Positions 1-64,000 of a stretch of DNA of 64,000 nucleotides are shown here, in pieces. The stretch is from contig CBFGUK010000001.1 in NCBI GenBank assembly GCA_965651925.1, positions 3,396 through 67,395 on the forward strand, read 5' to 3'. The notes beneath the pieces are model-generated. The model did not search any database, was not told where the DNA came from, and saw nothing but the letters and a program-made list of their open reading frames with translations. Within the stretch, counting starts at the first letter, position 1. Every line of letters begins with the position of its first letter. Source of the DNA: an uncultured bacterium. GTDB taxonomy: Bacteria; Desulfobacterota; Binatia; HRBIN30; CADEER01. Position numbers and translations under genes: made by a program.

Positions 1-425
1 GTCCCGGTGAACGCCGGCTTCGCGCCGGTCTGCCACGTCTGCCAGATCGCGCGCAGGGTCGCGATGTACTCGCGCATGCGGGCCACCGGCGCCGACCACG
101 GCACCGAAAAGCGCTCCTCGTTGTGCTTGCGCACCTGGCTGCCGAGGCCGAGCCCGAAGCGGCCGCGCGAGAAGCGCTGCAGATCCCAGGCGAGCTGCGC
201 GACGATCATCGGCGCGCGCGGGAAGGCGATGGCCACCGAGGTGCCGAGGCCGATGCGCGTGCTGTGCTCGGCGGCGAGCAGCAGCGGCAGGAACGCATCG
301 TGGTTGATCTCCGGTGCGATCGCCGTCGAGTAGCCGAGCGCCTCGAGCCGCCGCACGCGCGCCGGCACCGTCCAGAGATCGTCGGCGGCGACGCCGCCCT
401 CGACGAGAAAGCGGGGGGTCGACAT
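1..425 (-). CDS. LLM-class (luciferase-like) flavin/F420-dependent oxidoreductase, N-terminal part (C-terminus lies beyond window start)
   Basis: Reverse-strand translation from ATG(423-425): MSTPRFLVEGGVAADDLW...GLGLGSQVRKHNEERF, typical LLM TIM-barrel N-terminus; ORF runs off window edge. Confidence 0.75.
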   Translation of the reverse strand, partial: MSTPRFLVEGGVAADDLWTVPARVRRLEALGYSTAIAPEINHDAFLPLLLAAEHSTRIGLGTSVAIAFPRAPMIVAQLAWDLQRFSRGRFGLGLGSQVRKHNEERFSVPWSAPVARMREYIATLRAIWQTWQTGAKPAFTG

Positions 426-514
426 GCGGCGCTCCTTACCCGGACCGCGGCGCACCTGCCAGCCGCCACCGCTTCTCCTCGAATCATTTCGCGCGGGGCG
501 CTAGGGTGCGCGGA

Positions 515-2458
515 ATGTTCCCGTGTCCGCTGCGCGGCCTGCTGCTCGCGCTCCTGCTCGTCGCCCTGCCGGCGGCCGCGCAGACGACACCCGTGTCGCC
601 GTCGCGCACGCCGACCATCACGCGCACGCCGACGCGCACGGCCACGCCGCCGAACACGCCGGTGCCGACCCGCACGCAGACGGCGACGCGCACGGCGAGT
701 GCGACCCGCACCCCCTCGGCGCCGCCGACACCGACGCGCACCGGGACGCCGACGCGCACCGCCACCGCCTCGCGGACGCCGACCTGGACGCGCACGCCGA
801 CGCCGCCGGACACGCCGACACGCACCGCGACGCGCACCGGGACGGTCACGGCGACGCGCACGCCGACGAGCTCGCGCACCCCGACGCCGCCCGCGACCAG
901 CACCGCGACGCCCACCGGCACGGTCACCTTCACCCGCACGCGGACGCCGACCGCGACGCGCACACGCACCCCGTCGATCACCCCCACCGGCACGACCACC
1001 GCGACCGCGACGCCGGGCGCGGCCTTTCTCAGCGTCGACCTGTTCGCCGACCGGCTCGGCGACAACAACGACGGCACGTTCACGACCATCCTCACCGCGC
1101 TGGTCTCGGATGCGAGCGGCAATCCGGTCGGCGACGGCATCGCCGTGTCCTTCTCGCTCGCCCCGCCGCAGGCCGGGGTGCTCATCACGCCGACCGGCGC
1201 GACGAACGAGCCGCCGGCCTGCGACGTCACCAATTATGAGCTCGCGACGGGACGGCCCGTGAACCCGCAGCCGGGGTCCGCGCTCACCTGCCTGCGCTAC
1301 GCGCAGAGCCGTCAGGGCGAGGACGTCGTCGTGCGGGCCGAGGTCGTCACCGCCGACGGCGTCGTCGCGGCGCATCGCACCATCCGGCTGCCGATGGCGC
1401 CGCCGCCGTCGCCGAGCGCCACCGGCACGGCGACGGCGACCGGCACCGTGACCCAGACGGGGACGGTGACGCCGACCGGCACCGAGACCGCGACGCCGAC
1501 GATCACCGGCACGCCGACCGATACCGGCACACCGGAGAACACGGCGACGCCGACGCCGACGGCCACCGCGACGATCACCGCGACGCCCACCGAAACGCCG
1601 ACCGTGCCGATCCGCGTCGCCGCCATCGCCGGCGCGGCGCGCCCGGGCGGCGAGGCGGAAATCGCCTTCGAGCTCGCCGACGACGACGGGCTCGTGCATG
1701 GCCTGTCGTTCGACCTGCTGATCGACGAGCCGGTCTTCGACATCTTCCAGATCAGCCGCTGCCGCACCGACGCGACGCTCACCACCCATCAACTGTCGGT
1801 GTCGCTCGCGTTCGATCCGTTCGTGCCGGTCGGCAAGCGCCGCTTCCGCTTCGTGCTCGTGCAGACGGTCGGTCAGGATACCCGCGTGCGCCCCGGCCCG
1901 ATCGTGCAGTGCACGCTGCCGATCGCGGAGGACGCGCCGCTCGGCCCGACGCTGCTGCAGCTCGACCGCCTGCTCGCCGGCGATCGCGACGGCAATCTGC
2001 TCACCGGGGCGCTGATCGTGAACGACACGCTGCTCATCGATCCCGATGCGCCGCTGCCTACCGCGACGCCGACCATCACCGCGACACCGACGGCGAGCGC
2101 GACCCCGACGGCGACCGCCACGCCCACCGCCACGACCACGCCGACGGCGACCGCGACGCTGGTGCCGTCGCCGACGCCGCCACCGACCGCGACGGTGACG
2201 CACACGCTGGTGCCGTCACCGACCGCCTCGCCGACCGAAACGCCGGAACCGTCGCCGACCGCCACCCCGCCGCGCTGCGCCGGGGACTGCAACGGCGACG
2301 CGACGGTGACGATCAACGAGCTCATCACCGCGGTGAACATCGGCGCCGGCCTGCTGCCGGCCACCGCCTGCCCTGCCGCCGATCGCAACGCCGACGGCGC
2401 GGTGACGATCGACGAGCTGATTGCCGCCGTCGGCGCCGCCGCCAACGGCTGCGGCTGA
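515..2458 (+). CDS. Secreted modular protein: signal peptide, three Thr/Pro-rich linkers, cohesin-like domain and C-terminal dockerin-like (two EF-hand-like DxNxDG loops) module
   Basis: ATG 515 gives MFPCPLRGLLLALLLVALPAAAQ signal. The cohesin-like beta domain lies at aa ~370-510 (IRVAAIAGAARPGGEAEIAFELADDDGLVHGLSFDLLID). The C-terminal DCNGDATVTINELITAVN...DRNADGAVTIDELIAAV matches dockerin repeats. Upstream in-frame Met codons lack a signal peptide. Confidence 0.7.
   Translation: MFPCPLRGLLLALLLVALPAAAQTTPVSPSRTPTITRTPTRTATPPNTPVPTRTQTATRTASATRTPSAPPTPTRTGTPTRTATASRTPTWTRTPTPPDTPTRTATRTGTVTATRTPTSSRTPTPPATSTATPTGTVTFTRTRTPTATRTRTPSITPTGTTTATATPGAAFLSVDLFADRLGDNNDGTFTTILTALVSDASGNPVGDGIAVSFSLAPPQAGVLITPTGATNEPPACDVTNYELATGRPVNPQPGSALTCLRYAQSRQGEDVVVRAEVVTADGVVAAHRTIRLPMAPPPSPSATGTATATGTVTQTGTVTPTGTETATPTITGTPTDTGTPENTATPTPTATATITATPTETPTVPIRVAAIAGAARPGGEAEIAFELADDDGLVHGLSFDLLIDEPVFDIFQISRCRTDATLTTHQLSVSLAFDPFVPVGKRRFRFVLVQTVGQDTRVRPGPIVQCTLPIAEDAPLGPTLLQLDRLLAGDRDGNLLTGALIVNDTLLIDPDAPLPTATPTITATPTASATPTATATPTATTTPTATATLVPSPTPPPTATVTHTLVPSPTASPTETPEPSPTATPPRCAGDCNGDATVTINELITAVNIGAGLLPATACPAADRNADGAVTIDELIAAVGAAANGCG
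590..1015 (+). repeat. Coding low-complexity repeat: (ACG/CGC/ACS/CCG)n encoding TPTRTATP-type Thr/Pro linker 1
   Basis: Visible nucleotide-level tandem repetition (acgcgcacgccgac...) translating to TRTPTRTATPP repeats. Confidence 0.7.
1395..1612 (+). repeat. Coding Thr/Pro-linker repeat 2 (GTATATGTVTQTGTVTPTGTET...)
   Basis: Repetitive acc/acg/ccg codons; low-complexity TP-rich translation. Confidence 0.65.
2050..2275 (+). repeat. Coding Thr/Pro-linker repeat 3 (TATPTITATPTASATPTATATPTATTTPTATAT...)
   Basis: Repetitive acc/gcg/ccg codons preceding the dockerin-like module. Confidence 0.65.
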
Positions 2459-2527
2459 TCCGCGGCGCGCCGATGACGCGGAGCGGCGGCACGCGCCGGC
2501 TGCTCCGTGTCATCGGCGGCGCATCCG

Positions 2528-3370
2528 TCACGCCTTCCAGGTCGCCTTCGATTGCGACAGGACGGTGTTGCCCTTCTGGGTCTCGGCGCGAACGATGCCC
2601 TCGCCCGGGCCGGTCACCCAGATCTTCGTGATCACGTCGTCGCCGTAGTACACCTGATCGGCGAAGCGCGCCGAGAACGACGCGAGCCGCGCCGGATCGC
2701 CGCCGCACACCGTGGCGAGCAGGGCGCGGCCGACGATGCCGTACGTGCACAGGCCGTGCAGGAACGGCTGCTCGAAGCCCGCCATCTTCGCGAAGTCGGG
2801 ATCGATGTGGATCGGGTTCGGGTCGCCGGAAAGGCGGTAGATCGCGCCCTGTTCGGGCTGCACGTGATCGGTGACGACGTGATCGGGCGCGCGGTCGGGC
2901 GGCTCGTTGACGCCGGTGGTCGACGGACCGCGCTCGCCGCCGAAGCCGCCGGCGCCGCGGATGAACAGCGTCGCGGTGGTCGTGGCGAGCGGCCCGTTGT
3001 GATCGCGCACCAGCCCCTCGGTTTCGATCACCGCCGCCTTGCCCTTGTCCCACACCGCCGTGATCTTGCCGACCACCTCGACCTTCGCGTCGGGCGGCAG
3101 CTCGCGGTGCAGCGTGATCGCCTGTTCACCGTGCAGCAGCATCGCGAGGTTGATCTCGACACTGCCGATCAGGCCGCCCATCGACAGCATGCCGGGGATC
3201 ACCGCGAAGGTCGGCAGCACGCGCGGCCCCTTGCCCTCGAAGACGTAGTCGAGCTCGCGCTCCGGCTTCGCCCCGACGCCGAGCGCGTAGAGGATGACGT
3301 CCTTCGACTTCCACTCGTACGGCACCGGATCGAAGGTCTTGCCGACGAGGCTGCTCGAGATCTTCTCCAT
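2528..3370 (-). CDS. MaoC-like (R)-specific enoyl-CoA hydratase / double hot-dog dehydratase
   Basis: Translation MEKISSSLVGKTFDPVPYEWKSKDVILYALGVGA... is hot-dog fold hydratase-2-like. ATG at 3368-3370 is preceded by a GGGGGA RBS. The longer ORF to 3436 adds a non-conserved N-terminus. Confidence 0.7.
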   Translation of the reverse strand: MEKISSSLVGKTFDPVPYEWKSKDVILYALGVGAKPERELDYVFEGKGPRVLPTFAVIPGMLSMGGLIGSVEINLAMLLHGEQAITLHRELPPDAKVEVVGKITAVWDKGKAAVIETEGLVRDHNGPLATTTATLFIRGAGGFGGERGPSTTGVNEPPDRAPDHVVTDHVQPEQGAIYRLSGDPNPIHIDPDFAKMAGFEQPFLHGLCTYGIVGRALLATVCGGDPARLASFSARFADQVYYGDDVITKIWVTGPGEGIVRAETQKGNTVLSQSKATWKA

Positions 3371-3467
3371 GGCGGAGTCCCCCTGACGTGTTGGTGTGAA
3401 GCGCCGACTCTCGGTCGAAGGGAATCGCGGAGTCAAGTACAGGCCGTCCCGCGGCGCCCTGCGGCGG

Positions 3468-5591
3468 TCAGCCGTCCCCCTGATTGCCGTCGCGTCGCTC
3501 CGCCGGTCCGGCGGTGACGGCCTGATAGATCACCGCCTCCACCGGATCACTGTCGTACGACAGGTGCCGCGAGCTCGGAATGGCCGGGAACGTCGCCCGC
3601 GCCACCGGCGCGAGCGAGAGCTGCCCGGCGATCGCATCGCAGAGCTCGCGCCCTTCCGGGCTGGCGCACAGCGAGGGGCGGATGTGGATGTGACAGTCGG
3701 CGGGTGCGAGCGCGGCCTCGATCGTGTGCGGGGCGCGCGGATCGATCAGCACCGCCGAGCGCTCCGGGCCGACGTAGGTCGGCAGCACGAGGCTGCGCTC
3801 GCCGGCGAGCGCGACGTACGAGATCCGGCACCCGGCCGGCACGGACTGGAGCTGCCGGCGCATCCAGCGGTACTCGTAGTGATCGGTGGTGCGCGCCGTG
3901 ATGATCGGCAGGCCGGCGTACAGCCAGACGCCAGCCAGCGCGACGGCCGCCGTGGCGAGCAGCACGCGGGCGCGCGCCAGGGCAGCCGGCAGGAGCGCCG
4001 CCAGCGCGAGCAGCGGCATCAGCAGGTACAGCCGGTCGTAAGCCTGCTGCCAGATCCAGCTCTGCGCGTAGCCGTGACGGGTGAGCAGCAGCGCGGCAAG
4101 CGCACATCCCGCCGGCACGACGAGCCGGCGATGACGTGCGAGCAGCGCGTAGGCCGCGGCACCGACAGCCAGCCATGCGAGGGGCTGCAGCGCCGGGGGT
4201 GCCTGCGGGCGCATGATCGTGCCGGCGCGGATGTTCCCGAACACGTCGAGCAGCACGCCGCCGCTGGTGGCGACGATCACGCCGGCGCAGCACAGTGCGG
4301 CGGCGGCGGCCTGCGCGAGCGCACGCGACCAGGGCCGCGCGCCGGCGAGCAGCACCGCCGGCACGGTCGCCGCCACGCCCCACGCCGAGGGATGCGTGCG
4401 CACCGCCTGCGCGAGCAGCAGCCCCGCGGCGAGCCACGCGCCGGCACCGCGCCACGGCGCGCGGTCGTCGAGCGCGCGCGCGCCGAGCAGCAGACACGCC
4501 GCGGCCGCGGCACACAGGAGGATGAGCACCGGCAGGTACGACGGGGTGACCGCCATGCGGATGGCGACGGGATCGAGCGCCACCAGCACGCCGGCCGCCG
4601 CGGCGACGATGCGCGGCAGCCCGAGCAGGCGGGCGAGTCCGTAGGCGAGCGGCGCGAGCAGCGCCGAGAGCAGCGCGTTGGTGACGAACACCGCGCGGTC
4701 GGGCTGCTGCGGCAGCAGCGCCGCCACCGGCGCGAACAGCTCGAGGTAGCCGGGACCGTAATGGGCGATGCGCTCCGGCTCGCGCGCCGCGGCGAGAATG
4801 AACAGCGGGCCGTAGCCGTTGACGTGCAGCGGCCCCCAGGCGCCGAACGCGAGGCGCAGGAGCAGCGCGCCGGCGCCGAGCACGAGCGCGCCGCGCCGAT
4901 CGAGCGGGTCGAGCGGGCGGCGCTCGCGGCCCGCGACCAGCACCAGGACGGCGGCGAGCGGCACGAGCCAGGGGCCGCCGGGGTCGATGCCGGCGCCCAG
5001 CGGACCGATGGCGCCTGCCGCCACGAGCGCCAACGCCAGGAGCACCGCCGCCCACGGCAGCGCCGGATGCGGGACGAGCGCGAGCGCGGCGAGCAGCACG
5101 GCGGCGATGCCGACGAGCATGCCGCGCACGCCGCGCAGCATCTCGGCCGCGCGCGGCATGGCCGTCGCATCGGCATCGCCGAGCGGAATGGCGTCCGGCG
5201 CGGGCAGGCCGCCCGGGTCGCGGGCCCGGACCGCGTTGGCGAGCGCCTCGGTGACCAGCTCCCGTTCACGCGCCGGCGAGCGCGGCGTCTCGTACCCGAT
5301 GCCGAAGCTCGCCGATTCGCGGATGCCCGGCCAGCGGCCGCGCGGCAGCAGGTGCACCTCGACCGCGGCGCCATCGGCCGGCCGGCGCACGTCGAGCACG
5401 ACGTCGTTGCCACCGCCGCGCCGTATCGCATCGATGCGGAAGCCGGCTGGCAGCGGCGCGCCGCTGCTGTACGGCGCGAGCAGCGCGTGCCACGTCGGCG
5501 CGTCGCGGGGGAGAAGGACCTGGACCGCGACGGCGGCGACGAGGGCAGTCGCCGCGGCGACGCGCAGGCGGCAGGCAGCGCGCGCGCTCAC
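3468..5591 (-). CDS. Large polytopic integral membrane protein (~13 TM plus N- and C-terminal soluble domains); possible GT-C-fold glycosyltransferase
   Basis: 707-aa ORF with many hydrophobic helices (LLALALVAAGAIGPLGAG..., LLSALLAPLAYGLARLLGLP...). GTG start overlaps the stop of the upstream LLM gene (GTGA), implying translational coupling. Function is inferred from topology only. Confidence 0.5.
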   Translation of the reverse strand: MSARAACRLRVAAATALVAAVAVQVLLPRDAPTWHALLAPYSSGAPLPAGFRIDAIRRGGGNDVVLDVRRPADGAAVEVHLLPRGRWPGIRESASFGIGYETPRSPARERELVTEALANAVRARDPGGLPAPDAIPLGDADATAMPRAAEMLRGVRGMLVGIAAVLLAALALVPHPALPWAAVLLALALVAAGAIGPLGAGIDPGGPWLVPLAAVLVLVAGRERRPLDPLDRRGALVLGAGALLLRLAFGAWGPLHVNGYGPLFILAAAREPERIAHYGPGYLELFAPVAALLPQQPDRAVFVTNALLSALLAPLAYGLARLLGLPRIVAAAAGVLVALDPVAIRMAVTPSYLPVLILLCAAAAACLLLGARALDDRAPWRGAGAWLAAGLLLAQAVRTHPSAWGVAATVPAVLLAGARPWSRALAQAAAAALCCAGVIVATSGGVLLDVFGNIRAGTIMRPQAPPALQPLAWLAVGAAAYALLARHRRLVVPAGCALAALLLTRHGYAQSWIWQQAYDRLYLLMPLLALAALLPAALARARVLLATAAVALAGVWLYAGLPIITARTTDHYEYRWMRRQLQSVPAGCRISYVALAGERSLVLPTYVGPERSAVLIDPRAPHTIEAALAPADCHIHIRPSLCASPEGRELCDAIAGQLSLAPVARATFPAIPSSRHLSYDSDPVEAVIYQAVTAGPAERRDGNQGDG

Positions 5592-6838
5592 CTGCCCGGC
5601 GTGTCGGTTCCCGCGGGCGCGCGCACGGGGCGTGCGCTGCCCGCATCGACGATGTTGCGCCCGTAGGCGTTGAAGACGGCGATCGCGTCGTCATCCGGCG
5701 CCGGCATGAACGGTTTGCGCGCGATCGCTGCCTCGATCGCCGGGGCGAGCCGCTCGGCCTTGGCGCGCGCGCGCTCGTCCTCGCGCTCCTTGAATTCCGG
5801 CATCACCTCGGCGGCGAACAGCTCGAGCGCCTCGCAGATATGCTCGTGGCGGTTGCGGCCGCCCTGCTGGATGAAGATCACCTGGTCGACGCCGACGTCC
5901 TGGAACTTGCGCAGGTGCGCGCGCAGGTCGTCCGGCGTGCCGATGCCACCGGCCGGGACATCGGGCATCATGTCGCGCACGCCCTCGAAGTTCTTCCAGA
6001 TGTCGGTGCGGCCGGGGCGGTGCGTACCGAACAGGTAGTAGTGCCCGAGCGCGAAGCCGAAGAAGCGGAAGCCGTCGAGGCCGCGCCGGCGTGCTTCCTC
6101 GGCATCGCGATGGCAGGAGAAGCCGGTGACCATGGCGACGTTCGGGTTCGGCACCCAGCCGATCGGCACGCATTCGCGTTCGAACGTCCGGTAGTAGTCG
6201 TCGACCCAGTGACGCGCCTCGTCGGGATCGACGAAGGCGAACGTCAGGGCGCCGAGACCGAGCTGCGCGGCAATGTGGATCGTCTCGCGGTTCGAGCACG
6301 CGAGCCACATCGGCGGGTGTGGCTTCTGGACCGGCTTGGGCACGAGGTTGCGGCACGGCATCGAGAAGTACTTGCCCTCGAAGCCGGGGTAGGGATCCAT
6401 GGCCAGCAGGTTGGCGCACTGTTCGGTCGCCTCGCGCCACATCGCGCGCTTCTCGGCCGGATCGATGCCGAACCCTTCGAGCTCGGCGCGCGAGGCGGAC
6501 TCGCCGGTGCCGAACTCGACGCGCCCGTTCGAGACGAGGTCGAGGGTCGCGATGCGCGCCGCCACCTTCGCCGGGTGGTTGTACTTCGGCGGCATCAGCA
6601 CGATGCCGTGACCGAGGCGGATGCGCCGCGTGCGCTGCGAACAGGCGGCGAGGAACACCTCCGGCGCCGGCGAGTGCGAGTATTCCTCGAGGAAGTGGTG
6701 CTCGACCTCCCAGGCGTAGTCGATGCCCAGCCGGTCGGCGAGCTCCACCTGGTCGAGCGCCTCCTGGTACAGGCGCAGCTCGTCCCCTTCCCCCCACGGC
6801 CGCGGCAGCTGGTGCTCGTAGAAGATGCCGAACTTCAT
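5588..6838 (-). CDS. LLM-class flavin/F420-dependent oxidoreductase (luciferase-like monooxygenase family)
   Basis: MKFGIFYEHQLPRPWGEGDELRLYQEALDQVELADRLGIDYAWEVEHHFLEEYS... The ATG at 6836-6838 has an AGGAGG RBS. The annotated longer ORF to 6976 is an N-terminal artefact. Confidence 0.8.
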   Translation of the reverse strand: MKFGIFYEHQLPRPWGEGDELRLYQEALDQVELADRLGIDYAWEVEHHFLEEYSHSPAPEVFLAACSQRTRRIRLGHGIVLMPPKYNHPAKVAARIATLDLVSNGRVEFGTGESASRAELEGFGIDPAEKRAMWREATEQCANLLAMDPYPGFEGKYFSMPCRNLVPKPVQKPHPPMWLACSNRETIHIAAQLGLGALTFAFVDPDEARHWVDDYYRTFERECVPIGWVPNPNVAMVTGFSCHRDAEEARRRGLDGFRFFGFALGHYYLFGTHRPGRTDIWKNFEGVRDMMPDVPAGGIGTPDDLRAHLRKFQDVGVDQVIFIQQGGRNRHEHICEALELFAAEVMPEFKEREDERARAKAERLAPAIEAAIARKPFMPAPDDDAIAVFNAYGRNIVDAGSARPVRAPAGTDTPGR

Positions 6839-6870
6839 GCGGTCCTCCTGCGTCGGGAGCAGATGAGTAG

Positions 6871-6957
6871 CCACCGCGGCTGCGGGGACACCGAGTCGAA
6901 CCCTCGGTTCACGAGACCTGACCGACTCTCGACTCGGTGTCCTCCCAGCCGCGGTGG
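6871..6957. repeat. Conserved intergenic hairpin element, copy A (outer stem CCACCGCGGCTG/CAGCCGCGGTGG, inner stem GACACCGAGTCGA/TCGACTCGGTGTC)
   Basis: Perfect nested inverted repeats seen directly. Related copies occur at 23251-23348, 24048-24135 and (right arm only) 19246-19290. Confidence 0.7.
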
Positions 6958-6968
6958 CCAGATTCCGA

Positions 6969-6996
6969 CCGGTCACCGGTCACTGGTCACCGGTCA
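6969..6996. repeat. Tandem heptanucleotide array (CCGGTCA/CTGGTCA)x4, 8 nt downstream of the trx-TPR gene stop
   Basis: ccggtca ccggtca ctggtca ccggtca read directly; period 7. Confidence 0.8.
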
Positions 6997-7004
6997 CGCT
7001 TTTC

Positions 7005-7859
7005 CTACCGGAAGAGGACTTTTGCCAGCTCGGAACGGAAGCGGTCAGCGAGCGGATCGCCGGGACCGAGGAGATCGAAGATGTCGATCATCGCCTTGCG
7101 GGCGCCGTCGTCGCGGAAGGCGCGATCGCGCTGCACGATGGCGAGATAGTGCTCGAGCGCCTCCTCGTGGTTGCCGGCGGCGGCGAGCGCCTGGGCGAGC
7201 GTGAAGCGCGCCTCGAGGTCGTCGGGATTGGCATCCACCTGCGCGCGCAGCCCGGCCTCGTCGCCGGCGCCGGACTGGCGGATGCGGATCGCCGCCGCGA
7301 GGCGATCGGCGGCCTGACGATGCGGGCCGGGGGCGACGCGGTCGAGCAGCTCGAGCGCGGCGCTGTCCTCGTCGCGGCCCGCGAGGACCGTGGCGAGGCC
7401 GACCAGCGCCGGCTCGCAGCGCGGCTCGAGCTCGAGTGCGCGGCGGAACTCGCTTTCCGCCCCGGCGACGTCGCCGGCGGCGAGCAGCGCCTCGCCGGCG
7501 GCCGCGGTCTGTTCACCGACACTCGGCAACAGCCGGGCGAGGAACTCGCGCACCGCCGGCTCGGGCTGCGCACCGACGAACTGTGCGGCGAGCTGGCCGT
7601 CGCGCAGGCCGACGACGAACGGGATGCTCTGGACGCGGAAGACGCTGGCGAGCGCCGGATTCTCGTCGATGTTCACCTTGGCGAGCACGAAGGCACCGCC
7701 GTGTTCGTCGGCCAGGCGCTCGAGCAGCGGCCCGAGCGCGCGGCATGGTCCGCACCACGGCGCCCAGAAGTCGACCACCACCGGGACCTGCCTGGACCGT
7801 TCGATGACTTGGGCTTCGAAATCCGCGTCGGTAACGTCGATGACGTGCTGTCCGGGCAT
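7005..7859 (-). CDS. Thioredoxin domain protein with C-terminal TPR repeats (YbbN/CnoX-like co-chaperone)
   Basis: WAPWCGPC thioredoxin active site near N-terminus; C-terminal TPR-like helical repeats (EALEHYLAIVQRDRAF...). Confidence 0.8.
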   Translation of the reverse strand: MPGQHVIDVTDADFEAQVIERSRQVPVVVDFWAPWCGPCRALGPLLERLADEHGGAFVLAKVNIDENPALASVFRVQSIPFVVGLRDGQLAAQFVGAQPEPAVREFLARLLPSVGEQTAAAGEALLAAGDVAGAESEFRRALELEPRCEPALVGLATVLAGRDEDSAALELLDRVAPGPHRQAADRLAAAIRIRQSGAGDEAGLRAQVDANPDDLEARFTLAQALAAAGNHEEALEHYLAIVQRDRAFRDDGARKAMIDIFDLLGPGDPLADRFRSELAKVLFR

Positions 7860-7887
7860 GGAAGTCAGGATGCCAGATGCAGGTGAA

Positions 7888-7915
7888 GCTGTCAGCGGTC
7901 AGCCGTCGGCGGTCA
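7888..7915. repeat. Tandem heptanucleotide array (GCTGTCA GCGGTCA GCCGTCG GCGGTCA), left arm of element E, 29 nt upstream of trx-TPR start
   Basis: Direct reading; period 7; inverted relative to the 8021-8062 array. Confidence 0.75.
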
Positions 7916-8020
7916 GTCGGAAGCTGGACCGGCGCGGCGCGAAGCCCGGAATGAGGACGCCCCATGCACCCGGACCTGCTTCCGAACTTCGCGATCTTCG
8001 TCTTTGGGTTGGCTTCCCAG

Positions 8021-8062
8021 GCTGACAGCTGACTGCTGATGGCTGACAGCTGACCGCTGACA
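8021..8062. repeat. Tandem heptanucleotide array (GCTGACA)x6, right arm of element E, abutting the stop codon of the Hsp15-like gene
   Basis: gctgaca gctgact gctgatg gctgaca gctgacc gctgaca; reverse complement of the left-arm unit. Confidence 0.8.
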
Positions 8063-8063
8063 G

Positions 8064-8435
8064 CTATCCGAAGAACCGCTTCATCTGCCGCCGGTCCTTC
8101 TTCGTCGGGCGGCCGCCGCCGCGTTCGGGGTGGGGCGCGGCGGGGTCGGGTGGTGGGGGTGGCGGACTGCGATCCTCGTACAGGGCGCGTGCCGCCGTCG
8201 CCGGGCCGCGACGCTCGGCGATATCGATGACCTTCCAAATGCGTTTGCCGCCGGGGGTGGTGAACGTCACCTCGTCGCCGGGGCGGATCAGCTTGTGCGG
8301 CTTGGCGGTGGCGCCGTTCACCGTCACCTTCCCGCCGTCGCAGGCCTCGGCAGCCAGCGAGCGTGATTTGAAGGCGCGCGCCGCCCAGAGCCATCGGTCG
8401 GCGCGCGTTGCAGGGGACTGGGTCTGGTCCGTCAT
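8064..8435 (-). CDS. hslR: Ribosome-associated heat shock protein Hsp15 (S4 RNA-binding domain)
   Basis: RADRWLWAARAFKSRSLAAEACDGGKVTVNGATAKPHKLIRPGDEV matches the Hsp15 S4 domain; basic C-terminal tail. Confidence 0.7.
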   Translation of the reverse strand: MTDQTQSPATRADRWLWAARAFKSRSLAAEACDGGKVTVNGATAKPHKLIRPGDEVTFTTPGGKRIWKVIDIAERRGPATAARALYEDRSPPPPPPDPAAPHPERGGGRPTKKDRRQMKRFFG

Positions 8436-8492
8436 GTCGTCCCGGCAGAGGCGGCGGGGAGGGGGGAGCTCCCCGCCGCCGTGCCGGATCAC

Positions 8493-8711
8493 TCATGCGG
8501 CAGCGTGCTTCACCACGCCCTCCTCGTCCAGAGGGAGCGGTTCGAACGGCACCGACACGGTGTCCACGGCCGCCGGACGCTGGGCTTGCAGCACCAGCAC
8601 CAGCGTCCGCACCGCGGCGAGGAGCGCCGCGATGGCCAGACCGGTGAGGAACATGCCGCCGGACCAGGTCAGCGTCACGGGAATCACGCCCGTGTACGGA
8701 TACCAGAACAT
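8493..8711 (-). CDS. Small hypothetical membrane protein (72 aa, one TM helix)
   Basis: MFWYPYTGVIPVTLTWSGGMFLTGLAIAALLAAVRTLVLVL...; start chosen at internal ATG; no family recognised. Confidence 0.35.
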   Translation of the reverse strand: MFWYPYTGVIPVTLTWSGGMFLTGLAIAALLAAVRTLVLVLQAQRPAAVDTVSVPFEPLPLDEEGVVKHAAA

Positions 8712-8760
8712 GGAACACCTTCCTTTCAGGGTGACACTCCAGGTGCGGAACGTGCCGCGC

Positions 8761-9027
8761 CTAGGCCGCAACCGCGCGGATGCCGGTGCCGCCATTGACG
8801 CTGCTCCGCTCGACGCCGTCCGCCTCGACGGGTCCGAGGAACCACTCCATCGGCCGGCCGGTGTGGCGGGCGATGCGGAACAGAACCTCGGTCGAGGGGA
8901 TGCGGCCGTTCATGTAGTTGTAGACGGCCGACAGGCTCACGCCGATGTCGTACGCAAACGCCTTCGGCTCGTCTGCCACCACTTCGCGCAGCCGCTCAGC
9001 CACAAAATTCGCATCGAGCCCTTCCAT
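8761..9027 (-). CDS. XRE/Cro-C1-type helix-turn-helix transcriptional regulator (88 aa)
   Basis: KAFAYDIGVSLSAVYNYMNGRIPSTEVLFRIARHTG HTH motif; AGGAGG RBS 7 nt upstream of ATG. Confidence 0.7.
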   Translation of the reverse strand: MEGLDANFVAERLREVVADEPKAFAYDIGVSLSAVYNYMNGRIPSTEVLFRIARHTGRPMEWFLGPVEADGVERSSVNGGTGIRAVAA

Positions 9028-9143
9028 CGTCGAATCCTCCTTTCACAGTCGTTCGTGCTGCTCCCGCGCGCCGCGTGAGCTGACGGCTTCTCCGCCGGCC
9101 GGCCGGATCGCTCGCCGCCCTGGTCCTTCCGCGCCGAAGGGCC

Positions 9144-9187
9144 AAAAAAAAGGGCCACCGGTTTTCACCGGTGGCCCTTTGGGTTTG
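9144..9187. terminator. Strong bidirectional Rho-independent terminator (A-run, GGGCCACCGG-TTTTCA-CCGGTGGCCC hairpin, T-rich tail)
   Basis: Perfect 11-bp GC-rich stem flanked by AAAAAAAA and TTTGGGTTTG; reads as hairpin plus U8 on the minus strand, downstream of ddl. Confidence 0.85.
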
Positions 9188-9209
9188 AGATTCCTGGGGT
9201 GTGTTGCTG

Positions 9210-9380
9210 CTAGGAGACCCCTCCCGCGGGACCACCGGACGGTACCGGTCGAATGGCGATGCGCGCCTTCTTGGCGGCCGTCGCCACCGAACCCGTGTCC
9301 GTCTGCGCGCACGCGAACCACATCGCGCCGCCGTCGGCGATTAGATGATTGGTCGTGTGCGTGAACATGATCTGCATGGG
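9210..9380 (-). CDS. Possible small ORF (55 aa) between terminator and ddl; could instead be non-coding
   Basis: MQIMFTHTTNHLIADGGAMWFACAQTDTG...; no recognisable family, weak RBS. Confidence 0.2.
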   Translation of the reverse strand, partial: PMQIMFTHTTNHLIADGGAMWFACAQTDTGSVATAAKKARIAIRPVPSGGPAGGVS

Positions 9381-9539
9381 TCCCTGGATGAATTCCGTTG
9401 TGCGAATTTCCCTACACCCGCGATCGCGTCGGGCGCAAGGCATTTTCTCTCACGGTCGTGGAAGAAGGGCTTGCGGACCGCGGCGCCCGCGCTATGGGCG
9501 CGCGCCGCCCCGCCCGCGCAACGGACGGGCGTCCGGCGC

Positions 9540-10643
9540 TCAGCCCGCCGCCGCCCGCTCGCGACGCGCCGTGCAGCGCCCGATGGCGAGCTCGAGCAGA
9601 CGGCTGACGAGCGCCGGGCCGTCGATGCCGGCGGCAGCCCACATCTTCGGGTACATGCTGATCGAGGTGAACCCGGGAATGGTGTTGAGCTCGTTGACGT
9701 ACAGCGCACCGCTGTCGCGCTCGAGAAAGAAGTCGACGCGCGCCATGCCGGTACACTCGAGCGCCGCGTAGGCGCGCACGGCGAGCGCGCGCACCTGCTC
9801 GCGCGTCGCCTCGTCGAGCTCGGCGGGGACGCGCGTCTGCGCGTGGCTGTCGGCGGCGTACTTGTCCGCGTACGAGTAGAACGCCTCGCCGGGCACGATC
9901 TCGCCGGGAACGGCGGCCTGCGGGGCATCGTTGCCGAGCACGGCGCATTCGATTTCGCGCCCGTCGATGCCGCGCTCGATCAGCACCTTGGCGTCGAGCG
10001 CCAGCGCCGCCTCGATCGCCGCATCGAGCGTGGCGGCCGCGTCGGCGGCCACGCGCGTCACGCCGAGCGACGAGCCGAGGCTTGCCGGCTTGACGAACAG
10101 CGGGAAGCCGAGCGCGTCGATCGCGGCGCGCAGCGCCTCGCGCTCGGCCCGCCAGGAATGGGCGGTGACGGTGACGTACGGGACGATCGCGATGCCGGCA
10201 TCGCGCAGCAGGCGTTTGCAGACGTCCTTGTCCATGCACACCGCCGCCGCGAGCACGCCGACGCCGACGTACGGAACGTCGAACGTATCGAGCAGCCCCT
10301 GGATCGTGCCGTCCTCGCCGTACGGGCCGTGCAGCACCGGGAAGACGACGTCGACCGCCGGCAGCTCGTCGAGCGGGTGCTCGGGATCGATGAACCCGAG
10401 CCGCCCGTCGCGCGCCAGCGGCACCACCAGGCGGCCGGCGCCGGGCGCGACCTCATCCTCGAGCGCGTCGTACGCCTCCTCGTCGAGGAGATGCCAGCCG
10501 CCGCGGCGGTCGATGCCGATCAGGACCGGAGTCTGACGCTCCCGGTCGAGCGATTCGACGACGAAGCGCGACGAACGAATCGAGATCGGGTGTTCACCCG
10601 AGCGGCCGCCGAACAGGATCCCCACGCGGTCAACCGACGTCAT
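9540..10643 (-). CDS. ddl: D-alanine--D-alanine ligase
   Basis: RVGILFGGRSGEHPISIRSS... ATP-grasp Ddl hallmarks including GEDGTIQGLL and C-terminal NELNTIPGFT. Confidence 0.9.
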   Translation of the reverse strand: MTSVDRVGILFGGRSGEHPISIRSSRFVVESLDRERQTPVLIGIDRRGGWHLLDEEAYDALEDEVAPGAGRLVVPLARDGRLGFIDPEHPLDELPAVDVVFPVLHGPYGEDGTIQGLLDTFDVPYVGVGVLAAAVCMDKDVCKRLLRDAGIAIVPYVTVTAHSWRAEREALRAAIDALGFPLFVKPASLGSSLGVTRVAADAAATLDAAIEAALALDAKVLIERGIDGREIECAVLGNDAPQAAVPGEIVPGEAFYSYADKYAADSHAQTRVPAELDEATREQVRALAVRAYAALECTGMARVDFFLERDSGALYVNELNTIPGFTSISMYPKMWAAAGIDGPALVSRLLELAIGRCTARRERAAAG

Positions 10644-10674
10644 GTGCCGCCGGTTCTAGCGCCGGGGCAGCGGC

Positions 10675-10874
10675 GTGACCAGTGACCGCGTCGCGCAACG
10701 ATCCGGGAGCTGAACCGCCTTCCGGACATGGCGCTGTAGGCGGTCCTGGTTTCCGGGGCGCGAGAACGAACGGCCGGGCAAAGCCCAGCTGCCGTGACCA
10801 GTGACGAACCGAACGCTGCGGTGAAATGAGCGGAGACGACCGGTGACGGGTCACTGGTTACCAGTCACCGGTCA
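10675..10874. repeat. Composite intergenic element D: GTGACCA-type heptamer units at 10675-10688 and 10794-10807, and an inverted (CYGGTCA)x5 array at 10840-10874
   Basis: Heptamer units read directly; left and right arrays are reverse complements; lies between the ddl start and the stop of the small secreted-protein gene. Confidence 0.7.
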
Positions 10875-10882
10875 CCGCCAAC

Positions 10883-11167
10883 TCACATGTGCTCGCCCAT
10901 GCGATCGTAGGTGCCTTCCTCGCCGATCGGCTCGTAGCCGAAGATCTCGTCGAGGCCGGGGCGGGACACAATGTAGTGCAGCGGGCGCATCACCAGCCAT
11001 TCGACGGTGTAGCCCACCGGATGGATCAGGTAGTACGCGAGGCGAAGCGGGTGGCTGAACGCGTCCTCGTACTGTTCCTCGTCCGGGTAGCGATCGGCGG
11101 CGCCGGCCGTGCCGGTCCCGAGCGCAAGCATCGCCGTCATCATCGCAATCGCCAGCAGTCGCTTCAT
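10883..11167 (-). CDS. Small secreted hypothetical protein (94 aa, signal peptide)
   Basis: MKRLLAIAMMTAMLALGTGTAGAADRYPDEEQYED...; GGAG RBS; the upstream part of the 221-aa ORF is Arg-rich artefact. Confidence 0.5.
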   Translation of the reverse strand: MKRLLAIAMMTAMLALGTGTAGAADRYPDEEQYEDAFSHPLRLAYYLIHPVGYTVEWLVMRPLHYIVSRPGLDEIFGYEPIGEEGTYDRMGEHM

Positions 11168-11232
11168 CGAAGAGCTCCTTCCGCGTCGGCAGCGTAGCGG
11201 GCACCGGTGCCCCCGGCAACCGCGAACTGTAC

Positions 11233-12036
11233 TCAAAATTTGCCGTCGGGCTGACGATAGCCGATCAGGCTGACCTGACGGCCCGCCTGGCCGCCGCTGG
11301 CGCGATGCGAGAAGTACGCCCCGGCGGCACAGCGCGTACACGGACCGACGCTGGCGATCGCCTCGCCGCGGGCGCCGGCGGCGACGAGGATGGCGCGGTT
11401 CGCGGCGCGCAGATCGAGCTGCCCAAGGCGCCCGGCGGGCTGCCAGGCATCGGGCAACGCCCCCCAGCGGTCGGTCAGGCGCGCCCCGATCTCCGCTTCG
11501 ACCTCGTAGCAGCAGCCGCCGATCGAGGGGCCGAGCGCGAGCTGCCACGCCTCAAGCGGAATGCCGAGTGCCGTGCGGGCCTCCGTCAGGGCTGCTGCGG
11601 CGATGCCGGCGAGCGTTCCGCGCCAGCCGGCGTGCACGGCAAGCACGGCCCCGTGTGCCGGTGCCACGCCGAGCAGCGGCACGCAGTCGGCGGTCAGGAC
11701 AGCGAGCCCGACGCCATGGCTGGCGGCGAGCATCGCGTCCGCCTCGCCGACCGGCTCGTCCGGCGCCGAGACGTGCACGACGCGCGCGCCATGCACCTGG
11801 TGCATGCGCACGATGCGCAGCCCCGGCGCGGCGCGCGCCACGCGGCGCCAGTTCGCATCAACCGCCGCCGGCTCGTCGCCGACCGCCGCCGAGACGTTGA
11901 GCGACGCAAACGGCCCGGTGCTGTGGCCGCCGTGGCGACCGAAAAAGCCGTGCGTCAGGCCCGCGATGTCCGCCCAGGCCTCGACCCGCACGGCGGGCGG
12001 CGGGGTGGCATCGGGGACGCCCGGGACGGCAGCCAT
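11233..12036 (-). CDS. pgeF: Peptidoglycan editing factor PgeF / YfiH (polyphenol oxidase-like purine nucleoside phosphorylase family)
   Basis: GLTHGFFGRHGG...ADCVPLLG...HAGWRG motifs of the YfiH/DUF152 family. Confidence 0.8.
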   Translation of the reverse strand: MAAVPGVPDATPPPAVRVEAWADIAGLTHGFFGRHGGHSTGPFASLNVSAAVGDEPAAVDANWRRVARAAPGLRIVRMHQVHGARVVHVSAPDEPVGEADAMLAASHGVGLAVLTADCVPLLGVAPAHGAVLAVHAGWRGTLAGIAAAALTEARTALGIPLEAWQLALGPSIGGCCYEVEAEIGARLTDRWGALPDAWQPAGRLGQLDLRAANRAILVAAGARGEAIASVGPCTRCAAGAYFSHRASGGQAGRQVSLIGYRQPDGKF

Positions 12037-12039
12037 CGC

Positions 12040-12252
12040 TCAGCGCAATTCGCGCTTCACCAGCACCTGACCGTCGAGCGGCTCGCCCTTCGGCCCGGTG
12101 CGTCGTCCGCCGCGCTTCCCGAGTGTCGCCAGCGTGTCCGGGTTCACCCACGGCACGCCGTAGACACACGGCTTCGCCTGCCCGTCCTCGTCGATCGCCT
12201 CCTGGCTCGGAAACTCCGCGCGCGAGAAGTTGCTGACCAGTCGCTTGCCCAT
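12040..12252 (-). CDS. Hypothetical small protein (70 aa); start uncertain (alternative ATG at 12384)
   Basis: MGKRLVSNFSRAEFPSQEAIDEDGQAKPCVYGVPWVNPDTL...; stop is 4 nt from the pgeF start; no family recognised. Confidence 0.3.
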   Translation of the reverse strand: MGKRLVSNFSRAEFPSQEAIDEDGQAKPCVYGVPWVNPDTLATLGKRGGRRTGPKGEPLDGQVLVKRELR

Positions 12253-12506
12253 AACAGCCGACCGATATCGGAAGCGATGCGCGGAGCCAATGCCCCCCGG
12301 AGTCGCCGCTCGCTGCTCGAGCGCTCGTGGAATCAACACCGCCAGGGCGCCCGGGACGCCAAGTCCGGAATGAGTCGTTCCCATGGCGTCCTGGCGGTTC
12401 AACTTCGGATTGTTGCTGGGCGTACGGAAGCCCGCCCGCTCCGGTCGCAACCAGGCCGCGTTGAATCGCCCATGGGCGGTTGGTAGACGAACCGTTCGGC
12501 GCGCGG

Positions 12507-15344
12507 ATGGAATACAAGCACACTCTGAACCTGCCGCAGACGGACTTTCCGATGCGCGGCAACCTCCCGGCACGCGAACCCGAGATCCTGCAGCGGTGGC
12601 GCGACGGACGGCTCTACCAGCGGCTGCTCGACCAGACCGCCGGCGGCGAGCGCTACGTGCTGCACGACGGTCCGCCGTACGCGAACGGCAACGTGCACCT
12701 CGGCACGGCGCTGAACAAGATCATCAAGGACATCATCGTCAAGCATCAGCTCATGTGCGGACGGCACGCGCCGTACGTGCCGGGGTGGGACTGCCACGGC
12801 ATGCCGATCGAGCATCAGGTGCTGCGCGATCTCGGCGCCCAGGCGCGCGCCCTGCCCCGCCTCGAGATCCGCCGGCGCTGCCGCGCGTTCGCCGAGAAGT
12901 TCGTCGGCGTGCAGCGCGAACAGTTCCAGCGCCTCGGCGTGCTCGGCGACTGGGAACACCCGTACCTGACGATGACGCCGGAGTACGAGGCGGCGATCGT
13001 CCGCGTGTTCCGCCGCCTCGTCGAGCGCGGCTTCATCTACCGCGGCCTGCGCCCGGTGCACTGGTGCGCGGTGTGTTCGACGGCGCTCGCCGAGGCGGAG
13101 GTCGAGTACACCGACCACGTCTCGCCCTCGATCTACGTACGTTTTCCGTTCACCGGCACGGCCGACGACGCCGCCGCGCTCGCGCGTCGCCCGGACGATG
13201 CGGCGCGCCTTCGCGACGCGGCCGCGGCGGGCCGGCTGTCGGTGGTGATCTGGACCACGACGCCGTGGACGCTGCCGGCGAATCTCGCAGTCTGCTTCAA
13301 CCCGGCGCTCGACTACGTCGCGCTCGATCTCGGCGACGAGACGGTGATCGTCGCTGCGCGCCTCGCCGAGGCGTTCCTCGCCGCCACCGGCCTCGCCGCG
13401 CAGGAAGGGCGGCGCATGCCGATCGACGTCCTGCCGCTCGACGGGCGCGACGTGTTCCGCCATCCCCTGTTCGACCGTGCCTCGCGTGCCGTGTTCGAGT
13501 CGCACGTCACCGCCGACACCGGCACGGGCTGCGTGCACACCGCACCCGGCCACGGCTACGAGGACTTCCAGGTCGGGCAGAAGTACGGCCTGCCGACGCT
13601 GACGCCGGTCGATGCGCACGGCCGCTTCACCGACGAGGCCGGCCCGTACGCCGGCGGCAAGGTGTTCGAGAGCAATGCGCGCATCGTCGACGACCTGCGC
13701 GCCGCCGGCCGCCTCGTGCACGGCGAGTCGCACGCGCATGCGTACCCGCACTGCTGGCGCTGCAAGAACCCGCTGATCTTCCGCGCCACCGAGCAGTGGT
13801 TCCTGCGCGTCGATCACGCCGGCCTGCGCGAGACCGCGCGCGCCGAGATCGACACCGTGCGCTGGGTGCCGCAGTGGGGCCATGACCGCATCAGCAACAT
13901 GATGCAGACGCGCCCCGACTGGTGCCTGTCGCGCCAGCGCGCCTGGGGCGTGCCGATTCCCGCCTTCGCCTGCGACGGCTGCGGCGCGTTCCACGCCGAC
14001 CCGGCCGTGATCGCGCACGTCGAGGCGATCTTCCGCGAACGCGGCGCCGATGCCTGGTACGAGCTGGCGCCGCGCGAGCTGCTGCCGGCCGGCTACCGCT
14101 GTGCGTGTGGCAGCGAGGCGTTCACGCCCGACGACAACATCCTCGACGTCTGGTTCGATTCCGGCTGCTCGCACGACGCGGTGCTGCACGAGCGCGGGCT
14201 CGGCTGGCCCGCCGATTTGTACGTCGAGGCGGTCGACCAGCACCGCGGCTGGTTCCAGGTCTCGCTGATCACCGCGGTGGCGACCGCCGGCAAGGCGCCG
14301 TACCGCGGCGTGCTGACGCACGGCCTCATCCTCGACCAGCACGCGAAGAAGATGTCGAAGTCGCTCGGCAACGTCATCGCACCCGAGGAGATCATCGCGA
14401 AGCACGGCGCCGACATCCTGCGCCTGCTGTTCGCCTCGGTCGACTTCACCGCCGACACCTGTTTCTCGCAGAACCTCGTCACGCCGCTGCTCGAGAGCTA
14501 CCGCAAGATCCGCAACACCTGCCGCTTCCTGCTCGGCAACCTCGCCGGCTTCGATCCGGCGCGCGACACCGTGCCGGTCGACGCGCTGCCGGAGCTCGAC
14601 CGCTGGATCCTGCATCGCGGCCAGCAGCTGCTCGCGCGCGCCCGCGGCGCCTACGACGAGTTCACGTTCCACCACGTCGTGCAGGGGCTGGTGAACTTCT
14701 GCGCCGTCGACCTCAGCGCGCTCTATCTCGACATCGTCAAGGACCGCCTCTACACCTCGGCGCCCGACGCCCACGGTCGGCGCGCGGCGCAGACGACGCT
14801 CTGGCACCTGCTCGACCTGCTCGTCCGCACGATGGCGCCGATCCTGTCGTACACGGCCGACGAGATCTGGACCTACGTGCCCGGGCGGCAGGCGGCGTCG
14901 GTGTTCGAGGCCGGGCTGCCGGCAGTCGATCCGGCGCTGGTCGACGACGCGCTCGCGGCGCGCTGGGAACAGATCCTCGCCGCCCGCGCCGTGGTCACGA
15001 AGGCCCTCGAGGAGGCGCGCAAGAGCGGCGCGATCGGCCATTCGCTCGATGCGCGCGTGCAGCTCGTCGCCGGTCCCGCGCTGCGGCCGATTCTCGACAG
15101 CCTGCGCGACACGCTGCCGGCACTGTTCATCGTCTCACAGGTCGAGCTCGCCGAGACGCTCGCCGACAGCCCGCACCACGCGCGCTCGGACGATCTCGCG
15201 GTCGCCGTGATGCCGGCGCGCGGCGCGAAGTGCGGCCGCTGCTGGAACTTCAGCGAGGCGGTCGGGCGCGATGCCGGGCACCCGGAGCTCTGCGAGCGCT
15301 GCCTGCCGGTGGTCCAGGCGCTGCCGGCGCAGGCGCATCCGTGA
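12507..15344 (+). CDS. ileS: Isoleucine--tRNA ligase
   Basis: MEYKHTLNLPQTDFPMRGNL N-terminus, PPYANGNVHLG (HIGH) and KMSKSLGN motifs; C-terminal zinc-binding CxxC pairs. Confidence 0.95.
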   Translation: MEYKHTLNLPQTDFPMRGNLPAREPEILQRWRDGRLYQRLLDQTAGGERYVLHDGPPYANGNVHLGTALNKIIKDIIVKHQLMCGRHAPYVPGWDCHGMPIEHQVLRDLGAQARALPRLEIRRRCRAFAEKFVGVQREQFQRLGVLGDWEHPYLTMTPEYEAAIVRVFRRLVERGFIYRGLRPVHWCAVCSTALAEAEVEYTDHVSPSIYVRFPFTGTADDAAALARRPDDAARLRDAAAAGRLSVVIWTTTPWTLPANLAVCFNPALDYVALDLGDETVIVAARLAEAFLAATGLAAQEGRRMPIDVLPLDGRDVFRHPLFDRASRAVFESHVTADTGTGCVHTAPGHGYEDFQVGQKYGLPTLTPVDAHGRFTDEAGPYAGGKVFESNARIVDDLRAAGRLVHGESHAHAYPHCWRCKNPLIFRATEQWFLRVDHAGLRETARAEIDTVRWVPQWGHDRISNMMQTRPDWCLSRQRAWGVPIPAFACDGCGAFHADPAVIAHVEAIFRERGADAWYELAPRELLPAGYRCACGSEAFTPDDNILDVWFDSGCSHDAVLHERGLGWPADLYVEAVDQHRGWFQVSLITAVATAGKAPYRGVLTHGLILDQHAKKMSKSLGNVIAPEEIIAKHGADILRLLFASVDFTADTCFSQNLVTPLLESYRKIRNTCRFLLGNLAGFDPARDTVPVDALPELDRWILHRGQQLLARARGAYDEFTFHHVVQGLVNFCAVDLSALYLDIVKDRLYTSAPDAHGRRAAQTTLWHLLDLLVRTMAPILSYTADEIWTYVPGRQAASVFEAGLPAVDPALVDDALAARWEQILAARAVVTKALEEARKSGAIGHSLDARVQLVAGPALRPILDSLRDTLPALFIVSQVELAETLADSPHHARSDDLAVAVMPARGAKCGRCWNFSEAVGRDAGHPELCERCLPVVQALPAQAHP

Positions 15345-15850
15345 CGAAGTCCGCGTTCGTCGCGCTGGTCGCCGGCAGCGTGGTCGTCGTCGACCAGCTC
15401 ACCAAGGCGCTGATCCGGGCGGAGCTCGCGTTGCACGACGGCTTCGCGGTCGTGCCCGGCTTCTTCTCGATCATCCACGCCGCGAACCGCGGCGCCGCCT
15501 TCAGCCTGTTCGCGGATGCGCACGACGGCGTGCGGCTGCCGTTCTTCTTCATCGCCGCCGCGGTGGCGATCGGCTTCCTGGTCTACTTCATCCGCCAGGT
15601 CGCCCCGTCGCAGCGCTGGCTGCTGTTCGCGCTCGCCGGCGTGCTCGGCGGTGCGATCGGCAATCTCGTCGACCGGGTGCTGTTCGGTGCCGTCACCGAC
15701 TTCCTCCTCCTCCATTACCGCGGCTGGGCGTGGCCGGCGTTCAACGTCGCCGACACGTTCATCACCATCGGCGTGATCATTCTGATCGCGCACTCGCTGT
15801 TCGGCGACGACCCCTCGCCGGCCGCGCGCACCAGCGCCGAACACGGCTGA
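15341..15850 (+). CDS. lspA: Lipoprotein signal peptidase II
   Basis: GTG start overlapping ileS stop (GTGA); NRGAAFS and FNVAD motifs, four TM helices. Confidence 0.85.
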   Translation: MTKSAFVALVAGSVVVVDQLTKALIRAELALHDGFAVVPGFFSIIHAANRGAAFSLFADAHDGVRLPFFFIAAAVAIGFLVYFIRQVAPSQRWLLFALAGVLGGAIGNLVDRVLFGAVTDFLLLHYRGWAWPAFNVADTFITIGVIILIAHSLFGDDPSPAARTSAEHG

Positions 15851-15893
15851 GCGGCGCTCGCCTCGTCGCGCCGCGCGGGCTAACACGTCGCGC

Positions 15894-16799
15894 ATGCACG
15901 CGCGACGGTGGTGGGTCGGCCTGACGGCCGCGTGCCTCGTCCTGGCGGGCACCGCCGGGGCCCAGGACGACACCCTCGACGTGCGCGTCAACTACGTCTA
16001 CGCGGCGCAGTTCGGCTTCGGCGCGTACGAGCTCGGCGGCCTGCGCGTCAACGTCTACACGCTGCCCATCCCGTACACGTGGGAGGACGTCTACCGCGAC
16101 TGGGACCTGCATCTGCGCGTGCCGATCGTCTACGGCCGCTATCGGTTCGCGACGCACTTCGAGCAGGATGGCGTACCGGTCGCCGTCCGCGCGAACACCA
16201 ACAGCATCGCCACCGCGCCGCGCCTGCAGCTCGACATCCCGCTGCTCGTCGAGGGGCTGCGCATCTCGCCGCTCGGCTCGTGGGGCGTCGGCACGACCTT
16301 CGACAGCGGCGGACACGTGCGCGTCGGCGACCAGCGCATCCCGGTCGACGACAGCGAGAGCTGGTTCTACACCTGGCAGCTCGGGCTCTCGACGCTCTAC
16401 CAGCGGCACTGGCGCGCGTGGACCGGCAACCTCGGCTCGGCGCTCATCTGGGCCGGCGACGATGCCTTCGACGACAGCGGCGACATCGAGAGTTACGGCA
16501 CCTGGCGGGTGGGCGTCGAGGCGCGCCATCCGCTCGGCTTCACGATCGTCGGCCGCGTGCCGGACGCGGGGGCGCACGTCATCTACGATCGCTTCTTTCC
16601 GAGCCTCGAGTTCAGCCGCGCGCGCCGCCGCGCGCTCGAGGTCACCGATCTCGTCGAAATCGGCCTGACCTTCGGCGCCGCCTCGCCGCTCGAGCTGCCG
16701 TGGCTCGGCGACCTGCTCGACGACCTGCAGCTCGGCGCCGCCTACCAGACCGGCGACGGCCTCGACGCGTGGAAGCTCAGCACCGGCTTTCCGTTCTGA
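15894..16799 (+). CDS. Hypothetical outer-membrane beta-barrel protein (signal peptide, C-terminal Phe)
   Basis: MHARRWWVGLTAACLVLAGTAGAQDD signal; alternating hydrophobic beta pattern; ends ...LSTGFPF. Confidence 0.55.
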   Translation: MHARRWWVGLTAACLVLAGTAGAQDDTLDVRVNYVYAAQFGFGAYELGGLRVNVYTLPIPYTWEDVYRDWDLHLRVPIVYGRYRFATHFEQDGVPVAVRANTNSIATAPRLQLDIPLLVEGLRISPLGSWGVGTTFDSGGHVRVGDQRIPVDDSESWFYTWQLGLSTLYQRHWRAWTGNLGSALIWAGDDAFDDSGDIESYGTWRVGVEARHPLGFTIVGRVPDAGAHVIYDRFFPSLEFSRARRRALEVTDLVEIGLTFGAASPLELPWLGDLLDDLQLGAAYQTGDGLDAWKLSTGFPF

Positions 16800-16856
16800 C
16801 GTGAACCGCGACGAGCGCGGACGGGGCGGCGGTTCGGAAGGGGGCACAAAACACGA

Positions 16857-16886
16857 ACGGCCGGCGCGGGAATCCGCGCCGGCCGT
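16857..16886. terminator. Bidirectional terminator hairpin between convergent OMP gene and glnA (CGGCCGGCGCGG-gaat-CCGCGCCGGCCG)
   Basis: 12-bp perfect GC stem seen directly between two convergent stops; a second small hairpin follows (GATCCCGCgaGCGGGATC). Confidence 0.6.
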
Positions 16887-16909
16887 CGTGCTCGATCCCG
16901 CGAGCGGGA

Positions 16910-18322
16910 TCAGGCGTCGTAGTAGAGGAAGAACTCGTACGGATGCGGACGCAGGCGCAGCGCGTTGACCTCGTTCGCCATCTTGTACTCGATCCAGGTC
17001 TCGATGACGTCCTCGGTGAAGACGTCGCCCTTGAGCAGGAACGCGTGGTCGTTCTTGAGGTTCAGCAGCGCCTGCTCGAGCGAGGCCGGCATGCCGGCGA
17101 CGTCCTTCAGCTCCTCCGGCGTCAGCGAGTAGATGTCCTTGTCGAGCGGATCGCCCGCCGCGAGGCGGTTCTCGATGCCGTCGAGGCCGGCCATCAGCAT
17201 CGCCGCGAACGCCATGTAGCCGTTGCTGGTCGGGTCGGGGAAGCGCACCTCGATGCGCTTCGCCTTGGGGCTCGGCGAGTACATCGGGATGCGGATCGCC
17301 GCCGAGCGGTTGCGGCTCGAGTAGGCGAGATTCACCGGCGCCTCGAAGCCCGGCACGAGGCGGCGGTAGCTGTTGTTCGTCGGGTTCGTGAACGCCGCCA
17401 GCGCCGGCGCGTGCTTGAGGATGCCGGCGATGTAGTGCATCGCGAGCTCGCTCATCCCGGCGTAGCCGCTGCCGGCGAACAGCGGCTTCTCGCCTTTCCA
17501 GATCGACTGGTGGACGTGCATACCGCTGCCGTTGTCGCCGTAGATCGGCTTCGGCATGAACGTCGCGGTCTTGCCCCATTTCCGGGCGACGTTCTTGACG
17601 ATGTATTTGTACCACATCAGGTTGTCGGCCATCTTGAGCAGCGGCGCGAAGCGCATGTCGATCTCCGCCTGGCCCGCCGTCGCGACCTCGTGGTGCTGCT
17701 TCTCCACGATGATACCGACCTGCTCCATCACCATGCACATCTCCTGACGGATGTCCTGCTGCGAATCCGTCGGCGGCACGGGGAAGTAGCCTTCCTTGTG
17801 GCGCGGCTTGTAGCCGAGGTTCGGCCCCTCCTCGCGCCCGGTGTTCCAGATGCCCTCGTTCGAGTTCAGGAAGTAGTAGCCGCTGTGCGAGTTCTGGTCG
17901 AAGCGGATGTCCTCGAGGATGAAGAACTCCGGCTCCGGCCCGAAGTAGGCGACGTCGCCGACGCCGCTGGCGCGCAGGTGCTGCTCCGCCTTCTTCGCGA
18001 TGTGGCGCGGGTCGCGCGAGTACTCTTCCTTGGTGATCGGGTCGATCACGTTGCCGATCAGGCTGAGCGTCGGCGCGGCAGTGAACGGGTCCATCACCGC
18101 GGTGGTGGGATCGGGCACGATGAGCATGTCCGACGCGTTGATCGGCTGCCAGCCGCGGATCGATGAGCCGTCGAAGCCGCTGCCCTCTTCGAACAGTCCT
18201 TCACTCAGCTCGCTCATCGGAATCGTGAAGTGCTGCCAGGTGCCGAGGAAGTCGAGGAACTTCAGATCGACACAGGCGGCCTTCTTCTCCTTGGCGAACG
18301 CGATCACCTCTTTCGGCGTCAT
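16910..18322 (-). CDS. glnA: Glutamine synthetase type I
   Basis: 470 aa with canonical GSI motifs ([35 protein letters not shown]) and adenylylation-loop Tyr region. Confidence 0.95.
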
Positions 18323-18404
18323 TGTGGCACTACCTCCTTGCGTTGTTGCGGTGCTCCCGTGCCCCGGGAGCGCGGCGGTTGAGAGATGAAAATGGAGCAG
18401 CGGA

Positions 18405-18908
<504 letters not shown>

Positions 18909-19228
18909 TCACGCGGCACTTCGGTCCATACCGACGCGCCACACTCCCGCGTCCGCACTCGTTTCGCCTTCCCGACCGGTCGGTAATGACCGGCATCACT
19001 TCTTCTGATGCTGATTTTTTCGCAAACGGACGGATGCTGTCCGTCTCCGGCTCGGTGTTGAAGCAACGGGCATGCCCGATGCGAGTTGCTGGTGGACATG
19101 GCGGTCGCGTGATCGGCTGGCTGTCGCCAGCTGCCTGCAAACTGGGCAGTGCCCATGGAGTGAGCACCTGGCGGGACGCTTTGGGCGGCGATCAGCCGCG
19201 GAGGGGTGAGGGCGAAGGAGGAATCGCA

Positions 19229-19345
19229 ATGGGCCGAGGGAACACTCGACTTCGTGTCCTCGTCACCTCGGTGGCCGATCCAGTTGAAGAACCGCCGGCG
19301 CGCACGGACGGACACAAAGAGCGTCGCCGCAGTTGGCAAGGCTGA
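19229..19345 (+). CDS. Possible small ORF (38 aa) with near-perfect SD (GAAGGAGGAATCGCAATG); may be non-coding
   Basis: MGRGNTRLRVLVTSVADPVEEPPARTDGHKERRRSWQG; overlaps a partial copy of the conserved hairpin right arm (ctcgacttcgtgtcctcg, 19246-19263). Confidence 0.2.
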   Translation: MGRGNTRLRVLVTSVADPVEEPPARTDGHKERRRSWQG

Positions 19346-19381
19346 GGGGTTGTGTTAGGCACCGGCACTTCCGGCACGGCA

Positions 19382-19458
19382 GTTCACAACGGGGTGTAGC
19401 TCAGACTGGTAGAGCGCACGGTTCGGGACCGTGAGGTCGCTGGTTCAAGTCCAGTCAC
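19382..19458 (+). tRNA. tRNA-Pro (anticodon CGG)
   Basis: Cloverleaf folded by hand: acceptor CGGGGTG/CACCCCG, D-arm GCTC...GAGC, anticodon stem CACGG/CCGTG with loop TTCGGGA, T-arm GCTGG-TTCAAGT-CCAGT, discriminator A plus encoded CCA. Confidence 0.85.
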
Positions 19459-19474
19459 CCCGACCATTTCTTCC

Positions 19475-20122
19475 ATGCTGCGGACGATGCTCGCGTGGGC
19501 CGTGCTTCTCGGCTCGGTGTTCGCCGCCGGGCGCGGCGCGGCCGAGCCGGGGCCGGCGACGGTGCATGGCGCGGCGGCCGTGAACGTGCGCCAGCAGCCC
19601 AGCGCCGACAGCCGCGCGATCGAGTCGTTGCCGCGCGGCAGCCGGGTCACGGTCGAAGACACGACGGGCGACTGGTCGCACGTGGTCCTCGACGACGGCC
19701 GGCGCGGATACATGCGCTCCAGCTTCCTCGCACCGGTTGTCACCGAAGCGGCCGAGACAGCGGCCACGGCGACGCCGACGACGGGTGTGGCCGGAACGCC
19801 GATCGAGGCGCCAGCGCCCGATGCGGCCGGGCCGGCGCCGGCAGTGGACCACGAGCTCGAGCAGCTGCACGAACGGCTGGCGGCGCTCGAGGCGGCGCTG
19901 GCGGCCACCGCACAGCCGACCGCGACGCACCTGCCGGGCGCCGGCGCGTCCCATCCCGCGATCCCGGCAGCGCCGGTGGCGACCATCGTCGTGCCCCCCG
20001 CGGCGCTGGACGTGGGTCCGGCGCTGGCACTCGCGGGCGTCGGACTGATCGTCGGCTTCCTGTTCGGCACGCTATACGGCCAGCGCCAGGAACGCAGTCG
20101 GCGCTCGCGCGTCCGCTTCTGA
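19475..20122 (+). CDS. Secreted SH3b-domain protein with Ala/Pro-rich linker and C-terminal membrane anchor
   Basis: Signal peptide MLRTMLAWAVLLGSVFAAG; SH3b-like motif AAAVNVRQQPSADSRAIESLPRGSRVTVEDTTGDWSHVVLDDGRRGYM; C-terminal ALALAGVGLIVGFLFGTLYG TM helix. Confidence 0.65.
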   Translation: MLRTMLAWAVLLGSVFAAGRGAAEPGPATVHGAAAVNVRQQPSADSRAIESLPRGSRVTVEDTTGDWSHVVLDDGRRGYMRSSFLAPVVTEAAETAATATPTTGVAGTPIEAPAPDAAGPAPAVDHELEQLHERLAALEAALAATAQPTATHLPGAGASHPAIPAAPVATIVVPPAALDVGPALALAGVGLIVGFLFGTLYGQRQERSRRSRVRF

Positions 20123-20216
20123 GCGTTGGCCGGCCGCGGCAGCGGCCGCCCCGACGATCCGCACGCCGCGCGCGCCCTCTGCCGCCGATCGGGCTGCGGC
20201 AAATCGCGGCGCGAAC

Positions 20217-20879
20217 TCACGCCGCCGGCGCGGTGAGTCGCCGGATCTCGTCGACCGTCGCCCGGTAGTCGGGGGTGTCGAAGATGCCGGTGCCGATGAC
20301 GAACACCTCGGCGCCGGCGGCGGCGATTTCGGCGACGTTGTGCGTCTTCACGCCGCCGTCCACCTCGATCAGCAGGTCGAGGCCGCGCTCGCGCTTGGTG
20401 CGCTGTGCGAGGGCGAGCTTCTCGAGCGCCGACGGGATGAACGCCTGGCCGCCGAAGCCGGGATTGACGCTCATCACCAGCACCATCTCGAGATCGGGCA
20501 GGATGCTGTCGAGCGTGTGGAACGGCGTCGCCGGATTGAGGACCGCAGCGGGCCGGCAGCCGTGGTTGCGGATGTCCTGCACGACCGCGTGCAGGTGCGG
20601 GCAGGTCTCCTGGTGCACGGAGATGTACGTTGCGCCGGCGCGCGCGTACTCGCCGATGTAGCGCTCGGGGTTGGTGATCATGAGATGGACGTCGAGCGGC
20701 AGCGACGTGCAGCGGCGGATCGCTTCGACGACCGGCGGCCCGATGGTCAGGTTGGGCACGAAGTGCCCGTCCATGACGTCGACGTGGATCCAGTCCGCGC
20801 CGGCATCCTCGACGGCCTTCACCTCCTCGCCCAGCCGGGCGAAGTCGGCGGCGAGAATCGATGCGGCTATCCGCGTCAC
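20217..20879 (-). CDS. rpe: Ribulose-phosphate 3-epimerase
   Basis: IAASILAADFARLGEEV...HVDVMDGHFVPNLTIG...MSVNPGFGGQ; GTG start inferred 10 nt after the rsmB stop. Confidence 0.85.
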   Translation of the reverse strand: MTRIAASILAADFARLGEEVKAVEDAGADWIHVDVMDGHFVPNLTIGPPVVEAIRRCTSLPLDVHLMITNPERYIGEYARAGATYISVHQETCPHLHAVVQDIRNHGCRPAAVLNPATPFHTLDSILPDLEMVLVMSVNPGFGGQAFIPSALEKLALAQRTKRERGLDLLIEVDGGVKTHNVAEIAAAGAEVFVIGTGIFDTPDYRATVDEIRRLTAPAA

Positions 20880-20889
20880 GCTGCGGACG

Positions 20890-22299
20890 CTATCGCGGAT
20901 CGCCACCGGAAGCGAGGCGCAGGCGCGCGGCGAAGAAGCCGTCGAGCCCGTGCCGGTGCGGCGCGGTGCGCAAGATGCCGCGGGCATCGAGCAGCGCATG
21001 CGCGGCAGCGGGCAGCAGCGGTCGCGGATCTTCGATCCGGAAGGCCGGATGCGCGGCGAGGAAGCGGTCGAGCACGTCGTCGTTCTCGATGCGGGCGATC
21101 GTGCAGGTGGCGTACACCAGCACGCCGCCGGGGCGCACGGCGCTGCTCACGGCTGCCAGCAGGTTCGCCTGCAGGTCGGCGAGCGCGGCGAGGTCGTCGG
21201 GCGTGCGCCGCCAGCGGATCTCCGGGTGCTGGCGCAGCGTGCCGAGCCCCGAACACGGGGCGTCGACGAGCACCGCGTCGAACTGCTGCCCGGCGCGAAA
21301 CGGCGGCGTGGCCGCATCGGCCTGCAGCGCCGCGACCCGCACGCCGAGCCGCACCGCCTCGCGCTGCGCGCGCGCCAGCCCCGCGCCGTGCAGGTCGCCG
21401 GCGACGACGAGGCCGCGCTCGCCGACCGCGCACGCGAGCGCGAGCGACTTGCCGCCCGGCGCGGCGCACGCGTCGAGCACGCGATCGCCAGGCCCGGCAC
21501 CGACGAGCAGGCCGACGAGCTGCGAGGCTTCGCCCTGCACGGCAAACCAGCCCGCGGCATGGCCGGGCAGCTGCGCGGGATCGAGCGGCGCCTCGAGCAC
21601 CACGCCGTCTGGCGCATAGGTGGTGGGCCGGGCCGTGAGGTCGGCGGCGGCGAACGCCTCGAGCAGCGCCGCGCGCGAGATGCGCGCGGCGTGGACGCGC
21701 AGCACCGTCGGCGCCGGCTCGTTGTCGGCGGCGAGCAGCGCCTCGGTCTCGGCCGCACCGAGCTCGGCGAGCCAGCGCTCGACCAGCCACTGCGGATGCG
21801 AATACTCGCTCGCCAGCACCGCGGCGCGGTCGGCGCCGGGCGGCGCCCCGAGCGCGGGCTGCTCGCGCAGGAAGCGGCGCAGCAGCGCGTTGACGAGGCC
21901 GCTCGGCGCACCGCCCTTGATCGTCCGGGCGAGCTCGACCGCGGTATCGACGGCGGCGAACTCCGGCACGCGGTCGAGCTTGATCAGCTGGAACAGCGCC
22001 ATTCGCAACAGCGTCCGCACCGCGGCGTCGAGCTGCTCGGGCGGCCGTCCGAGCCGCGTCAGTGCCTGATCGAGCAACCCCTGCCAGGCGAGCGTGCCGT
22101 AGACGAGCCGCGTCGCCAGCGCGCGGTCGCGCGGCGCGAGCGCGGCGCCGGCGAGCGCACTGCCGAGCACGGCATCGGCGTACGCGCCGTCCTCGACCGC
22201 ATTCAGCACGCGCCAGGCGAGCTGGCGCGCCTCACTCGTGCGCGGCCGGCGCGCCAAGGCGGTCTCCGACGGCCAGCGCGCCACCGCGCGCGAACTCAC
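20890..22299 (-). CDS. rsmB: 16S rRNA (cytosine967-C5)-methyltransferase RsmB/Sun; true start probably internal, near the fmt stop at ~22230
   Basis: NusB-like N-domain plus SAM-MTase motifs (DACAAPGGKS, DAPCSGLGT). The annotated ATG overlaps fmt by 68 nt, so a downstream non-ATG start is likely. Confidence 0.8.
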   Translation of the reverse strand: MSSRAVARWPSETALARRPRTSEARQLAWRVLNAVEDGAYADAVLGSALAGAALAPRDRALATRLVYGTLAWQGLLDQALTRLGRPPEQLDAAVRTLLRMALFQLIKLDRVPEFAAVDTAVELARTIKGGAPSGLVNALLRRFLREQPALGAPPGADRAAVLASEYSHPQWLVERWLAELGAAETEALLAADNEPAPTVLRVHAARISRAALLEAFAAADLTARPTTYAPDGVVLEAPLDPAQLPGHAAGWFAVQGEASQLVGLLVGAGPGDRVLDACAAPGGKSLALACAVGERGLVVAGDLHGAGLARAQREAVRLGVRVAALQADAATPPFRAGQQFDAVLVDAPCSGLGTLRQHPEIRWRRTPDDLAALADLQANLLAAVSSAVRPGGVLVYATCTIARIENDDVLDRFLAAHPAFRIEDPRPLLPAAAHALLDARGILRTAPHRHGLDGFFAARLRLASGGDPR

Positions 22300-23182
22300 G
22301 CGCCGGAAGCGGCTTGCGGCCCTCGAGCTGCAGCGTCGCGATCGCCAGCGTGCCGTCGCCGGTGGCGACGCGGATCACGTCGTCGATGCCGGTCACCGTG
22401 CCCGGCGGCGCCGCGCCGCCCGCCGGCTCGGCCCGCGCCGCGTGCACCTTGAGCCGCCGGTCACCGAGCGTGGTGTACGCGGATGGCCAGGGATGGAAGC
22501 CGCGCACCCGGCGCGCGAGCTCGGTCGCCGGCCGTTGCCAGTCGATCACCCCCTGCTCGCGCGCAATCATCGGCGCCAGCGTCGCCTGCTGGTGATCCTG
22601 CGGCGTCGCGGTCAGCGTGCCGGCGTGCAGGGCCGCCAGGGCGTCCATCAGCGCCTCCGCACCGAGCGTCGCGAGGCGTGTCTGCAAGGCGCCGTAGGTC
22701 TCGTCTGGACCGATCGGGGTCGCCCGCTGCAGCAGGATGTCGCCCTCGTCCATGCGCTCGTTCATGCGCATGATCGTCACGCCGGTTTCGCGGTCGCCGG
22801 CGAGAATGGCCCACTGAATCGGCGCCGCGCCACGCCAACGCGGCAGCAGCGAGGCATGCACGTTGATGCAGCCCAGCCGCGGCAGCTCGAGGATGCGCGA
22901 CGGCAGGATGCGGCCATAGGCGGCGACGACCGCGAGATCGGGCGCCCACGCGGCCAGCTGCGCCGGCAGCTCGTCGGTCTTCACCCGCAGCGGTTGCGCG
23001 ACCGCGATTCCGTGCTGCTCGGCGAGCTGCTTCACCGGCGGCGCCTGCAGGCGCTGTCCGCGCCCGGCGGGCCGGTCGGGCTGGCTGACGACGCCGACCA
23101 CCTGATCGGGGCCGTCGAGCAGCGCATGCAGACTTGGCACCGCGAAGTCCGGCGTGCCGAAGAAAACGATGCGGTAGCGCAT
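22232..23182 (-). CDS. fmt: Methionyl-tRNA formyltransferase
   Basis: MRYRIVFFGTPDFAVPSL...INVHASLLPRWRGAAPIQ; ATG at 23180-23182. The longer ORF N-terminus merely translates heptamer array B. Confidence 0.9.
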   Translation of the reverse strand: MRYRIVFFGTPDFAVPSLHALLDGPDQVVGVVSQPDRPAGRGQRLQAPPVKQLAEQHGIAVAQPLRVKTDELPAQLAAWAPDLAVVAAYGRILPSRILELPRLGCINVHASLLPRWRGAAPIQWAILAGDRETGVTIMRMNERMDEGDILLQRATPIGPDETYGALQTRLATLGAEALMDALAALHAGTLTATPQDHQQATLAPMIAREQGVIDWQRPATELARRVRGFHPWPSAYTTLGDRRLKVHAARAEPAGGAAPPGTVTGIDDVIRVATGDGTLAIATLQLEGRKPLPAREFARGGALAVGDRLGAPAAHE

Positions 23183-23186
23183 GGGA

Positions 23187-23221
23187 GCGGTCAGCAGTCG
23201 GCCGTCAGCGGTCAGCCGACC
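23187..23221. repeat. Tandem heptanucleotide array B (GCGGTCA GCAGTCG GCCGTCA GCGGTCA GCCGACC), starting 5 nt upstream of the fmt start codon
   Basis: Period-7 units read directly; replaces any Shine-Dalgarno sequence for fmt. Confidence 0.75.
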
Positions 23222-23250
23222 GATTCGAGAATCCGCCACCGAGGGCAGCG

Positions 23251-23348
23251 AGGACACCGGGTCGAGTCATCAGAACCACCACCGGGAACAGAGCGAGTCG
23301 ACCATCAGCACCGAGGGGACGGAACCAGTTCGACGTCGTGTCCTCCCG
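23251..23348. repeat. Conserved intergenic hairpin element copy B (GGACACCGGGTCGAG ... TTCGACGTCGTGTCCTCCC), degenerate
   Basis: Arms match copy A at 6887-6944; the downstream conserved tail GTGGCCAATCGGTCCGG matches A (GTGGCCAGATTCCGACCGG). Confidence 0.65.
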
Positions 23349-23395
23349 ACTTCCGTGGCCAATCGGTCCGGCAACGGAGAGGTCCGGGAAACACG

Positions 23396-23956
23396 TCAGA
23401 TGCCGGGCTCGTCGGGGTGCTCGGGCGCGCGCTTGAAGGTGTCGAGATCGACGCCGTCGCGGATCATCTTGCGCAGCTTGCGCCGGTAGGAGTCGCGCTT
23501 GAGCGGGCTGATCCGGTCGATGAACAGCTTGCCGTCGAGATGGTCGAGCTCGTGCTGCAGCGCCACGGCGAGCAGCCCCTCGGCCTCGAGCGCGACCTCC
23601 TGCTGCTCGGGCGTCCACGCCTTGAGCAGGATCCGCGCGCTGCGCTTCACCTCGGCGCTGTAGTCGACCACCGACAGGCAGCCCTCTTCCCAGAGGATCG
23701 TGCCCTCGCGCTCGGCGATCACCGGATTGATCAGCTTCAGCAGGTGCTTGCCGGGATTCTCGCCGTCGACGTCGACGACGATCATGCGCTCGCTGATGCC
23801 GATCTGCGGCGCGGCGAGCCCGACCCCCGGCGCCGCGTACATCGTCTCGGCCATGTCGCGCAGCACCTCGTCGGTGGTGCCGTCGATGTTCGCGACCTCG
23901 ACCGCCGTCTCCTTCAGCACCGGCTCGGGGTACTTGAGAATGCGACGCAGCGCCAT
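23396..23956 (-). CDS. def: Peptide deformylase
   Basis: MALRRILKYPEPVLKE...GVGLAAPQIG...EGCLSV...HELDHLDG motifs 1-3; ATG at 23954-23956. Confidence 0.9.
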   Translation of the reverse strand: MALRRILKYPEPVLKETAVEVANIDGTTDEVLRDMAETMYAAPGVGLAAPQIGISERMIVVDVDGENPGKHLLKLINPVIAEREGTILWEEGCLSVVDYSAEVKRSARILLKAWTPEQQEVALEAEGLLAVALQHELDHLDGKLFIDRISPLKRDSYRRKLRKMIRDGVDLDTFKRAPEHPDEPGI

Positions 23957-24047
23957 CGCCGTACCGTAGCCGAATCCCGCCGGCGATGCAGCAGGCCCCA
24001 CCGGCCGCCGGTGTCCCGTCGAACGCTGCCCCCGCTGAGGTCCCTCT

Positions 24048-24135
24048 GAGGCGCTGACACGAAGTCGAGCAATTCCTTCGACTCCGCGTCCTCTGCGCCT
24101 CGCTGGCACACCCGCTCGCCAAACCGTCAGAGTTG
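24048..24135. repeat. Conserved intergenic hairpin element copy C (GAGGCGC-TGACACGAAGTCGAG...TTCGACTCCGCGTCCTCTGCGCCTC plus conserved tail GCTGGCACAC)
   Basis: Outer 7-bp stem GAGGCGC/GCGCCTC and inner GTCGA/TCGAC palindrome; homologous to copies A and B. Confidence 0.6.
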
Positions 24136-24160
24136 CCGGCCTTGTGACCGGGCCCGGTCT

Positions 24161-24203
24161 CTGGTCACCGGGTCACCGGTCACTGGTCACCGGTCACCGG
24201 TCA
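24161..24203. repeat. Tandem heptanucleotide array C (CYGGTCA)x6, ending 4 nt from the priA stop codon
   Basis: ctggtca ccgggtca ccggtca ctggtca ccggtca ccggtca read directly; an inverted GTGACCG unit lies at 24144-24150. Confidence 0.8.
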
Positions 24204-24207
24204 CCCC

Positions 24208-26640
24208 TCACAACATGTGCTGCGGGTCGACGTCGACGATGACTCGAATGTCCTTCGGCCGGGCGGCGGCGCGCAGGTCCGGCAGCGTGGCGCCGACGAT
24301 CTCGCGCAGGACGGCCCCGCTCGCGCCGCGCACCATGATCTGCTGGCGAAACCGCTGGCGCAGCCGTTCGAGCGGCGCCGGAGCCGGGCCGAGGACGCCG
24401 CAGCGGCCGGCGGCACGCTCGCGCAGCTGGCGCGCCGCATCGCGCGCCAGCTTGGCGACCGCTGCGCCGTCCACGCCCTCGATGCGCAGCAGGATGATGC
24501 GGGAAAACGGCGGATACCCGAGCTCGCGGCGCGCGGCGAGCTCGGCTTCGGCGAACGCCGCATAGTCGTGCGTCGCCGCCGCACGCAGGCTGTCGTGCTC
24601 GGGCTGCAGGGTCTGCACGAGCACCTGGCCGCGCTTCTCGCCGCGACCGGCGCGGCCGGCCACCTGGGCGAGGAGCTGGAAGGTACGCTCGCCGGCGCGG
24701 AAGTCGGGGAAGTTGAGCGCCGCGTCGGCGAGAATGACGCCGACGAGCGTCACGCCGGGCACGTCGTGGCCCTTGGTGATCATCTGCGTGCCGATCAGGA
24801 TGTCGAACCGCCCGGCGCGCCAGTCACCGAGCAGCGTCTGCTGGCTCCCCTTGCGGCGAACGGTATCGCGGTCCATGCGCGCGACGCGCGCGCCGGCAAA
24901 GCGCGCGCGCAGCAGCGCCTCGAGCTGCTCGGTCCCGACCCCCCACTCGATCAGCGCCGGCTCGTGGCATTCGCGGCACGCGGCCGGCGGCGGCAGGGTG
25001 TGGTCGCAGTAATGGCAGCGCACGGCGCGCCAGCGGCGGTGCACGGTCATCGCGACGCTGCAGTTCGGACACATCAGCGGCTCGCCGCAGGCGCGGCACT
25101 GCAGGAAATTCGCGAAGCCGCGGCGGTTGAGGAACACGAGGCTCTGCCCGCCGGCGGCGAGGTTGGCGGCCAGTGCCGCGTCGAGCTCGGGGGTGAGCAC
25201 CGGCGGCTGCGCGGCGGCATGCGCGCGCAGATCGATCAACCGCACCGGCGGGAGCGGGCGGGCGGCGACGCGTTCCGGCAGCTCGAGCAGCCGGTACCGG
25301 CCACGGCGTGCGTTCCACAGCGACTCGAGTGACGGCGTCGCCGAGCCGAGGATGATCGGACAGCCGCCGAGCTTGGCGCGCATCACCGCGACGTCGCGTC
25401 CATGGTAGTGCACGCCGTCGGCCTGCTTGTAGGAGGCGTCGTGCTCCTCGTCGACGATGATCAGGCCGAGCCGGCGCAGCGGTGCGAACACCGCCGAGCG
25501 CGCCCCGATGACGATGCGCGCCGCGCCGCGGGCGATGCGCCGCCACTCGTCCCAGCGCTCGCCGACCGAGAGCTGGCTGTGCAGCACCGCGACCGCATCG
25601 CCGAAGCGCGCCCGCACGCGCTCGACGAGCTGGTGGGTGAGCGAGATCTCCGGGACGAGCACGAGGGCCGACGCCCCGGCGGGCTGCGCCGCGATGGCGC
25701 GCAGATACACTTCCGTCTTGCCGCTGCCGGTGACCCCGTGCAGGAGCCAGGCGACGAACCCCTCCGCGCGTGCCGCGACGATGGCCTCGACGGCGGCCTC
25801 CTGCGCCGCGGTGAGCGCGACGGCGACGTCACGCGCCACGACCGGCGGCAGGACCGGCCGGTACTGCTCCTCCTCGCGCACGCGCACGAGGCCCGCCGCA
25901 ACGAGCGCGCGCAGCTTCGCCGCGGCATCGGCGAACGAATGCCGCAGCTCGTGGTCGGGCGCGCGGCGCAGCGGATGCTCGCGCAGATACGCGTAGAGCG
26001 CGCGCAGGGCCGGCCGGCGGGCGAGCGCGGCCGGCAGGGGGTCGCGGGGCACGGCCTCGTAGAACCGCTGCCGGCGCGTCGGCGCCGTCTCGCGGCGGAC
26101 GCGCTCGCGCACGACGGCGACGCCGCGGCGCACGAGCGCCGCGAGCGCGCGCCGGCCCGGCGGGCCGAGGCGCGCGACGAGCGGTGCCACCTCGCACTCG
26201 CCGCGCTCGGCGAGCGCGCGCGCGACGGCGGCCTCGCCGGCGGGCAGGTCGTCCGGCGGCGGTCCGGTCAGCGCCGCGACGCGCGTCGTCTCGACGCGCA
26301 GCGCGCCGGGCAGCGCCGTACTCAGCACCTCGCCGAGCGAGGCGAGATAGTAGTCCGCCATCCACGCCGCGAGGGCGAGCAGCGGCGCGTCGAGCACCGG
26401 CTCGTCGTCGAGCACGGCGGCGAGATCGCGCAGTCCGTCGCGCGGCTCACCGGGCGCGAGCACGATGCCCATGGCGCGCCGGGCGCCGAGCGGCACGAGG
26501 ACGCGCGTACCGGGCGCGAGCGGACCCGGCGCGCGGTAGTCGAGCGGCGCGATGCGCCCCGGCGCCGGCACGAGCGCGACGCGCACCACCGCCGCGGGCG
26601 CGGCGGCCGTTCCTGCCGGTGGCTCGGATCCTCGCTCCAC
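24208..26640 (-). CDS. priA: Primosomal protein N' (replication restart helicase PriA); start approximate (likely GTG ~26638-26640)
   Basis: Walker A GVTGSGKTEVYL, DEEH box, PriA-type Cys4 zinc fingers (CRACGEPLMCPNC...CHYCDHTLP...CRECHEP). The annotated ATG at 26718 would overlap the upstream gene by 65 nt. Confidence 0.85.
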   Translation of the reverse strand: MERGSEPPAGTAAAPAAVVRVALVPAPGRIAPLDYRAPGPLAPGTRVLVPLGARRAMGIVLAPGEPRDGLRDLAAVLDDEPVLDAPLLALAAWMADYYLASLGEVLSTALPGALRVETTRVAALTGPPPDDLPAGEAAVARALAERGECEVAPLVARLGPPGRRALAALVRRGVAVVRERVRRETAPTRRQRFYEAVPRDPLPAALARRPALRALYAYLREHPLRRAPDHELRHSFADAAAKLRALVAAGLVRVREEEQYRPVLPPVVARDVAVALTAAQEAAVEAIVAARAEGFVAWLLHGVTGSGKTEVYLRAIAAQPAGASALVLVPEISLTHQLVERVRARFGDAVAVLHSQLSVGERWDEWRRIARGAARIVIGARSAVFAPLRRLGLIIVDEEHDASYKQADGVHYHGRDVAVMRAKLGGCPIILGSATPSLESLWNARRGRYRLLELPERVAARPLPPVRLIDLRAHAAAQPPVLTPELDAALAANLAAGGQSLVFLNRRGFANFLQCRACGEPLMCPNCSVAMTVHRRWRAVRCHYCDHTLPPPAACRECHEPALIEWGVGTEQLEALLRARFAGARVARMDRDTVRRKGSQQTLLGDWRAGRFDILIGTQMITKGHDVPGVTLVGVILADAALNFPDFRAGERTFQLLAQVAGRAGRGEKRGQVLVQTLQPEHDSLRAAATHDYAAFAEAELAARRELGYPPFSRIILLRIEGVDGAAVAKLARDAARQLRERAAGRCGVLGPAPAPLERLRQRFRQQIMVRGASGAVLREIVGATLPDLRAAARPKDIRVIVDVDPQHML

Positions 26641-26653
26641 GGCGTGGATCGGC

Positions 26654-29600
26654 TCAGGCGCGGACGACGCGCTGGTAGATCTTCGGCAGCTCGCGCGGCA
26701 GCGCGGTGATGTCTTCAATGACCATGTACCGCGTCTCGTCGCACATCTGCCGCAGGTAGTCGTGCCCGGCCTTGTCGACGGTGATGCAGAACGGGGTGAC
26801 GCCCGCCGCCTCCGCCTCGCGCAGCGCGACCGCCGTGTCGCGGATGCCGTAGACGTTGCTGCGCCGGTCCTGGCCGTAGTCGTAGTCCTGCGGGAACCCG
26901 TCGCTGAGCAGGAACAGATGCTTCACGCGCGCCGTCACGGCGCCGAGCTTCTCGATCGCGTGCCGCAACGCCGTGCCCATGCGCGTGCTGCGCTTGGGCT
27001 CGATGCCGCCGAGGCGCCCCTTGACCGTCGCGCTCAGGGATTCGCTGAACGACTTGACGCGGTAGACCTCGACGCGGTCGCGGCCGTGCCCGGAAAAACC
27101 GTAGATCGCATACGCATCGCCGATCTCCTCCAGCGCCTCGGCCATGATCACCAGCGTTTCCTTGGTGACGTCGATGATGCGCCGCGCCCGGCCGCCGCCG
27201 CCACGCGGCGCCCCGGTCGTCGCGGGTGACTCGAAGGGCTCGTCGGTCGAGGCGCTCATGTCGACCAGGAACAGCGTCGCGACGTCGCGCTCCTCGCGCT
27301 TGCGCGCCACGTACACGCGGCTCGACGGCGCCTGGCCGGCGCGGCGGTCGATGCGCGCCGCGATCGCCGCATTGAGATCGAAGTCCTCGCCGTCCTCGAG
27401 GCCGCGGACGGTGCGGTACATCTCCGGGCGGACGCGCTGGAACTGGCGGCGCACCTCGGGAATCAGACGCGCGTAATCGCCCAACGCCCGGTTGAAGAAC
27501 TCGCCCGAGTCGCCGGCGACGCTGAGCTCGTAGAGTCGGCACCAGCCGCTGCGATAGTCGCCGATGTGGTAGTCCCACTCGTCGTACGCGAAGTGCTCGC
27601 CGGCGCTGTCCTCGGCCCGCAGGCGGCGCGCGATGCGGCGACCGCCCGCATCGCCGTCGCCGAGCAGCTCGCGCAGGGCATCGAGCTGTTCGCTCGGCAG
27701 CTTGCCGATGAGATCGGTGATGAAGAGCCCGAGCCCCTCGACCTCCTGGCCGGTGCCCTGGGTGATCTTCAGGTTGCCGCTCTCGAGCAGGCGCTGGATC
27801 TCCTCCGCCGACAGCGGCTGCGCGCCGCCGGCGCCCTCGAGCTCGTCCGGTGACAGCTGCAGCGACGGACGGTCCGCCTCGTCAGCGATCGGTTCGCCGC
27901 CGGGCGGCGCCGCCTCGGTGTGCGGCGCCGTCCCGGCCAGGGCCGGTCCTTCGTCGTCGCCGTACATGTCGAGCAGCGCATCGCCGGTGAGCCGGTCGAG
28001 CGCGAAGCCATCGAGATCGCGATCGCTTTCGACATAGGCGGGCTGCGCAGCGGCGAGCGCGCCGGCGAGTGACTCGGCGACGCGCAGGGCATCCCCGACG
28101 GTCGCCTCGGGCGCCGCCAGCGGCGCGACGCAGCGCGCGATCAGCCGCGCGCCGGGCTCGTCGAGCCAGCGCGGCAGCGGGCCGGGCGCGGCGCCGCGCA
28201 GCACGAGGCAGAACACGGCATCGAGCCGGCCGGTGCGCGGCGGTGCGGGCTGCATCGCCCAGCGCTCGAGCAGGCGCTCCGCGACCCAGCGTCCCTCGGC
28301 GGCCAGCCCGCGATACTCGGCACACAGCCGATGATGGACGCGCACGCCTTCGGCGAGCAGGAACAGCTCCTCGAGGGCCTCCGGCCGGTCGGGATCGGTG
28401 ACGAAGCGGAACAGATCGCCGCCCGGCGGCAGCTCGGGATCGGCGGGTGCGGCGGGGTCGGTGAACGCGTAGGTGCCGAACTCGCGCCGGCCGGCGAGCT
28501 GCGCGGCAAGGAACCGGTAGAGACGCAGGTTGTCCTCGTGGGTACCGAGCCAGTCGATGCGCAGCGGCAGCGCGATCTCGTTCTCGCCCGGGAACTCCTC
28601 GAGCGGCGGGCGCAATCGCATGACGTCGAAGGCGCGGATGCTCGCCGACGCGCCGCTCAGCATCTGCACGTACTTGCGCAGCAGGCCCTGCGCTTCCTCG
28701 AGCGTCGCGGCGATCGAGGAGGCGCGCAGCGTCTTGCGGCTGGTCCGCGATTCGAGCGCAAAGAAGGCGAGCCCGGCGTCGGGGTTGTCCGCCGCGAGCG
28801 TGAGCCCGACGTCGAACCACTCGCGCACGCGCGGCGGATCGGCATCCTCGTAGACGCGCGGCAGCGAGCGCAGTGCCGCGACGACGGCGGCCGGACAGGC
28901 GGCGGCGACGCGGGCGAGCTCGCCCAGCCCTTCGAGGCGATGCGCGGACGGCACCTGCAGCAGGAGCGCGCCGGCGACCGGCGCCACCTCGGCGACCGGA
29001 CCCGCCACGCGCCGCGCGGCCTGGTGCAGCACGTCGAGCAGGGCGCCGCGCTCCGCACCGTCGAGCGGCGCCAGCGCATCGGGCAGCGCGCGGTAGAGCG
29101 CGAGCGCGTCGCGCGGGGCCGCGGGGGCGAGCGCGATGACCGTGCGCAGCAGCGCGCACTGTTCGTCGGCGGTCCAGCCCTGCACGCTGCGCGGCAGCGC
29201 GCCGAAGAACTCGCGTTCCTTGACCGCCGGCAGCAGCGCCGCGCCGGCGCCGGCCCACAGCCGATAGGCCGCCGGGGCGAGCGCGAGCACCGCGTGCGGG
29301 GCGGCGGCGAAGTAGGACTGGGCCAGGAACTCGCCCTGCCAGCCGCGCTGGCCGTAGAGGTCGCCGCCGATCGCCACCCAGTCGCGCAGCCGGGCGAGGC
29401 CGTCGGCGCGGCGCAGCAGGGAGGACGTCGAGCGGAAGAAGATCGCGGCCAGCTTGCCCGAGGTCGCGGCGAGCTCGCGGCCGAGCGCGCACCAGGCGGC
29501 GGCCGTCTCGAGACCGCCGCGGCCGAAGGCGGCGGGCGACACCGTGAAGAACGCGACGGCCCCGTCGCGGCACAGCGGCTCGTCGGTCGCCAGACGCTCG

Positions 29601-29875
29601 CCGAGGGCCAGCCAGCGCTCGAAGCCGTCCGTGCCGAAGGCCGTCCAGACCTGGGCGGCGCGCCGGTAGAAGCGCTGCGCGAGCACCGCCGAGACGGCCG
29701 CGAGGCGATCGCCGTCGGCGAGCAGCCGGGCATGCACCGCCGGGCCGAGCGCCTGCGCGGCGGCGTGCGCGGCGGCGCCGTCGGGATCGTCGAGCAGGTG
29801 GCTGCCGAGCCACACGCCGCGCAGCGCGTCCGGCTTGCGGTCAGCCATGGTGCGGCGGGCGTGCCGTGCCGGCAC
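26654..29875 (-). CDS. CbbO/NorD-like protein: long helical N-terminal region plus C-terminal von Willebrand factor A domain (MIDAS DMSASTDE); 1073 aa
   Basis: C-terminal ~230 aa matches the NorD/CbbO vWA domain (LFLVDMSAS...LLSDGFPQDYDYG...CITVDKAGHDYL). Start is either GTG 29873-75 or ATG 29836-38. Confidence 0.75.
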   Translation of the reverse strand: MPARHARRTMADRKPDALRGVWLGSHLLDDPDGAAAHAAAQALGPAVHARLLADGDRLAAVSAVLAQRFYRRAAQVWTAFGTDGFERWLALGERLATDEPLCRDGAVAFFTVSPAAFGRGGLETAAAWCALGRELAATSGKLAAIFFRSTSSLLRRADGLARLRDWVAIGGDLYGQRGWQGEFLAQSYFAAAPHAVLALAPAAYRLWAGAGAALLPAVKEREFFGALPRSVQGWTADEQCALLRTVIALAPAAPRDALALYRALPDALAPLDGAERGALLDVLHQAARRVAGPVAEVAPVAGALLLQVPSAHRLEGLGELARVAAACPAAVVAALRSLPRVYEDADPPRVREWFDVGLTLAADNPDAGLAFFALESRTSRKTLRASSIAATLEEAQGLLRKYVQMLSGASASIRAFDVMRLRPPLEEFPGENEIALPLRIDWLGTHEDNLRLYRFLAAQLAGRREFGTYAFTDPAAPADPELPPGGDLFRFVTDPDRPEALEELFLLAEGVRVHHRLCAEYRGLAAEGRWVAERLLERWAMQPAPPRTGRLDAVFCLVLRGAAPGPLPRWLDEPGARLIARCVAPLAAPEATVGDALRVAESLAGALAAAQPAYVESDRDLDGFALDRLTGDALLDMYGDDEGPALAGTAPHTEAAPPGGEPIADEADRPSLQLSPDELEGAGGAQPLSAEEIQRLLESGNLKITQGTGQEVEGLGLFITDLIGKLPSEQLDALRELLGDGDAGGRRIARRLRAEDSAGEHFAYDEWDYHIGDYRSGWCRLYELSVAGDSGEFFNRALGDYARLIPEVRRQFQRVRPEMYRTVRGLEDGEDFDLNAAIAARIDRRAGQAPSSRVYVARKREERDVATLFLVDMSASTDEPFESPATTGAPRGGGGRARRIIDVTKETLVIMAEALEEIGDAYAIYGFSGHGRDRVEVYRVKSFSESLSATVKGRLGGIEPKRSTRMGTALRHAIEKLGAVTARVKHLFLLSDGFPQDYDYGQDRRSNVYGIRDTAVALREAEAAGVTPFCITVDKAGHDYLRQMCDETRYMVIEDITALPRELPKIYQRVVRA

Positions 29876-29923
29876 GCGGCGACCAGCGGGCGGCGTGCGG
29901 GCCCCCTGCCGCGCGCCGGCGCA

Positions 29924-30733
29924 TCAGCCCCCGAAGATCGAGCCGACGAGCTCGTCGATCGCGCGCTGACTCTCGAGATCGTCGGTGAGCGACTTCGCCA
30001 CCGAGACCTGGCAGGCGCGGCGCGCCGGCACGCCGCGCGCGATGAGCTGCCCGGCATAGACGAGCAGGCGCGTGCTGACCCCTTCCTCGAGCCCGCTCGC
30101 CTTCAGGTGGCGCACCTTCTCGCCGAGCTTGGCGAGATCCATCGCCACCTCGAGCGGCGCGCCGCTCTCGTGCGCGATGACCTGCGCCTCCTTGTCGCGC
30201 GGCGGGTAGTCGAAGTCGATGGTGACGAACCGCTGCCGCGTCGAGTGCTTCAGGTCCTTGAGCACGCTCTGGTAGCCGGGGTTGTAGGAGATCACGAGCA
30301 GGAAATCGGGGTGCGCCTCGATGATCTCGCCGCGCTTGTCGATCGGCAGGATGCGGCGGTGGTCGGTGAGCGGGTGGATGAGCACCGTCGTGTCCTTACG
30401 CGCCTCGACGATCTCGTCGAGGTAGCAGAACGTCCCGGCGCGCACCGCCTGGGTGAGCGGCCCGTCGACCCAGACGGTCTCGTCGCCCTTGATCAGGTAG
30501 CGGCCGACGAGATCGCTGCCGGTGAGGTCCTCGTGGCAGGCGACGGTGATCAGGTTGCCGGCGATGCCGTGTTCGCCGCGCCCGCGCAGCGTGTGCGCCA
30601 TGTACTCGACGAAGCGCGTCTTGCCGCAGCCGGTCGGACCCTTGAGCAGGATCGGCAGGCGGCAGGCATAGGCGGCCTCGAAGATCGCCACCTCGTCGCC
30701 GATCGGCAGGTAATACGGCTGCGGCTCGCTCAC
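29924..30733 (-). CDS. CbbQ/NorQ/NirQ/GvpN-family MoxR-type AAA+ ATPase
   Basis: [46 protein letters not shown] (Walker A) and [13 protein letters not shown] (Walker B); start overlaps the stop of the upstream gene (ATGA). Confidence 0.85.
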
Positions 30734-31857
30734 GGCGTGATCGTCTCCATGGTCTCCCCCGACTGGGCGTCGACCAGCACGACGGTGATCGCCGTGCCGC
30801 CGCCGTGCAGCGCCGCCGCGTCGCGCACGCCGCCACGCAGGCGGTCGATGAACTTGTCGCGTACCGGTCCCGGCATGCTCTGCATCGGGAACTCGCGCAG
30901 CACGACGCGCACCGCGTCCTCGGCGGGCCAGTCGATGCGCTCGATGCGCGAGCCGGCGATCGGATGGCCGCGGAAGACCTTCTCGACGTCGCCGCGCAGC
31001 GTGCTGCCCGGCGTCGGGGCACCCGCGTCACCGGGAGCGGCCGGCGCGCTCAGCCGGGCGAGCAGGGCATCGATCCGCCGGCGCGTCGGATCGTCCGGGG
31101 CGATCTCGCGCGCCCGGCGCAGCGCCGCGAGCGCCGCGGCATCATCGCCTTTGGCGCGCTGGGCGAGCGCGAGATTGAACTGCGCCTGGAAGAAATCGGG
31201 GTCGCTGCGCAGCACGGCCTGATAGGCCTCGAGCGCCTCGTCGACCTGGCGGTCGGCGAGCAGCATCGTCGCGAGGTCGGTCTGCACGCTGAGGTCGTCG
31301 GGCTTCACGGCCAGATAGCGGCGGTAGAACTCCATCGCGCGCTTCGGCTCGTTGCGGTCGTAGGCGATGTTCCCCAAGCCCCGCAGCGCATCGGGATCCT
31401 CGGGCGCCGCGTCGAGGATGTGCGTGTAGGTCGCGGTCGCGTCGGTGAGATAGGCGGGATCGACCTGCCCGGCGCGATACTGCACGAAGCCGAGCTGGCG
31501 CCAGGCCTCGAGATCCTGCGGCTTTTCCTTCGCAGTCTCGACCATCTTCGCGATCACGTTGCGGACGTCGGCCGGCACCTCGAGCGGCGGGTGATCGGCC
31601 GGCATCGGCGCGCCCGACCCCGCGGTCCGCGGCGGGGGAACGTTCGGCGGATTCGCGTTCAGGCGGCCGACGGCGACCGCCACCGCCCCGACGACGAGCA
31701 CGCTCGCGACGACGAACAGCGGTGCGGCGCGGACGGCGAATCGCGGGCGACGGGCCGGTGCGCCGGTCCCGCCACCGACCGGGCGGCCGCACGCCGTGCA
31801 GAAGCGCGCGCTGGCCGGCAAGGCGGTGCCGCACTCGGTACAGAATCGATCAGCCAT
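30730..31857 (-). CDS. Zinc-ribbon / TM / TPR-repeat protein (375 aa), first gene of the operon ahead of the CbbQ-like and CbbO-like genes
   Basis: [28 protein letters not shown] (double CxxC zinc ribbon), hydrophobic segment [24 protein letters not shown], then TPR-like repeats ([33 protein letters not shown]...). Confidence 0.6.
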
Positions 31858-31974
31858 GAACGATCGGGTCACGCTACCAAGTCGGTCCGGGGCTGCCAAT
31901 CGGGGCGCGCATTGGACGAGCGCAGGCATCCGTGTACAGTCGGGCGTTGCGAGTTCAGGGAGGACGAGGAACCA

Positions 31975-32535
31975 ATGCGTCGAGGATGGTCGTTGGCCGG
32001 GGTTCTGCTGGCCCTGTGTTTCAGCTCGTGCACGTGCAGCAGCAGCACCCCGGAAGTGCCGAAACCGACCCCCGTGGCACGCGGCGGCTGGATGGGGAAG
32101 CCCTCGCCGCGCTCGCTGCCCGATCGCGGCCCGGGCATGGCCGTGACCCCGGGTGATGTCGAGGCGCGCGAGGCACCGACGCCGCCACCGACGCCCGAGC
32201 AGGCGGTCCTTCCCGACGACTTCCCGTCCGACGTGCCGGTCTTCGAGGGCGCCGAGGTCGCGGCCGTGCAGAAGCTCGCCAATGGCGCCAGCAACGTCGT
32301 CTTCACCGTCGAGGATGCCGACGCGCCGCAGGTGTTCAGCTTCTACAAGAACGACATGCGCGGCAACGGCTGGGACGTGGAGCAGGAGTACGAGGGCAAG
32401 GAACAGTCGTTCCTCTCGTTCAAGAAGGGCAACACGATCACCAACGTCAGCGTGACGAAGGACCCGAAATCCGGGAAGCGGGTCGTCGCGGTGATGTACT
32501 ACGACGAGCAGCCGCTGCCGTTCGACGAGTTCTGA
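31975..32535 (+). CDS. Putative lipoprotein / secreted protein (186 aa)
   Basis: RBS GGGAGGACGAGGAACCAATG; signal MRRGWSLAGVLLALCFSSC (Cys for possible lipidation); Pro-rich linker then a small globular domain. Confidence 0.55.
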   Translation: MRRGWSLAGVLLALCFSSCTCSSSTPEVPKPTPVARGGWMGKPSPRSLPDRGPGMAVTPGDVEAREAPTPPPTPEQAVLPDDFPSDVPVFEGAEVAAVQKLANGASNVVFTVEDADAPQVFSFYKNDMRGNGWDVEQEYEGKEQSFLSFKKGNTITNVSVTKDPKSGKRVVAVMYYDEQPLPFDEF

Positions 32536-32548
32536 GGACGGCACCGGG

Positions 32549-34123
32549 GTGCGGCCCCTCGCGCCGGGCCTCTGTGCCCTGCTGCTGATCCTGGTGCCGG
32601 TCGCGGCACCGGTCGGCGCCACGACGGTGGTGCCGATGCGCGTCCCGGAGCTGACCGCGGCCTCGATCGGCGCGGTGCGCGGCCAGGTGCTGCGCATCGC
32701 CTCCGCCGCCGCCCCCGTTTCGGGGGCGATCTCGACCTACATCACCCTGCTCGTCGACGAGGTACTGTTCGGCCCGTTCGCGCCCGGCGAGCTCGTGCTG
32801 CGCGAGCTCGGCGGGCGCGTCGGCGGGCGCGCCGAGCGGGTCTTCGGCCAGCCGGAGTATTCCGTCGGCGAACGCGTGCTCGTCTTCCTCAGCCGCCACG
32901 CCGACGGCACGCTGCGCACCACCGAGATGAGCCTCGGCAAGCTCAGGCTGCGCGACGCATTCGGCGGCACGCGCGCGCAGCGCACGCGCGTCCCCGGCGT
33001 GCGCACCCTCGTGTCCAAGTCGGTGGCCATCGATCTGCCGTATGCCACCCTGCGCGAGCGCATCCGCCGCGCCGCCCCATCCGCGGGCACGCGGCTGCCG
33101 ATCGTCCAGCGCCCGGAGCTCGGCGGTCTGCGCCTCGAGGTGCAGCCGGCGTTCCGGCTGCTGCAGCCGTTCTCCCGCTGGTTCGAGCCCGACGCGGGCA
33201 TGCCGGTCGGTTTCCTCGTCGACACCACCGGCGACGCGACGCTCGGCGCCGCGGTGTCCCGCGCGGCCGTCGGCGCCGGCCTCGCGGCCTGGAGCGGACT
33301 GCCGTTCTCGCCGCTCTCCCTGTACGACGCCGGCGACACCGATCCGGCGCCGTTCCCCAACTGCCCGAGCGCGAGCCGCATCGTGTTCAACGATCCGTTC
33401 GAGGAGATGGGCGATCCGCACAACTGCCGCGGCACGCTGGCGATCGGCGGCTTCTGCGAGAACCCCGAGGACACCATCGTCGTCGGGCCGCGCACGTTCC
33501 AGCGCATCACCGCGGGCAAGGTGACGTTCAACGACGGCTGGGGCGGCTGCCCGATCTGGACGCCGTGCAACCTCGCCGAGATCGCCACCCACGAAATCGG
33601 CCATACCCTGGGCTTCAACCACTCCGAGGATCCCACCGCCACGATGGCGGAGGTGGCGCATTTCGACGGCCGCTGCTCCTCCCTCGCCGAGGACGACCGC
33701 GACGCCGTGCTGGCGGTGTATCCCTTCCCGCCCTCGCCGAGCGCCACGCCGACGGTCACCGACACGCCGGCGCCGACCACCACGCCGAGCGTGACCGCCA
33801 CGCCCTCGCGCACCGGCACGATCACGCGCACGCCGTCGCGCACGCTCACGCCGACGCGTACGGCATCGCGGACGCGGACGGCGACGCCGACCCGTACCCC
33901 CCCGCCGACGCGCACGGCGACCGGCCCGACCCGCACGCCGACGGCGACGGCGACCGTCACCGCACCACCGACGGGCACCCCCAGCGCCACCGCCACGCGG
34001 ACACCATCTCCCCCGGCCTCACCGACAGCCACCGTCACCGTCACGCCGCGTCCGCCACGGCCCTGGATCGCCGTGGTGGCCGAGGCGTTGCGCCGGACGC
34101 TCGAGCGCTCGGACGCGCCGTGA
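32549..34123 (+). CDS. Secreted metzincin (matrixin/M10-like) zinc metalloprotease with C-terminal Thr/Pro-rich linker
   Basis: GTG start, signal peptide. HEIGHTLGFNHS (HExxHxxGxxH) is followed by the TMA Met-turn. Paralogous to 34440..37055. Confidence 0.75.
   Translation: MRPLAPGLCALLLILVPVAAPVGATTVVPMRVPELTAASIGAVRGQVLRIASAAAPVSGAISTYITLLVDEVLFGPFAPGELVLRELGGRVGGRAERVFGQPEYSVGERVLVFLSRHADGTLRTTEMSLGKLRLRDAFGGTRAQRTRVPGVRTLVSKSVAIDLPYATLRERIRRAAPSAGTRLPIVQRPELGGLRLEVQPAFRLLQPFSRWFEPDAGMPVGFLVDTTGDATLGAAVSRAAVGAGLAAWSGLPFSPLSLYDAGDTDPAPFPNCPSASRIVFNDPFEEMGDPHNCRGTLAIGGFCENPEDTIVVGPRTFQRITAGKVTFNDGWGGCPIWTPCNLAEIATHEIGHTLGFNHSEDPTATMAEVAHFDGRCSSLAEDDRDAVLAVYPFPPSPSATPTVTDTPAPTTTPSVTATPSRTGTITRTPSRTLTPTRTASRTRTATPTRTPPPTRTATGPTRTPTATATVTAPPTGTPSATATRTPSPPASPTATVTVTPRPPRPWIAVVAEALRRTLERSDAP
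33735..34050 (+). repeat. Coding Thr/Pro-linker repeat (PTVTDTPAPTTTPSVTATPSRTGTITRTPSRTLTPTRTASRTRTATPTRTPPPTRT...)
   Basis: Nucleotide-level acg/ccg/acc tandem repetition. Confidence 0.65.
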
Positions 34124-34439
34124 AGCGGCCAGCCGCGGTGTCGATCCGCGGCCGCGAAGCCCGTGCAGGCGGGTCGGCAACCGACAGCGGAACTGCGCCG
34201 TCTACGCCTTTTTCAGATGACGCCGGGCGCGCATGCGAGCCCGCACGGCGCGGCACCGCGTTTCGCATCGCATCCCGCACAGCATCCTCGCAGGACGCAC
34301 AGCACCCGCCACGGACGAAAATTGTCCCCATAACGGTTGGATGATTTTGTGACGCACCGCGGCAGAGCCGACGAGCGAACGGATGTTCACCCGCTGCGCG
34401 TGCAGCGTGTGGCACATCGCTCGCTCTACCGGGCGGCAT

Positions 34440-37055
34440 ATGACCCGGATCACAGAAGGCAAAGGGCGCGTCGGGTGGGCCGTAGTGGCGCTGGTGCTCC
34501 TCGCCTTCGGCCGTGTCGAGGCGAGCACGTTCGTGCTCATGGACGAAGCCGATCTCGCCGCGCGATCGGTCGCGGCGGTCCGGGGCACGGTGACCGAGAT
34601 CACCTCCGGGATCGACGGCGCCGGCGACGGCGTGCACACCTACGTGCGCATCGCGCCGCAGCAGGTCGTCCTCGGCGCGCTGCCCGCCGGCGACATCGTC
34701 CTGCGCGAAACCGGCGGCCGCGTCGACGGCCTCAGCGAGTGGGTCTTCGGCAGCCCGGAGTATCACGTCGGCGAGGAGGTGCTGGTCTTCGTCAGCGCCA
34801 CCGGCGACGGCACGCTGCACACCACCGGCCTGGCGATGGGCAAGTTCTCCGTCAGCCGCGACGCGACCGGCCGCATCCGGGCGATTCGCCGCCTCGGCGA
34901 GGGCGTCTCCGTCTGGGATCCGCAGACCGGAACGTTCGAGGAGGCGCCCGGCGATGAGGAATACGATCTCGACGCGATGCAGCGCGCGCTGCGCGACGCG
35001 GCCGGGCGGCTGACGACCAAGTCGCGGCGCCAGGCGACCGCGGTGCGCGCGCTGCCGGTGGAGATGACCCGGCTGCGGATGCGCGAGCAGCACGCGGCGT
35101 TCACGTACCTCAGCACGCCCTCGCGCTGGTTCGAGCCCGACGAGGCGCAGCCGATCGCCTTTCTGATCGACGGCACGGGAGACGTCGGGCTCGGTCCGGT
35201 CACGTCGCGGCAGGCGATCACCGACGCGTTCGCCGCCTGGACCAACGTGCCGAATTCCGACCTGACGCTGATCGACGGCGGCACGCTCGCCGCGCCGGTC
35301 ACGTTCGCGGGGTGCAGCGGCGGCAACCGCGTCATGTTCAACGACCCGTTCAACGAAATCGCGGACCCGAGCGGCTGCAGCGGCGTACTCGCCATCGGCG
35401 GCTTCTGCGCGTCATCGGAGACGCGGGTCATCAACGGGACGAACTTCCGCCGCATCCGCGTCGGCAAGGTCACCTTCAACAACGGCTGGTCGAAGTGCGG
35501 CGGCTGGGGCCGCTGCAGCGTCGCCGAGGTGGCGACGCACGAGCTCGGCCACACGCTCGGCTTCGGCCACTCGCCCGATCCCGGCGCGACGATGTACGCC
35601 AGCGCGCACTTCGACGGCCGCTGCGCTGCGCTGCGCCAGGATGATCTCAACGCCGTCGCCTTCGTCTATCCGAGCCTCGCCAGCCCGACGCCGACGCGCA
35701 CGTTCACGCCACTGCCGCCGACGCCGACCGCGACGCGCACCCGCACCGCCACGGCGACGGTGCCGACGCCGACCGTTCCGCCACCGACCGCGACCCGCAC
35801 GGCCACCCGCACGGCGACCGCGACCATCCCGCCGGCGACGGCGACGGTCACGCCGACCGTCCCGACACCGACCGCCACGGCGACCCGCACGCCGACCGCA
35901 ACCGTTCCCACCGCCACCGCGACCGCCACCCGCACGGTGCCGCCGACGGCGACCACGACCCCGACCCGCAGCATGACCGCGACGCGGACGGCGACGCGCA
36001 CGCGCACGGCTACCCGGACCGCGACGATCCCGCCGACGGCGACCCGCACCGCGACGGCGACCCACACCGCGGTGCCGCCGACCGCGACGGCCACGCCGCT
36101 GCGCATCTCGGTGCGCGGGCGCGTGCGGTACTACGCCGGCGGCCAGGGGGTGCCGGGCGTGACCATGACCCTGCGCGGCCAGATGGTCGCCGCGGTGGAT
36201 ACAGGGATCACGGGCGAGTACGCGTTCGACGCCGTGCCGGCCGGCAGGTTCTGCGAGGTCGCGGCGAACAAGGCGCGCGACTTCGGCAACGCCGTCTCAC
36301 CGCTCGATGCCGCGTTCGTCCTGCAGCACGTCGCCCGGCTGCGTGCGCTCGATAGCGATCAGCAGCTCGCCTGCGACGTCACCGGCGACGGCACGGTGAG
36401 CACGCTCGATGCGGCACGGCTGCTCGAGTTCAGCGTCGGCGCAATGGCGCGCATGCCGCTCGCCGAGCTGTGCGACGGCGACTGGCTGTTCGTCCCCGAT
36501 CCGGAACCGGCAGTGCAGCCACTCGCCATCTCGCCGTCGATCGACGGCGGCCACTGCGAGGCCGGCAAGATCATGCTCGAGGATCTGCTCACTGAAGCCG
36601 AGGAGCAGAACTTCCGCGCGCTGCTGATCGGTGATTGCACCGGCAACTGGCAGACCGGCGCCGGGGCTGCGCTGCGCGCACGCGCCGGTCGCGGAACCCC
36701 GGTCGTGCGGCTCGGCCGTGTCGTCGTCCGCGACGGCGTGGCGAGAGTCCCTGTCCACGTACGTGCGCGCGGCGGCTTCACCGCCCTCGACCTGCACCTG
36801 CGCTACGATGCCGCCGCCCTCACACCGGCCGCGGCGCAGCTGCGCCGCCCGGCGGACAGCGCCATCATCAGCATGCACGCCCCGGAGCCCGGCACGCTGC
36901 GGGTCGCGCTCGCGAGCGGCACGGTGCTCGACCGGCGCCGCGGTTCGCCGCTGCTGATCGAGTTTGCCGTCGCCGGCTCCCCCGCGAACACGGCGGTGCA
37001 GCTCGATGCGGCGTTCGTCGACGAGGCGCCCGCGACCCTCCGCGCGGTGCGCTGA
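34440..37055 (+). CDS. Secreted multidomain metzincin protease: M10-like catalytic domain, Thr/Pro linker, CarbopepD-reg-like beta domain, dockerin-like EF-hand loop and C-terminal cohesin-like domain
   Basis: Signal peptide MTRITEGKGRVGWAVVALVLLAFG; HELGHTLGFGHS with Met-turn ATMYAS; DVTGDGTVSTLDAARLLEF dockerin-like loop; C-terminal VVRLGRVVVRDGVARVPVHVRARGGFTALDLHLRYDAAAL cohesin-like. Confidence 0.7.
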   Translation: MTRITEGKGRVGWAVVALVLLAFGRVEASTFVLMDEADLAARSVAAVRGTVTEITSGIDGAGDGVHTYVRIAPQQVVLGALPAGDIVLRETGGRVDGLSEWVFGSPEYHVGEEVLVFVSATGDGTLHTTGLAMGKFSVSRDATGRIRAIRRLGEGVSVWDPQTGTFEEAPGDEEYDLDAMQRALRDAAGRLTTKSRRQATAVRALPVEMTRLRMREQHAAFTYLSTPSRWFEPDEAQPIAFLIDGTGDVGLGPVTSRQAITDAFAAWTNVPNSDLTLIDGGTLAAPVTFAGCSGGNRVMFNDPFNEIADPSGCSGVLAIGGFCASSETRVINGTNFRRIRVGKVTFNNGWSKCGGWGRCSVAEVATHELGHTLGFGHSPDPGATMYASAHFDGRCAALRQDDLNAVAFVYPSLASPTPTRTFTPLPPTPTATRTRTATATVPTPTVPPPTATRTATRTATATIPPATATVTPTVPTPTATATRTPTATVPTATATATRTVPPTATTTPTRSMTATRTATRTRTATRTATIPPTATRTATATHTAVPPTATATPLRISVRGRVRYYAGGQGVPGVTMTLRGQMVAAVDTGITGEYAFDAVPAGRFCEVAANKARDFGNAVSPLDAAFVLQHVARLRALDSDQQLACDVTGDGTVSTLDAARLLEFSVGAMARMPLAELCDGDWLFVPDPEPAVQPLAISPSIDGGHCEAGKIMLEDLLTEAEEQNFRALLIGDCTGNWQTGAGAALRARAGRGTPVVRLGRVVVRDGVARVPVHVRARGGFTALDLHLRYDAAALTPAAAQLRRPADSAIISMHAPEPGTLRVALASGTVLDRRRGSPLLIEFAVAGSPANTAVQLDAAFVDEAPATLRAVR
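35690..36100 (+). repeat. Coding Thr/Pro/Ala-linker repeat (PTPTRTFTPLPPTPTATRTRTATATVPTPTVPPPTATRTATRTATATIPPATATVTPTVPTPTATATRTPTAT...)
   Basis: Long run of acg/ccg/gcg codon repeats; the opposite strands yield Arg-rich artefact ORFs. Confidence 0.65.
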
Positions 37056-37072
37056 GCGCGCACGCTTCCCCG

Positions 37073-37468
37073 TCAGCGCACGGTCACGAGGACACCGCGC
37101 TGGCGGGGGCCGTCGAGCTCGACGAGCATCACCGCCTGCCAGCGACCGAGCTGCAGACGACCCGCCCGCACCGGGATGGTCTCGCCCGGGCCGAGCAGCG
37201 CCGCCTTGATGTGCGCCGCGCCGTTCCCGTCGATCCGGTCATGACGCCACTGCCCCTCGGGAACGAGGCGCGCCAGGGCATCGAGCAGATCGTCGCACAG
37301 GTTCGGATCGTCGTTCTCGTTGATCACCACCGCCGCGGTCGCGTGCGGGACGTAGACCGAGCAGAGTCCCTCGGCGAGCCCGGCCTCGGTGACCACCCGT
37401 GCGACCTCGGCCGTGAGGTCGACGACTTCGTACTGGCGTTGCGTCCGGATACTCAGCTCGCGCTGCAT
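37073..37468 (-). CDS. YjbQ-family (UPF0047) secondary thiamine-phosphate synthase-like protein
   Basis: 131 aa, VVDLTAEV...CSVYVPHATAAVVINENDDP...DGNGAAHIKAALLGPGETIPV, typical YjbQ. Confidence 0.75.
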   Translation of the reverse strand: MQRELSIRTQRQYEVVDLTAEVARVVTEAGLAEGLCSVYVPHATAAVVINENDDPNLCDDLLDALARLVPEGQWRHDRIDGNGAAHIKAALLGPGETIPVRAGRLQLGRWQAVMLVELDGPRQRGVLVTVR

Positions 37469-37481
37469 CGGCCGCGCCCGC

Positions 37482-38222
37482 TCACATCCACGCGCCCCCG
37501 TCGACGCGCAGGATCTTGCCGGTCACGAAGCCCGCATCGTCGCTCGCCAGGTACACCGCGGCGCGGCCGACATCCTCGGGCTGCCCGGCACGGCCGAGCG
37601 GGATGCCGCTGAGCAGCGCGTCGCCGTAGTGCTTGAGCAGGCGCGAGCCCATGTCCGTCTCGATCAGCCCGGGTGCGATGCAGTTCACCCGCACGCCCGC
37701 CGGCGCACACTCGCGGGCGAGCGACTTCGTCAGCGCATTCACGCCGGCCTTGGCCACGTAGTACGGCGCCCCGAGCGGGCCGCAGGCGTCGGCACCGATG
37801 GACGAGACGAGGATGATGGTGCCGCGGCGCTGATCGACGAGGTGCTTCGCGGTTGCCTTGCAGGTGTGGAACACGCCGTTGAGGTTGACGTCGAGCACGC
37901 GGTGCCAGTGCTCGAGGTCCATGTCCCACACCGTCTGTGTCCGCGAGGCGATGCCGGAGTTGGCGACGACGATGTCGAGGCCGCCGAGGACTTCGAGCGT
38001 CTCGGCCACCAGGCGCTCGACCTGTGGCCATTCCGCGACGTCCGCCTGCACGGCGATCGCCCGACACCCGAGGCGCTCGATCTCGCCGACCGTCGCCCGT
38101 GCGGCGTCGGCGTCGCGCCGGTAATTGACGGCGACGTCGGCCCCCTCGCGCGCGAGCTCGATCGCAATGCCGCGGCCGATACCTCGCGATGCCCCGGTTA
38201 CCAGCGCGATCCGCCCCGCGAG
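37482..38222 (-). CDS. SDR-family NAD(P)-dependent oxidoreductase (3-oxoacyl-ACP reductase-like)
   Basis: MGRLAGRIALVTGASRGIGRGIA (TGxxxGxG), NSGI, YxxxK (YYVAKAG). The longer annotated N-terminus is non-conserved. Confidence 0.8.
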   Translation of the reverse strand, partial: LAGRIALVTGASRGIGRGIAIELAREGADVAVNYRRDADAARATVGEIERLGCRAIAVQADVAEWPQVERLVAETLEVLGGLDIVVANSGIASRTQTVWDMDLEHWHRVLDVNLNGVFHTCKATAKHLVDQRRGTIILVSSIGADACGPLGAPYYVAKAGVNALTKSLARECAPAGVRVNCIAPGLIETDMGSRLLKHYGDALLSGIPLGRAGQPEDVGRAAVYLASDDAGFVTGKILRVDGGAWM

Positions 38223-38342
38223 ACGACCCATGGGCGCGACCCTACTGGGCGTTCCACGGGCAGACAAGCCGTCGCGCGCGCACCGCACACCGCTCTGGAG
38301 GGCGCCGACTGCCACCGGCGCCCCCCTGACGCACGTCTTGCC

Positions 38343-39158
38343 TCAGCGCAGATCCTCGATGCCGCCCAGACCGCGGCGCGCGGCGTGGCGCTGCATGCGG
38401 CGGATCAGACGGTTTGCGTCGACCAGGATCGCGCGGCGCAGCGACGCCTTGGCGGTCCGTGCGTACCAGTCGCGCAGCGCCTGCAGGTCGCGCCCGAGCT
38501 GCGCGAGCTCGGCCCGTTCGCGGGCGTTGCGCGCCGGCTCGCGTTCGAGCAGCACCCGCCAGCGTTCGAGCTGCGCGTCGATGGCGTTCAGCGACAGATC
38601 GAGCGTGTCCGCATCCGCCGGCGTCGGCCGTGCGGGACGCGGCGTCGCGACCGCGCGCACGGCCGTACTCGCGGACGGCGCAGCGGCGGCCGGCCTTGCC
38701 GGGGCGCTGCGCGCCGGGCGCCGGGCAGCTGGCGCGGGCGGTGCGAAGCCATACTTGCGCAGCACGCCGACGACGGTGCCACGGATGCGCACCTGATCGC
38801 CGCCGATGATGAGCGGCAGCATCTCGGGGTTGGCGGGCTGCAGGCGCACCTGGCCACCCGGAGCGCGAAACAGTTTCTTGACCGTCACGTGACCGTCGAT
38901 CTCCGCGACGACCGTCCGACCGTCATCCGCGGTCTCGCCCGGTGCGACGATCAGGTAGTCGCCGTCGCGGATGCCGGCGTCGACCATCGACTGGCCGCGC
39001 ACGCGCAGCGCGAACACCGTGCGTCCGTGCCAGAGCGACTCGGGAACCTCGAGCGTCTCCTCGACGCTGAACATCTCGAGCGGCTGTCCCGCGGCGACTT
39101 CGCCAAGCAGCGGGATCGCCACCGTGCCTTCCATCACCCACGCCTCGCTCGCCAGCAT
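38343..39158 (-). CDS. UmuD/LexA C-domain-like S24 peptidase (Ala-Gly site, Ser-Lys dyad) with no DNA-binding domain, fused to Ala/Pro/Arg-rich linker and C-terminal helical domain
   Basis: IPLLGEVAAG|QPLEM...LRVRGQSMVDAGIRDGDYLIV...VTVKKL matches LexA/UmuD catalytic-domain motifs. AGGAG RBS lies 8 nt upstream of the ATG. Only 22 aa precede the AG site. Confidence 0.65.
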   Translation of the reverse strand: MLASEAWVMEGTVAIPLLGEVAAGQPLEMFSVEETLEVPESLWHGRTVFALRVRGQSMVDAGIRDGDYLIVAPGETADDGRTVVAEIDGHVTVKKLFRAPGGQVRLQPANPEMLPLIIGGDQVRIRGTVVGVLRKYGFAPPAPAARRPARSAPARPAAAAPSASTAVRAVATPRPARPTPADADTLDLSLNAIDAQLERWRVLLEREPARNARERAELAQLGRDLQALRDWYARTAKASLRRAILVDANRLIRRMQRHAARRGLGGIEDLR

Positions 39159-39287
39159 GCTTTCGCTCCTTCTTCGCTGGCTGCCGATTAGGCGAAAGTC
39201 GGGCGAAGGTCAAGCCGTGAGATCGCCCGCCATCCTCGCGGACCGGTGCCCGCCCGCGGCACCGAGGAAGCGAACGTGGTCGCGAGA

Positions 39288-39686
39288 TTACTTGCGCGTG
39301 ACCAGCTCGATGAGCGCGCCGTGTGCGGCGTCGGGATGCAGATACTGGATGCGCATGTCGGCGCCGCTCCGGGTGGGTCCGGCGAGCGGGAGGCCGGCCT
39401 GCGCCAGCTCGCTGGCCGCGGCGTCGACGTCGGCGACGCGCAGGCCGACGTGGTACACGCCGGGCGCGCGGTGCGGCAGCAGGCGCATCATCGTCTGCTC
39501 GGGATCGGCGGCTTCGATGAGCTCGAGCTCGACGTCGCCGACGCGCAGGCAGCAGCGACGGATGGGCGGCGCATCGTGCGTCTGAATCGGCCCCGCGGTC
39601 AGCCCGAGCGTCCCGGTGTAGAACGCGAGCGCCTGGTCGAGGTCGGGGACGAGGATGCCGATGTGGTCGATGCCGAGGACCTTCAT
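39288..39686 (-). CDS. VOC-family protein (glyoxalase/bleomycin resistance/methylmalonyl-CoA epimerase-like)
   Basis: MKVLGIDHIGILVPDLDQALAFYTGTLGL...HVGLRVADVDAA, paired beta-alpha-beta-beta-beta modules with metal-binding H/E. Confidence 0.7.
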   Translation of the reverse strand: MKVLGIDHIGILVPDLDQALAFYTGTLGLTAGPIQTHDAPPIRRCCLRVGDVELELIEAADPEQTMMRLLPHRAPGVYHVGLRVADVDAAASELAQAGLPLAGPTRSGADMRIQYLHPDAAHGALIELVTRK

Positions 39687-39967
39687 TCGTCCTCCAGACG
39701 GCGGGCGAGGCGGCCGATCAGAATCAGCGTGTAGCCGTTCAGCGCCAGCAGGCCGCCGGCGAACGCACCGCCGACGAGCAGGGCGAATTGCGAGCTGGCG
39801 ACGAGGAAGCGCAGATCGACGAGCGCATTCGCCGCATGCTCGCGTCGGGCGGCGAGCGCGGCGTGGAACGTGTCGGCGTTCTGCGTGGCGGCGACGGCGA
39901 ACGAGACCAGGACGGCGAGGCCGGCGCCCGCGAGGATGATGCCGAGCGTGCGCGCCGTCCGCTCCAT
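39683..39967 (-). CDS. Small hypothetical membrane protein (94 aa, 2 TM)
   Basis: MERTARTLGIILAGAGLAVLVSFAVAA...LLVGGAFAGGLLALNGYTLILIG. Start overlaps the argA-like stop (ATGA) and the stop overlaps the VOC start, indicating an operon. Confidence 0.45.
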   Translation of the reverse strand: MERTARTLGIILAGAGLAVLVSFAVAATQNADTFHAALAARREHAANALVDLRFLVASSQFALLVGGAFAGGLLALNGYTLILIGRLARRLEDE

Positions 39968-41184
39968 CACATCAGGTCGCGGCGCAGGACCTTGAGTCGC
40001 GCCCGGCGCTGCGGGTCGTAGCCCACCCACTTCACTGCCGGCACGTCCGCCGGCGTCACGCGGCGGAAGCCGTGGCGCAGGAAGAACTGCTCGGCGCGCG
40101 GATCGAGCGTGCAGGCAAAGACGTACGTCAGCCCGAGCGCCGTCGCCTCCTCGAGCGCGCGCGCGATCAGCCGCCCGCCGACACCTTCGCCCTTGAAGCG
40201 CGTGATGGTGTACAGGCCGACGATCTCGCCGACCGGCTCGGGGGCGAACGTCGCCGTCTCGAGGCCGCAGACGCCGGCGAAGTGATGCGAGCCGATCGCG
40301 GCGCCGAACCCGTTCAGCAGGATGCGGGCGACATCGCCGGGATCGCGCGGCTTGAGATACCCTTCGCGGTGCCCGCGCGCGATCAGTCGCTCGACGGCTT
40401 CGAAGTCATCGATGCCGAGGCGCTCGATCCGGCAGTAGTCTTCCAGGGTGAACAGCGTGCCGGAGCCCTCGTACGTGTAGAGCTCGCGCGCCAGGCCATC
40501 GAGCGCGCAGAGGTTCACCGACTGCACCCCGGCGCGCAGGGCCGCGCGGATCGCATCGAGCAGGGCGCGGCGTGAGGCGAGCCCCGCCCACTCGGCCTGG
40601 CCGGGCTGCAGGACGGTGGTGAGCAGGTCGTCGTCCATGAACGACAGCTGCATGCCGTCCGGCGCGCGGATGCCGCCCTCGGGGTGCGTGATGACCAGCT
40701 TGTGCACACGCAGGCGCCCCGCCAGCCGCTGTGCGGTGTCGATGAGCGCGTCGGCTTCGAGCAGGCCGACGAGCAGCGGGCGGCGGCGCAGCGTGAGCCA
40801 CGTCGTCGCGAGCGCCGGCTCGATCGACGCGCCGTGCCCGCTCAGGTCGACGAACGACTCCGCCGCACTGCGCCGCCCGCGCACGAGCGGGAAGCGGCGC
40901 GCGGCGTCGTCCGCGAGCACCCAGCGCTGCAGCCGGCGGCGTACGCGCCGCACCTCGGCGGCGATGTCGCGACCGGCCGGCACGCCCAGCAGCACGATGG
41001 CGCGCGTCTCGTTGGCGATCAGCTCACGCAGCACGCGACCGAGCGATTCGAAGCCGCCCGGCCGCTCGCAGTCGCGCAGCATCGCCGCGATGCACAGCGT
41101 GCGCGAGTGGAACTCGTCGAGATAGAATTCCTTCTCGCCGAACTCGTCGTCCGGCAGGGTCGCCGGCTGCACGCGGTTCGCCAT
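39967..41184 (-). CDS. Amino-acid N-acetyltransferase-like two-domain protein (amino-acid-kinase-like N-domain plus C-terminal GNAT)
   Basis: 405 aa; C-terminal GNAT motifs (IVGLYTITRFKGEGVGGRLIARALEEATALGLTYVFACT); N-domain ...LYTYEGSGTLFT is AAK-like. Part of a 1343-aa artefact ORF. Confidence 0.55.
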   Translation of the reverse strand: MANRVQPATLPDDEFGEKEFYLDEFHSRTLCIAAMLRDCERPGGFESLGRVLRELIANETRAIVLLGVPAGRDIAAEVRRVRRRLQRWVLADDAARRFPLVRGRRSAAESFVDLSGHGASIEPALATTWLTLRRRPLLVGLLEADALIDTAQRLAGRLRVHKLVITHPEGGIRAPDGMQLSFMDDDLLTTVLQPGQAEWAGLASRRALLDAIRAALRAGVQSVNLCALDGLARELYTYEGSGTLFTLEDYCRIERLGIDDFEAVERLIARGHREGYLKPRDPGDVARILLNGFGAAIGSHHFAGVCGLETATFAPEPVGEIVGLYTITRFKGEGVGGRLIARALEEATALGLTYVFACTLDPRAEQFFLRHGFRRVTPADVPAVKWVGYDPQRRARLKVLRRDLM

Positions 41185-41337
41185 CCGGCGCGCGACGCTA
41201 GCACAGCGCTGACGGGGGCGAAACGCGGCGTTGCTTGCGGCGCACTCCACGTCCGTTTTACGGTCGTCCGAGCGGCCGGAGACGCGTAGGCGCTCATCGG
41301 CGGGTCGGCAGCCCGCCTGCCGTTCCGATCTCACCCG

Positions 41338-43056
41338 ATGATTCGCACGCGCACGACACGCCCTCTCACCGATCCCGACGCCCGCCGCCCGCATGGCCTG
41401 CGAGCGCTCGCCGCGGCGGCGGCGCTGCTGCTCGCCGCACCGACGGCGGCGCTGACGGGCACGCGCGGCATGGTCGCCGCCGAGCATCGGCTCGCGTCGG
41501 AAGCCGGCCTGCGCATCCTGCAGCAGGGCGGCAATGCGGTCGACGCCGCGGTGGCGACGGCGCTGGCCGTCGGCGTCGTCAATCCGACCTCGTGCGGACT
41601 CGGCGGCGGCGGCTTCATGCTGCTCTATGATCAGCGCAGCGGGCGTGTCGAAGCGCTCGACTACCGCGAAACGGCACCGGCTGGCGCCACGCGCGACATG
41701 TTCGTACGCGACGGCCGCGCCGTGCCCGAGCTCAGCCGCTTCGGCGGCCTGGCGGTGGCGACGCCGGGCGAGGTCGCCGGGCTCCATGCCGCGCTCACGC
41801 GGCGCGGCACCCTGCCCTTCGCCGTCGTCGCCGCGCCGGCGATCGCGTACGCACGCGACGGCTTCGCCATCGAGGCCCATCTCGCCGAGTCGATCGCCCG
41901 CAACCTCGAGCGCATCCGTGCCTTCCCCGCCCTCGCGCAACTGCTGCTGCACGCCGACCAGACCCCGCTGCGCGAGGGCGAGGTGCTGCGCCAGCCGGCG
42001 CTCGCGCGCACGCTGGAGGCGGTCGCGCGCGACGGGCCGCGCGCGTTCTACGAGGGGCCGGTGGCGGAGGCGATCGCCACCAGCGTCGCGGCGGCCGGCG
42101 GCATCCTGACGACCGCCGATCTCGCCGGCTACCGCCCGCGCTGGCGCCCGCCGCTCGCGGCCGGATTCGCGGGCTACACGTTCTACGGCATGCCGCCGCC
42201 GAGCTCGGGCGGCGGCGTGATGCTCACCGTGCTCGCAACGCTGCGCCGCGACGACCTGCGCGCGCTCGGGCACAACTCGCCGACCTATCTGCACCTGCTC
42301 GCCGAGGCGCTGCAGTTCGGCTTCGCCGACCGCGCCACCGCGTATGGCGATCCGGCGTTCGCGCCGTTTCCCGCCGACGCGCTGCTCGCACCGCAGCGTG
42401 GACGGCGCCTGCGGGCGCGGATCAGCGCGCCGACGACGTTCTCGCCGCGCTGGTACGGTGCTATGAGCGTCGGCGACGATGCCGGCACCTCGCACCTCTC
42501 GGTCGTCGACGGCGCCGGCAATGCCGTCGCGTGCACGACGAGCATCAACACCGCGTTCGGCTCCATGGTCGTTGCCGAGGGCACGGGCGTGATGCTCAAC
42601 AACACCATGGACGATTTTTCGGCGCAGCCGGGCGCGCCGAATGCGTTCGGCCTGGTCGGCTCGGCGGCGAACGCCATCGCGCCCGGCAAGCGGCCGCTGA
42701 GCAGCATGAGCCCGACGATCGTGACGCACGCGCACCGCCTCGCAGCGGTCGCCGGCGGCTCGGGCGGGCCGCTGATCATCACCGGCACGCTGCAGGTGCT
42801 GCTGAACGCGCTCCTGTTCGATCTGCCCGCCTCGGACGCCGTCGCGGCGCCGCGGCTGCACCATCAGTGGCTGCCGCCGACACTGGTGCTCGAGCAGGGC
42901 CTCGACGCCGGCGCGGCCGGCGCGCTGCGCCGGCTCGGCCATCAGGTCGTCGAGACGCCGCTGCCAGGCGCCGTCCAGCTGATCCGCCGCCACGCCGACG
43001 GCACGCTCGACGGCGCCTCGGATCCGCGCAAGGGCGGGCAGCCGGCCGGCTGGTGA
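41338..43056 (+). CDS. ggt: Gamma-glutamyltranspeptidase (Ntn-hydrolase, catalytic Thr in TSHLSVVD)
   Basis: Signal peptide; GGNAVDAAVATALAVGVVNPTSCGLGGGGFMLLY...; autoprocessing site ...GT|TSHLSVVD; C-terminal GSGGPLII. Confidence 0.9.
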   Translation: MIRTRTTRPLTDPDARRPHGLRALAAAAALLLAAPTAALTGTRGMVAAEHRLASEAGLRILQQGGNAVDAAVATALAVGVVNPTSCGLGGGGFMLLYDQRSGRVEALDYRETAPAGATRDMFVRDGRAVPELSRFGGLAVATPGEVAGLHAALTRRGTLPFAVVAAPAIAYARDGFAIEAHLAESIARNLERIRAFPALAQLLLHADQTPLREGEVLRQPALARTLEAVARDGPRAFYEGPVAEAIATSVAAAGGILTTADLAGYRPRWRPPLAAGFAGYTFYGMPPPSSGGGVMLTVLATLRRDDLRALGHNSPTYLHLLAEALQFGFADRATAYGDPAFAPFPADALLAPQRGRRLRARISAPTTFSPRWYGAMSVGDDAGTSHLSVVDGAGNAVACTTSINTAFGSMVVAEGTGVMLNNTMDDFSAQPGAPNAFGLVGSAANAIAPGKRPLSSMSPTIVTHAHRLAAVAGGSGGPLIITGTLQVLLNALLFDLPASDAVAAPRLHHQWLPPTLVLEQGLDAGAAGALRRLGHQVVETPLPGAVQLIRRHADGTLDGASDPRKGGQPAGW

Positions 43057-43059
43057 GGC

Positions 43060-44013
43060 GTGCGCCGCCTGCGGACCGCTCTCGCGTCGCCGTGGCTCAA
43101 GCTCGTCCTGAGCGGGGCGGTGCTCGCGGTGCTGCTCGCGGAGATCGACACCGGCGAGACGCGCGCCGCGCTCGCCGCCGCCGACTGGCGGTGGCTGGCG
43201 CTCGCCCTGGCCGTCAATCTCGCCAGCCAGACGATCTCGGCGGCACGCTGGTGGCTGTTGACGCGCGCCGTCGGCTTCGAGGAGCCGCTGCGCCGCGTCA
43301 TGGCGTACTACTTCAGCGGCATGTACCTGAACGTCTTCGGTCCCGGCACGGTGACCGGCGACGTGGGCCGCGGGCTCTTTCTCGCCGCCGGGCAGCGGCG
43401 GGCGCTGGCGCTGACCACCGTGGTGGCGCACCGGCTGATCGGCTTCATGGCGCTCATCCTCGTCGTCACGCTCGGCGTGCTCAGCCTGCGCGCGCTGCCG
43501 CTGCCCGTCGAAGCGCGCTGGCTCGCGGCGCTCGCCGTGCCGATCCTGCTCGTCGCCTGGGTCGTCGGGCCGCGCACGCTGGCGCGGCTCCTGCCGGCGG
43601 GCAGCCGCTGGCGGACGTTGATCGATCGCGACCTGGCGCCCTACTGGCGCGACCGCCGGCTGCTGGTCATCTCGCTGCTGCTGGCGGCGACCGTGCACGG
43701 TCTGCAGATCAGCGCCCAGATGGCCGTCGCACACGCGCTCGGACTCGCGCCGCCGTGGGCGTACTTCTGGGTGATCGTGCCGCTGATCAACGCCGCGGCC
43801 ACCCTGCCGGTGACCTTCAGCGGGGTCGGCGTGCGCGAGGCGGGCTATCTCTACGCGCTGTCGTGGAGCGGGCTGACCGCCGCCGCCGCAATCAGCGTCG
43901 GGCTGCTGTCGAGCGCCGTCGTCCTGCTCACCGGCCTCTGCGGTCTGCCGGCAATCCTGCTCACGCGCCTCGGTGCGCCGCCGCCGGCGCCATCCCATCC
44001 TGGCGGCACGTGA
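43060..44013 (+). CDS. Flippase-like integral membrane protein (lysylphosphatidylglycerol-synthase TM-region family, UPF0104)
   Basis: GTG start 4 nt after ggt stop; 8 predicted TM helices; RWWLLTRAVGFEEPLRRVMAYYFSGMYLNVFGPGTVTGDVGRGLFL pattern of TIGR00374. Confidence 0.6.
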   Translation: MRRLRTALASPWLKLVLSGAVLAVLLAEIDTGETRAALAAADWRWLALALAVNLASQTISAARWWLLTRAVGFEEPLRRVMAYYFSGMYLNVFGPGTVTGDVGRGLFLAAGQRRALALTTVVAHRLIGFMALILVVTLGVLSLRALPLPVEARWLAALAVPILLVAWVVGPRTLARLLPAGSRWRTLIDRDLAPYWRDRRLLVISLLLAATVHGLQISAQMAVAHALGLAPPWAYFWVIVPLINAAATLPVTFSGVGVREAGYLYALSWSGLTAAAAISVGLLSSAVVLLTGLCGLPAILLTRLGAPPPAPSHPGGT

Positions 44014-44052
44014 GGCGTCGCGGGTGCGGCGCCGCCGCGCCGCACGGGCACC

Positions 44053-46978
<2,926 letters not shown>

Positions 46979-46986
46979 GGCGGACC

Positions 46987-48135
46987 TCACGCCGGCAGCG
47001 CGGACATCAGCTCGGCCTGGGCCGCGCCGACGCCGCGGCCGAGCTCGACCGGGTGCCCGAAGTGCTTGAGCGCCATCTCGAGCGCCGCGATCGCCGTGAT
47101 CGTATCGAACGCCCCGATGTAGCCGAGGTGGGCGATGCGGATGATGCGCCCCTTGAGCTGATCCTGGCCGCCGGCAAAGACGACCTGCATCTTGTCGCGC
47201 AGATAGGCGAACAGCTTGCTGCCGTCGACGCCCTCGGGAACGTAGATGCCGGTGACCGCGGGACTCGGATTGTCCGGCGCCACCAGCCGCAGATCGAGCG
47301 CGACAGCCGCGGCCCGCGTCGCGCGCGCGAGCCGCTCGTGCCGCGCGAAGACGTTCGGGAAGCCCTCTTCCTGCATCATGCGCAGCGCCTCGTGCAGGCC
47401 GATGACCAGCGAGATCGCCGGCGTGTACGCGGTCGTGTTCTTCGCCTGGTTGCTGCGCTCGCGGGTCAGGTCGAAGTAGAAGCGCGGCTGGCGCACGGCC
47501 TCGACGCGCTGCCAGGCGCGTTCGCTCAGCGCCAGCACCGCCAGCCCGGGAGGCAGCATGAGCGCCTTCTGCGATCCGGTGATCAGGACGTCGACGCCCC
47601 ACGCATCCATCGGGATGTCGTACACGCCGACCGCGGTGATGCCGTCGACGACGAGCAACGCGTCCGTGCGCCGCGTGATCGCCGCCAGCTCGCGGATCGG
47701 GTGCACGGCGGTCGTCGAGGTCTCGCTCGCCTGGACGAGCACGCCCCGGACGCGCGGATGCTCCGCGAGCGCCTGCTCGACCTGCTCGGGGCGCACCGCG
47801 CGGCCCCATTCGACGCGGATCTCGATCGGCTCGATGCCGAACGTGGTGGCGAGCTTGCCCCAGCGTTCGCCGAACTTCCCGCCGTTGACGACCACGACCT
47901 GGTCGCCCGGCGCGAAGCAGTTGTTCACCGCGGCTTCCATCGCGCCGGTGCCGGAGGCGGCGAGCATCAGCACGTCCTGCTCCGTCTGGAACAGCTCGCG
48001 CAGCTGCGTCCGCACCTCGCCGAACAAGGCGCTGAACTGCGGCGTGCGATGGTGGAACATCGGCTGTGCCATCGCCAGACGGACGCGCGACGGCACAGGG
48101 GTCGGACCGGGGGCGAGCAGCAGTTGCTTGATCAC
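46987..48135 (-). CDS. serC: Class-V aminotransferase, probable phosphoserine aminotransferase (AGXT/archaeal-type SerC)
   Basis: LLAPGPTPVPSRVRLAM...SGTGAMEAAVNN...ITGSQKALMLPPGLA (PLP Lys); lies immediately upstream of serA. Confidence 0.75.
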   Translation of the reverse strand: MIKQLLLAPGPTPVPSRVRLAMAQPMFHHRTPQFSALFGEVRTQLRELFQTEQDVLMLAASGTGAMEAAVNNCFAPGDQVVVVNGGKFGERWGKLATTFGIEPIEIRVEWGRAVRPEQVEQALAEHPRVRGVLVQASETSTTAVHPIRELAAITRRTDALLVVDGITAVGVYDIPMDAWGVDVLITGSQKALMLPPGLAVLALSERAWQRVEAVRQPRFYFDLTRERSNQAKNTTAYTPAISLVIGLHEALRMMQEEGFPNVFARHERLARATRAAAVALDLRLVAPDNPSPAVTGIYVPEGVDGSKLFAYLRDKMQVVFAGGQDQLKGRIIRIAHLGYIGAFDTITAIAALEMALKHFGHPVELGRGVGAAQAELMSALPA

Positions 48136-48332
48136 GGTATCCTCACGAGTTCGAGGCGACGGAGCCCGAACCTCTCCATTTCAGAGGCCCAGGCGTACGG
48201 CCTACTGCCGGTCAGCACTCCCCCGTGGTCGATTCCACGCAGCGCCAGTCGTGCAGGGATAGTTTTGAAGCAGACTGTGCGGTGCTACCGGATCGATCCT
48301 GCAGAGTCAACGCGGGCCGGACGCCGCGCGGG

Positions 48333-48902
48333 TCACCGCGCGAGGCCGTTGGCGACCAGACTCATGAACTCCTGTCGGGTCTCCTGATGCGAGCGGAACA
48401 CGCCGAGCATCGCACTCGTCATCACCACCGAGTTCTGCTTCTCGACGCCACGCATGCGCATGCAGAGATGCTCGGCCTGCAGCACCACGCCGACCCCCTG
48501 GGGGTCGAGCTCTTCCATCAGCGTGTTCGCGATCTGCGTCGTCATCCGCTCCTGCACCTGCAGCCGGCGGGCGAACACTTCGACCAGCCGGGCGAGCTTG
48601 CTGATGCCGACGATCTTGCGCTTCGGGATGTACGCGACGTGCGCTTTGCCGAAGAACGGCAGCAGGTGGTGCTCGCAGAGGGAGAAGTAGTCGAGGTCCT
48701 TGAGGACGATCATCTCCTGATAGTCCTCGGTGAACAGGGCCCCGTTGATCACCGACTTCGGATCCTCGGCGTAGCCTTTGGTGAGGAAGCGCAGCGCGCG
48801 CGCAACGCGGTCGGGCGTCTTGAGGAGTCCCTCACGCTGCGCGTCCTCGCCGAGCTCGGCGAGCATGCCGCGCACGTGTTCGGTCAGTGTATCGGTGGCC
48901 AT
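48333..48902 (-). CDS. folE: GTP cyclohydrolase I
   Basis: 189 aa; GLLKTPDRVARAL...EMIVLKDLDYFSLCEHHLLPFFGKAHVAYIP...HLCMRMRGV motifs. Confidence 0.9.
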   Translation of the reverse strand: MATDTLTEHVRGMLAELGEDAQREGLLKTPDRVARALRFLTKGYAEDPKSVINGALFTEDYQEMIVLKDLDYFSLCEHHLLPFFGKAHVAYIPKRKIVGISKLARLVEVFARRLQVQERMTTQIANTLMEELDPQGVGVVLQAEHLCMRMRGVEKQNSVVMTSAMLGVFRSHQETRQEFMSLVANGLAR

Positions 48903-48982
48903 CGCGAGATCCTAGCGCTCGCGTGGTCGGGGGCCAAGCACACCGCGACAGCCGGTGCGCGCGACGTGCTCGGCGCTCGTGG

Positions 48983-50035
48983 TCAACGGCTGCGGCGCTC
49001 GACCGCCTTCACCTTCTGGTACTTGCGGTAGTCGTAGCCGGTCGCCATCGCCATCAGCATGGCTTCCATGCCGCCGTCCTTCTCGCGCCGCAGGATCAGC
49101 AACCGCTCGTAGAAGTCCTGGAAATCCTTGTTGGCGCGGCGCCGCTCGTCGACCGGATTGAGGAAGAAGTCGCGCAGGCGCGTGACGGTGAAGCGGAACG
49201 CCGAGAACCGCAGCTCGTTCGGGAAGGCATCCCACTCGGCGAGCGACAAGGTCCGCAGCGTCTCGTAACCGGCGATCAGCGACTGGAACTTCTCCAGCGC
49301 GTAACGACCCTTGTCGAAGCAGAGCGCATTCACCGCCGTGGCGAGATCGAAGATGAACTTGCCGCGGCCGGCGGCCTCGAAGTCGAGCAGCGCGACGACC
49401 TTCTCGCCCTTGAGCATCAGATGGTCGGGGAAGACGTCGCCGTGGATCATGCCCTTGGGCAGCTTGTTCTCGAGGTAGTTCTGCAGGTACTCGAGCTCCT
49501 CGTCGAGCGTGCGCACGATCTTCTTCAGGTAGACCGGCAGGCGGCCGCGCACACTGGCGTAAATCTCGGCGACGCGGTCGAAGCTGAAGCGCGAGTCGAC
49601 GCCTTTCTTGTACGCCTTGGTCACGAGGTGAAGATCGGCCATCACGCGGCCGATGTTCTCGAGCTGCGGCGCCGAGAGGTCCTCGGGATCGACGGCGTGG
49701 CCGTCGATGTAGCGGTAGACCGACAGTTGATCGCCGGTCCAGTCGCGGCAGTGGCGCCCGCGACGATCCGCCAGGGGCGCCGGACAGGGGAACCCGTGCT
49801 TGCGCAGGAAGAGCAGCAGATCGAGCTCGCGCTTCACCTCGATCTCGCTCTTCACCTCGTCGATCTTGACGACGAACTTTCCGCGGCCGGTCTCCAGCAG
49901 GTAGTGCGAATTGACCGAGCCTTCGCGAACGGTGCGGACGCTCAATACTTTTGGCAGCCCATATTCGGCCGCCAGCATGTTGGCGTCCCTCTTGGTCAGG
50001 TTCGTTTGTGCCGCCATGCCCTCGACACGGAGCAT
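48983..50035 (-). CDS. thrB: Homoserine kinase type II (APH-like fold); start may be the internal ATG at 50017
   Basis: ...GSVNSHYLLETGRGKFVVKIDE...GMIHGDVFPDHLML...LLDFEAAGRGKFIFDLA motifs of ThrB-II; slightly lower GC than neighbours. Confidence 0.75.
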   Translation of the reverse strand: MLRVEGMAAQTNLTKRDANMLAAEYGLPKVLSVRTVREGSVNSHYLLETGRGKFVVKIDEVKSEIEVKRELDLLLFLRKHGFPCPAPLADRRGRHCRDWTGDQLSVYRYIDGHAVDPEDLSAPQLENIGRVMADLHLVTKAYKKGVDSRFSFDRVAEIYASVRGRLPVYLKKIVRTLDEELEYLQNYLENKLPKGMIHGDVFPDHLMLKGEKVVALLDFEAAGRGKFIFDLATAVNALCFDKGRYALEKFQSLIAGYETLRTLSLAEWDAFPNELRFSAFRFTVTRLRDFFLNPVDERRRANKDFQDFYERLLILRREKDGGMEAMLMAMATGYDYRKYQKVKAVERRSR

Positions 50036-50102
50036 GCGACCAGCGCCGACGCCCCGTAACCTCTCAATTTTAGAACGAGATAACGAGGGGGATACATCAC
50101 GG

Positions 50103-50118
50103 GTGTCAAAGGTGTCAA
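50103..50118 (-). promoter_or_regulatory. Direct repeat TTGACAC-ct-TTGACAC (minus-strand reading) 68-83 nt upstream of thrB; -35-like/operator candidate
   Basis: gtgtcaaaggtgtcaa on plus strand within a locally AT-richer 170-bp intergenic region. Confidence 0.35.
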
Positions 50119-50209
50119 TGAGAATCTCCGGACCGGTGCACGATTTGCAGCCGGCTGCCTCTTTCCTGAGCAGTCGAATCGGTCACGGGGGCTGCGCCAA
50201 AAGGGGCGT

Positions 50210-51220
50210 TCAGAGTGAGTCGCAGATGGCAGCGGCCATCTCGCTCGTACCGGCCCGGCCACCGAGGTCGCGCGTGAGAATCTTCTTCGTTTTCAGGGTC
50301 TTGTTGATCGCGCGGCGGATGCGCTGGGCGGCGTCCGGGTACCCGAGGTGTTCGACCATGAGCGCCGCCGAGAGGGTCGCGGCAATCGGATTGGCGACGT
50401 TCTGCCCGGCGATGTCCGGTGCCGTGCCGTGCACAGCCTCGAAGATCGCGACCCGGTCACCGAGGTTCGCCCCAGGCACCACGCCAAGGCCGCCGACCAG
50501 CCCGGCACAGAGGTCCGAGACGATGTCTCCGTACAGATTTTCGAGCAGCAGCACGTCGAAACGGTGCGGTCGCAGCACGAGCTGCATGCACGCGTTGTCG
50601 ACGATCATCTCCTCGTACGCGATCTCGGGATAGCGCCGGGCGACCTTGCGGGCGCAGGAGAGGAACAGGCCGTCGGCGAGCTTCATGATGTTCGCCTTGT
50701 GGATGGCGGTGACGCGCTTCCGACCGGAGCGTTTGGCGTGCTCGAAGGCGAACGCCGCGATGCGGCGCGACGCGCGCGCGGTGATGACCTTCACCGCCTC
50801 GACCACACCCGGAGCGATCTCATGCTCGATGCCGGCGTACACGTCTTCGGTGTTTTCGCGGACGACGACGAGGTCGACGTTCTCGAACGCCGAGCGAATG
50901 CCGGGAAGGTTACTGACCGGGCGCAGGTTCGCGTAGAGATCGAACGCCTTGCGCAACGCGACGTTGACGCTGCGAAAGCCGATGCCGACCTGGGTCTCGA
51001 GGGGGCCCTTCAGCGCCACGCGGTTGCGGCGAATCGATGTGAGCAGCGCCTCTGGGATCGGCGTGCCCTGCTGCGCGAGCGCCGCGGCACCGGCGAGCTG
51101 GCTGTCCCAGACGACGGGCACGCCGCTCGCCTCGACGACCTGCGTCGCCGCGGCGATCACTTCCGGTCCGACACCATCGCCCGGAATCAGGGTAATCCGG
51201 TGCGGCTTCCGGTCGCTCAC
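50210..51220 (-). CDS. Isocitrate/isopropylmalate dehydrogenase-family NAD(P)-dependent decarboxylating dehydrogenase
   Basis: HRITLIPGDGVGPEV...NLRP...NLYGDIVSDL...; GTG start overlaps queE stop (GTGA). Family is clear; substrate (icd vs leuB vs tartrate) cannot be resolved. Confidence 0.75.
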   Translation of the reverse strand: MSDRKPHRITLIPGDGVGPEVIAAATQVVEASGVPVVWDSQLAGAAALAQQGTPIPEALLTSIRRNRVALKGPLETQVGIGFRSVNVALRKAFDLYANLRPVSNLPGIRSAFENVDLVVVRENTEDVYAGIEHEIAPGVVEAVKVITARASRRIAAFAFEHAKRSGRKRVTAIHKANIMKLADGLFLSCARKVARRYPEIAYEEMIVDNACMQLVLRPHRFDVLLLENLYGDIVSDLCAGLVGGLGVVPGANLGDRVAIFEAVHGTAPDIAGQNVANPIAATLSAALMVEHLGYPDAAQRIRRAINKTLKTKKILTRDLGGRAGTSEMAAAICDSL

Positions 51221-51954
51221 GGAATACCCAGCATCTTGTGCGTCTGGGGCAGGACGCGCACGTCGCGAACATGCTGCCGGACCGTGGCGAAGTGACGTGC
51301 GAGCGCCGCGGCACCGATGTCGGTCCGACCCTCCGGTGTCGTGATCGGCTGCAGGAAACACGGCACCTGGGTGGCGAGCTCCTCGAGCAGCTCCGCGGCG
51401 CGCTCGACGTCGTCCTCGCTGGTTGCCGCGTCGACCAGCACCTTCACGTACGCCTTCGAGCCCGCCACCGCGAGAAATCGCGCATGCTGCTCCCAGAGCG
51501 CCCGCTCGCCGCTGTTCGACGGCAGCTTGATGTCCATGCTGACCACGTCGATGACCGGCAGGACGCGCCGCAGGGCGTCCGGCAGCATCCCGTTGGTCTC
51601 GAGCAGGCGGGGATGGGGCAGCCGCTCATCGTCGAGCAGGGCGAGCAGAAACTCCGGCTGCAGGAGCGGCTCGCCGCCAGTGATCGCAACGCCGTCGACC
51701 GGCGGTCCGCCGGCGAGCGCATCGAGTGCCAGCTCCCGCGCCGCGTCGGGTGCGACCGGATTGGCATACGTCCGGCTCTCCCCCGCCGCGAGACTGACAT
51801 GGAACGACGGCACGCGTTCGAGGCTGTCCGGGGTGTCACAGTAGCGGCAGCGGAGATTGCAGCCGGCAAGGCGGATGAAGAGCTGCCGGCGCCCGGCATG
51901 GACCCCCTCGCCCTGAAACGAGGAGAAAATCTCGGAAAGATACCCGTCCGCCAC
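51217..51954 (-). CDS. queE: 7-carboxy-7-deazaguanine synthase (radical SAM)
   Basis: MADGYLSEIFSSFQGEGVHAGRRQLFIRLAGCNLRCRYCDT...ITGGEPLLQ. Confidence 0.8.
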   Translation of the reverse strand: MADGYLSEIFSSFQGEGVHAGRRQLFIRLAGCNLRCRYCDTPDSLERVPSFHVSLAAGESRTYANPVAPDAARELALDALAGGPPVDGVAITGGEPLLQPEFLLALLDDERLPHPRLLETNGMLPDALRRVLPVIDVVSMDIKLPSNSGERALWEQHARFLAVAGSKAYVKVLVDAATSEDDVERAAELLEELATQVPCFLQPITTPEGRTDIGAAALARHFATVRQHVRDVRVLPQTHKMLGIP

Positions 51955-51977
51955 GCCCGGGAGGTATCACACGCCCT

Positions 51978-53297
51978 TCAAGGGGCGGAACCCACCCGCA
52001 GCGCCACCTTGATGTCCATGACATTGGTTCCGGTCGGGCCGCAGCGATGCAGGTCGCCGAGCGCGGCAAAGAACGAATGCGAGTCGTTCGCCGCCAGCGC
52101 GCCGGCAGGGTCGAGACCCGCCTGCCGCGCGCGCTCGCACGTTCGGCCATCAACGAAGGCGCCGGCCGCATCGGTCGGTCCATCGATGCCGTCGGTACCG
52201 GCGCTGAGCGCCGCAACCGGGCGGCCGGCGAGGCGTCCCGCGGCTGCCAGCGCAAACTCCTGATTGCGGCCGCCCCGCCCGCGACCGCGAACCATGACGG
52301 TCGTTTCGCCGCCGGCGAGAAGGCACCATCTCGCGCTCGCAGCCCCGGATTGCGCGCGTACACGCTCCGCCCAGGCCTGTGCGGCACGCGTCGTGTCGCC
52401 GACCAGCGGCGCCTCTTCGACCACCGGCTGGTACCCGAGCTGCTTCGCGGCGCACGCCGCCGCGCGCAGCGCGACACGGTTGCTGCCGATCACTGCCGCT
52501 GGCGCCGCGGCGGCAAGAGGATCGTCGGGTTTGACGGTCTCGTCGATCTCGCCGCGGGCGCCGCGATGAAGCAGCTCGATGACGGATTTCGGGACGCGCC
52601 CGGTAAGCCCGTGGCGCGCGAGAATGGCAAGCGCGTCGCCGTAGGTGGTGGGATCGGGCACGGTGGGCCCCGACCCGATCACGGCGGGATCGTCGCCGAC
52701 GACATCCGACAGGAGCAACGTCTGCATCGCATGTCCGGCGGCAGCGCGCAGCAGCCCGCCGCCCTTGACCGTCGACAGGTGCTTGCGAACGGCATTGACG
52801 TCATCGATTGCGACGCCCGAACGAAGCAGCAGGTCGTGGACCGCGAGCTTGTCTGCGAGGGTCAGCGGCGGGCGCGGCTCGACGAGCAGGCTGGATGCGC
52901 CGCCGCTGATGAGCCAGAGCAGTGGCGTTTCCGCCGGTGTAGCGGCAAGGAACGCTGCTACCTCTCCGGCCGCGGCACACGAGCGCTCGTCGGGCAACGG
53001 GTGACTGCCATGAACGACGCGAATGGCGCGAAGTGGCGTCGTGTCACCCGGCGGCACGACGGCGATGCCGGTCAGGGTGGTTGGGCCGAGCGTCGCTTCG
53101 ACGCCTGCGGCCATGCGCGCGGCGGCCTTGCCGGCGCCAACCACGGCCACTGCCGGCGCACCGCCCAGCCACGCGGGACGCGCCGGGCCGACGAGGAATT
53201 CGCCGACCAGCCGCGCGGGATCGACCGCGGCGATGGCGGCGGTGAAGATCGCGGCCAGGTCGCGCCGGGCTGCCTGCCAGTCAGCGTCGGCCGGCAC
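51978..53297 (-). CDS. Glycerate 2-kinase (MOFRL family, DUF4147 plus MOFRL domains)
   Basis: 439 aa; VVGAGKAAARMAAGVE...LISGGASSLL...GSGPTVPDPTT...GGETTVMVRGRGRGGRNQEFALAAA...GTDGIDGPTDAAGA. Confidence 0.8.
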   Translation of the reverse strand: MPADADWQAARRDLAAIFTAAIAAVDPARLVGEFLVGPARPAWLGGAPAVAVVGAGKAAARMAAGVEATLGPTTLTGIAVVPPGDTTPLRAIRVVHGSHPLPDERSCAAAGEVAAFLAATPAETPLLWLISGGASSLLVEPRPPLTLADKLAVHDLLLRSGVAIDDVNAVRKHLSTVKGGGLLRAAAGHAMQTLLLSDVVGDDPAVIGSGPTVPDPTTYGDALAILARHGLTGRVPKSVIELLHRGARGEIDETVKPDDPLAAAAPAAVIGSNRVALRAAACAAKQLGYQPVVEEAPLVGDTTRAAQAWAERVRAQSGAASARWCLLAGGETTVMVRGRGRGGRNQEFALAAAGRLAGRPVAALSAGTDGIDGPTDAAGAFVDGRTCERARQAGLDPAGALAANDSHSFFAALGDLHRCGPTGTNVMDIKVALRVGSAP

Positions 53298-53323
53298 GTC
53301 GCTGCGTCGCGCTTACGTGTGGA

Positions 53324-53749
53324 TCAGCCGTTCTCTTCGTCGACGTCGGCGGAGGCGAGCCGGCGGTAGGCCCGTTCGTCCTCGAACCGGCGCTGCTGCT
53401 TCGCTTCCTTCTCGCGCTCGGCCTGACAGCTGACACACAGACGGCTGAACGGCATGGCCTCGAGCCGGCCCGCCGCAATCTCGGATTCGCAGCTTTCGCA
53501 GATGCCGTACGTGCCCTCGTCAATCCGCTCGAGCGCCTCTTCGATCGCCTGCAGCTTCTCGCGCTCGCGGTCGTTCAGGATGAAGTTGATCTCGCGATCG
53601 CGCTCCTCGCTCGCCAGATCGTAGGTGTCCATCCCGTCGTCCTTGGCACCTTCACGACCGTGCCGCAGATCCTCGTTGATCTCGCGCAGGATCGTCCGTT
53701 TCATGTCGAGCAACAGCTGCTTCGCATTCTTGAGCGTCGTCTTGCGCAT
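53324..53749 (-). CDS. dksA: DksA/TraR-family RNA-polymerase-binding C4 zinc-finger protein
   Basis: Coiled-coil N-half, C-terminal CESCESEIAAGRLEAMPFSRLCVSCQ zinc finger; GGAGA RBS. Confidence 0.85.
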   Translation of the reverse strand: MRKTTLKNAKQLLLDMKRTILREINEDLRHGREGAKDDGMDTYDLASEERDREINFILNDREREKLQAIEEALERIDEGTYGICESCESEIAAGRLEAMPFSRLCVSCQAEREKEAKQQRRFEDERAYRRLASADVDEENG

Positions 53750-53958
53750 TGTCTCCTTCCAGGCCCGTGCAACGGGCGGCGGAGCTTAAACGCGGCCCTA
53801 TGGAGTGTCAATGCCCCTCCGAACGGGCGCCATGCAAGAAAATGATTGCCACTGAAATACCTGCGCAGTATACGTTTTTTCACGGGCTATCCCCTGACGG
53901 GGTGGTGGGATTCACGGAGCGGGTGGGCTCGGGACTGGACAGGCCCGCATGGACTCCG

Positions 53959-54432
53959 ATGAATCGTCAGTCGAAGCACCAGAAGGCCCGGTCCGCCGTT
54001 GCCGCCAAGCTTGGCTCGATGGGCTTTGGCGTCGAGGATGTGCCCCGCACCAAGGGCTACGACCTCCTCGTAAACGGCGAAATCCGCGTCGCCCTCCGGG
54101 TGGCTTTTCCCGGGCGCTACGCACACACGGTCACGGTGGGCGGCAAGCGGTACACGTACAATTACCGCAGCTGGAGCTTCAACTTCCACCGTCACGGACG
54201 GTGGGATCGCAAGTACTGCGACGTCTTCGTCTGTATCGCCAAGCGCCGCAGCGGCGCCGACGAGGTGTTCGTGATCCCCGCCAGCGCGGTCTCGGGGCCG
54301 ACGTTCAGTCTGCACGGAGCGGGCACGAAGCCCTACCGCGGGCGGTATGCTCCGTTTCGGGATCGCTGGTCGGTGTTCACCGAAAGCGAGCTGCTGCAGG
54401 CGCCGCAGACGCCGCAGCCCGCCGTCGCCTGA
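53959..54432 (+). CDS. Hypothetical protein (157 aa), possibly PD-(D/E)xK nuclease-like fold; start uncertain
   Basis: MNRQSKHQKARSAVAAKLGSMGFGVEDVPRTKGYDLLVNGEIRVALRV...CDVFVCIA...EVFVIP resembles Hjc/restriction-endonuclease core (helix, D, ExR/K); GC ~62%, lower than flanks. Confidence 0.35.
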   Translation: MNRQSKHQKARSAVAAKLGSMGFGVEDVPRTKGYDLLVNGEIRVALRVAFPGRYAHTVTVGGKRYTYNYRSWSFNFHRHGRWDRKYCDVFVCIAKRRSGADEVFVIPASAVSGPTFSLHGAGTKPYRGRYAPFRDRWSVFTESELLQAPQTPQPAVA

Positions 54433-54439
54433 GCGGCTC

Positions 54440-55258
54440 TCAACGCTCGAGCTCGCGGCGCAGGCTGCGCGCCATCAGCCGTTCGTAAAGTCCGGGCGCG
54501 ATTCGGGAAATCCACCAGCTCGCCTTGCCAGCGCTGGTGAGGACGAGCAGGGAGCGACGCCGCCGGACCGCGTCGACGACGGCGCACGCGACGTCATCCG
54601 GGTCGGCAACGCGGCCGATGGTGGACTGCGGGTGCAGGGTGCGACGCCCGTCGGCGTCGAGTGCCGCGGCACCGATGCCGGTGGCGGTGAAGCCGGGGCA
54701 GACGATCATCACGTCGACCCCGGTGGCCGCAAGCTCGCAGCGCAGCGAACCGAACAGCCCGTGGAGCGCATGCTTGCTGGCGGCATACCCTGAGCGTCCG
54801 AGCAGGGGCGCGAAGCCGGCCACCGAACTGATCGCGACGATCATCCCGCGACGCTCGCGCAGGGTGGGCAGCGCGGCCTGCGTGCAGTACAACGCACCGA
54901 AGAAGTTCACCGCCATCACCCGGCGGTAGACCTCGCTCGTCGTGTCGGCGAACGCGCTGCGATGTGTGATCCCGGCGTTGTTGATGAGGACGTCGATGCC
55001 GCCGGTGCGCGTGGTGACGGCCGTGATCGCAGCCCGACACTGCGACTCGTCGGACACATCACACCCAAGGCTCCAGGCCTGCCCCCCGGCGGCGCCGATC
55101 TCCGCCGCGCGCGCTGCGGCCGCCTCCTCATCGACGTCGAGCAACGCCACCGTCGCTCCCGCCGCCGCGAACGCCCGGGCGTACGCGGCCCCGAGCCCGC
55201 CACCGGACCCGGTGATCGCCACCACTCGCCCGGCGATCTCCCGCCGCCCGCGGCGCAT
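54440..55258 (-). CDS. SDR-family oxidoreductase
   Basis: VVAITGSGGGLGAAYARAF (TGxxxGxG), NNAGI, SSVAG...YAASKHAL (YxxxK). Confidence 0.8.
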   Translation of the reverse strand: MRRGRREIAGRVVAITGSGGGLGAAYARAFAAAGATVALLDVDEEAAAARAAEIGAAGGQAWSLGCDVSDESQCRAAITAVTTRTGGIDVLINNAGITHRSAFADTTSEVYRRVMAVNFFGALYCTQAALPTLRERRGMIVAISSVAGFAPLLGRSGYAASKHALHGLFGSLRCELAATGVDVMIVCPGFTATGIGAAALDADGRRTLHPQSTIGRVADPDDVACAVVDAVRRRRSLLVLTSAGKASWWISRIAPGLYERLMARSLRRELER

Positions 55259-55333
55259 GGCGTTCAGTCGCGCGCGGGATGGCGACGATCGCGGCGGAGA
55301 TTCCTGGATCGGGGGATCATCCGCTCACACGCA

Positions 55334-55819
55334 TCAATCGCGCAGATTGGTGAACTGCAGCGGCAGGTCGAGATCCTCGCCGCGGAGCAGCTGCATCGCG
55401 CGCTGCAGCTCGTCGCGCTGCTTCCCGGACACCCGCACCTGATCGTTCTGGATCTGGGCCTGCACCTTCAGCTTCGCGTCCTTCAGGAGCTTGACGATCG
55501 TGCGCGCCTTCTCGGTCGCGATGCCCTGCTGAACGGTGACCACCTGCCGCGCGCGGCCCCCGGCGGCCGGCTCGATCTTGCCGTACACGAATGCCTTCAG
55601 CGGGATCTGCCGCTTTGCCGCCTTGCCCTGCAGGACCTCGACGACCGCCTTCACCTTGAACTCGTCCGCGGAGACGATGCGGATCTGGTTGCCCTCAACC
55701 TCGATCTCCGTGTCGGTGCCCTTGAAGTCGTAGCGCTGCGCGACTTCCTTCCGCGCCTGGTTGACGGCGTTGTCGATCTCCTGCGCGTCGACCTCCGACA
55801 CGACGTCGAACGACGCCAT
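55334..55819 (-). CDS. yajQ: YajQ-family (UPF0234) nucleotide/c-di-GMP-binding protein
   Basis: MASFDVVSEVDAQEIDNAVNQARKEVAQRYDFKGTDTEIE... typical YajQ, 161 aa. Confidence 0.85.
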   Translation of the reverse strand: MASFDVVSEVDAQEIDNAVNQARKEVAQRYDFKGTDTEIEVEGNQIRIVSADEFKVKAVVEVLQGKAAKRQIPLKAFVYGKIEPAAGGRARQVVTVQQGIATEKARTIVKLLKDAKLKVQAQIQNDQVRVSGKQRDELQRAMQLLRGEDLDLPLQFTNLRD

Positions 55820-55840
55820 TGCGGACCTCCTTCTCTGGAT

Positions 55841-56494
55841 TCAGCTGCCGATCGGCGCCTCGACGACGTCGACGTCCGACGGGATCTCGAAGCGGAACAC
55901 CTCGCTGTCGATGCCGGCATTCCGCACGAGATCCGAGAAGCGCAGCCGCGTCACATTCCCGACCGGATCCGTTATTTCCGCGCCGACGATGTCGTAGCTC
56001 GATCGGTCGACGCTCAGGATCAGCGTCCCGAGCTCGCCATCCCGACGCGGGGTCAGCACGAGCCGCAGCGGCGCATCCGCCGGACGTTCGACCCGGACGG
56101 TGAAATCGTCACGCAGGCGGCCGACGCCGGTCAGGAACGAGATCGGCGTCGTCGAGCGGAACGCCGCCTCGAACGGCGCCTTCAGGACCTGTTTCGCATC
56201 CGGCTCGTAGAACCAGAGCGTCGTCCCGTCTGCGACGATCACCTGCGCGACGCCCTCGGTCAGTGTCCAGCGCATCCGACCGGGCTTCTGAAACGCGAGC
56301 GTTCCGCTGGCCACCACCGGCTTGCCGCCGCTCGCGGGCACGAGCTCCTGCCGGACACGGGCGGTGAAGTCGCGGGTCGCATCGTAGCGCGCCTGCACCT
56401 GATCGACGACCGCATCATCGTCCGCCACGGCTCCCGTCACGGCGGATGCCCAGAACAGGCAGGCAGCGACGCATACAATTAGACGCAGGCGCAT
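55841..56494 (-). CDS. lolA: Outer-membrane lipoprotein carrier protein LolA
   Basis: Signal peptide then YDATRDFTARVRQELVPASGGKPVVASGTLAFQKPGRMRW...LWFYEPD LolA motifs. Confidence 0.8.
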   Translation of the reverse strand: MRLRLIVCVAACLFWASAVTGAVADDDAVVDQVQARYDATRDFTARVRQELVPASGGKPVVASGTLAFQKPGRMRWTLTEGVAQVIVADGTTLWFYEPDAKQVLKAPFEAAFRSTTPISFLTGVGRLRDDFTVRVERPADAPLRLVLTPRRDGELGTLILSVDRSSYDIVGAEITDPVGNVTRLRFSDLVRNAGIDSEVFRFEIPSDVDVVEAPIGS

Positions 56495-56547
56495 TCGACG
56501 TGGCTAGCGTGTCTCGCAGCCGAGGTCCACGACGCTTCGGGCGCGGA

Positions 56548-58794
56548 TCACTCGTCGACCGGCGGCGGAGCGAGCACCTCGCGCGGTCGGCCGCCCTCGC
56601 TGGCCGACACGACCCCATCGCGCTCCATCCGCTCGATCATCCGCGCGGCACGGTTGTAGCCGACGCGCAGGCGGCGCTGCACCCAGGAAATCGACGCCTG
56701 GCGGCTGCTGGTCACCAGCGCCACCGCCTGGTCGTACAGCTCGTCGCTGAGATCGTCGTCCGCGGCGCCGCCCTCCTCCTCGCCTTCCGGCGCCTCGAGC
56801 AGCGCGAACGCGTACTGCGGCTTGCCCTGTTTCTTGATGAACGCGACGGCGCGATGGATCTCCTCTTCGGTCACCAGCGGCCCGTGCAGGCGCTGCACGC
56901 GCGCGCTGCCCGAGGACATGTACAGCATGTCGCCGCGGCCGAGCAGGCGTTCGGCGCCGATGTGGTCGAGGATGGTTCGCGAATCGACGCGCGCGGTCAC
57001 CTGAAACGAGATGCGCGACGGGAAGTTCGCCTTGATCAGGCCGGTGATGACGTCGACCGACGGGCGCTGGGTGGCGACGATCAGATGGATGCCGGCGGCG
57101 CGCGCCTTCTGCGCCAGGCGCGTGATCGGCTCCTCGACCTTGCGCCCCATCGTCATCATCAGGTCGGCGAGCTCGTCGATGATCACCACCAGCTTCGGCA
57201 GCCGCTCGGGCAGTGCCGTCGCGGTGACGACCTCGTCGTCGTCGGCATCGTCGGCCACCTCGGCGAGCTCGATCACGCCGCCGCCGATCTCGGCACGCTC
57301 CTCGTCGATCAGCTTGTTGTAGCCGTCGATGTTGCGCACGCCGCGCTTCTTCATCAGCCGGTAGCGCTCTTCCATCAGCTCGACGATGTTGTTGAGCACG
57401 TACACCGCCTGCTTGGGATCGGTGACCACCGGCACGAGCAGATGCGGAATGTCCTCGTAGACCGACAGCTCGAGCATCTTGAGGTCGATCATCACGAAGC
57501 GCACCTCGCGCGGCGGCGCCTTGAAGAGGATGCTCATGATCATCGCGTTGATCGCCACCGACTTGCCGCTGCCGGTGGCGCCCGCGATCATCAAATGCGG
57601 CATTTTCGTCAGGTCGCCGATGACGCACTGCCCGGCCGTATCCTTGCCGAGCGCCAGGGCGAGCGGTGAGGACGACTGCTGGAACTCGTCGACCTCGAGG
57701 AGCTCGCGCAGGGCGACCTCCTCGCGACGCGGGTTCGCCACCTCGATGCCGACCACCGCCTTGCCGGGCACCGGCGCGAGGATGCGGACGCCGGGCACGC
57801 GCAGCGCCATCGCCAGGTCGTCGCCGAGGCTGGTGATGCGGTTCACCTTCACGCCCGGCGCGGGCTCGATGTCGAAGGTCGTGATGACCGGACCGGGTCG
57901 CACCTCGACGACCCGTCCCGTGATGCCGAAGTCGGCGAGCTTCGCCTCGAGGATCTGCGAGCTGCGACGCAGCGCGTCCTCGTCGATCCGCGGCCCGTCG
58001 TGCTGCGGCGCGTGCAGCAGTCGCGTCGGCGGGCTCTGATACCGATCATCGCCGAACGGCAGCTCTTCCTGGATCACGCGCGGCTTCTTCGCCGCCGCCG
58101 CCGGGCGGCGATCGAGCACGATGACCGGCGCGGGTTCCTCGCTGGCTGCCGGTCGTTTCACGTTCGCCTTCGGCTTGCGCAGGAGCTGCGGGGCCGCCGG
58201 CTCGGTGCGTTCGGCCACGGTCTTCGCCCGGCGCAGCGAACCAACGAGCGTCAGCCCCGCCGCGCGTCCGAGGCCGATCAGCGACAGGCGCGTCGCGGCG
58301 ATGAACGCGAGAATGGCGACGCCACCGACGACGATGATCGACCCGCCGGCACCGAACGGCTCGGCGAGCAGCTCGGCGAGGAAGCCGCCGAGCCAGCCCC
58401 CGGCGCGCGCGACCGGCGTCGCCTCCGGAAGGGCGAGCGCGACGAGAATCGCGATGCAGGGAATCAGCACGATCGCCGCCGCGCAGCGCGGCAGCGTCAG
58501 CTCGTGCGCGCGATGCCGGAAGAGCTGCAGCGCGGCGATCGCCGCGTAGCCGGGCAGCAAATAGGCAGCGAATCCGATCGCCTGCACGGTGAGGTCGGCG
58601 AGCCCGCGCCCGACCCGGCCGGCGAGGTTCAGGCTCGGCAGCTCGTTCTGATACGCAACGAAGCTCAACGCGAGAAAGGCCGCCGCCGCGAGGCACACGA
58701 CCGCCGCCACCTCATCGAGCAATCCGGCCTCGCGCGGCGTGTCCTCGTTCGCCGCCGCTGCTGCTGCCGCCTCCGCCGCCCGCCCGCGCGCCAT
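56548..58794 (-). CDS. ftsK: DNA translocase FtsK
   Basis: N-terminal TM segments, Pro/Ala linker, motor domain with HLMIAGATGSGKSVAINAMI (Walker A), VVIIDELADLMM (Walker B) and C-terminal gamma winged helix (SISWVQRRLRVGYNRAARMIERME). Confidence 0.95.
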   Translation of the reverse strand: MARGRAAEAAAAAAANEDTPREAGLLDEVAAVVCLAAAAFLALSFVAYQNELPSLNLAGRVGRGLADLTVQAIGFAAYLLPGYAAIAALQLFRHRAHELTLPRCAAAIVLIPCIAILVALALPEATPVARAGGWLGGFLAELLAEPFGAGGSIIVVGGVAILAFIAATRLSLIGLGRAAGLTLVGSLRRAKTVAERTEPAAPQLLRKPKANVKRPAASEEPAPVIVLDRRPAAAAKKPRVIQEELPFGDDRYQSPPTRLLHAPQHDGPRIDEDALRRSSQILEAKLADFGITGRVVEVRPGPVITTFDIEPAPGVKVNRITSLGDDLAMALRVPGVRILAPVPGKAVVGIEVANPRREEVALRELLEVDEFQQSSSPLALALGKDTAGQCVIGDLTKMPHLMIAGATGSGKSVAINAMIMSILFKAPPREVRFVMIDLKMLELSVYEDIPHLLVPVVTDPKQAVYVLNNIVELMEERYRLMKKRGVRNIDGYNKLIDEERAEIGGGVIELAEVADDADDDEVVTATALPERLPKLVVIIDELADLMMTMGRKVEEPITRLAQKARAAGIHLIVATQRPSVDVITGLIKANFPSRISFQVTARVDSRTILDHIGAERLLGRGDMLYMSSGSARVQRLHGPLVTEEEIHRAVAFIKKQGKPQYAFALLEAPEGEEEGGAADDDLSDELYDQAVALVTSSRQASISWVQRRLRVGYNRAARMIERMERDGVVSASEGGRPREVLAPPPVDE

Positions 58795-60450
58795 TCACAT
58801 CTCCATGACGAACGGGACGACGACCGGACGACGATCGAGCGTGCGGCTCAGATAGCGGCGCAGGGCCTTGCGGACTTCCTCGGTCACCTCGATCGCATCG
58901 GTGCGCGACTCGGGCGCCAGATCGTTCAGCGCGGCGAGCACCACGTCGCGCGCTTCATCGAACATGCGGGACTGATCGCTCTCGGCGACGACGCCGCGCG
59001 CCGAAAAATCGGGTCCGGCGATCAGATCGCCGGTGTGCTGGTCGAGCGCCAGCACCGCGAGCAGCAGGCCGTCCTGCGAGAGATGGCGCCGGTCGCGCAG
59101 CACGATGTCGCTGATGTCGCCGATGCCCTTGCCGTCGACGAGCACGCGGCCGGCAGTGACCGGCTCGGCGCGCCGCGCGTCGCCGGCGGTGATCTCGAGA
59201 ACCTGCCCGTCTTCGAGCAGGTGGACCGCATCCTGCGCCAGGCCGATGCCGTGCGCGAGGCGCACGTGCTCGGCGAGATGCCGGAACTCCCCATGCACCG
59301 GGACGAAGTAGCGCGGGCGCACGAGGTTCAGCATGAGCGCCAGCTCGTCCTGGCTCGCGTGCCCCGACACGTGCACGTCGGCATTGCGCGAGGTGAACAC
59401 CTGGGCGCCGCGACGGTACATGTGGTTGATCATGTTGCCGATCAGCCGCTCGTTGCCGGGGATGATGCGCGACGAGAGCACGACGGTGTCGCCCGGTTCC
59501 ATCCGGACGTTGCGGTGATCGCCCATGGCGATGCGCGTCAGCGCCGACATCGGTTCGCCCTGACTGCCGGACGTGAGCACGGTGACGCGATCGCGCGGCA
59601 GGCTGGCGAGCTCGGCGACATCCGCATAGCGGGTCAGCGGGGCGCGCAGATACCCGAGCTCGGTCGCGATGCGCACGCTGTTGACGAGACTGCGGCCGAC
59701 GATCACGACCTGCCGGTCGGTCACCTCGGACAGGTCGATCACCTGCTGCAGCCGGTGTACGTGCGATGAAAACGTCGAGAAGAAGATGCGCCCCGCGGAG
59801 CCCTGGAAGACGCTCTCCAGCCCGTGCCGCACGGTGCGCTCGGAGCCGGTTGCGCCGGCGCGCTCGACGTTGGTCGAATCGGACAGCAGCAGGAGCACAC
59901 CGCGCCTGCCGTATTCCGCGAACGTCTGGATGTCGGGACCGCGACCGTCGATCGGCGTGTGGTCGATCTTGAAATCGCCGGTGTGGATCACGACCCCGAG
60001 CGGCGTCGTGATCGCGAGCCCGACGGCGTCGACGATCGAGTGCGTGACGTGAATCGGGTCGATCGCGAACGGGCCGGCTTCCCAGCGTTCGCGCGGGCGA
60101 TAGGTACGCAGGTCGGCATCGACCCCGTGCTCGCGCAGTCGCGATCCGATCAGCCCCGCGGCCATGGGCGTCGCCCAGACCGGAACCGGGAAGTCGCGCA
60201 GCGCGTAGGGCAGCGCGCCGATGTGGTCTTCGTGGCCGTGCGTGATCACGAAGCCGCGGAAGCGATCGCCGAGCTGCCGCAGATAGTCGAATTCGGGAAT
60301 GACCAGATCCACGCCGAGCAGCGTCGGATCCGGGAACATCACGCCGCAGTCGATCGCGATCGCCTCGCCTTCGTACTCGAGTACGAGACAATTGAGGCCG
60401 ATCTCCCCGAGACCGCCGAGGGGAACGACACGCAGGGTACCGTCATTCAT
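58795..60450 (-). CDS. rnj: Ribonuclease J (metallo-beta-lactamase / beta-CASP)
   Basis: MNDGTLRVVPLGGLGEIGLNC...ITHGHEDHIGALP...; ATG at 60448-60450; the longer annotated N-terminus is not conserved. Confidence 0.85.
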   Translation of the reverse strand: MNDGTLRVVPLGGLGEIGLNCLVLEYEGEAIAIDCGVMFPDPTLLGVDLVIPEFDYLRQLGDRFRGFVITHGHEDHIGALPYALRDFPVPVWATPMAAGLIGSRLREHGVDADLRTYRPRERWEAGPFAIDPIHVTHSIVDAVGLAITTPLGVVIHTGDFKIDHTPIDGRGPDIQTFAEYGRRGVLLLLSDSTNVERAGATGSERTVRHGLESVFQGSAGRIFFSTFSSHVHRLQQVIDLSEVTDRQVVIVGRSLVNSVRIATELGYLRAPLTRYADVAELASLPRDRVTVLTSGSQGEPMSALTRIAMGDHRNVRMEPGDTVVLSSRIIPGNERLIGNMINHMYRRGAQVFTSRNADVHVSGHASQDELALMLNLVRPRYFVPVHGEFRHLAEHVRLAHGIGLAQDAVHLLEDGQVLEITAGDARRAEPVTAGRVLVDGKGIGDISDIVLRDRRHLSQDGLLLAVLALDQHTGDLIAGPDFSARGVVAESDQSRMFDEARDVVLAALNDLAPESRTDAIEVTEEVRKALRRYLSRTLDRRPVVVPFVMEM

Positions 60451-60706
60451 GGCGCGACGCGCCGGCGCCGGGGACTCACGTCCCGCCGCGCGAGACTGTC
60501 TTTCCACATCACCCCAGCACCACCCATGGTCGAGATTAGGCCGCACCGGATAGCGAGTCAACGCGCGCAGTGTGCCGCGCACTGCATGCACGGCATCGCT
60601 GGGTCGCAGCCTTGACGCTTCCCAAGAGCCGGTCTAGCGTCCGGCGCACTTTACAGCATTCCCGCGACCGCGCGCAGCGCGGCCGCCGCACCGAAACGAG
60701 GGCGCC

Positions 60707-61129
60707 GTGGTCAACAAGGCCATCATCATCGGCAATCTGGGACGCGATCCCGAAGTACGCTTCACCCCCAGCGGACGCGCGATGGCGAAGTTCTCCGTCG
60801 CCACCACCGAGCGGTGGACGGATCAGAACGGCCAGAAGCAGGAAAAGACCGAGTGGCACAATATCGTCGTCTGGGGGAAGCAGGCGGAGCACTGCGGTCA
60901 GTACCTCACCAAGGGTCGCCAGGTGTACGTCGAGGGCCGGATCACGAACCGCAGCTACGACGACAAGGACGGGAACAAGCGGTACATCACCGAGATCGTC
61001 GCGCGTGATGTGCGGTTCCTCGGCGGCGGTGGTCAGGGCGGCGGCATGCGCGACAGCGGCTTCACACCGCCGCCGGGCGAGGACGTCCCGTCGGGCCCCG
61101 ATCACGGCGACGACGACATCCCGTTCTGA
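60707..61129 (+). CDS. ssb: Single-stranded DNA-binding protein
   Basis: GTG start; [36 protein letters not shown]...[15 protein letters not shown]-fold; Gly-rich tail ending DDDIPF. Confidence 0.9.
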
Positions 61130-61992
61130 TCGGTCGGCGAGACGGACTCCGTGAGGAGACCGTCGGCGGGGCAGACGAGCACAGGCGTCGCGCGGCACTG
61201 ACGCGCCGCCTGCCGTGCCGCCTGTAACGCCGCGAGCCGGTCCGCGAGTATAGCGCGCGTCATCGCGCCTCCCTCCTCGCCACGCCGCAGCGGTGCACCG
61301 GCGACGCCGCGCGCCAGCACCACCGCGAGATTGCCGTAGACCAGGCGCCAGGCCGCCTCGCGCTGAATGATGTCGGGCTGCGCCGGCCACGCGCCGAGTG
61401 CGCGCTCGGCGTAGTGGAGCAGCCGGTCGATTTCGTCGTCCTGGAACTGCGTCGCGTCGGGGCCGGTTGGCGGCAACCCGCTCGGGTAGGCGGCGAGCAG
61501 CTCGACGGTGAGCTCGGCGGGCGGATCCTCGACCAGCATCGTGCCGGACGCGGTGTCGATGATGCGGCGCCAACCGAGTCGCACGGCGTGAGGTCCCGAG
61601 GTCCAGACGATCTCGGCGCGGTGCCCGCGCTGCACGGCGAGCACGGTCTGACCGAGCAGCGCGCGCCGTCCGTACGCGCACGACATGGTCGCCTCGCCGA
61701 CGCAGGTGCCGCGGCGGCGGGCATACGCTTCGACCTCGTGCACGAGCCAGGTCGCATCCTGCACCACCTCGAGATCGACGTAGGCGGCAAGGCCCGCAGC
61801 GGTGCCGGCGCGACGCCGTGGTTCCCGCCGATCGCCGGGCGCGTCCGCCCGACCGGGGGTGCCGATGATGAACGGGGCACGATCGCCGCGGGCCGCGTGT
61901 GCGAGGGGCCCCGCGTGCGCCGGCGCCGCGGCGCATACGAGCACGGGGAATCCGGTCAGAAGCACACCGAGCGTCCAGGAGCGTGATGCCAT
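61102..61992 (-). CDS. Hypothetical secreted protein (signal peptide)
   Basis: GGAGG RBS 5 nt before ATG; [27 protein letters not shown] signal; no recognised domain; 28-bp convergent overlap with ssb. Confidence 0.4.
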
Positions 61993-62193
61993 GTCGCCTC
62001 CGCTGGCGACGCGCACGGCGCCGGAGCATTCGCCGGGCGGGCGCGTCGCGCCTGCGCCTCATTCGCGCGCAGCGCCGGCGGAGCGGCAAGACCGCGAAAC
62101 ATCGACGCCTCGACCACATACGCCGGCAGTCAGCCGGCGTGAACGCGATGCCCTGTTGCCTTCAGCGCCCGCCTGTGGCGCTGTGCGGCGCGA

Positions 62194-62450
62194 TGGATGC
62201 GATCACCGCGCTCGGGCTGTCGGCAGCGACACTCACCACGTGTTCGTTCGTTCCGCAGCTCACGAAGGTGTGGCGGTCGAAGTCGGCCGACGATCTCTCC
62301 TACGGCATGTTCGGAGCGTTCAGCCTCGGCATTCTGCTCTGGTTCGCATACGGGCTGCTGCGCGCCGACCTGCCGGTGATCGTCGCCAACGGCGTTACGC
62401 TGGTGCTCAGCACGGCGATCCTGCTGCTGAAGTTCCGCTATCGCCGCTGA
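62194..62450 (+). CDS. SemiSWEET / PQ-loop (MtN3-saliva) small sugar transporter, 85 aa
   Basis: MDAITALGLSAATLTTCSFVPQLTKVWRSKSADDLSYGMFGAFSLGILLWFAYGLL, three TM helices with PQ motif. Confidence 0.7.
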
Positions 62451-62472
62451 GTGCGCGGCGCCGGCGGTCGCG

Positions 62473-63666
62473 TCAGGTGAGAATGGCGCGGACGCCGCGC
62501 CCGAAGACCGCCGTCCGCCAGGCGCGTTCGATCTCGCGCTGCGTGAGTCGCGCGATGATCCGCTCCGCCTCCTGCGGCGTGGGGAAGCTCCACAACGCGC
62601 TCTCGGCCAGGGCGACGGCGAGATCGAGGCGGCTGTCGGCGAGAATCGCGTAGCGATAGCGCAGCTTCTTGCGGGCGCGATCGAGCTCGTCGGCAGCGAA
62701 GCCCTCGCTGGCGGCACGGCGGCAGATCTCCTCGACGGCGCGCGCCAGGCGGGCGGCGCGACTGCGCGCGGCACTGGCGCCGATCACCGCGCAGGCCCAG
62801 TCCGGCCCCCATTCGAGATGCGCGCCGACCTCGTAGCTGAGCCCGAGGCGTTCCCGCAGCTCCTGGAAGAGACGGCTGTCGGGATCGGAGCCGACGATGT
62901 CGACGGCGACGCCGCTGGCGAGCAGTGTCCGCGGTTGCGACCGCACCGGCATGAGCAGCGTCAGATACGCCTGGCTGCTGTCGCGGTCGTGCACCCGGAC
63001 GCTGCCGCCGACCCCATGCCGAACCGGTGGTACCGGCGTCGGCGGTCCCGGTTGCCCATGACGGAAATGCCGCGACACGGCGGCGCGCACGCGGGGGAGC
63101 GTCGCACCGCCAACGATCGCCAGGACCGCATTGGCATGCGTCAGGCGGCGTCGCAGAAAGCGGGCGACATCCGCGGCGCGGATGCGCGACACGCTGGCGA
63201 TGGTGCCGGCGACCGGATGCGCGATGGCGCCGCCGAACATGCGCCCCCAGGCGCGCCGGTACACGCGGTCGGCGGGATCGTCGAGACGGCCCCGGATCTC
63301 TTCGATCACCACGCGCTGCTCCTTGCGCAGGCGGCGCGGCTCGACGGCGGTGCGGTAGAACTGCTCGGCGAGCAGCGCGAGCGCTTCGTCGAGATCCTCG
63401 TTGAACACCTCGAAGGTGAGCGAGATGTCCTCGTAGCCCGTGTCCGCGTTGTGCTCACCGCCGAGCTCGGCGGCGCGGCGGTTGAGCGCCACCTGGTCGT
63501 ACGTCGTCGTGCCCTGAAACAGCATGTGCTCGGCCAGGTGTGCGAGCCCGGCATGACGACCGTCGCAGCGGGCGCCGGCGCGGATGGTGAGGGCGATGGC
63601 GGTCAGCCGGCCAGCCTGATGCTGGTGGACGACGCGCAGCCCCCGCGTGCGGAAACGCGTGATCAT
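62473..63666 (-). CDS. M16-family (insulinase/pitrilysin-like) zinc peptidase
   Basis: Inverted zinc motif HLAEHMLFQGT (HxxEH) near N-terminus, downstream Glu (EIRGRLDDP region); 397 aa. Confidence 0.8.
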   Translation of the reverse strand: MITRFRTRGLRVVHQHQAGRLTAIALTIRAGARCDGRHAGLAHLAEHMLFQGTTTYDQVALNRRAAELGGEHNADTGYEDISLTFEVFNEDLDEALALLAEQFYRTAVEPRRLRKEQRVVIEEIRGRLDDPADRVYRRAWGRMFGGAIAHPVAGTIASVSRIRAADVARFLRRRLTHANAVLAIVGGATLPRVRAAVSRHFRHGQPGPPTPVPPVRHGVGGSVRVHDRDSSQAYLTLLMPVRSQPRTLLASGVAVDIVGSDPDSRLFQELRERLGLSYEVGAHLEWGPDWACAVIGASAARSRAARLARAVEEICRRAASEGFAADELDRARKKLRYRYAILADSRLDLAVALAESALWSFPTPQEAERIIARLTQREIERAWRTAVFGRGVRAILT

Positions 63667-63674
63667 GCCGAGGA

Positions 63675-64000
63675 TCAGCGCGCCGGTCCGGCGACGAAGG
63701 CCATCGCGCGCTCGACGTCGGACGACGGCACCAGACCGCTCGCGCCCAGCTGCGCGAGCAGCGCCCGCACGTGCAGCACGCTGTGCAGCCGCAGGCCGGC
63801 GGCGGCGAGCGCGGCGGCGGCATCCTCGCTGCGATCGACGATGACCAGCACGTCCTCGACGATCAGCCCCGCATCGCGGAACGGCTCCGCCGCTTCGAGC
63901 TTCGCCCCGCCACTGGTCACGACGTCGTCGATCATCAGCACGCGTTCGCCGGGCGCGAACATCCCCTCGATGCGCTGCGCCGTGCCGTAGGTCTTGGCTT
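63675..64000 (-). CDS. pyrE: Orotate phosphoribosyltransferase, C-terminal part (N-terminus beyond window end)
   Basis: ...AKTYGTAQRIEGMFAPGERVLMIDDVVTSGGAKLEA (PRPP-binding loop) ... ORF runs off the window. Confidence 0.8.
   Translation of the reverse strand, partial: AKTYGTAQRIEGMFAPGERVLMIDDVVTSGGAKLEAAEPFRDAGLIVEDVLVIVDRSEDAAAALAAAGLRLHSVLHVRALLAQLGASGLVPSSDVERAMAFVAGPAR

Follow-up and report, generated by a model that had tools for sequence, protein, structure and literature searches.

To our knowledge, motors of the CbbQ/NorQ type have only two established clients, Rubisco and cNOR. NorQ and NorD together form the chaperone for FeB insertion into cNOR (PDB 9qh4-9qhg). [quoted passage not shown] Among cNOR loci, norQD lies near norCB in 195 of 259 cases. 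The roles of the finger, tail, mid domain and linker have been described for NorQD (PMC13036017), and element roles have been reported for CobST (preprint 10.64898/2026.07.21.739949). In VWA proteins associated with MoxR, target specificity is thought to be set by the N-domain (PMC9976466).

The locus described here encodes a CbbQ-like motor (Q) and a long vWA adaptor (D). Judged by sequence, this long-form pair appears to be a variant of the CbbQ/NorQ remodellers, closely related to the Rubisco-repair and cNOR iron-loading machines; the N-terminal solenoid of the adaptor, ~375 aa, is a new part of the NorD-like build. The window, i.e., the whole stretch of DNA that was analysed, comprises 64,000 nt. 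The initial annotation had placed three genes on the minus strand, followed 13 nt later by priA. All three ORFs are present on that strand (30730..31857, 29924..30733 and 26654..29875) with a coding-type GC3 of 0.93-0.95, and the position of the priA start agrees. The stop codon of the TPR gene overlaps the start codon of the AAA+ gene in 4 nt that read GTGA; ATGA had been given previously. The genes are:

31975..32535, plus strand: AF_1845 (PF27226) family member, secreted or lipoprotein-like, transcribed divergently from the TPR gene
30730..31857, minus strand: zinc-ribbon, single-TM protein of 375 aa with TPRs predicted to be periplasmic (Pfam; TM call)
29924..30733, minus strand: CbbQ/NorQ-clade MoxR AAA+ ATPase of 269 aa, the putative motor (Pfam AAA_5 and CbbQ_C)
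26654..29848, minus strand: long-form NorD/CbbO-type VWA adaptor, 1064 aa from ATG 29848 (1073 aa if GTG 29875)
24208..26640, minus strand: priA, GTG start at 26640, 13 nt 3' of the vWA stop (Pfam PriA domains)

Downstream of priA follow def, fmt, rsmB and rpe, in that order. The adjacency of priA to the Q-D pair is the gene order of some Binatota only: some relatives have a VTT/DedA or MFS_MOT1 gene in between, others have no priA there, and the priA-def-fmt-rsmB-rpe linkage is lost in loci L084 and L085 and in Chloroflexota. This linkage is a lineage gene order and functionally unrelated to the Q-D system. A Pfam scan of most of the ~56 called genes of the window found no Rubisco, NOR or oxidase genes, as had been stated earlier for Rubisco and cNOR. 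PADLOC models of anti-phage defence systems gave weak generic AAA+ matches (best 8e-7, RtcR) and none for the VWA or TPR protein.

The motor matches AAA_5 (PF07728, 1.2e-30) and CbbQ_C (PF08406, 5.8e-28), so that both core and lid domain are present, and it shares 57-60% identity with the CbbQ and NorQ proteins of known structure, which upholds its first description as a CbbQ/NorQ-type MoxR ATPase. On these similarities it is classed as a member of the CbbQ/GvpN/NorQ (CGN) subfamily of MoxR AAA+ proteins. Its PDB matches are HnCbbQ (5c3c, E 9e-102), NorQ (9qhd/9qh4, E 1e-97) and AfCbbQ2 (6l1q, 5e-94), with 57-59% identity to the two CbbQ structures and ~60% to NorQ. Walker A (GPTGCGKT, aa 32) and Walker B (FCYLDE, aa 102) are intact, as is the H2-insert motif at aa 77 (consensus GRxL(L/I)xxxxT), which is shared with NorQ and touches the VWA finger (PMC13036017). 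Unlike NorQ, the motor carries an extra surface insertion:

30554..30586, minus strand: AAA+ insertion, aa ~50-60, flanked by the post-Walker A helix and the strand LITVACHED

This insertion is missing from all four solved CbbQ/NorQ sequences. At the same site, 6-29 aa are inserted in the AAA+ partners of long vWA proteins from Binatota (6/6) and Chloroflexota (70/72). The AAA+ phylogeny, a check suggested in the initial annotation, points both ways: on a subsample, 79 of 100 NJ bootstraps group the long-form motors into an exclusive clade, which the one NJ tree of the full set does not recover, and the long-form motors are not cleanly set apart from CbbQ.

For the adaptor, ATG 29848 is the more likely start than GTG 29875: public gene call P0001 uses it, and the alignment of homologues sets in at this codon. 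The length of 1073 aa first assigned to it is therefore more likely 1064 aa, but the protein is, as claimed, much longer than NorD or CbbO. More than 120 homologues have 1010-1080 aa, and 88 of the top 150 clusters in a 50%-identity library reach at least 950 aa. What had been described as a helical N-region of ~800 aa consists of a helical solenoid (375 aa), an alpha/beta domain (235 aa) and a disordered acidic linker (140 aa), which precede the finger and VWA domain:

28724..29848, minus strand: alpha-solenoid at the N-terminus (aa 1-375), made of some nine helical hairpins, repeat length ~39 aa
28019..28723, minus strand: alpha/beta mid domain, 235 aa, with apparent remote homology to NorD NTD / CobT_N
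27599..28018, minus strand: disordered acidic G/P-rich linker, aa 611-750, ~140 aa (pLDDT 30-60)
27284..27430, minus strand: VWA finger, aa ~807-855, tip GLEDGEDFDLNA, aligning to the PdNorD finger 403-448
26657..27283, minus strand: VWA domain with MIDAS and the NorD-like C-terminus LPKIYQRVVRA (Pfam VWA, 1.2e-6)

The solenoid is modelled by AF2 with a pLDDT >90, and its ~39-aa repeats follow the consensus W..(L/I)G..L...A..(F/Y)F...P..L. It matches no Pfam or NCBIfam model and, structurally, generic folds only; its periodic W/G/F residues are conserved in both Binatota and Chloroflexota. It is proposed to be a client-recognition platform. A profile of the mid domain alone (AF2 pLDDT mostly 85-95) has its top PDB matches in PdNorD (34-119/156-203, E 9.7e-5), CobT_N (1.9e-4) and JtNorD (6e-3), and the mid-domain matches of a full-length profile search are collinear. 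These matches suggest remote homology of the mid domain to the N-domains of NorD and CobT. The linker (21% D+E, 21% G+P) is the least conserved adaptor region, with 17% identity to the Chloroflexota forms; it is analogous to the NorD linker, which is needed for metal insertion (PMC13036017).

The C-terminal 310 aa align end to end with NorD, finger and tail included, up to the final residues (profile 9e-68), in keeping with the earlier description of a CbbO/NorD-type vWA partner; the pairwise match to NorD (9qhd_G, E 1e-42) is restricted to aa 752-1063. The Pfam VWA match covers aa 903-1058 in the 1073-aa numbering. Nearly all residues of the finger, as defined for PdNorD (PMC13036017), are invariant among 50 homologues, and the MIDAS residues D863-x-S865-x-S867, T955 and D983 are all invariant in the same set. 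The AF2 model is poor over the VWA half (pLDDT <50), so the finger and VWA domain are assigned by sequence alignment only. All elements of NorD, namely the N-domain, linker, finger VWA, MIDAS and C-terminal tail, are found in the adaptor by alignment.

Genomes of at least 68 Chloroflexota species, the cultured Tepidiforma flava (NZ_CP115149.1) among them, carry the CbbQ-like gene and the long vWA gene as a pair, and so do members of several Binatota orders. The CbbQ-like gene lies upstream on the same strand at all Binatota loci and at 70 of the 78 Chloroflexota loci with a complete vWA ORF. In the neighbourhoods examined, the pair is surrounded by housekeeping genes in both phyla. No Rubisco or nor genes were found next to it among the Pfam-listed genes of nine Binatota loci, or near it in Chloroflexota, where the 40 ORF clusters recurring most often across 80 loci were covered.

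The conserved unit is this pair of genes. The initial annotation had proposed a dedicated three-gene module, to be checked by neighbourhood conservation; the Q-D part is kept in Binatota relatives and in Chloroflexota, and the third gene drops out. The encoded protein has a Zn_Ribbon_1 domain (aa 5-27), a hydrophobic segment (aa ~45-63) and TPRs (aa ~148-268). [quoted passage not shown] That it is a true third component in Binatota, as a membrane anchor, adaptor or client, is quite unlikely. The 4-nt GTGA overlap in the window argues for such a role, as does direct same-strand adjacency upstream of the pair in seven Binatota-type loci (the window, L001, L002, L003, L086, L087 and L088), among which vWA identity falls to 55%. 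However, the overlap is not conserved (gaps of 4-47 nt in the other loci), the gene is missing from L085 and from every Chloroflexota locus with the pair, and in L084 it is split from the pair by luciferase-like and DNA-glycosylase genes while still adjoining the AF_1845 gene. The latter, whose product is 42-61% identical to those of the PF27226-annotated genes of L002, L003, L084 and L086, lies next to the TPR gene, in divergent orientation, wherever the TPR gene occurs. The TPR gene is thus a lineage-specific neighbour outside the core, tied more tightly to the divergent lipoprotein gene.

For the mid domain as for the VWA half, NorD is the best solved relative: like it, the adaptor has a finger, a MIDAS VWA, a C-terminal tail, a disordered linker and an N-domain of remote homology, and the finger-in-pore twisting mechanism is probably shared with NorQD. 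The adaptor differs from NorD in being ~420 aa longer, with the extra 375-aa solenoid and a longer acidic linker; the pair also differs from NorQD in that its hosts belong to lineages in which denitrification is not known. The pair could be a dispersed NorQD-type metal inserter for cNOR or another membrane enzyme of the heme-copper-oxidase family, the solenoid being a lineage embellishment. Many family members are automatically named NorD, for instance by JGI pipelines; nir, nor or nos genes are known from the literature for some Binatota, and Binatota neighbours are often membrane-protein genes (ZnR-TM-TPR, VTT/DedA). Nevertheless, this is unlikely. In no neighbourhood examined does norCB adjoin the pair, in contrast to the frequent proximity of norQD to norCB at cNOR loci; the pair is conserved in Tepidiformaceae and Dehalococcoidia heterotrophs, whose published account does not mention NOR; and the N-region, ~400 aa longer than that of NorD, resembles it only remotely. 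Automatic labels such as "NorD" or "nitric oxide reductase activation" can inflate the denitrification potential of Binatota and Dehalococcoidia in metagenome surveys.

A conventional, unlinked CbbQO Rubisco activase is highly improbable, even though carboxysomal CbbQ is the best single PDB match of the motor and rpe is encoded ~6 kb downstream. As in CbbQO, a Q6O1-type motor with one VWA/MIDAS adaptor is expected, and, as in CbbO, the N-region shows little conservation beyond its family. Compared with the published description of CbbO, however, the adaptor has 1064 aa and a different, well-conserved N-region, and it is encoded among housekeeping genes rather than right after Rubisco genes (PMC4660213), in a phylum mostly without Rubisco. 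Rubisco and PRK occur in 3 Binatota genomes only among those analysed, all of the order Binatales, and Rubisco in no neighbourhood examined; rpe belongs to the housekeeping string def-fmt-rsmB-rpe.

CobT (PDB 9uka), which lacks the solenoid, has an N-domain (M48C-like), a disordered acidic linker and a VWA domain with a shaft into the AAA+ ring, and the mid domain of the adaptor is detectably homologous to it (CobT_N, E 2e-4 to 4e-5 across profile searches). The shared layout of N-domain, acidic linker and VWA (preprint 10.64898/2026.07.21.739949) would fit a class-I chelatase-like (CobST/BchID-like) motor-adaptor system that delivers metal to a tetrapyrrole-handling subunit. There is, however, very little probability of this, as the motor has CbbQ_C and 60% identity to CbbQ/NorQ and is not of the CobS or BchI type, and no CobN/ChlH-like client gene is present in the neighbourhoods examined.

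The reading we consider reasonably probable is a two-gene cytosolic finger-in-pore remodeller, similar to NorQD and CobST, that most likely acts on a client other than Rubisco and cNOR; a remodelling system of the MoxR-vWA kind with an unknown substrate had been suggested earlier, and the lack of Rubisco or nor genes near any pair examined supports it. Domain architecture, intact motifs, homology and the pairing across two phyla are observed; the geometry of the complex, its mechanism and the nature of its client are what we infer. A hexamer of the AAA+ motor and one long VWA adaptor would form a cytosolic chaperone, with the VWA finger in contact with the H2 inserts inside the AAA+ pore, the adaptor C-terminus docked on the post-sensor-1 loop, and the NorD-NTD/CobT_N-like mid domain bound to the small AAA+ subdomain. 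ATP-driven rotation would twist and stretch the acidic linker of ~140 aa. Two contacts would hold the client, one through an acidic side chain bound at the MIDAS site and one through the N-terminal solenoid, which is specific to this family, and the client would be pulled open so that a cofactor can be inserted or an inhibitor released.

Since the adaptor is unusually long and the pair lies among housekeeping genes in two phyla, the target is likely to be other than Rubisco or cNOR, and it is probably a housekeeping enzyme common to aerobic Binatota and Chloroflexota. A clade that spans two phyla, an adaptor N-region without a Pfam or NCBIfam model and a client-recognition domain of its own point to a third client class. 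As Tepidiforma flava is cultured, pulldown and biochemical tests are feasible.

In Chloroflexota, the slot between Q and D is occupied by a CoA-pyrophosphatase-like Nudix or a YfcE-type phosphodiesterase gene, which are mutually non-homologous, and CoaE is encoded upstream of the pair. This suggests that the motor may eject a tight-binding nucleotide- or CoA-derived inhibitor, which the hydrolase then destroys, comparable to Rubisco activase with the CbbY/XuBP phosphatase but with another enzyme as the target. That the pair is a system not recognised before, which repairs a housekeeping client or loads it with a cofactor and in Chloroflexota works with a phosphohydrolase, is a speculative idea of low probability.

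Orphan Q-D pairs of a medium form, with VWA proteins of 718-754 aa, occur in Proteobacteria MAGs. They share the mid domain, the VWA domain, the CbbQ-like partner and the lack of adjacent Rubisco or nor genes with the long-form pair; unlike it, they have no N-terminal solenoid and are found in other phyla and contexts. One medium-form pair adjoins a Mo-hydroxylase cluster.

The CbbQ-like AAA+ gene and the long VWA gene of the window encode an orphan chaperone of the MoxR–VWA type that belongs to the CbbQ/NorQ clade and has an adaptor architecture of its own. They lie on the minus strand together with a TPR gene, where the initial annotation had placed the three open reading frames (ORFs):

30730–31857, minus strand: TPR gene, an ORF nested in a longer spurious ORF
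29924–30733, minus strand: CbbQ-like AAA+ gene, from an ORF scan
26654–29875, minus strand: VWA gene, from an ORF scan, with ATG 29848 as the likelier start

The GC content of the window is 72%, and that at the third codon position of the three ORFs is 0.93–0.95, which matches the expectation for real genes of this genome. Two details have been corrected. The overlap between the TPR and AAA+ genes, described as ATGA, is a GTGA start/stop overlap, and the VWA protein, given as 1073 aa from a start at 29875, more likely has 1064 aa from ATG 29848, where the family alignment and a public gene call also begin. The next gene encodes a complete PriA according to Pfam; its GTG start at 26640 indeed follows the VWA stop by 13 nt, and def, fmt, rsmB and rpe come next, then tRNA-Pro, glnB and glnA. 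Pfam assigns Zn_Ribbon_1 (aa 5–27) and multiple TPR families (aa ~148–268) to the TPR protein, AAA_5 and CbbQ_C to the AAA+ protein, and a VWA domain to the C-terminal end of the VWA protein. In NCBIfam, the VWA protein is without a model, and the AAA+ protein shows sub-threshold GvpN similarity only. An exact-sequence lookup returned no record of the window's own VWA protein; for the AAA+ protein, the sole match was a 4.7-kb twin contig (L001).

The VWA protein consists of four regions. With 50 homologues as input, AlphaFold2 models residues 1–610 with very high confidence and the rest poorly.

Residues 1–375: alpha-solenoid with a ~39-aa repeat, W..(L/I)G..L...A..(F/Y)F...P..L
Residues 376–610: alpha/beta mid domain
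Residues 611–750: disordered, acidic (21% D+E), G/P-rich linker
Residues 751–1064: finger and VWA domain, matching solved NorD over the full length of the region (E 1e-42; profile 9e-68)

The N-terminal 750 residues have no Pfam or NCBIfam model. Against the whole PDB, a profile of the mid domain alone has as top matches the N-terminal domain of Paracoccus denitrificans NorD (E 9.7e-5), CobT_N (1.9e-4) and J. thermophila NorD (6e-3), and the mid-domain matches of the full-length profile are collinear. The NorD alignment takes in the finger (PdNorD 403–448; here ~807–855), the MIDAS DxSxS-T-D residues and the C-terminal tail, and nearly all of these positions are invariant across the family. 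The acidic linker resembles that of NorD, in which the length and sequence of the linker are essential for iron insertion (PMC13036017). The NorD-like mid domain, linker, finger and VWA domain thus make the protein a NorD-type adaptor, extended by an N-terminal solenoid and with a lengthened linker. In the solenoid, only the W/G/F positions of the repeat are kept between Binatota and Chloroflexota.

The mid domains of Chloroflexota members (alignments A2 and A3; e.g. aa ~400–500 of the L014 protein) carry the degenerate-zincin-like motifs 'TDG..I.LP...NF..YKV..(T/A)HQAG..EFG' and 'ED.RID', many with a second His after HQAG. A conserved catalytic metallopeptidase site ('HQAGH..EFG / ED.RID') was considered and rejected, because the histidines are lost in Binatota members (LAAQLAGRREFG / AEGVRVHH). 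The degenerate motif fits the non-catalytic M48C-like fold of CobT_N (10.64898/2026.07.21.739949).

By the names of its homologues, the window belongs to "Candidatus Binatia" (Binatota). More than 120 clusters (90% identity) hold proteins of 1010–1080 aa, with alignments covering 95–99% of the query at identities down to 53%. An exhaustive search of a 50%-identity library gave 3841 VWA-protein matches; among the best 150 of these representatives, 88 have at least 950 aa, and an HMM finds the N-terminal solenoid in 86 of the 88. Long forms occur in "bacterium HR30", from another order of Binatota, and in Chloroflexota and Dehalococcoidia at 27–32% overall identity. A GTDB survey with one genome per species, using a profile built from distant forms, yielded at least 80 loci; the matches listed are all from Chloroflexota (Dehalococcoidia, Tepidiformaceae), near full length in almost all cases, and one host is the cultured Tepidiforma flava YIM 72310. 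In Proteobacteria MAGs, shorter relatives of 718–754 aa combine the mid and VWA domains but have no solenoid. A solenoid-only profile retrieved just 14 matches from 5.8 billion proteins, none of them with a Pfam domain, so no alternative solenoid architecture turned up. The two with inspected contigs, the Binatota loci L087 and L088, are pieces of members of the same family, split by frameshifts. In several long-read metagenome assemblies (L087 7169–11086; L088 7185–9089 and 12815–15225), the AAA+, VWA and priA genes are fragmented by apparent frameshifts, and such fragments figure in protein databases as short 'solenoid-only' proteins.

Seven Binatota loci (the window, its twin contig L001, L002, L003, L086, L087 and L088) share a common gene order. 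One strand carries matrixin-like genes and an AF_1845-family gene, and the other carries the TPR gene, the CbbQ-like gene, the long VWA gene, an optional VTT/DedA or MFS_MOT1 gene, priA, def, fmt, rsmB and rpe. The optional gene, for a VTT/DedA-family membrane protein or an MFS_MOT1 transporter, is seen at L002 13213–13851, L003 13211–13867, L087 11189–11845 and L086 13442–14644; the window has no such insert. The two most divergent Binatota loci have a histidine kinase, a sigma-54 response regulator and PspA just upstream (L084 1707–5150; L085 2666–6287), genes that the window lacks.

In Chloroflexota (L004–L083; e.g. L014 7756–13213, L077 9286–9882), the pair sits in its own conserved operon, as defined by ORF clustering and Pfam, unlike the Binatota order. 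The CbbQ-like gene lies upstream on the same strand in 70 of the 78 loci with a complete VWA ORF. CoaE precedes it in 58 of 68 loci, and CinA is often convergent downstream of the long VWA gene. Between the CbbQ-like and VWA genes, there is a CoA-pyrophosphatase-like Nudix gene in 30 loci, a YfcE-type metallophosphoesterase gene in 19 and nothing in 19. Non-homologous phosphohydrolases in a single slot hint at a functional link.

The initial annotation had proposed a three-gene module including the TPR gene. This grouping does not hold across relatives: luciferase-like and DNA-glycosylase genes part the TPR gene from the AAA+ gene in L084, where it stays with the AF_1845 gene and priA is absent from the neighbourhood; L085 has no TPR gene at all in its neighbourhood; and neither the TPR protein nor priA occurs in any of the 78 Chloroflexota loci. 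Since the CbbQ-like and long VWA genes persist in both phyla while the TPR gene and the priA string vary, the conserved unit is the pair. The priA string reflects lineage gene order, and the TPR gene, a neighbour in Binatota only, goes with the divergent AF_1845 gene.

The AAA+ protein shares 57–60% identity with HnCbbQ, AfCbbQ2, PdNorQ and JtNorQ and 67% with the Chloroflexota partners of long adaptors. Its Walker A, Walker B and H2-insert motif GRxL(L/I)xxxxT are all intact; the last grips the NorD finger in NorQD (PMC13036017). One surface site between the post-Walker A helix and the strand "LITVACHED" (window 30554–30586, minus strand; also in the AAA+ genes of L002–L086) carries an insertion of 6–29 aa in 6/6 Binatota and 70/72 Chloroflexota motors paired with long adaptors, and in none of the four solved CbbQ/NorQ proteins compared. 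The extra adaptor domain could dock at this variable insertion. A phylogeny against CbbQ and NorQ gave a divided answer: with insertion columns removed, a subsample of motors formed an exclusive long-adaptor clade in 79 of 100 neighbour-joining bootstraps, but the single full neighbour-joining tree places both CbbQs inside that group, so the AAA+ phylogeny is not decisive.

A mechanism can be modelled on the NorQD and CobST structures (PMC13036017; 10.64898/2026.07.21.739949). CobT_N reportedly contains an M48C-like domain, which docks onto the small AAA+ subdomain of CobS and also contacts CobN, the client (10.64898/2026.07.21.739949), and the NorD N-domain also binds the small helical subdomain of NorQ (PMC13036017). 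By analogy, one adaptor would serve each Q hexamer, with its finger in the AAA+ pore against the H2 inserts, its C-terminus on a post-sensor-1 loop and its mid domain seated on a CbbQ_C lid. With the mid domain anchored, hand-over-hand, ATP-driven steps would turn the finger and VWA domain against it and stretch the acidic linker. A client gripped by an acidic side chain at the MIDAS site and by the solenoid might thereby be deformed, letting a cofactor in or a ligand go. For Chloroflexota, the alternating Nudix and YfcE hydrolases allow the speculation that inhibitor release is coupled with degradation.

MoxR–VWA pairs without assigned clients are expected by specialists. Rubisco and cNOR, the clients of the nearest systems, were correctly reported as missing from the window: a Pfam scan of about 45 of its ~56 called genes matched housekeeping or secreted-protein genes and no Rubisco, NOR or oxidase gene. 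Neither Rubisco nor nor genes occur in any Binatota, Chloroflexota or medium-form neighbourhood examined. A canonical client could possibly be encoded far from the pair. CbbQO genes follow directly on Rubisco genes, with a CbbO of ~770 aa (PMC4660213), and norQD is near norCB in 195 of 259 NorQD-dependent cNORs. A Binatota genome survey found PRK and Rubisco in three genomes only, all Binatales, and, as weak negative evidence, Rubisco, the Calvin cycle and NOR go unmentioned in the Tepidiforma physiology paper. Target specificity is held to reside in the variable N-domains of MoxR-associated VWA proteins (PMC9976466); the long-form pair has a distinct N-region with good conservation inside the family, and this speaks for a distinct client. 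PADLOC gave no defence-system match, and a search of the literature library found no paper on CbbQ-type systems in Dehalococcoidia or on the long-form adaptor. Long-form adaptors are routinely mis-annotated as NorD, and the pair is close to two well-understood systems, kept across two phyla and found in a cultured organism.

The CbbQ-like pairs in the two medium-form (solenoid-less) loci inspected, with VWA proteins of 719–737 aa, are likewise orphans. In L089 (8384–12160), an ABC1 kinase gene lies beside the pair, and a gene for 183 aa without a Pfam match separates its members. In L090, the pair (4257–7701, minus strand) is divergent from a Mo-hydroxylase cluster (XDH/CODH-type, with cytochrome b; 9122–12214, plus strand).

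The TPR protein comprises a zinc ribbon, an Arg-rich stretch, one TM helix (aa ~45–63), a Pro-rich segment, the TPRs and a ~90-aa C-terminal domain. The positive-inside rule predicts a cytoplasmic ribbon and a periplasmic TPR part, which would confine direct contact with the cytosolic complex to ~40 residues. Divergent from it, and conserved with it in Binatota relatives, are:

31975–32535, plus strand: AF_1845-family protein, secreted, with signal peptide
32549–34123 and 34485–37055, plus strand: two matrixin-like (Peptidase_M10) proteins with long Pro/Thr-rich linkers, one with a dockerin

These constant, secreted partners suggest an envelope role for the TPR protein, separate from the pair, and the whole block may be one envelope module. 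About 20 kb downstream of the locus, a thioredoxin–TPR fusion (Thioredoxin and TPR_20/TPR_19; window 7005–7859, minus strand) has no apparent relation to the pair. ARAGORN reports an 88-nt tRNA-like element (34071–34158, plus strand) with a two-base anticodon ('cg') only, which overlaps the first matrixin-like ORF at its 3' end and precedes the second; a degenerate tRNA or a false positive may account for it.
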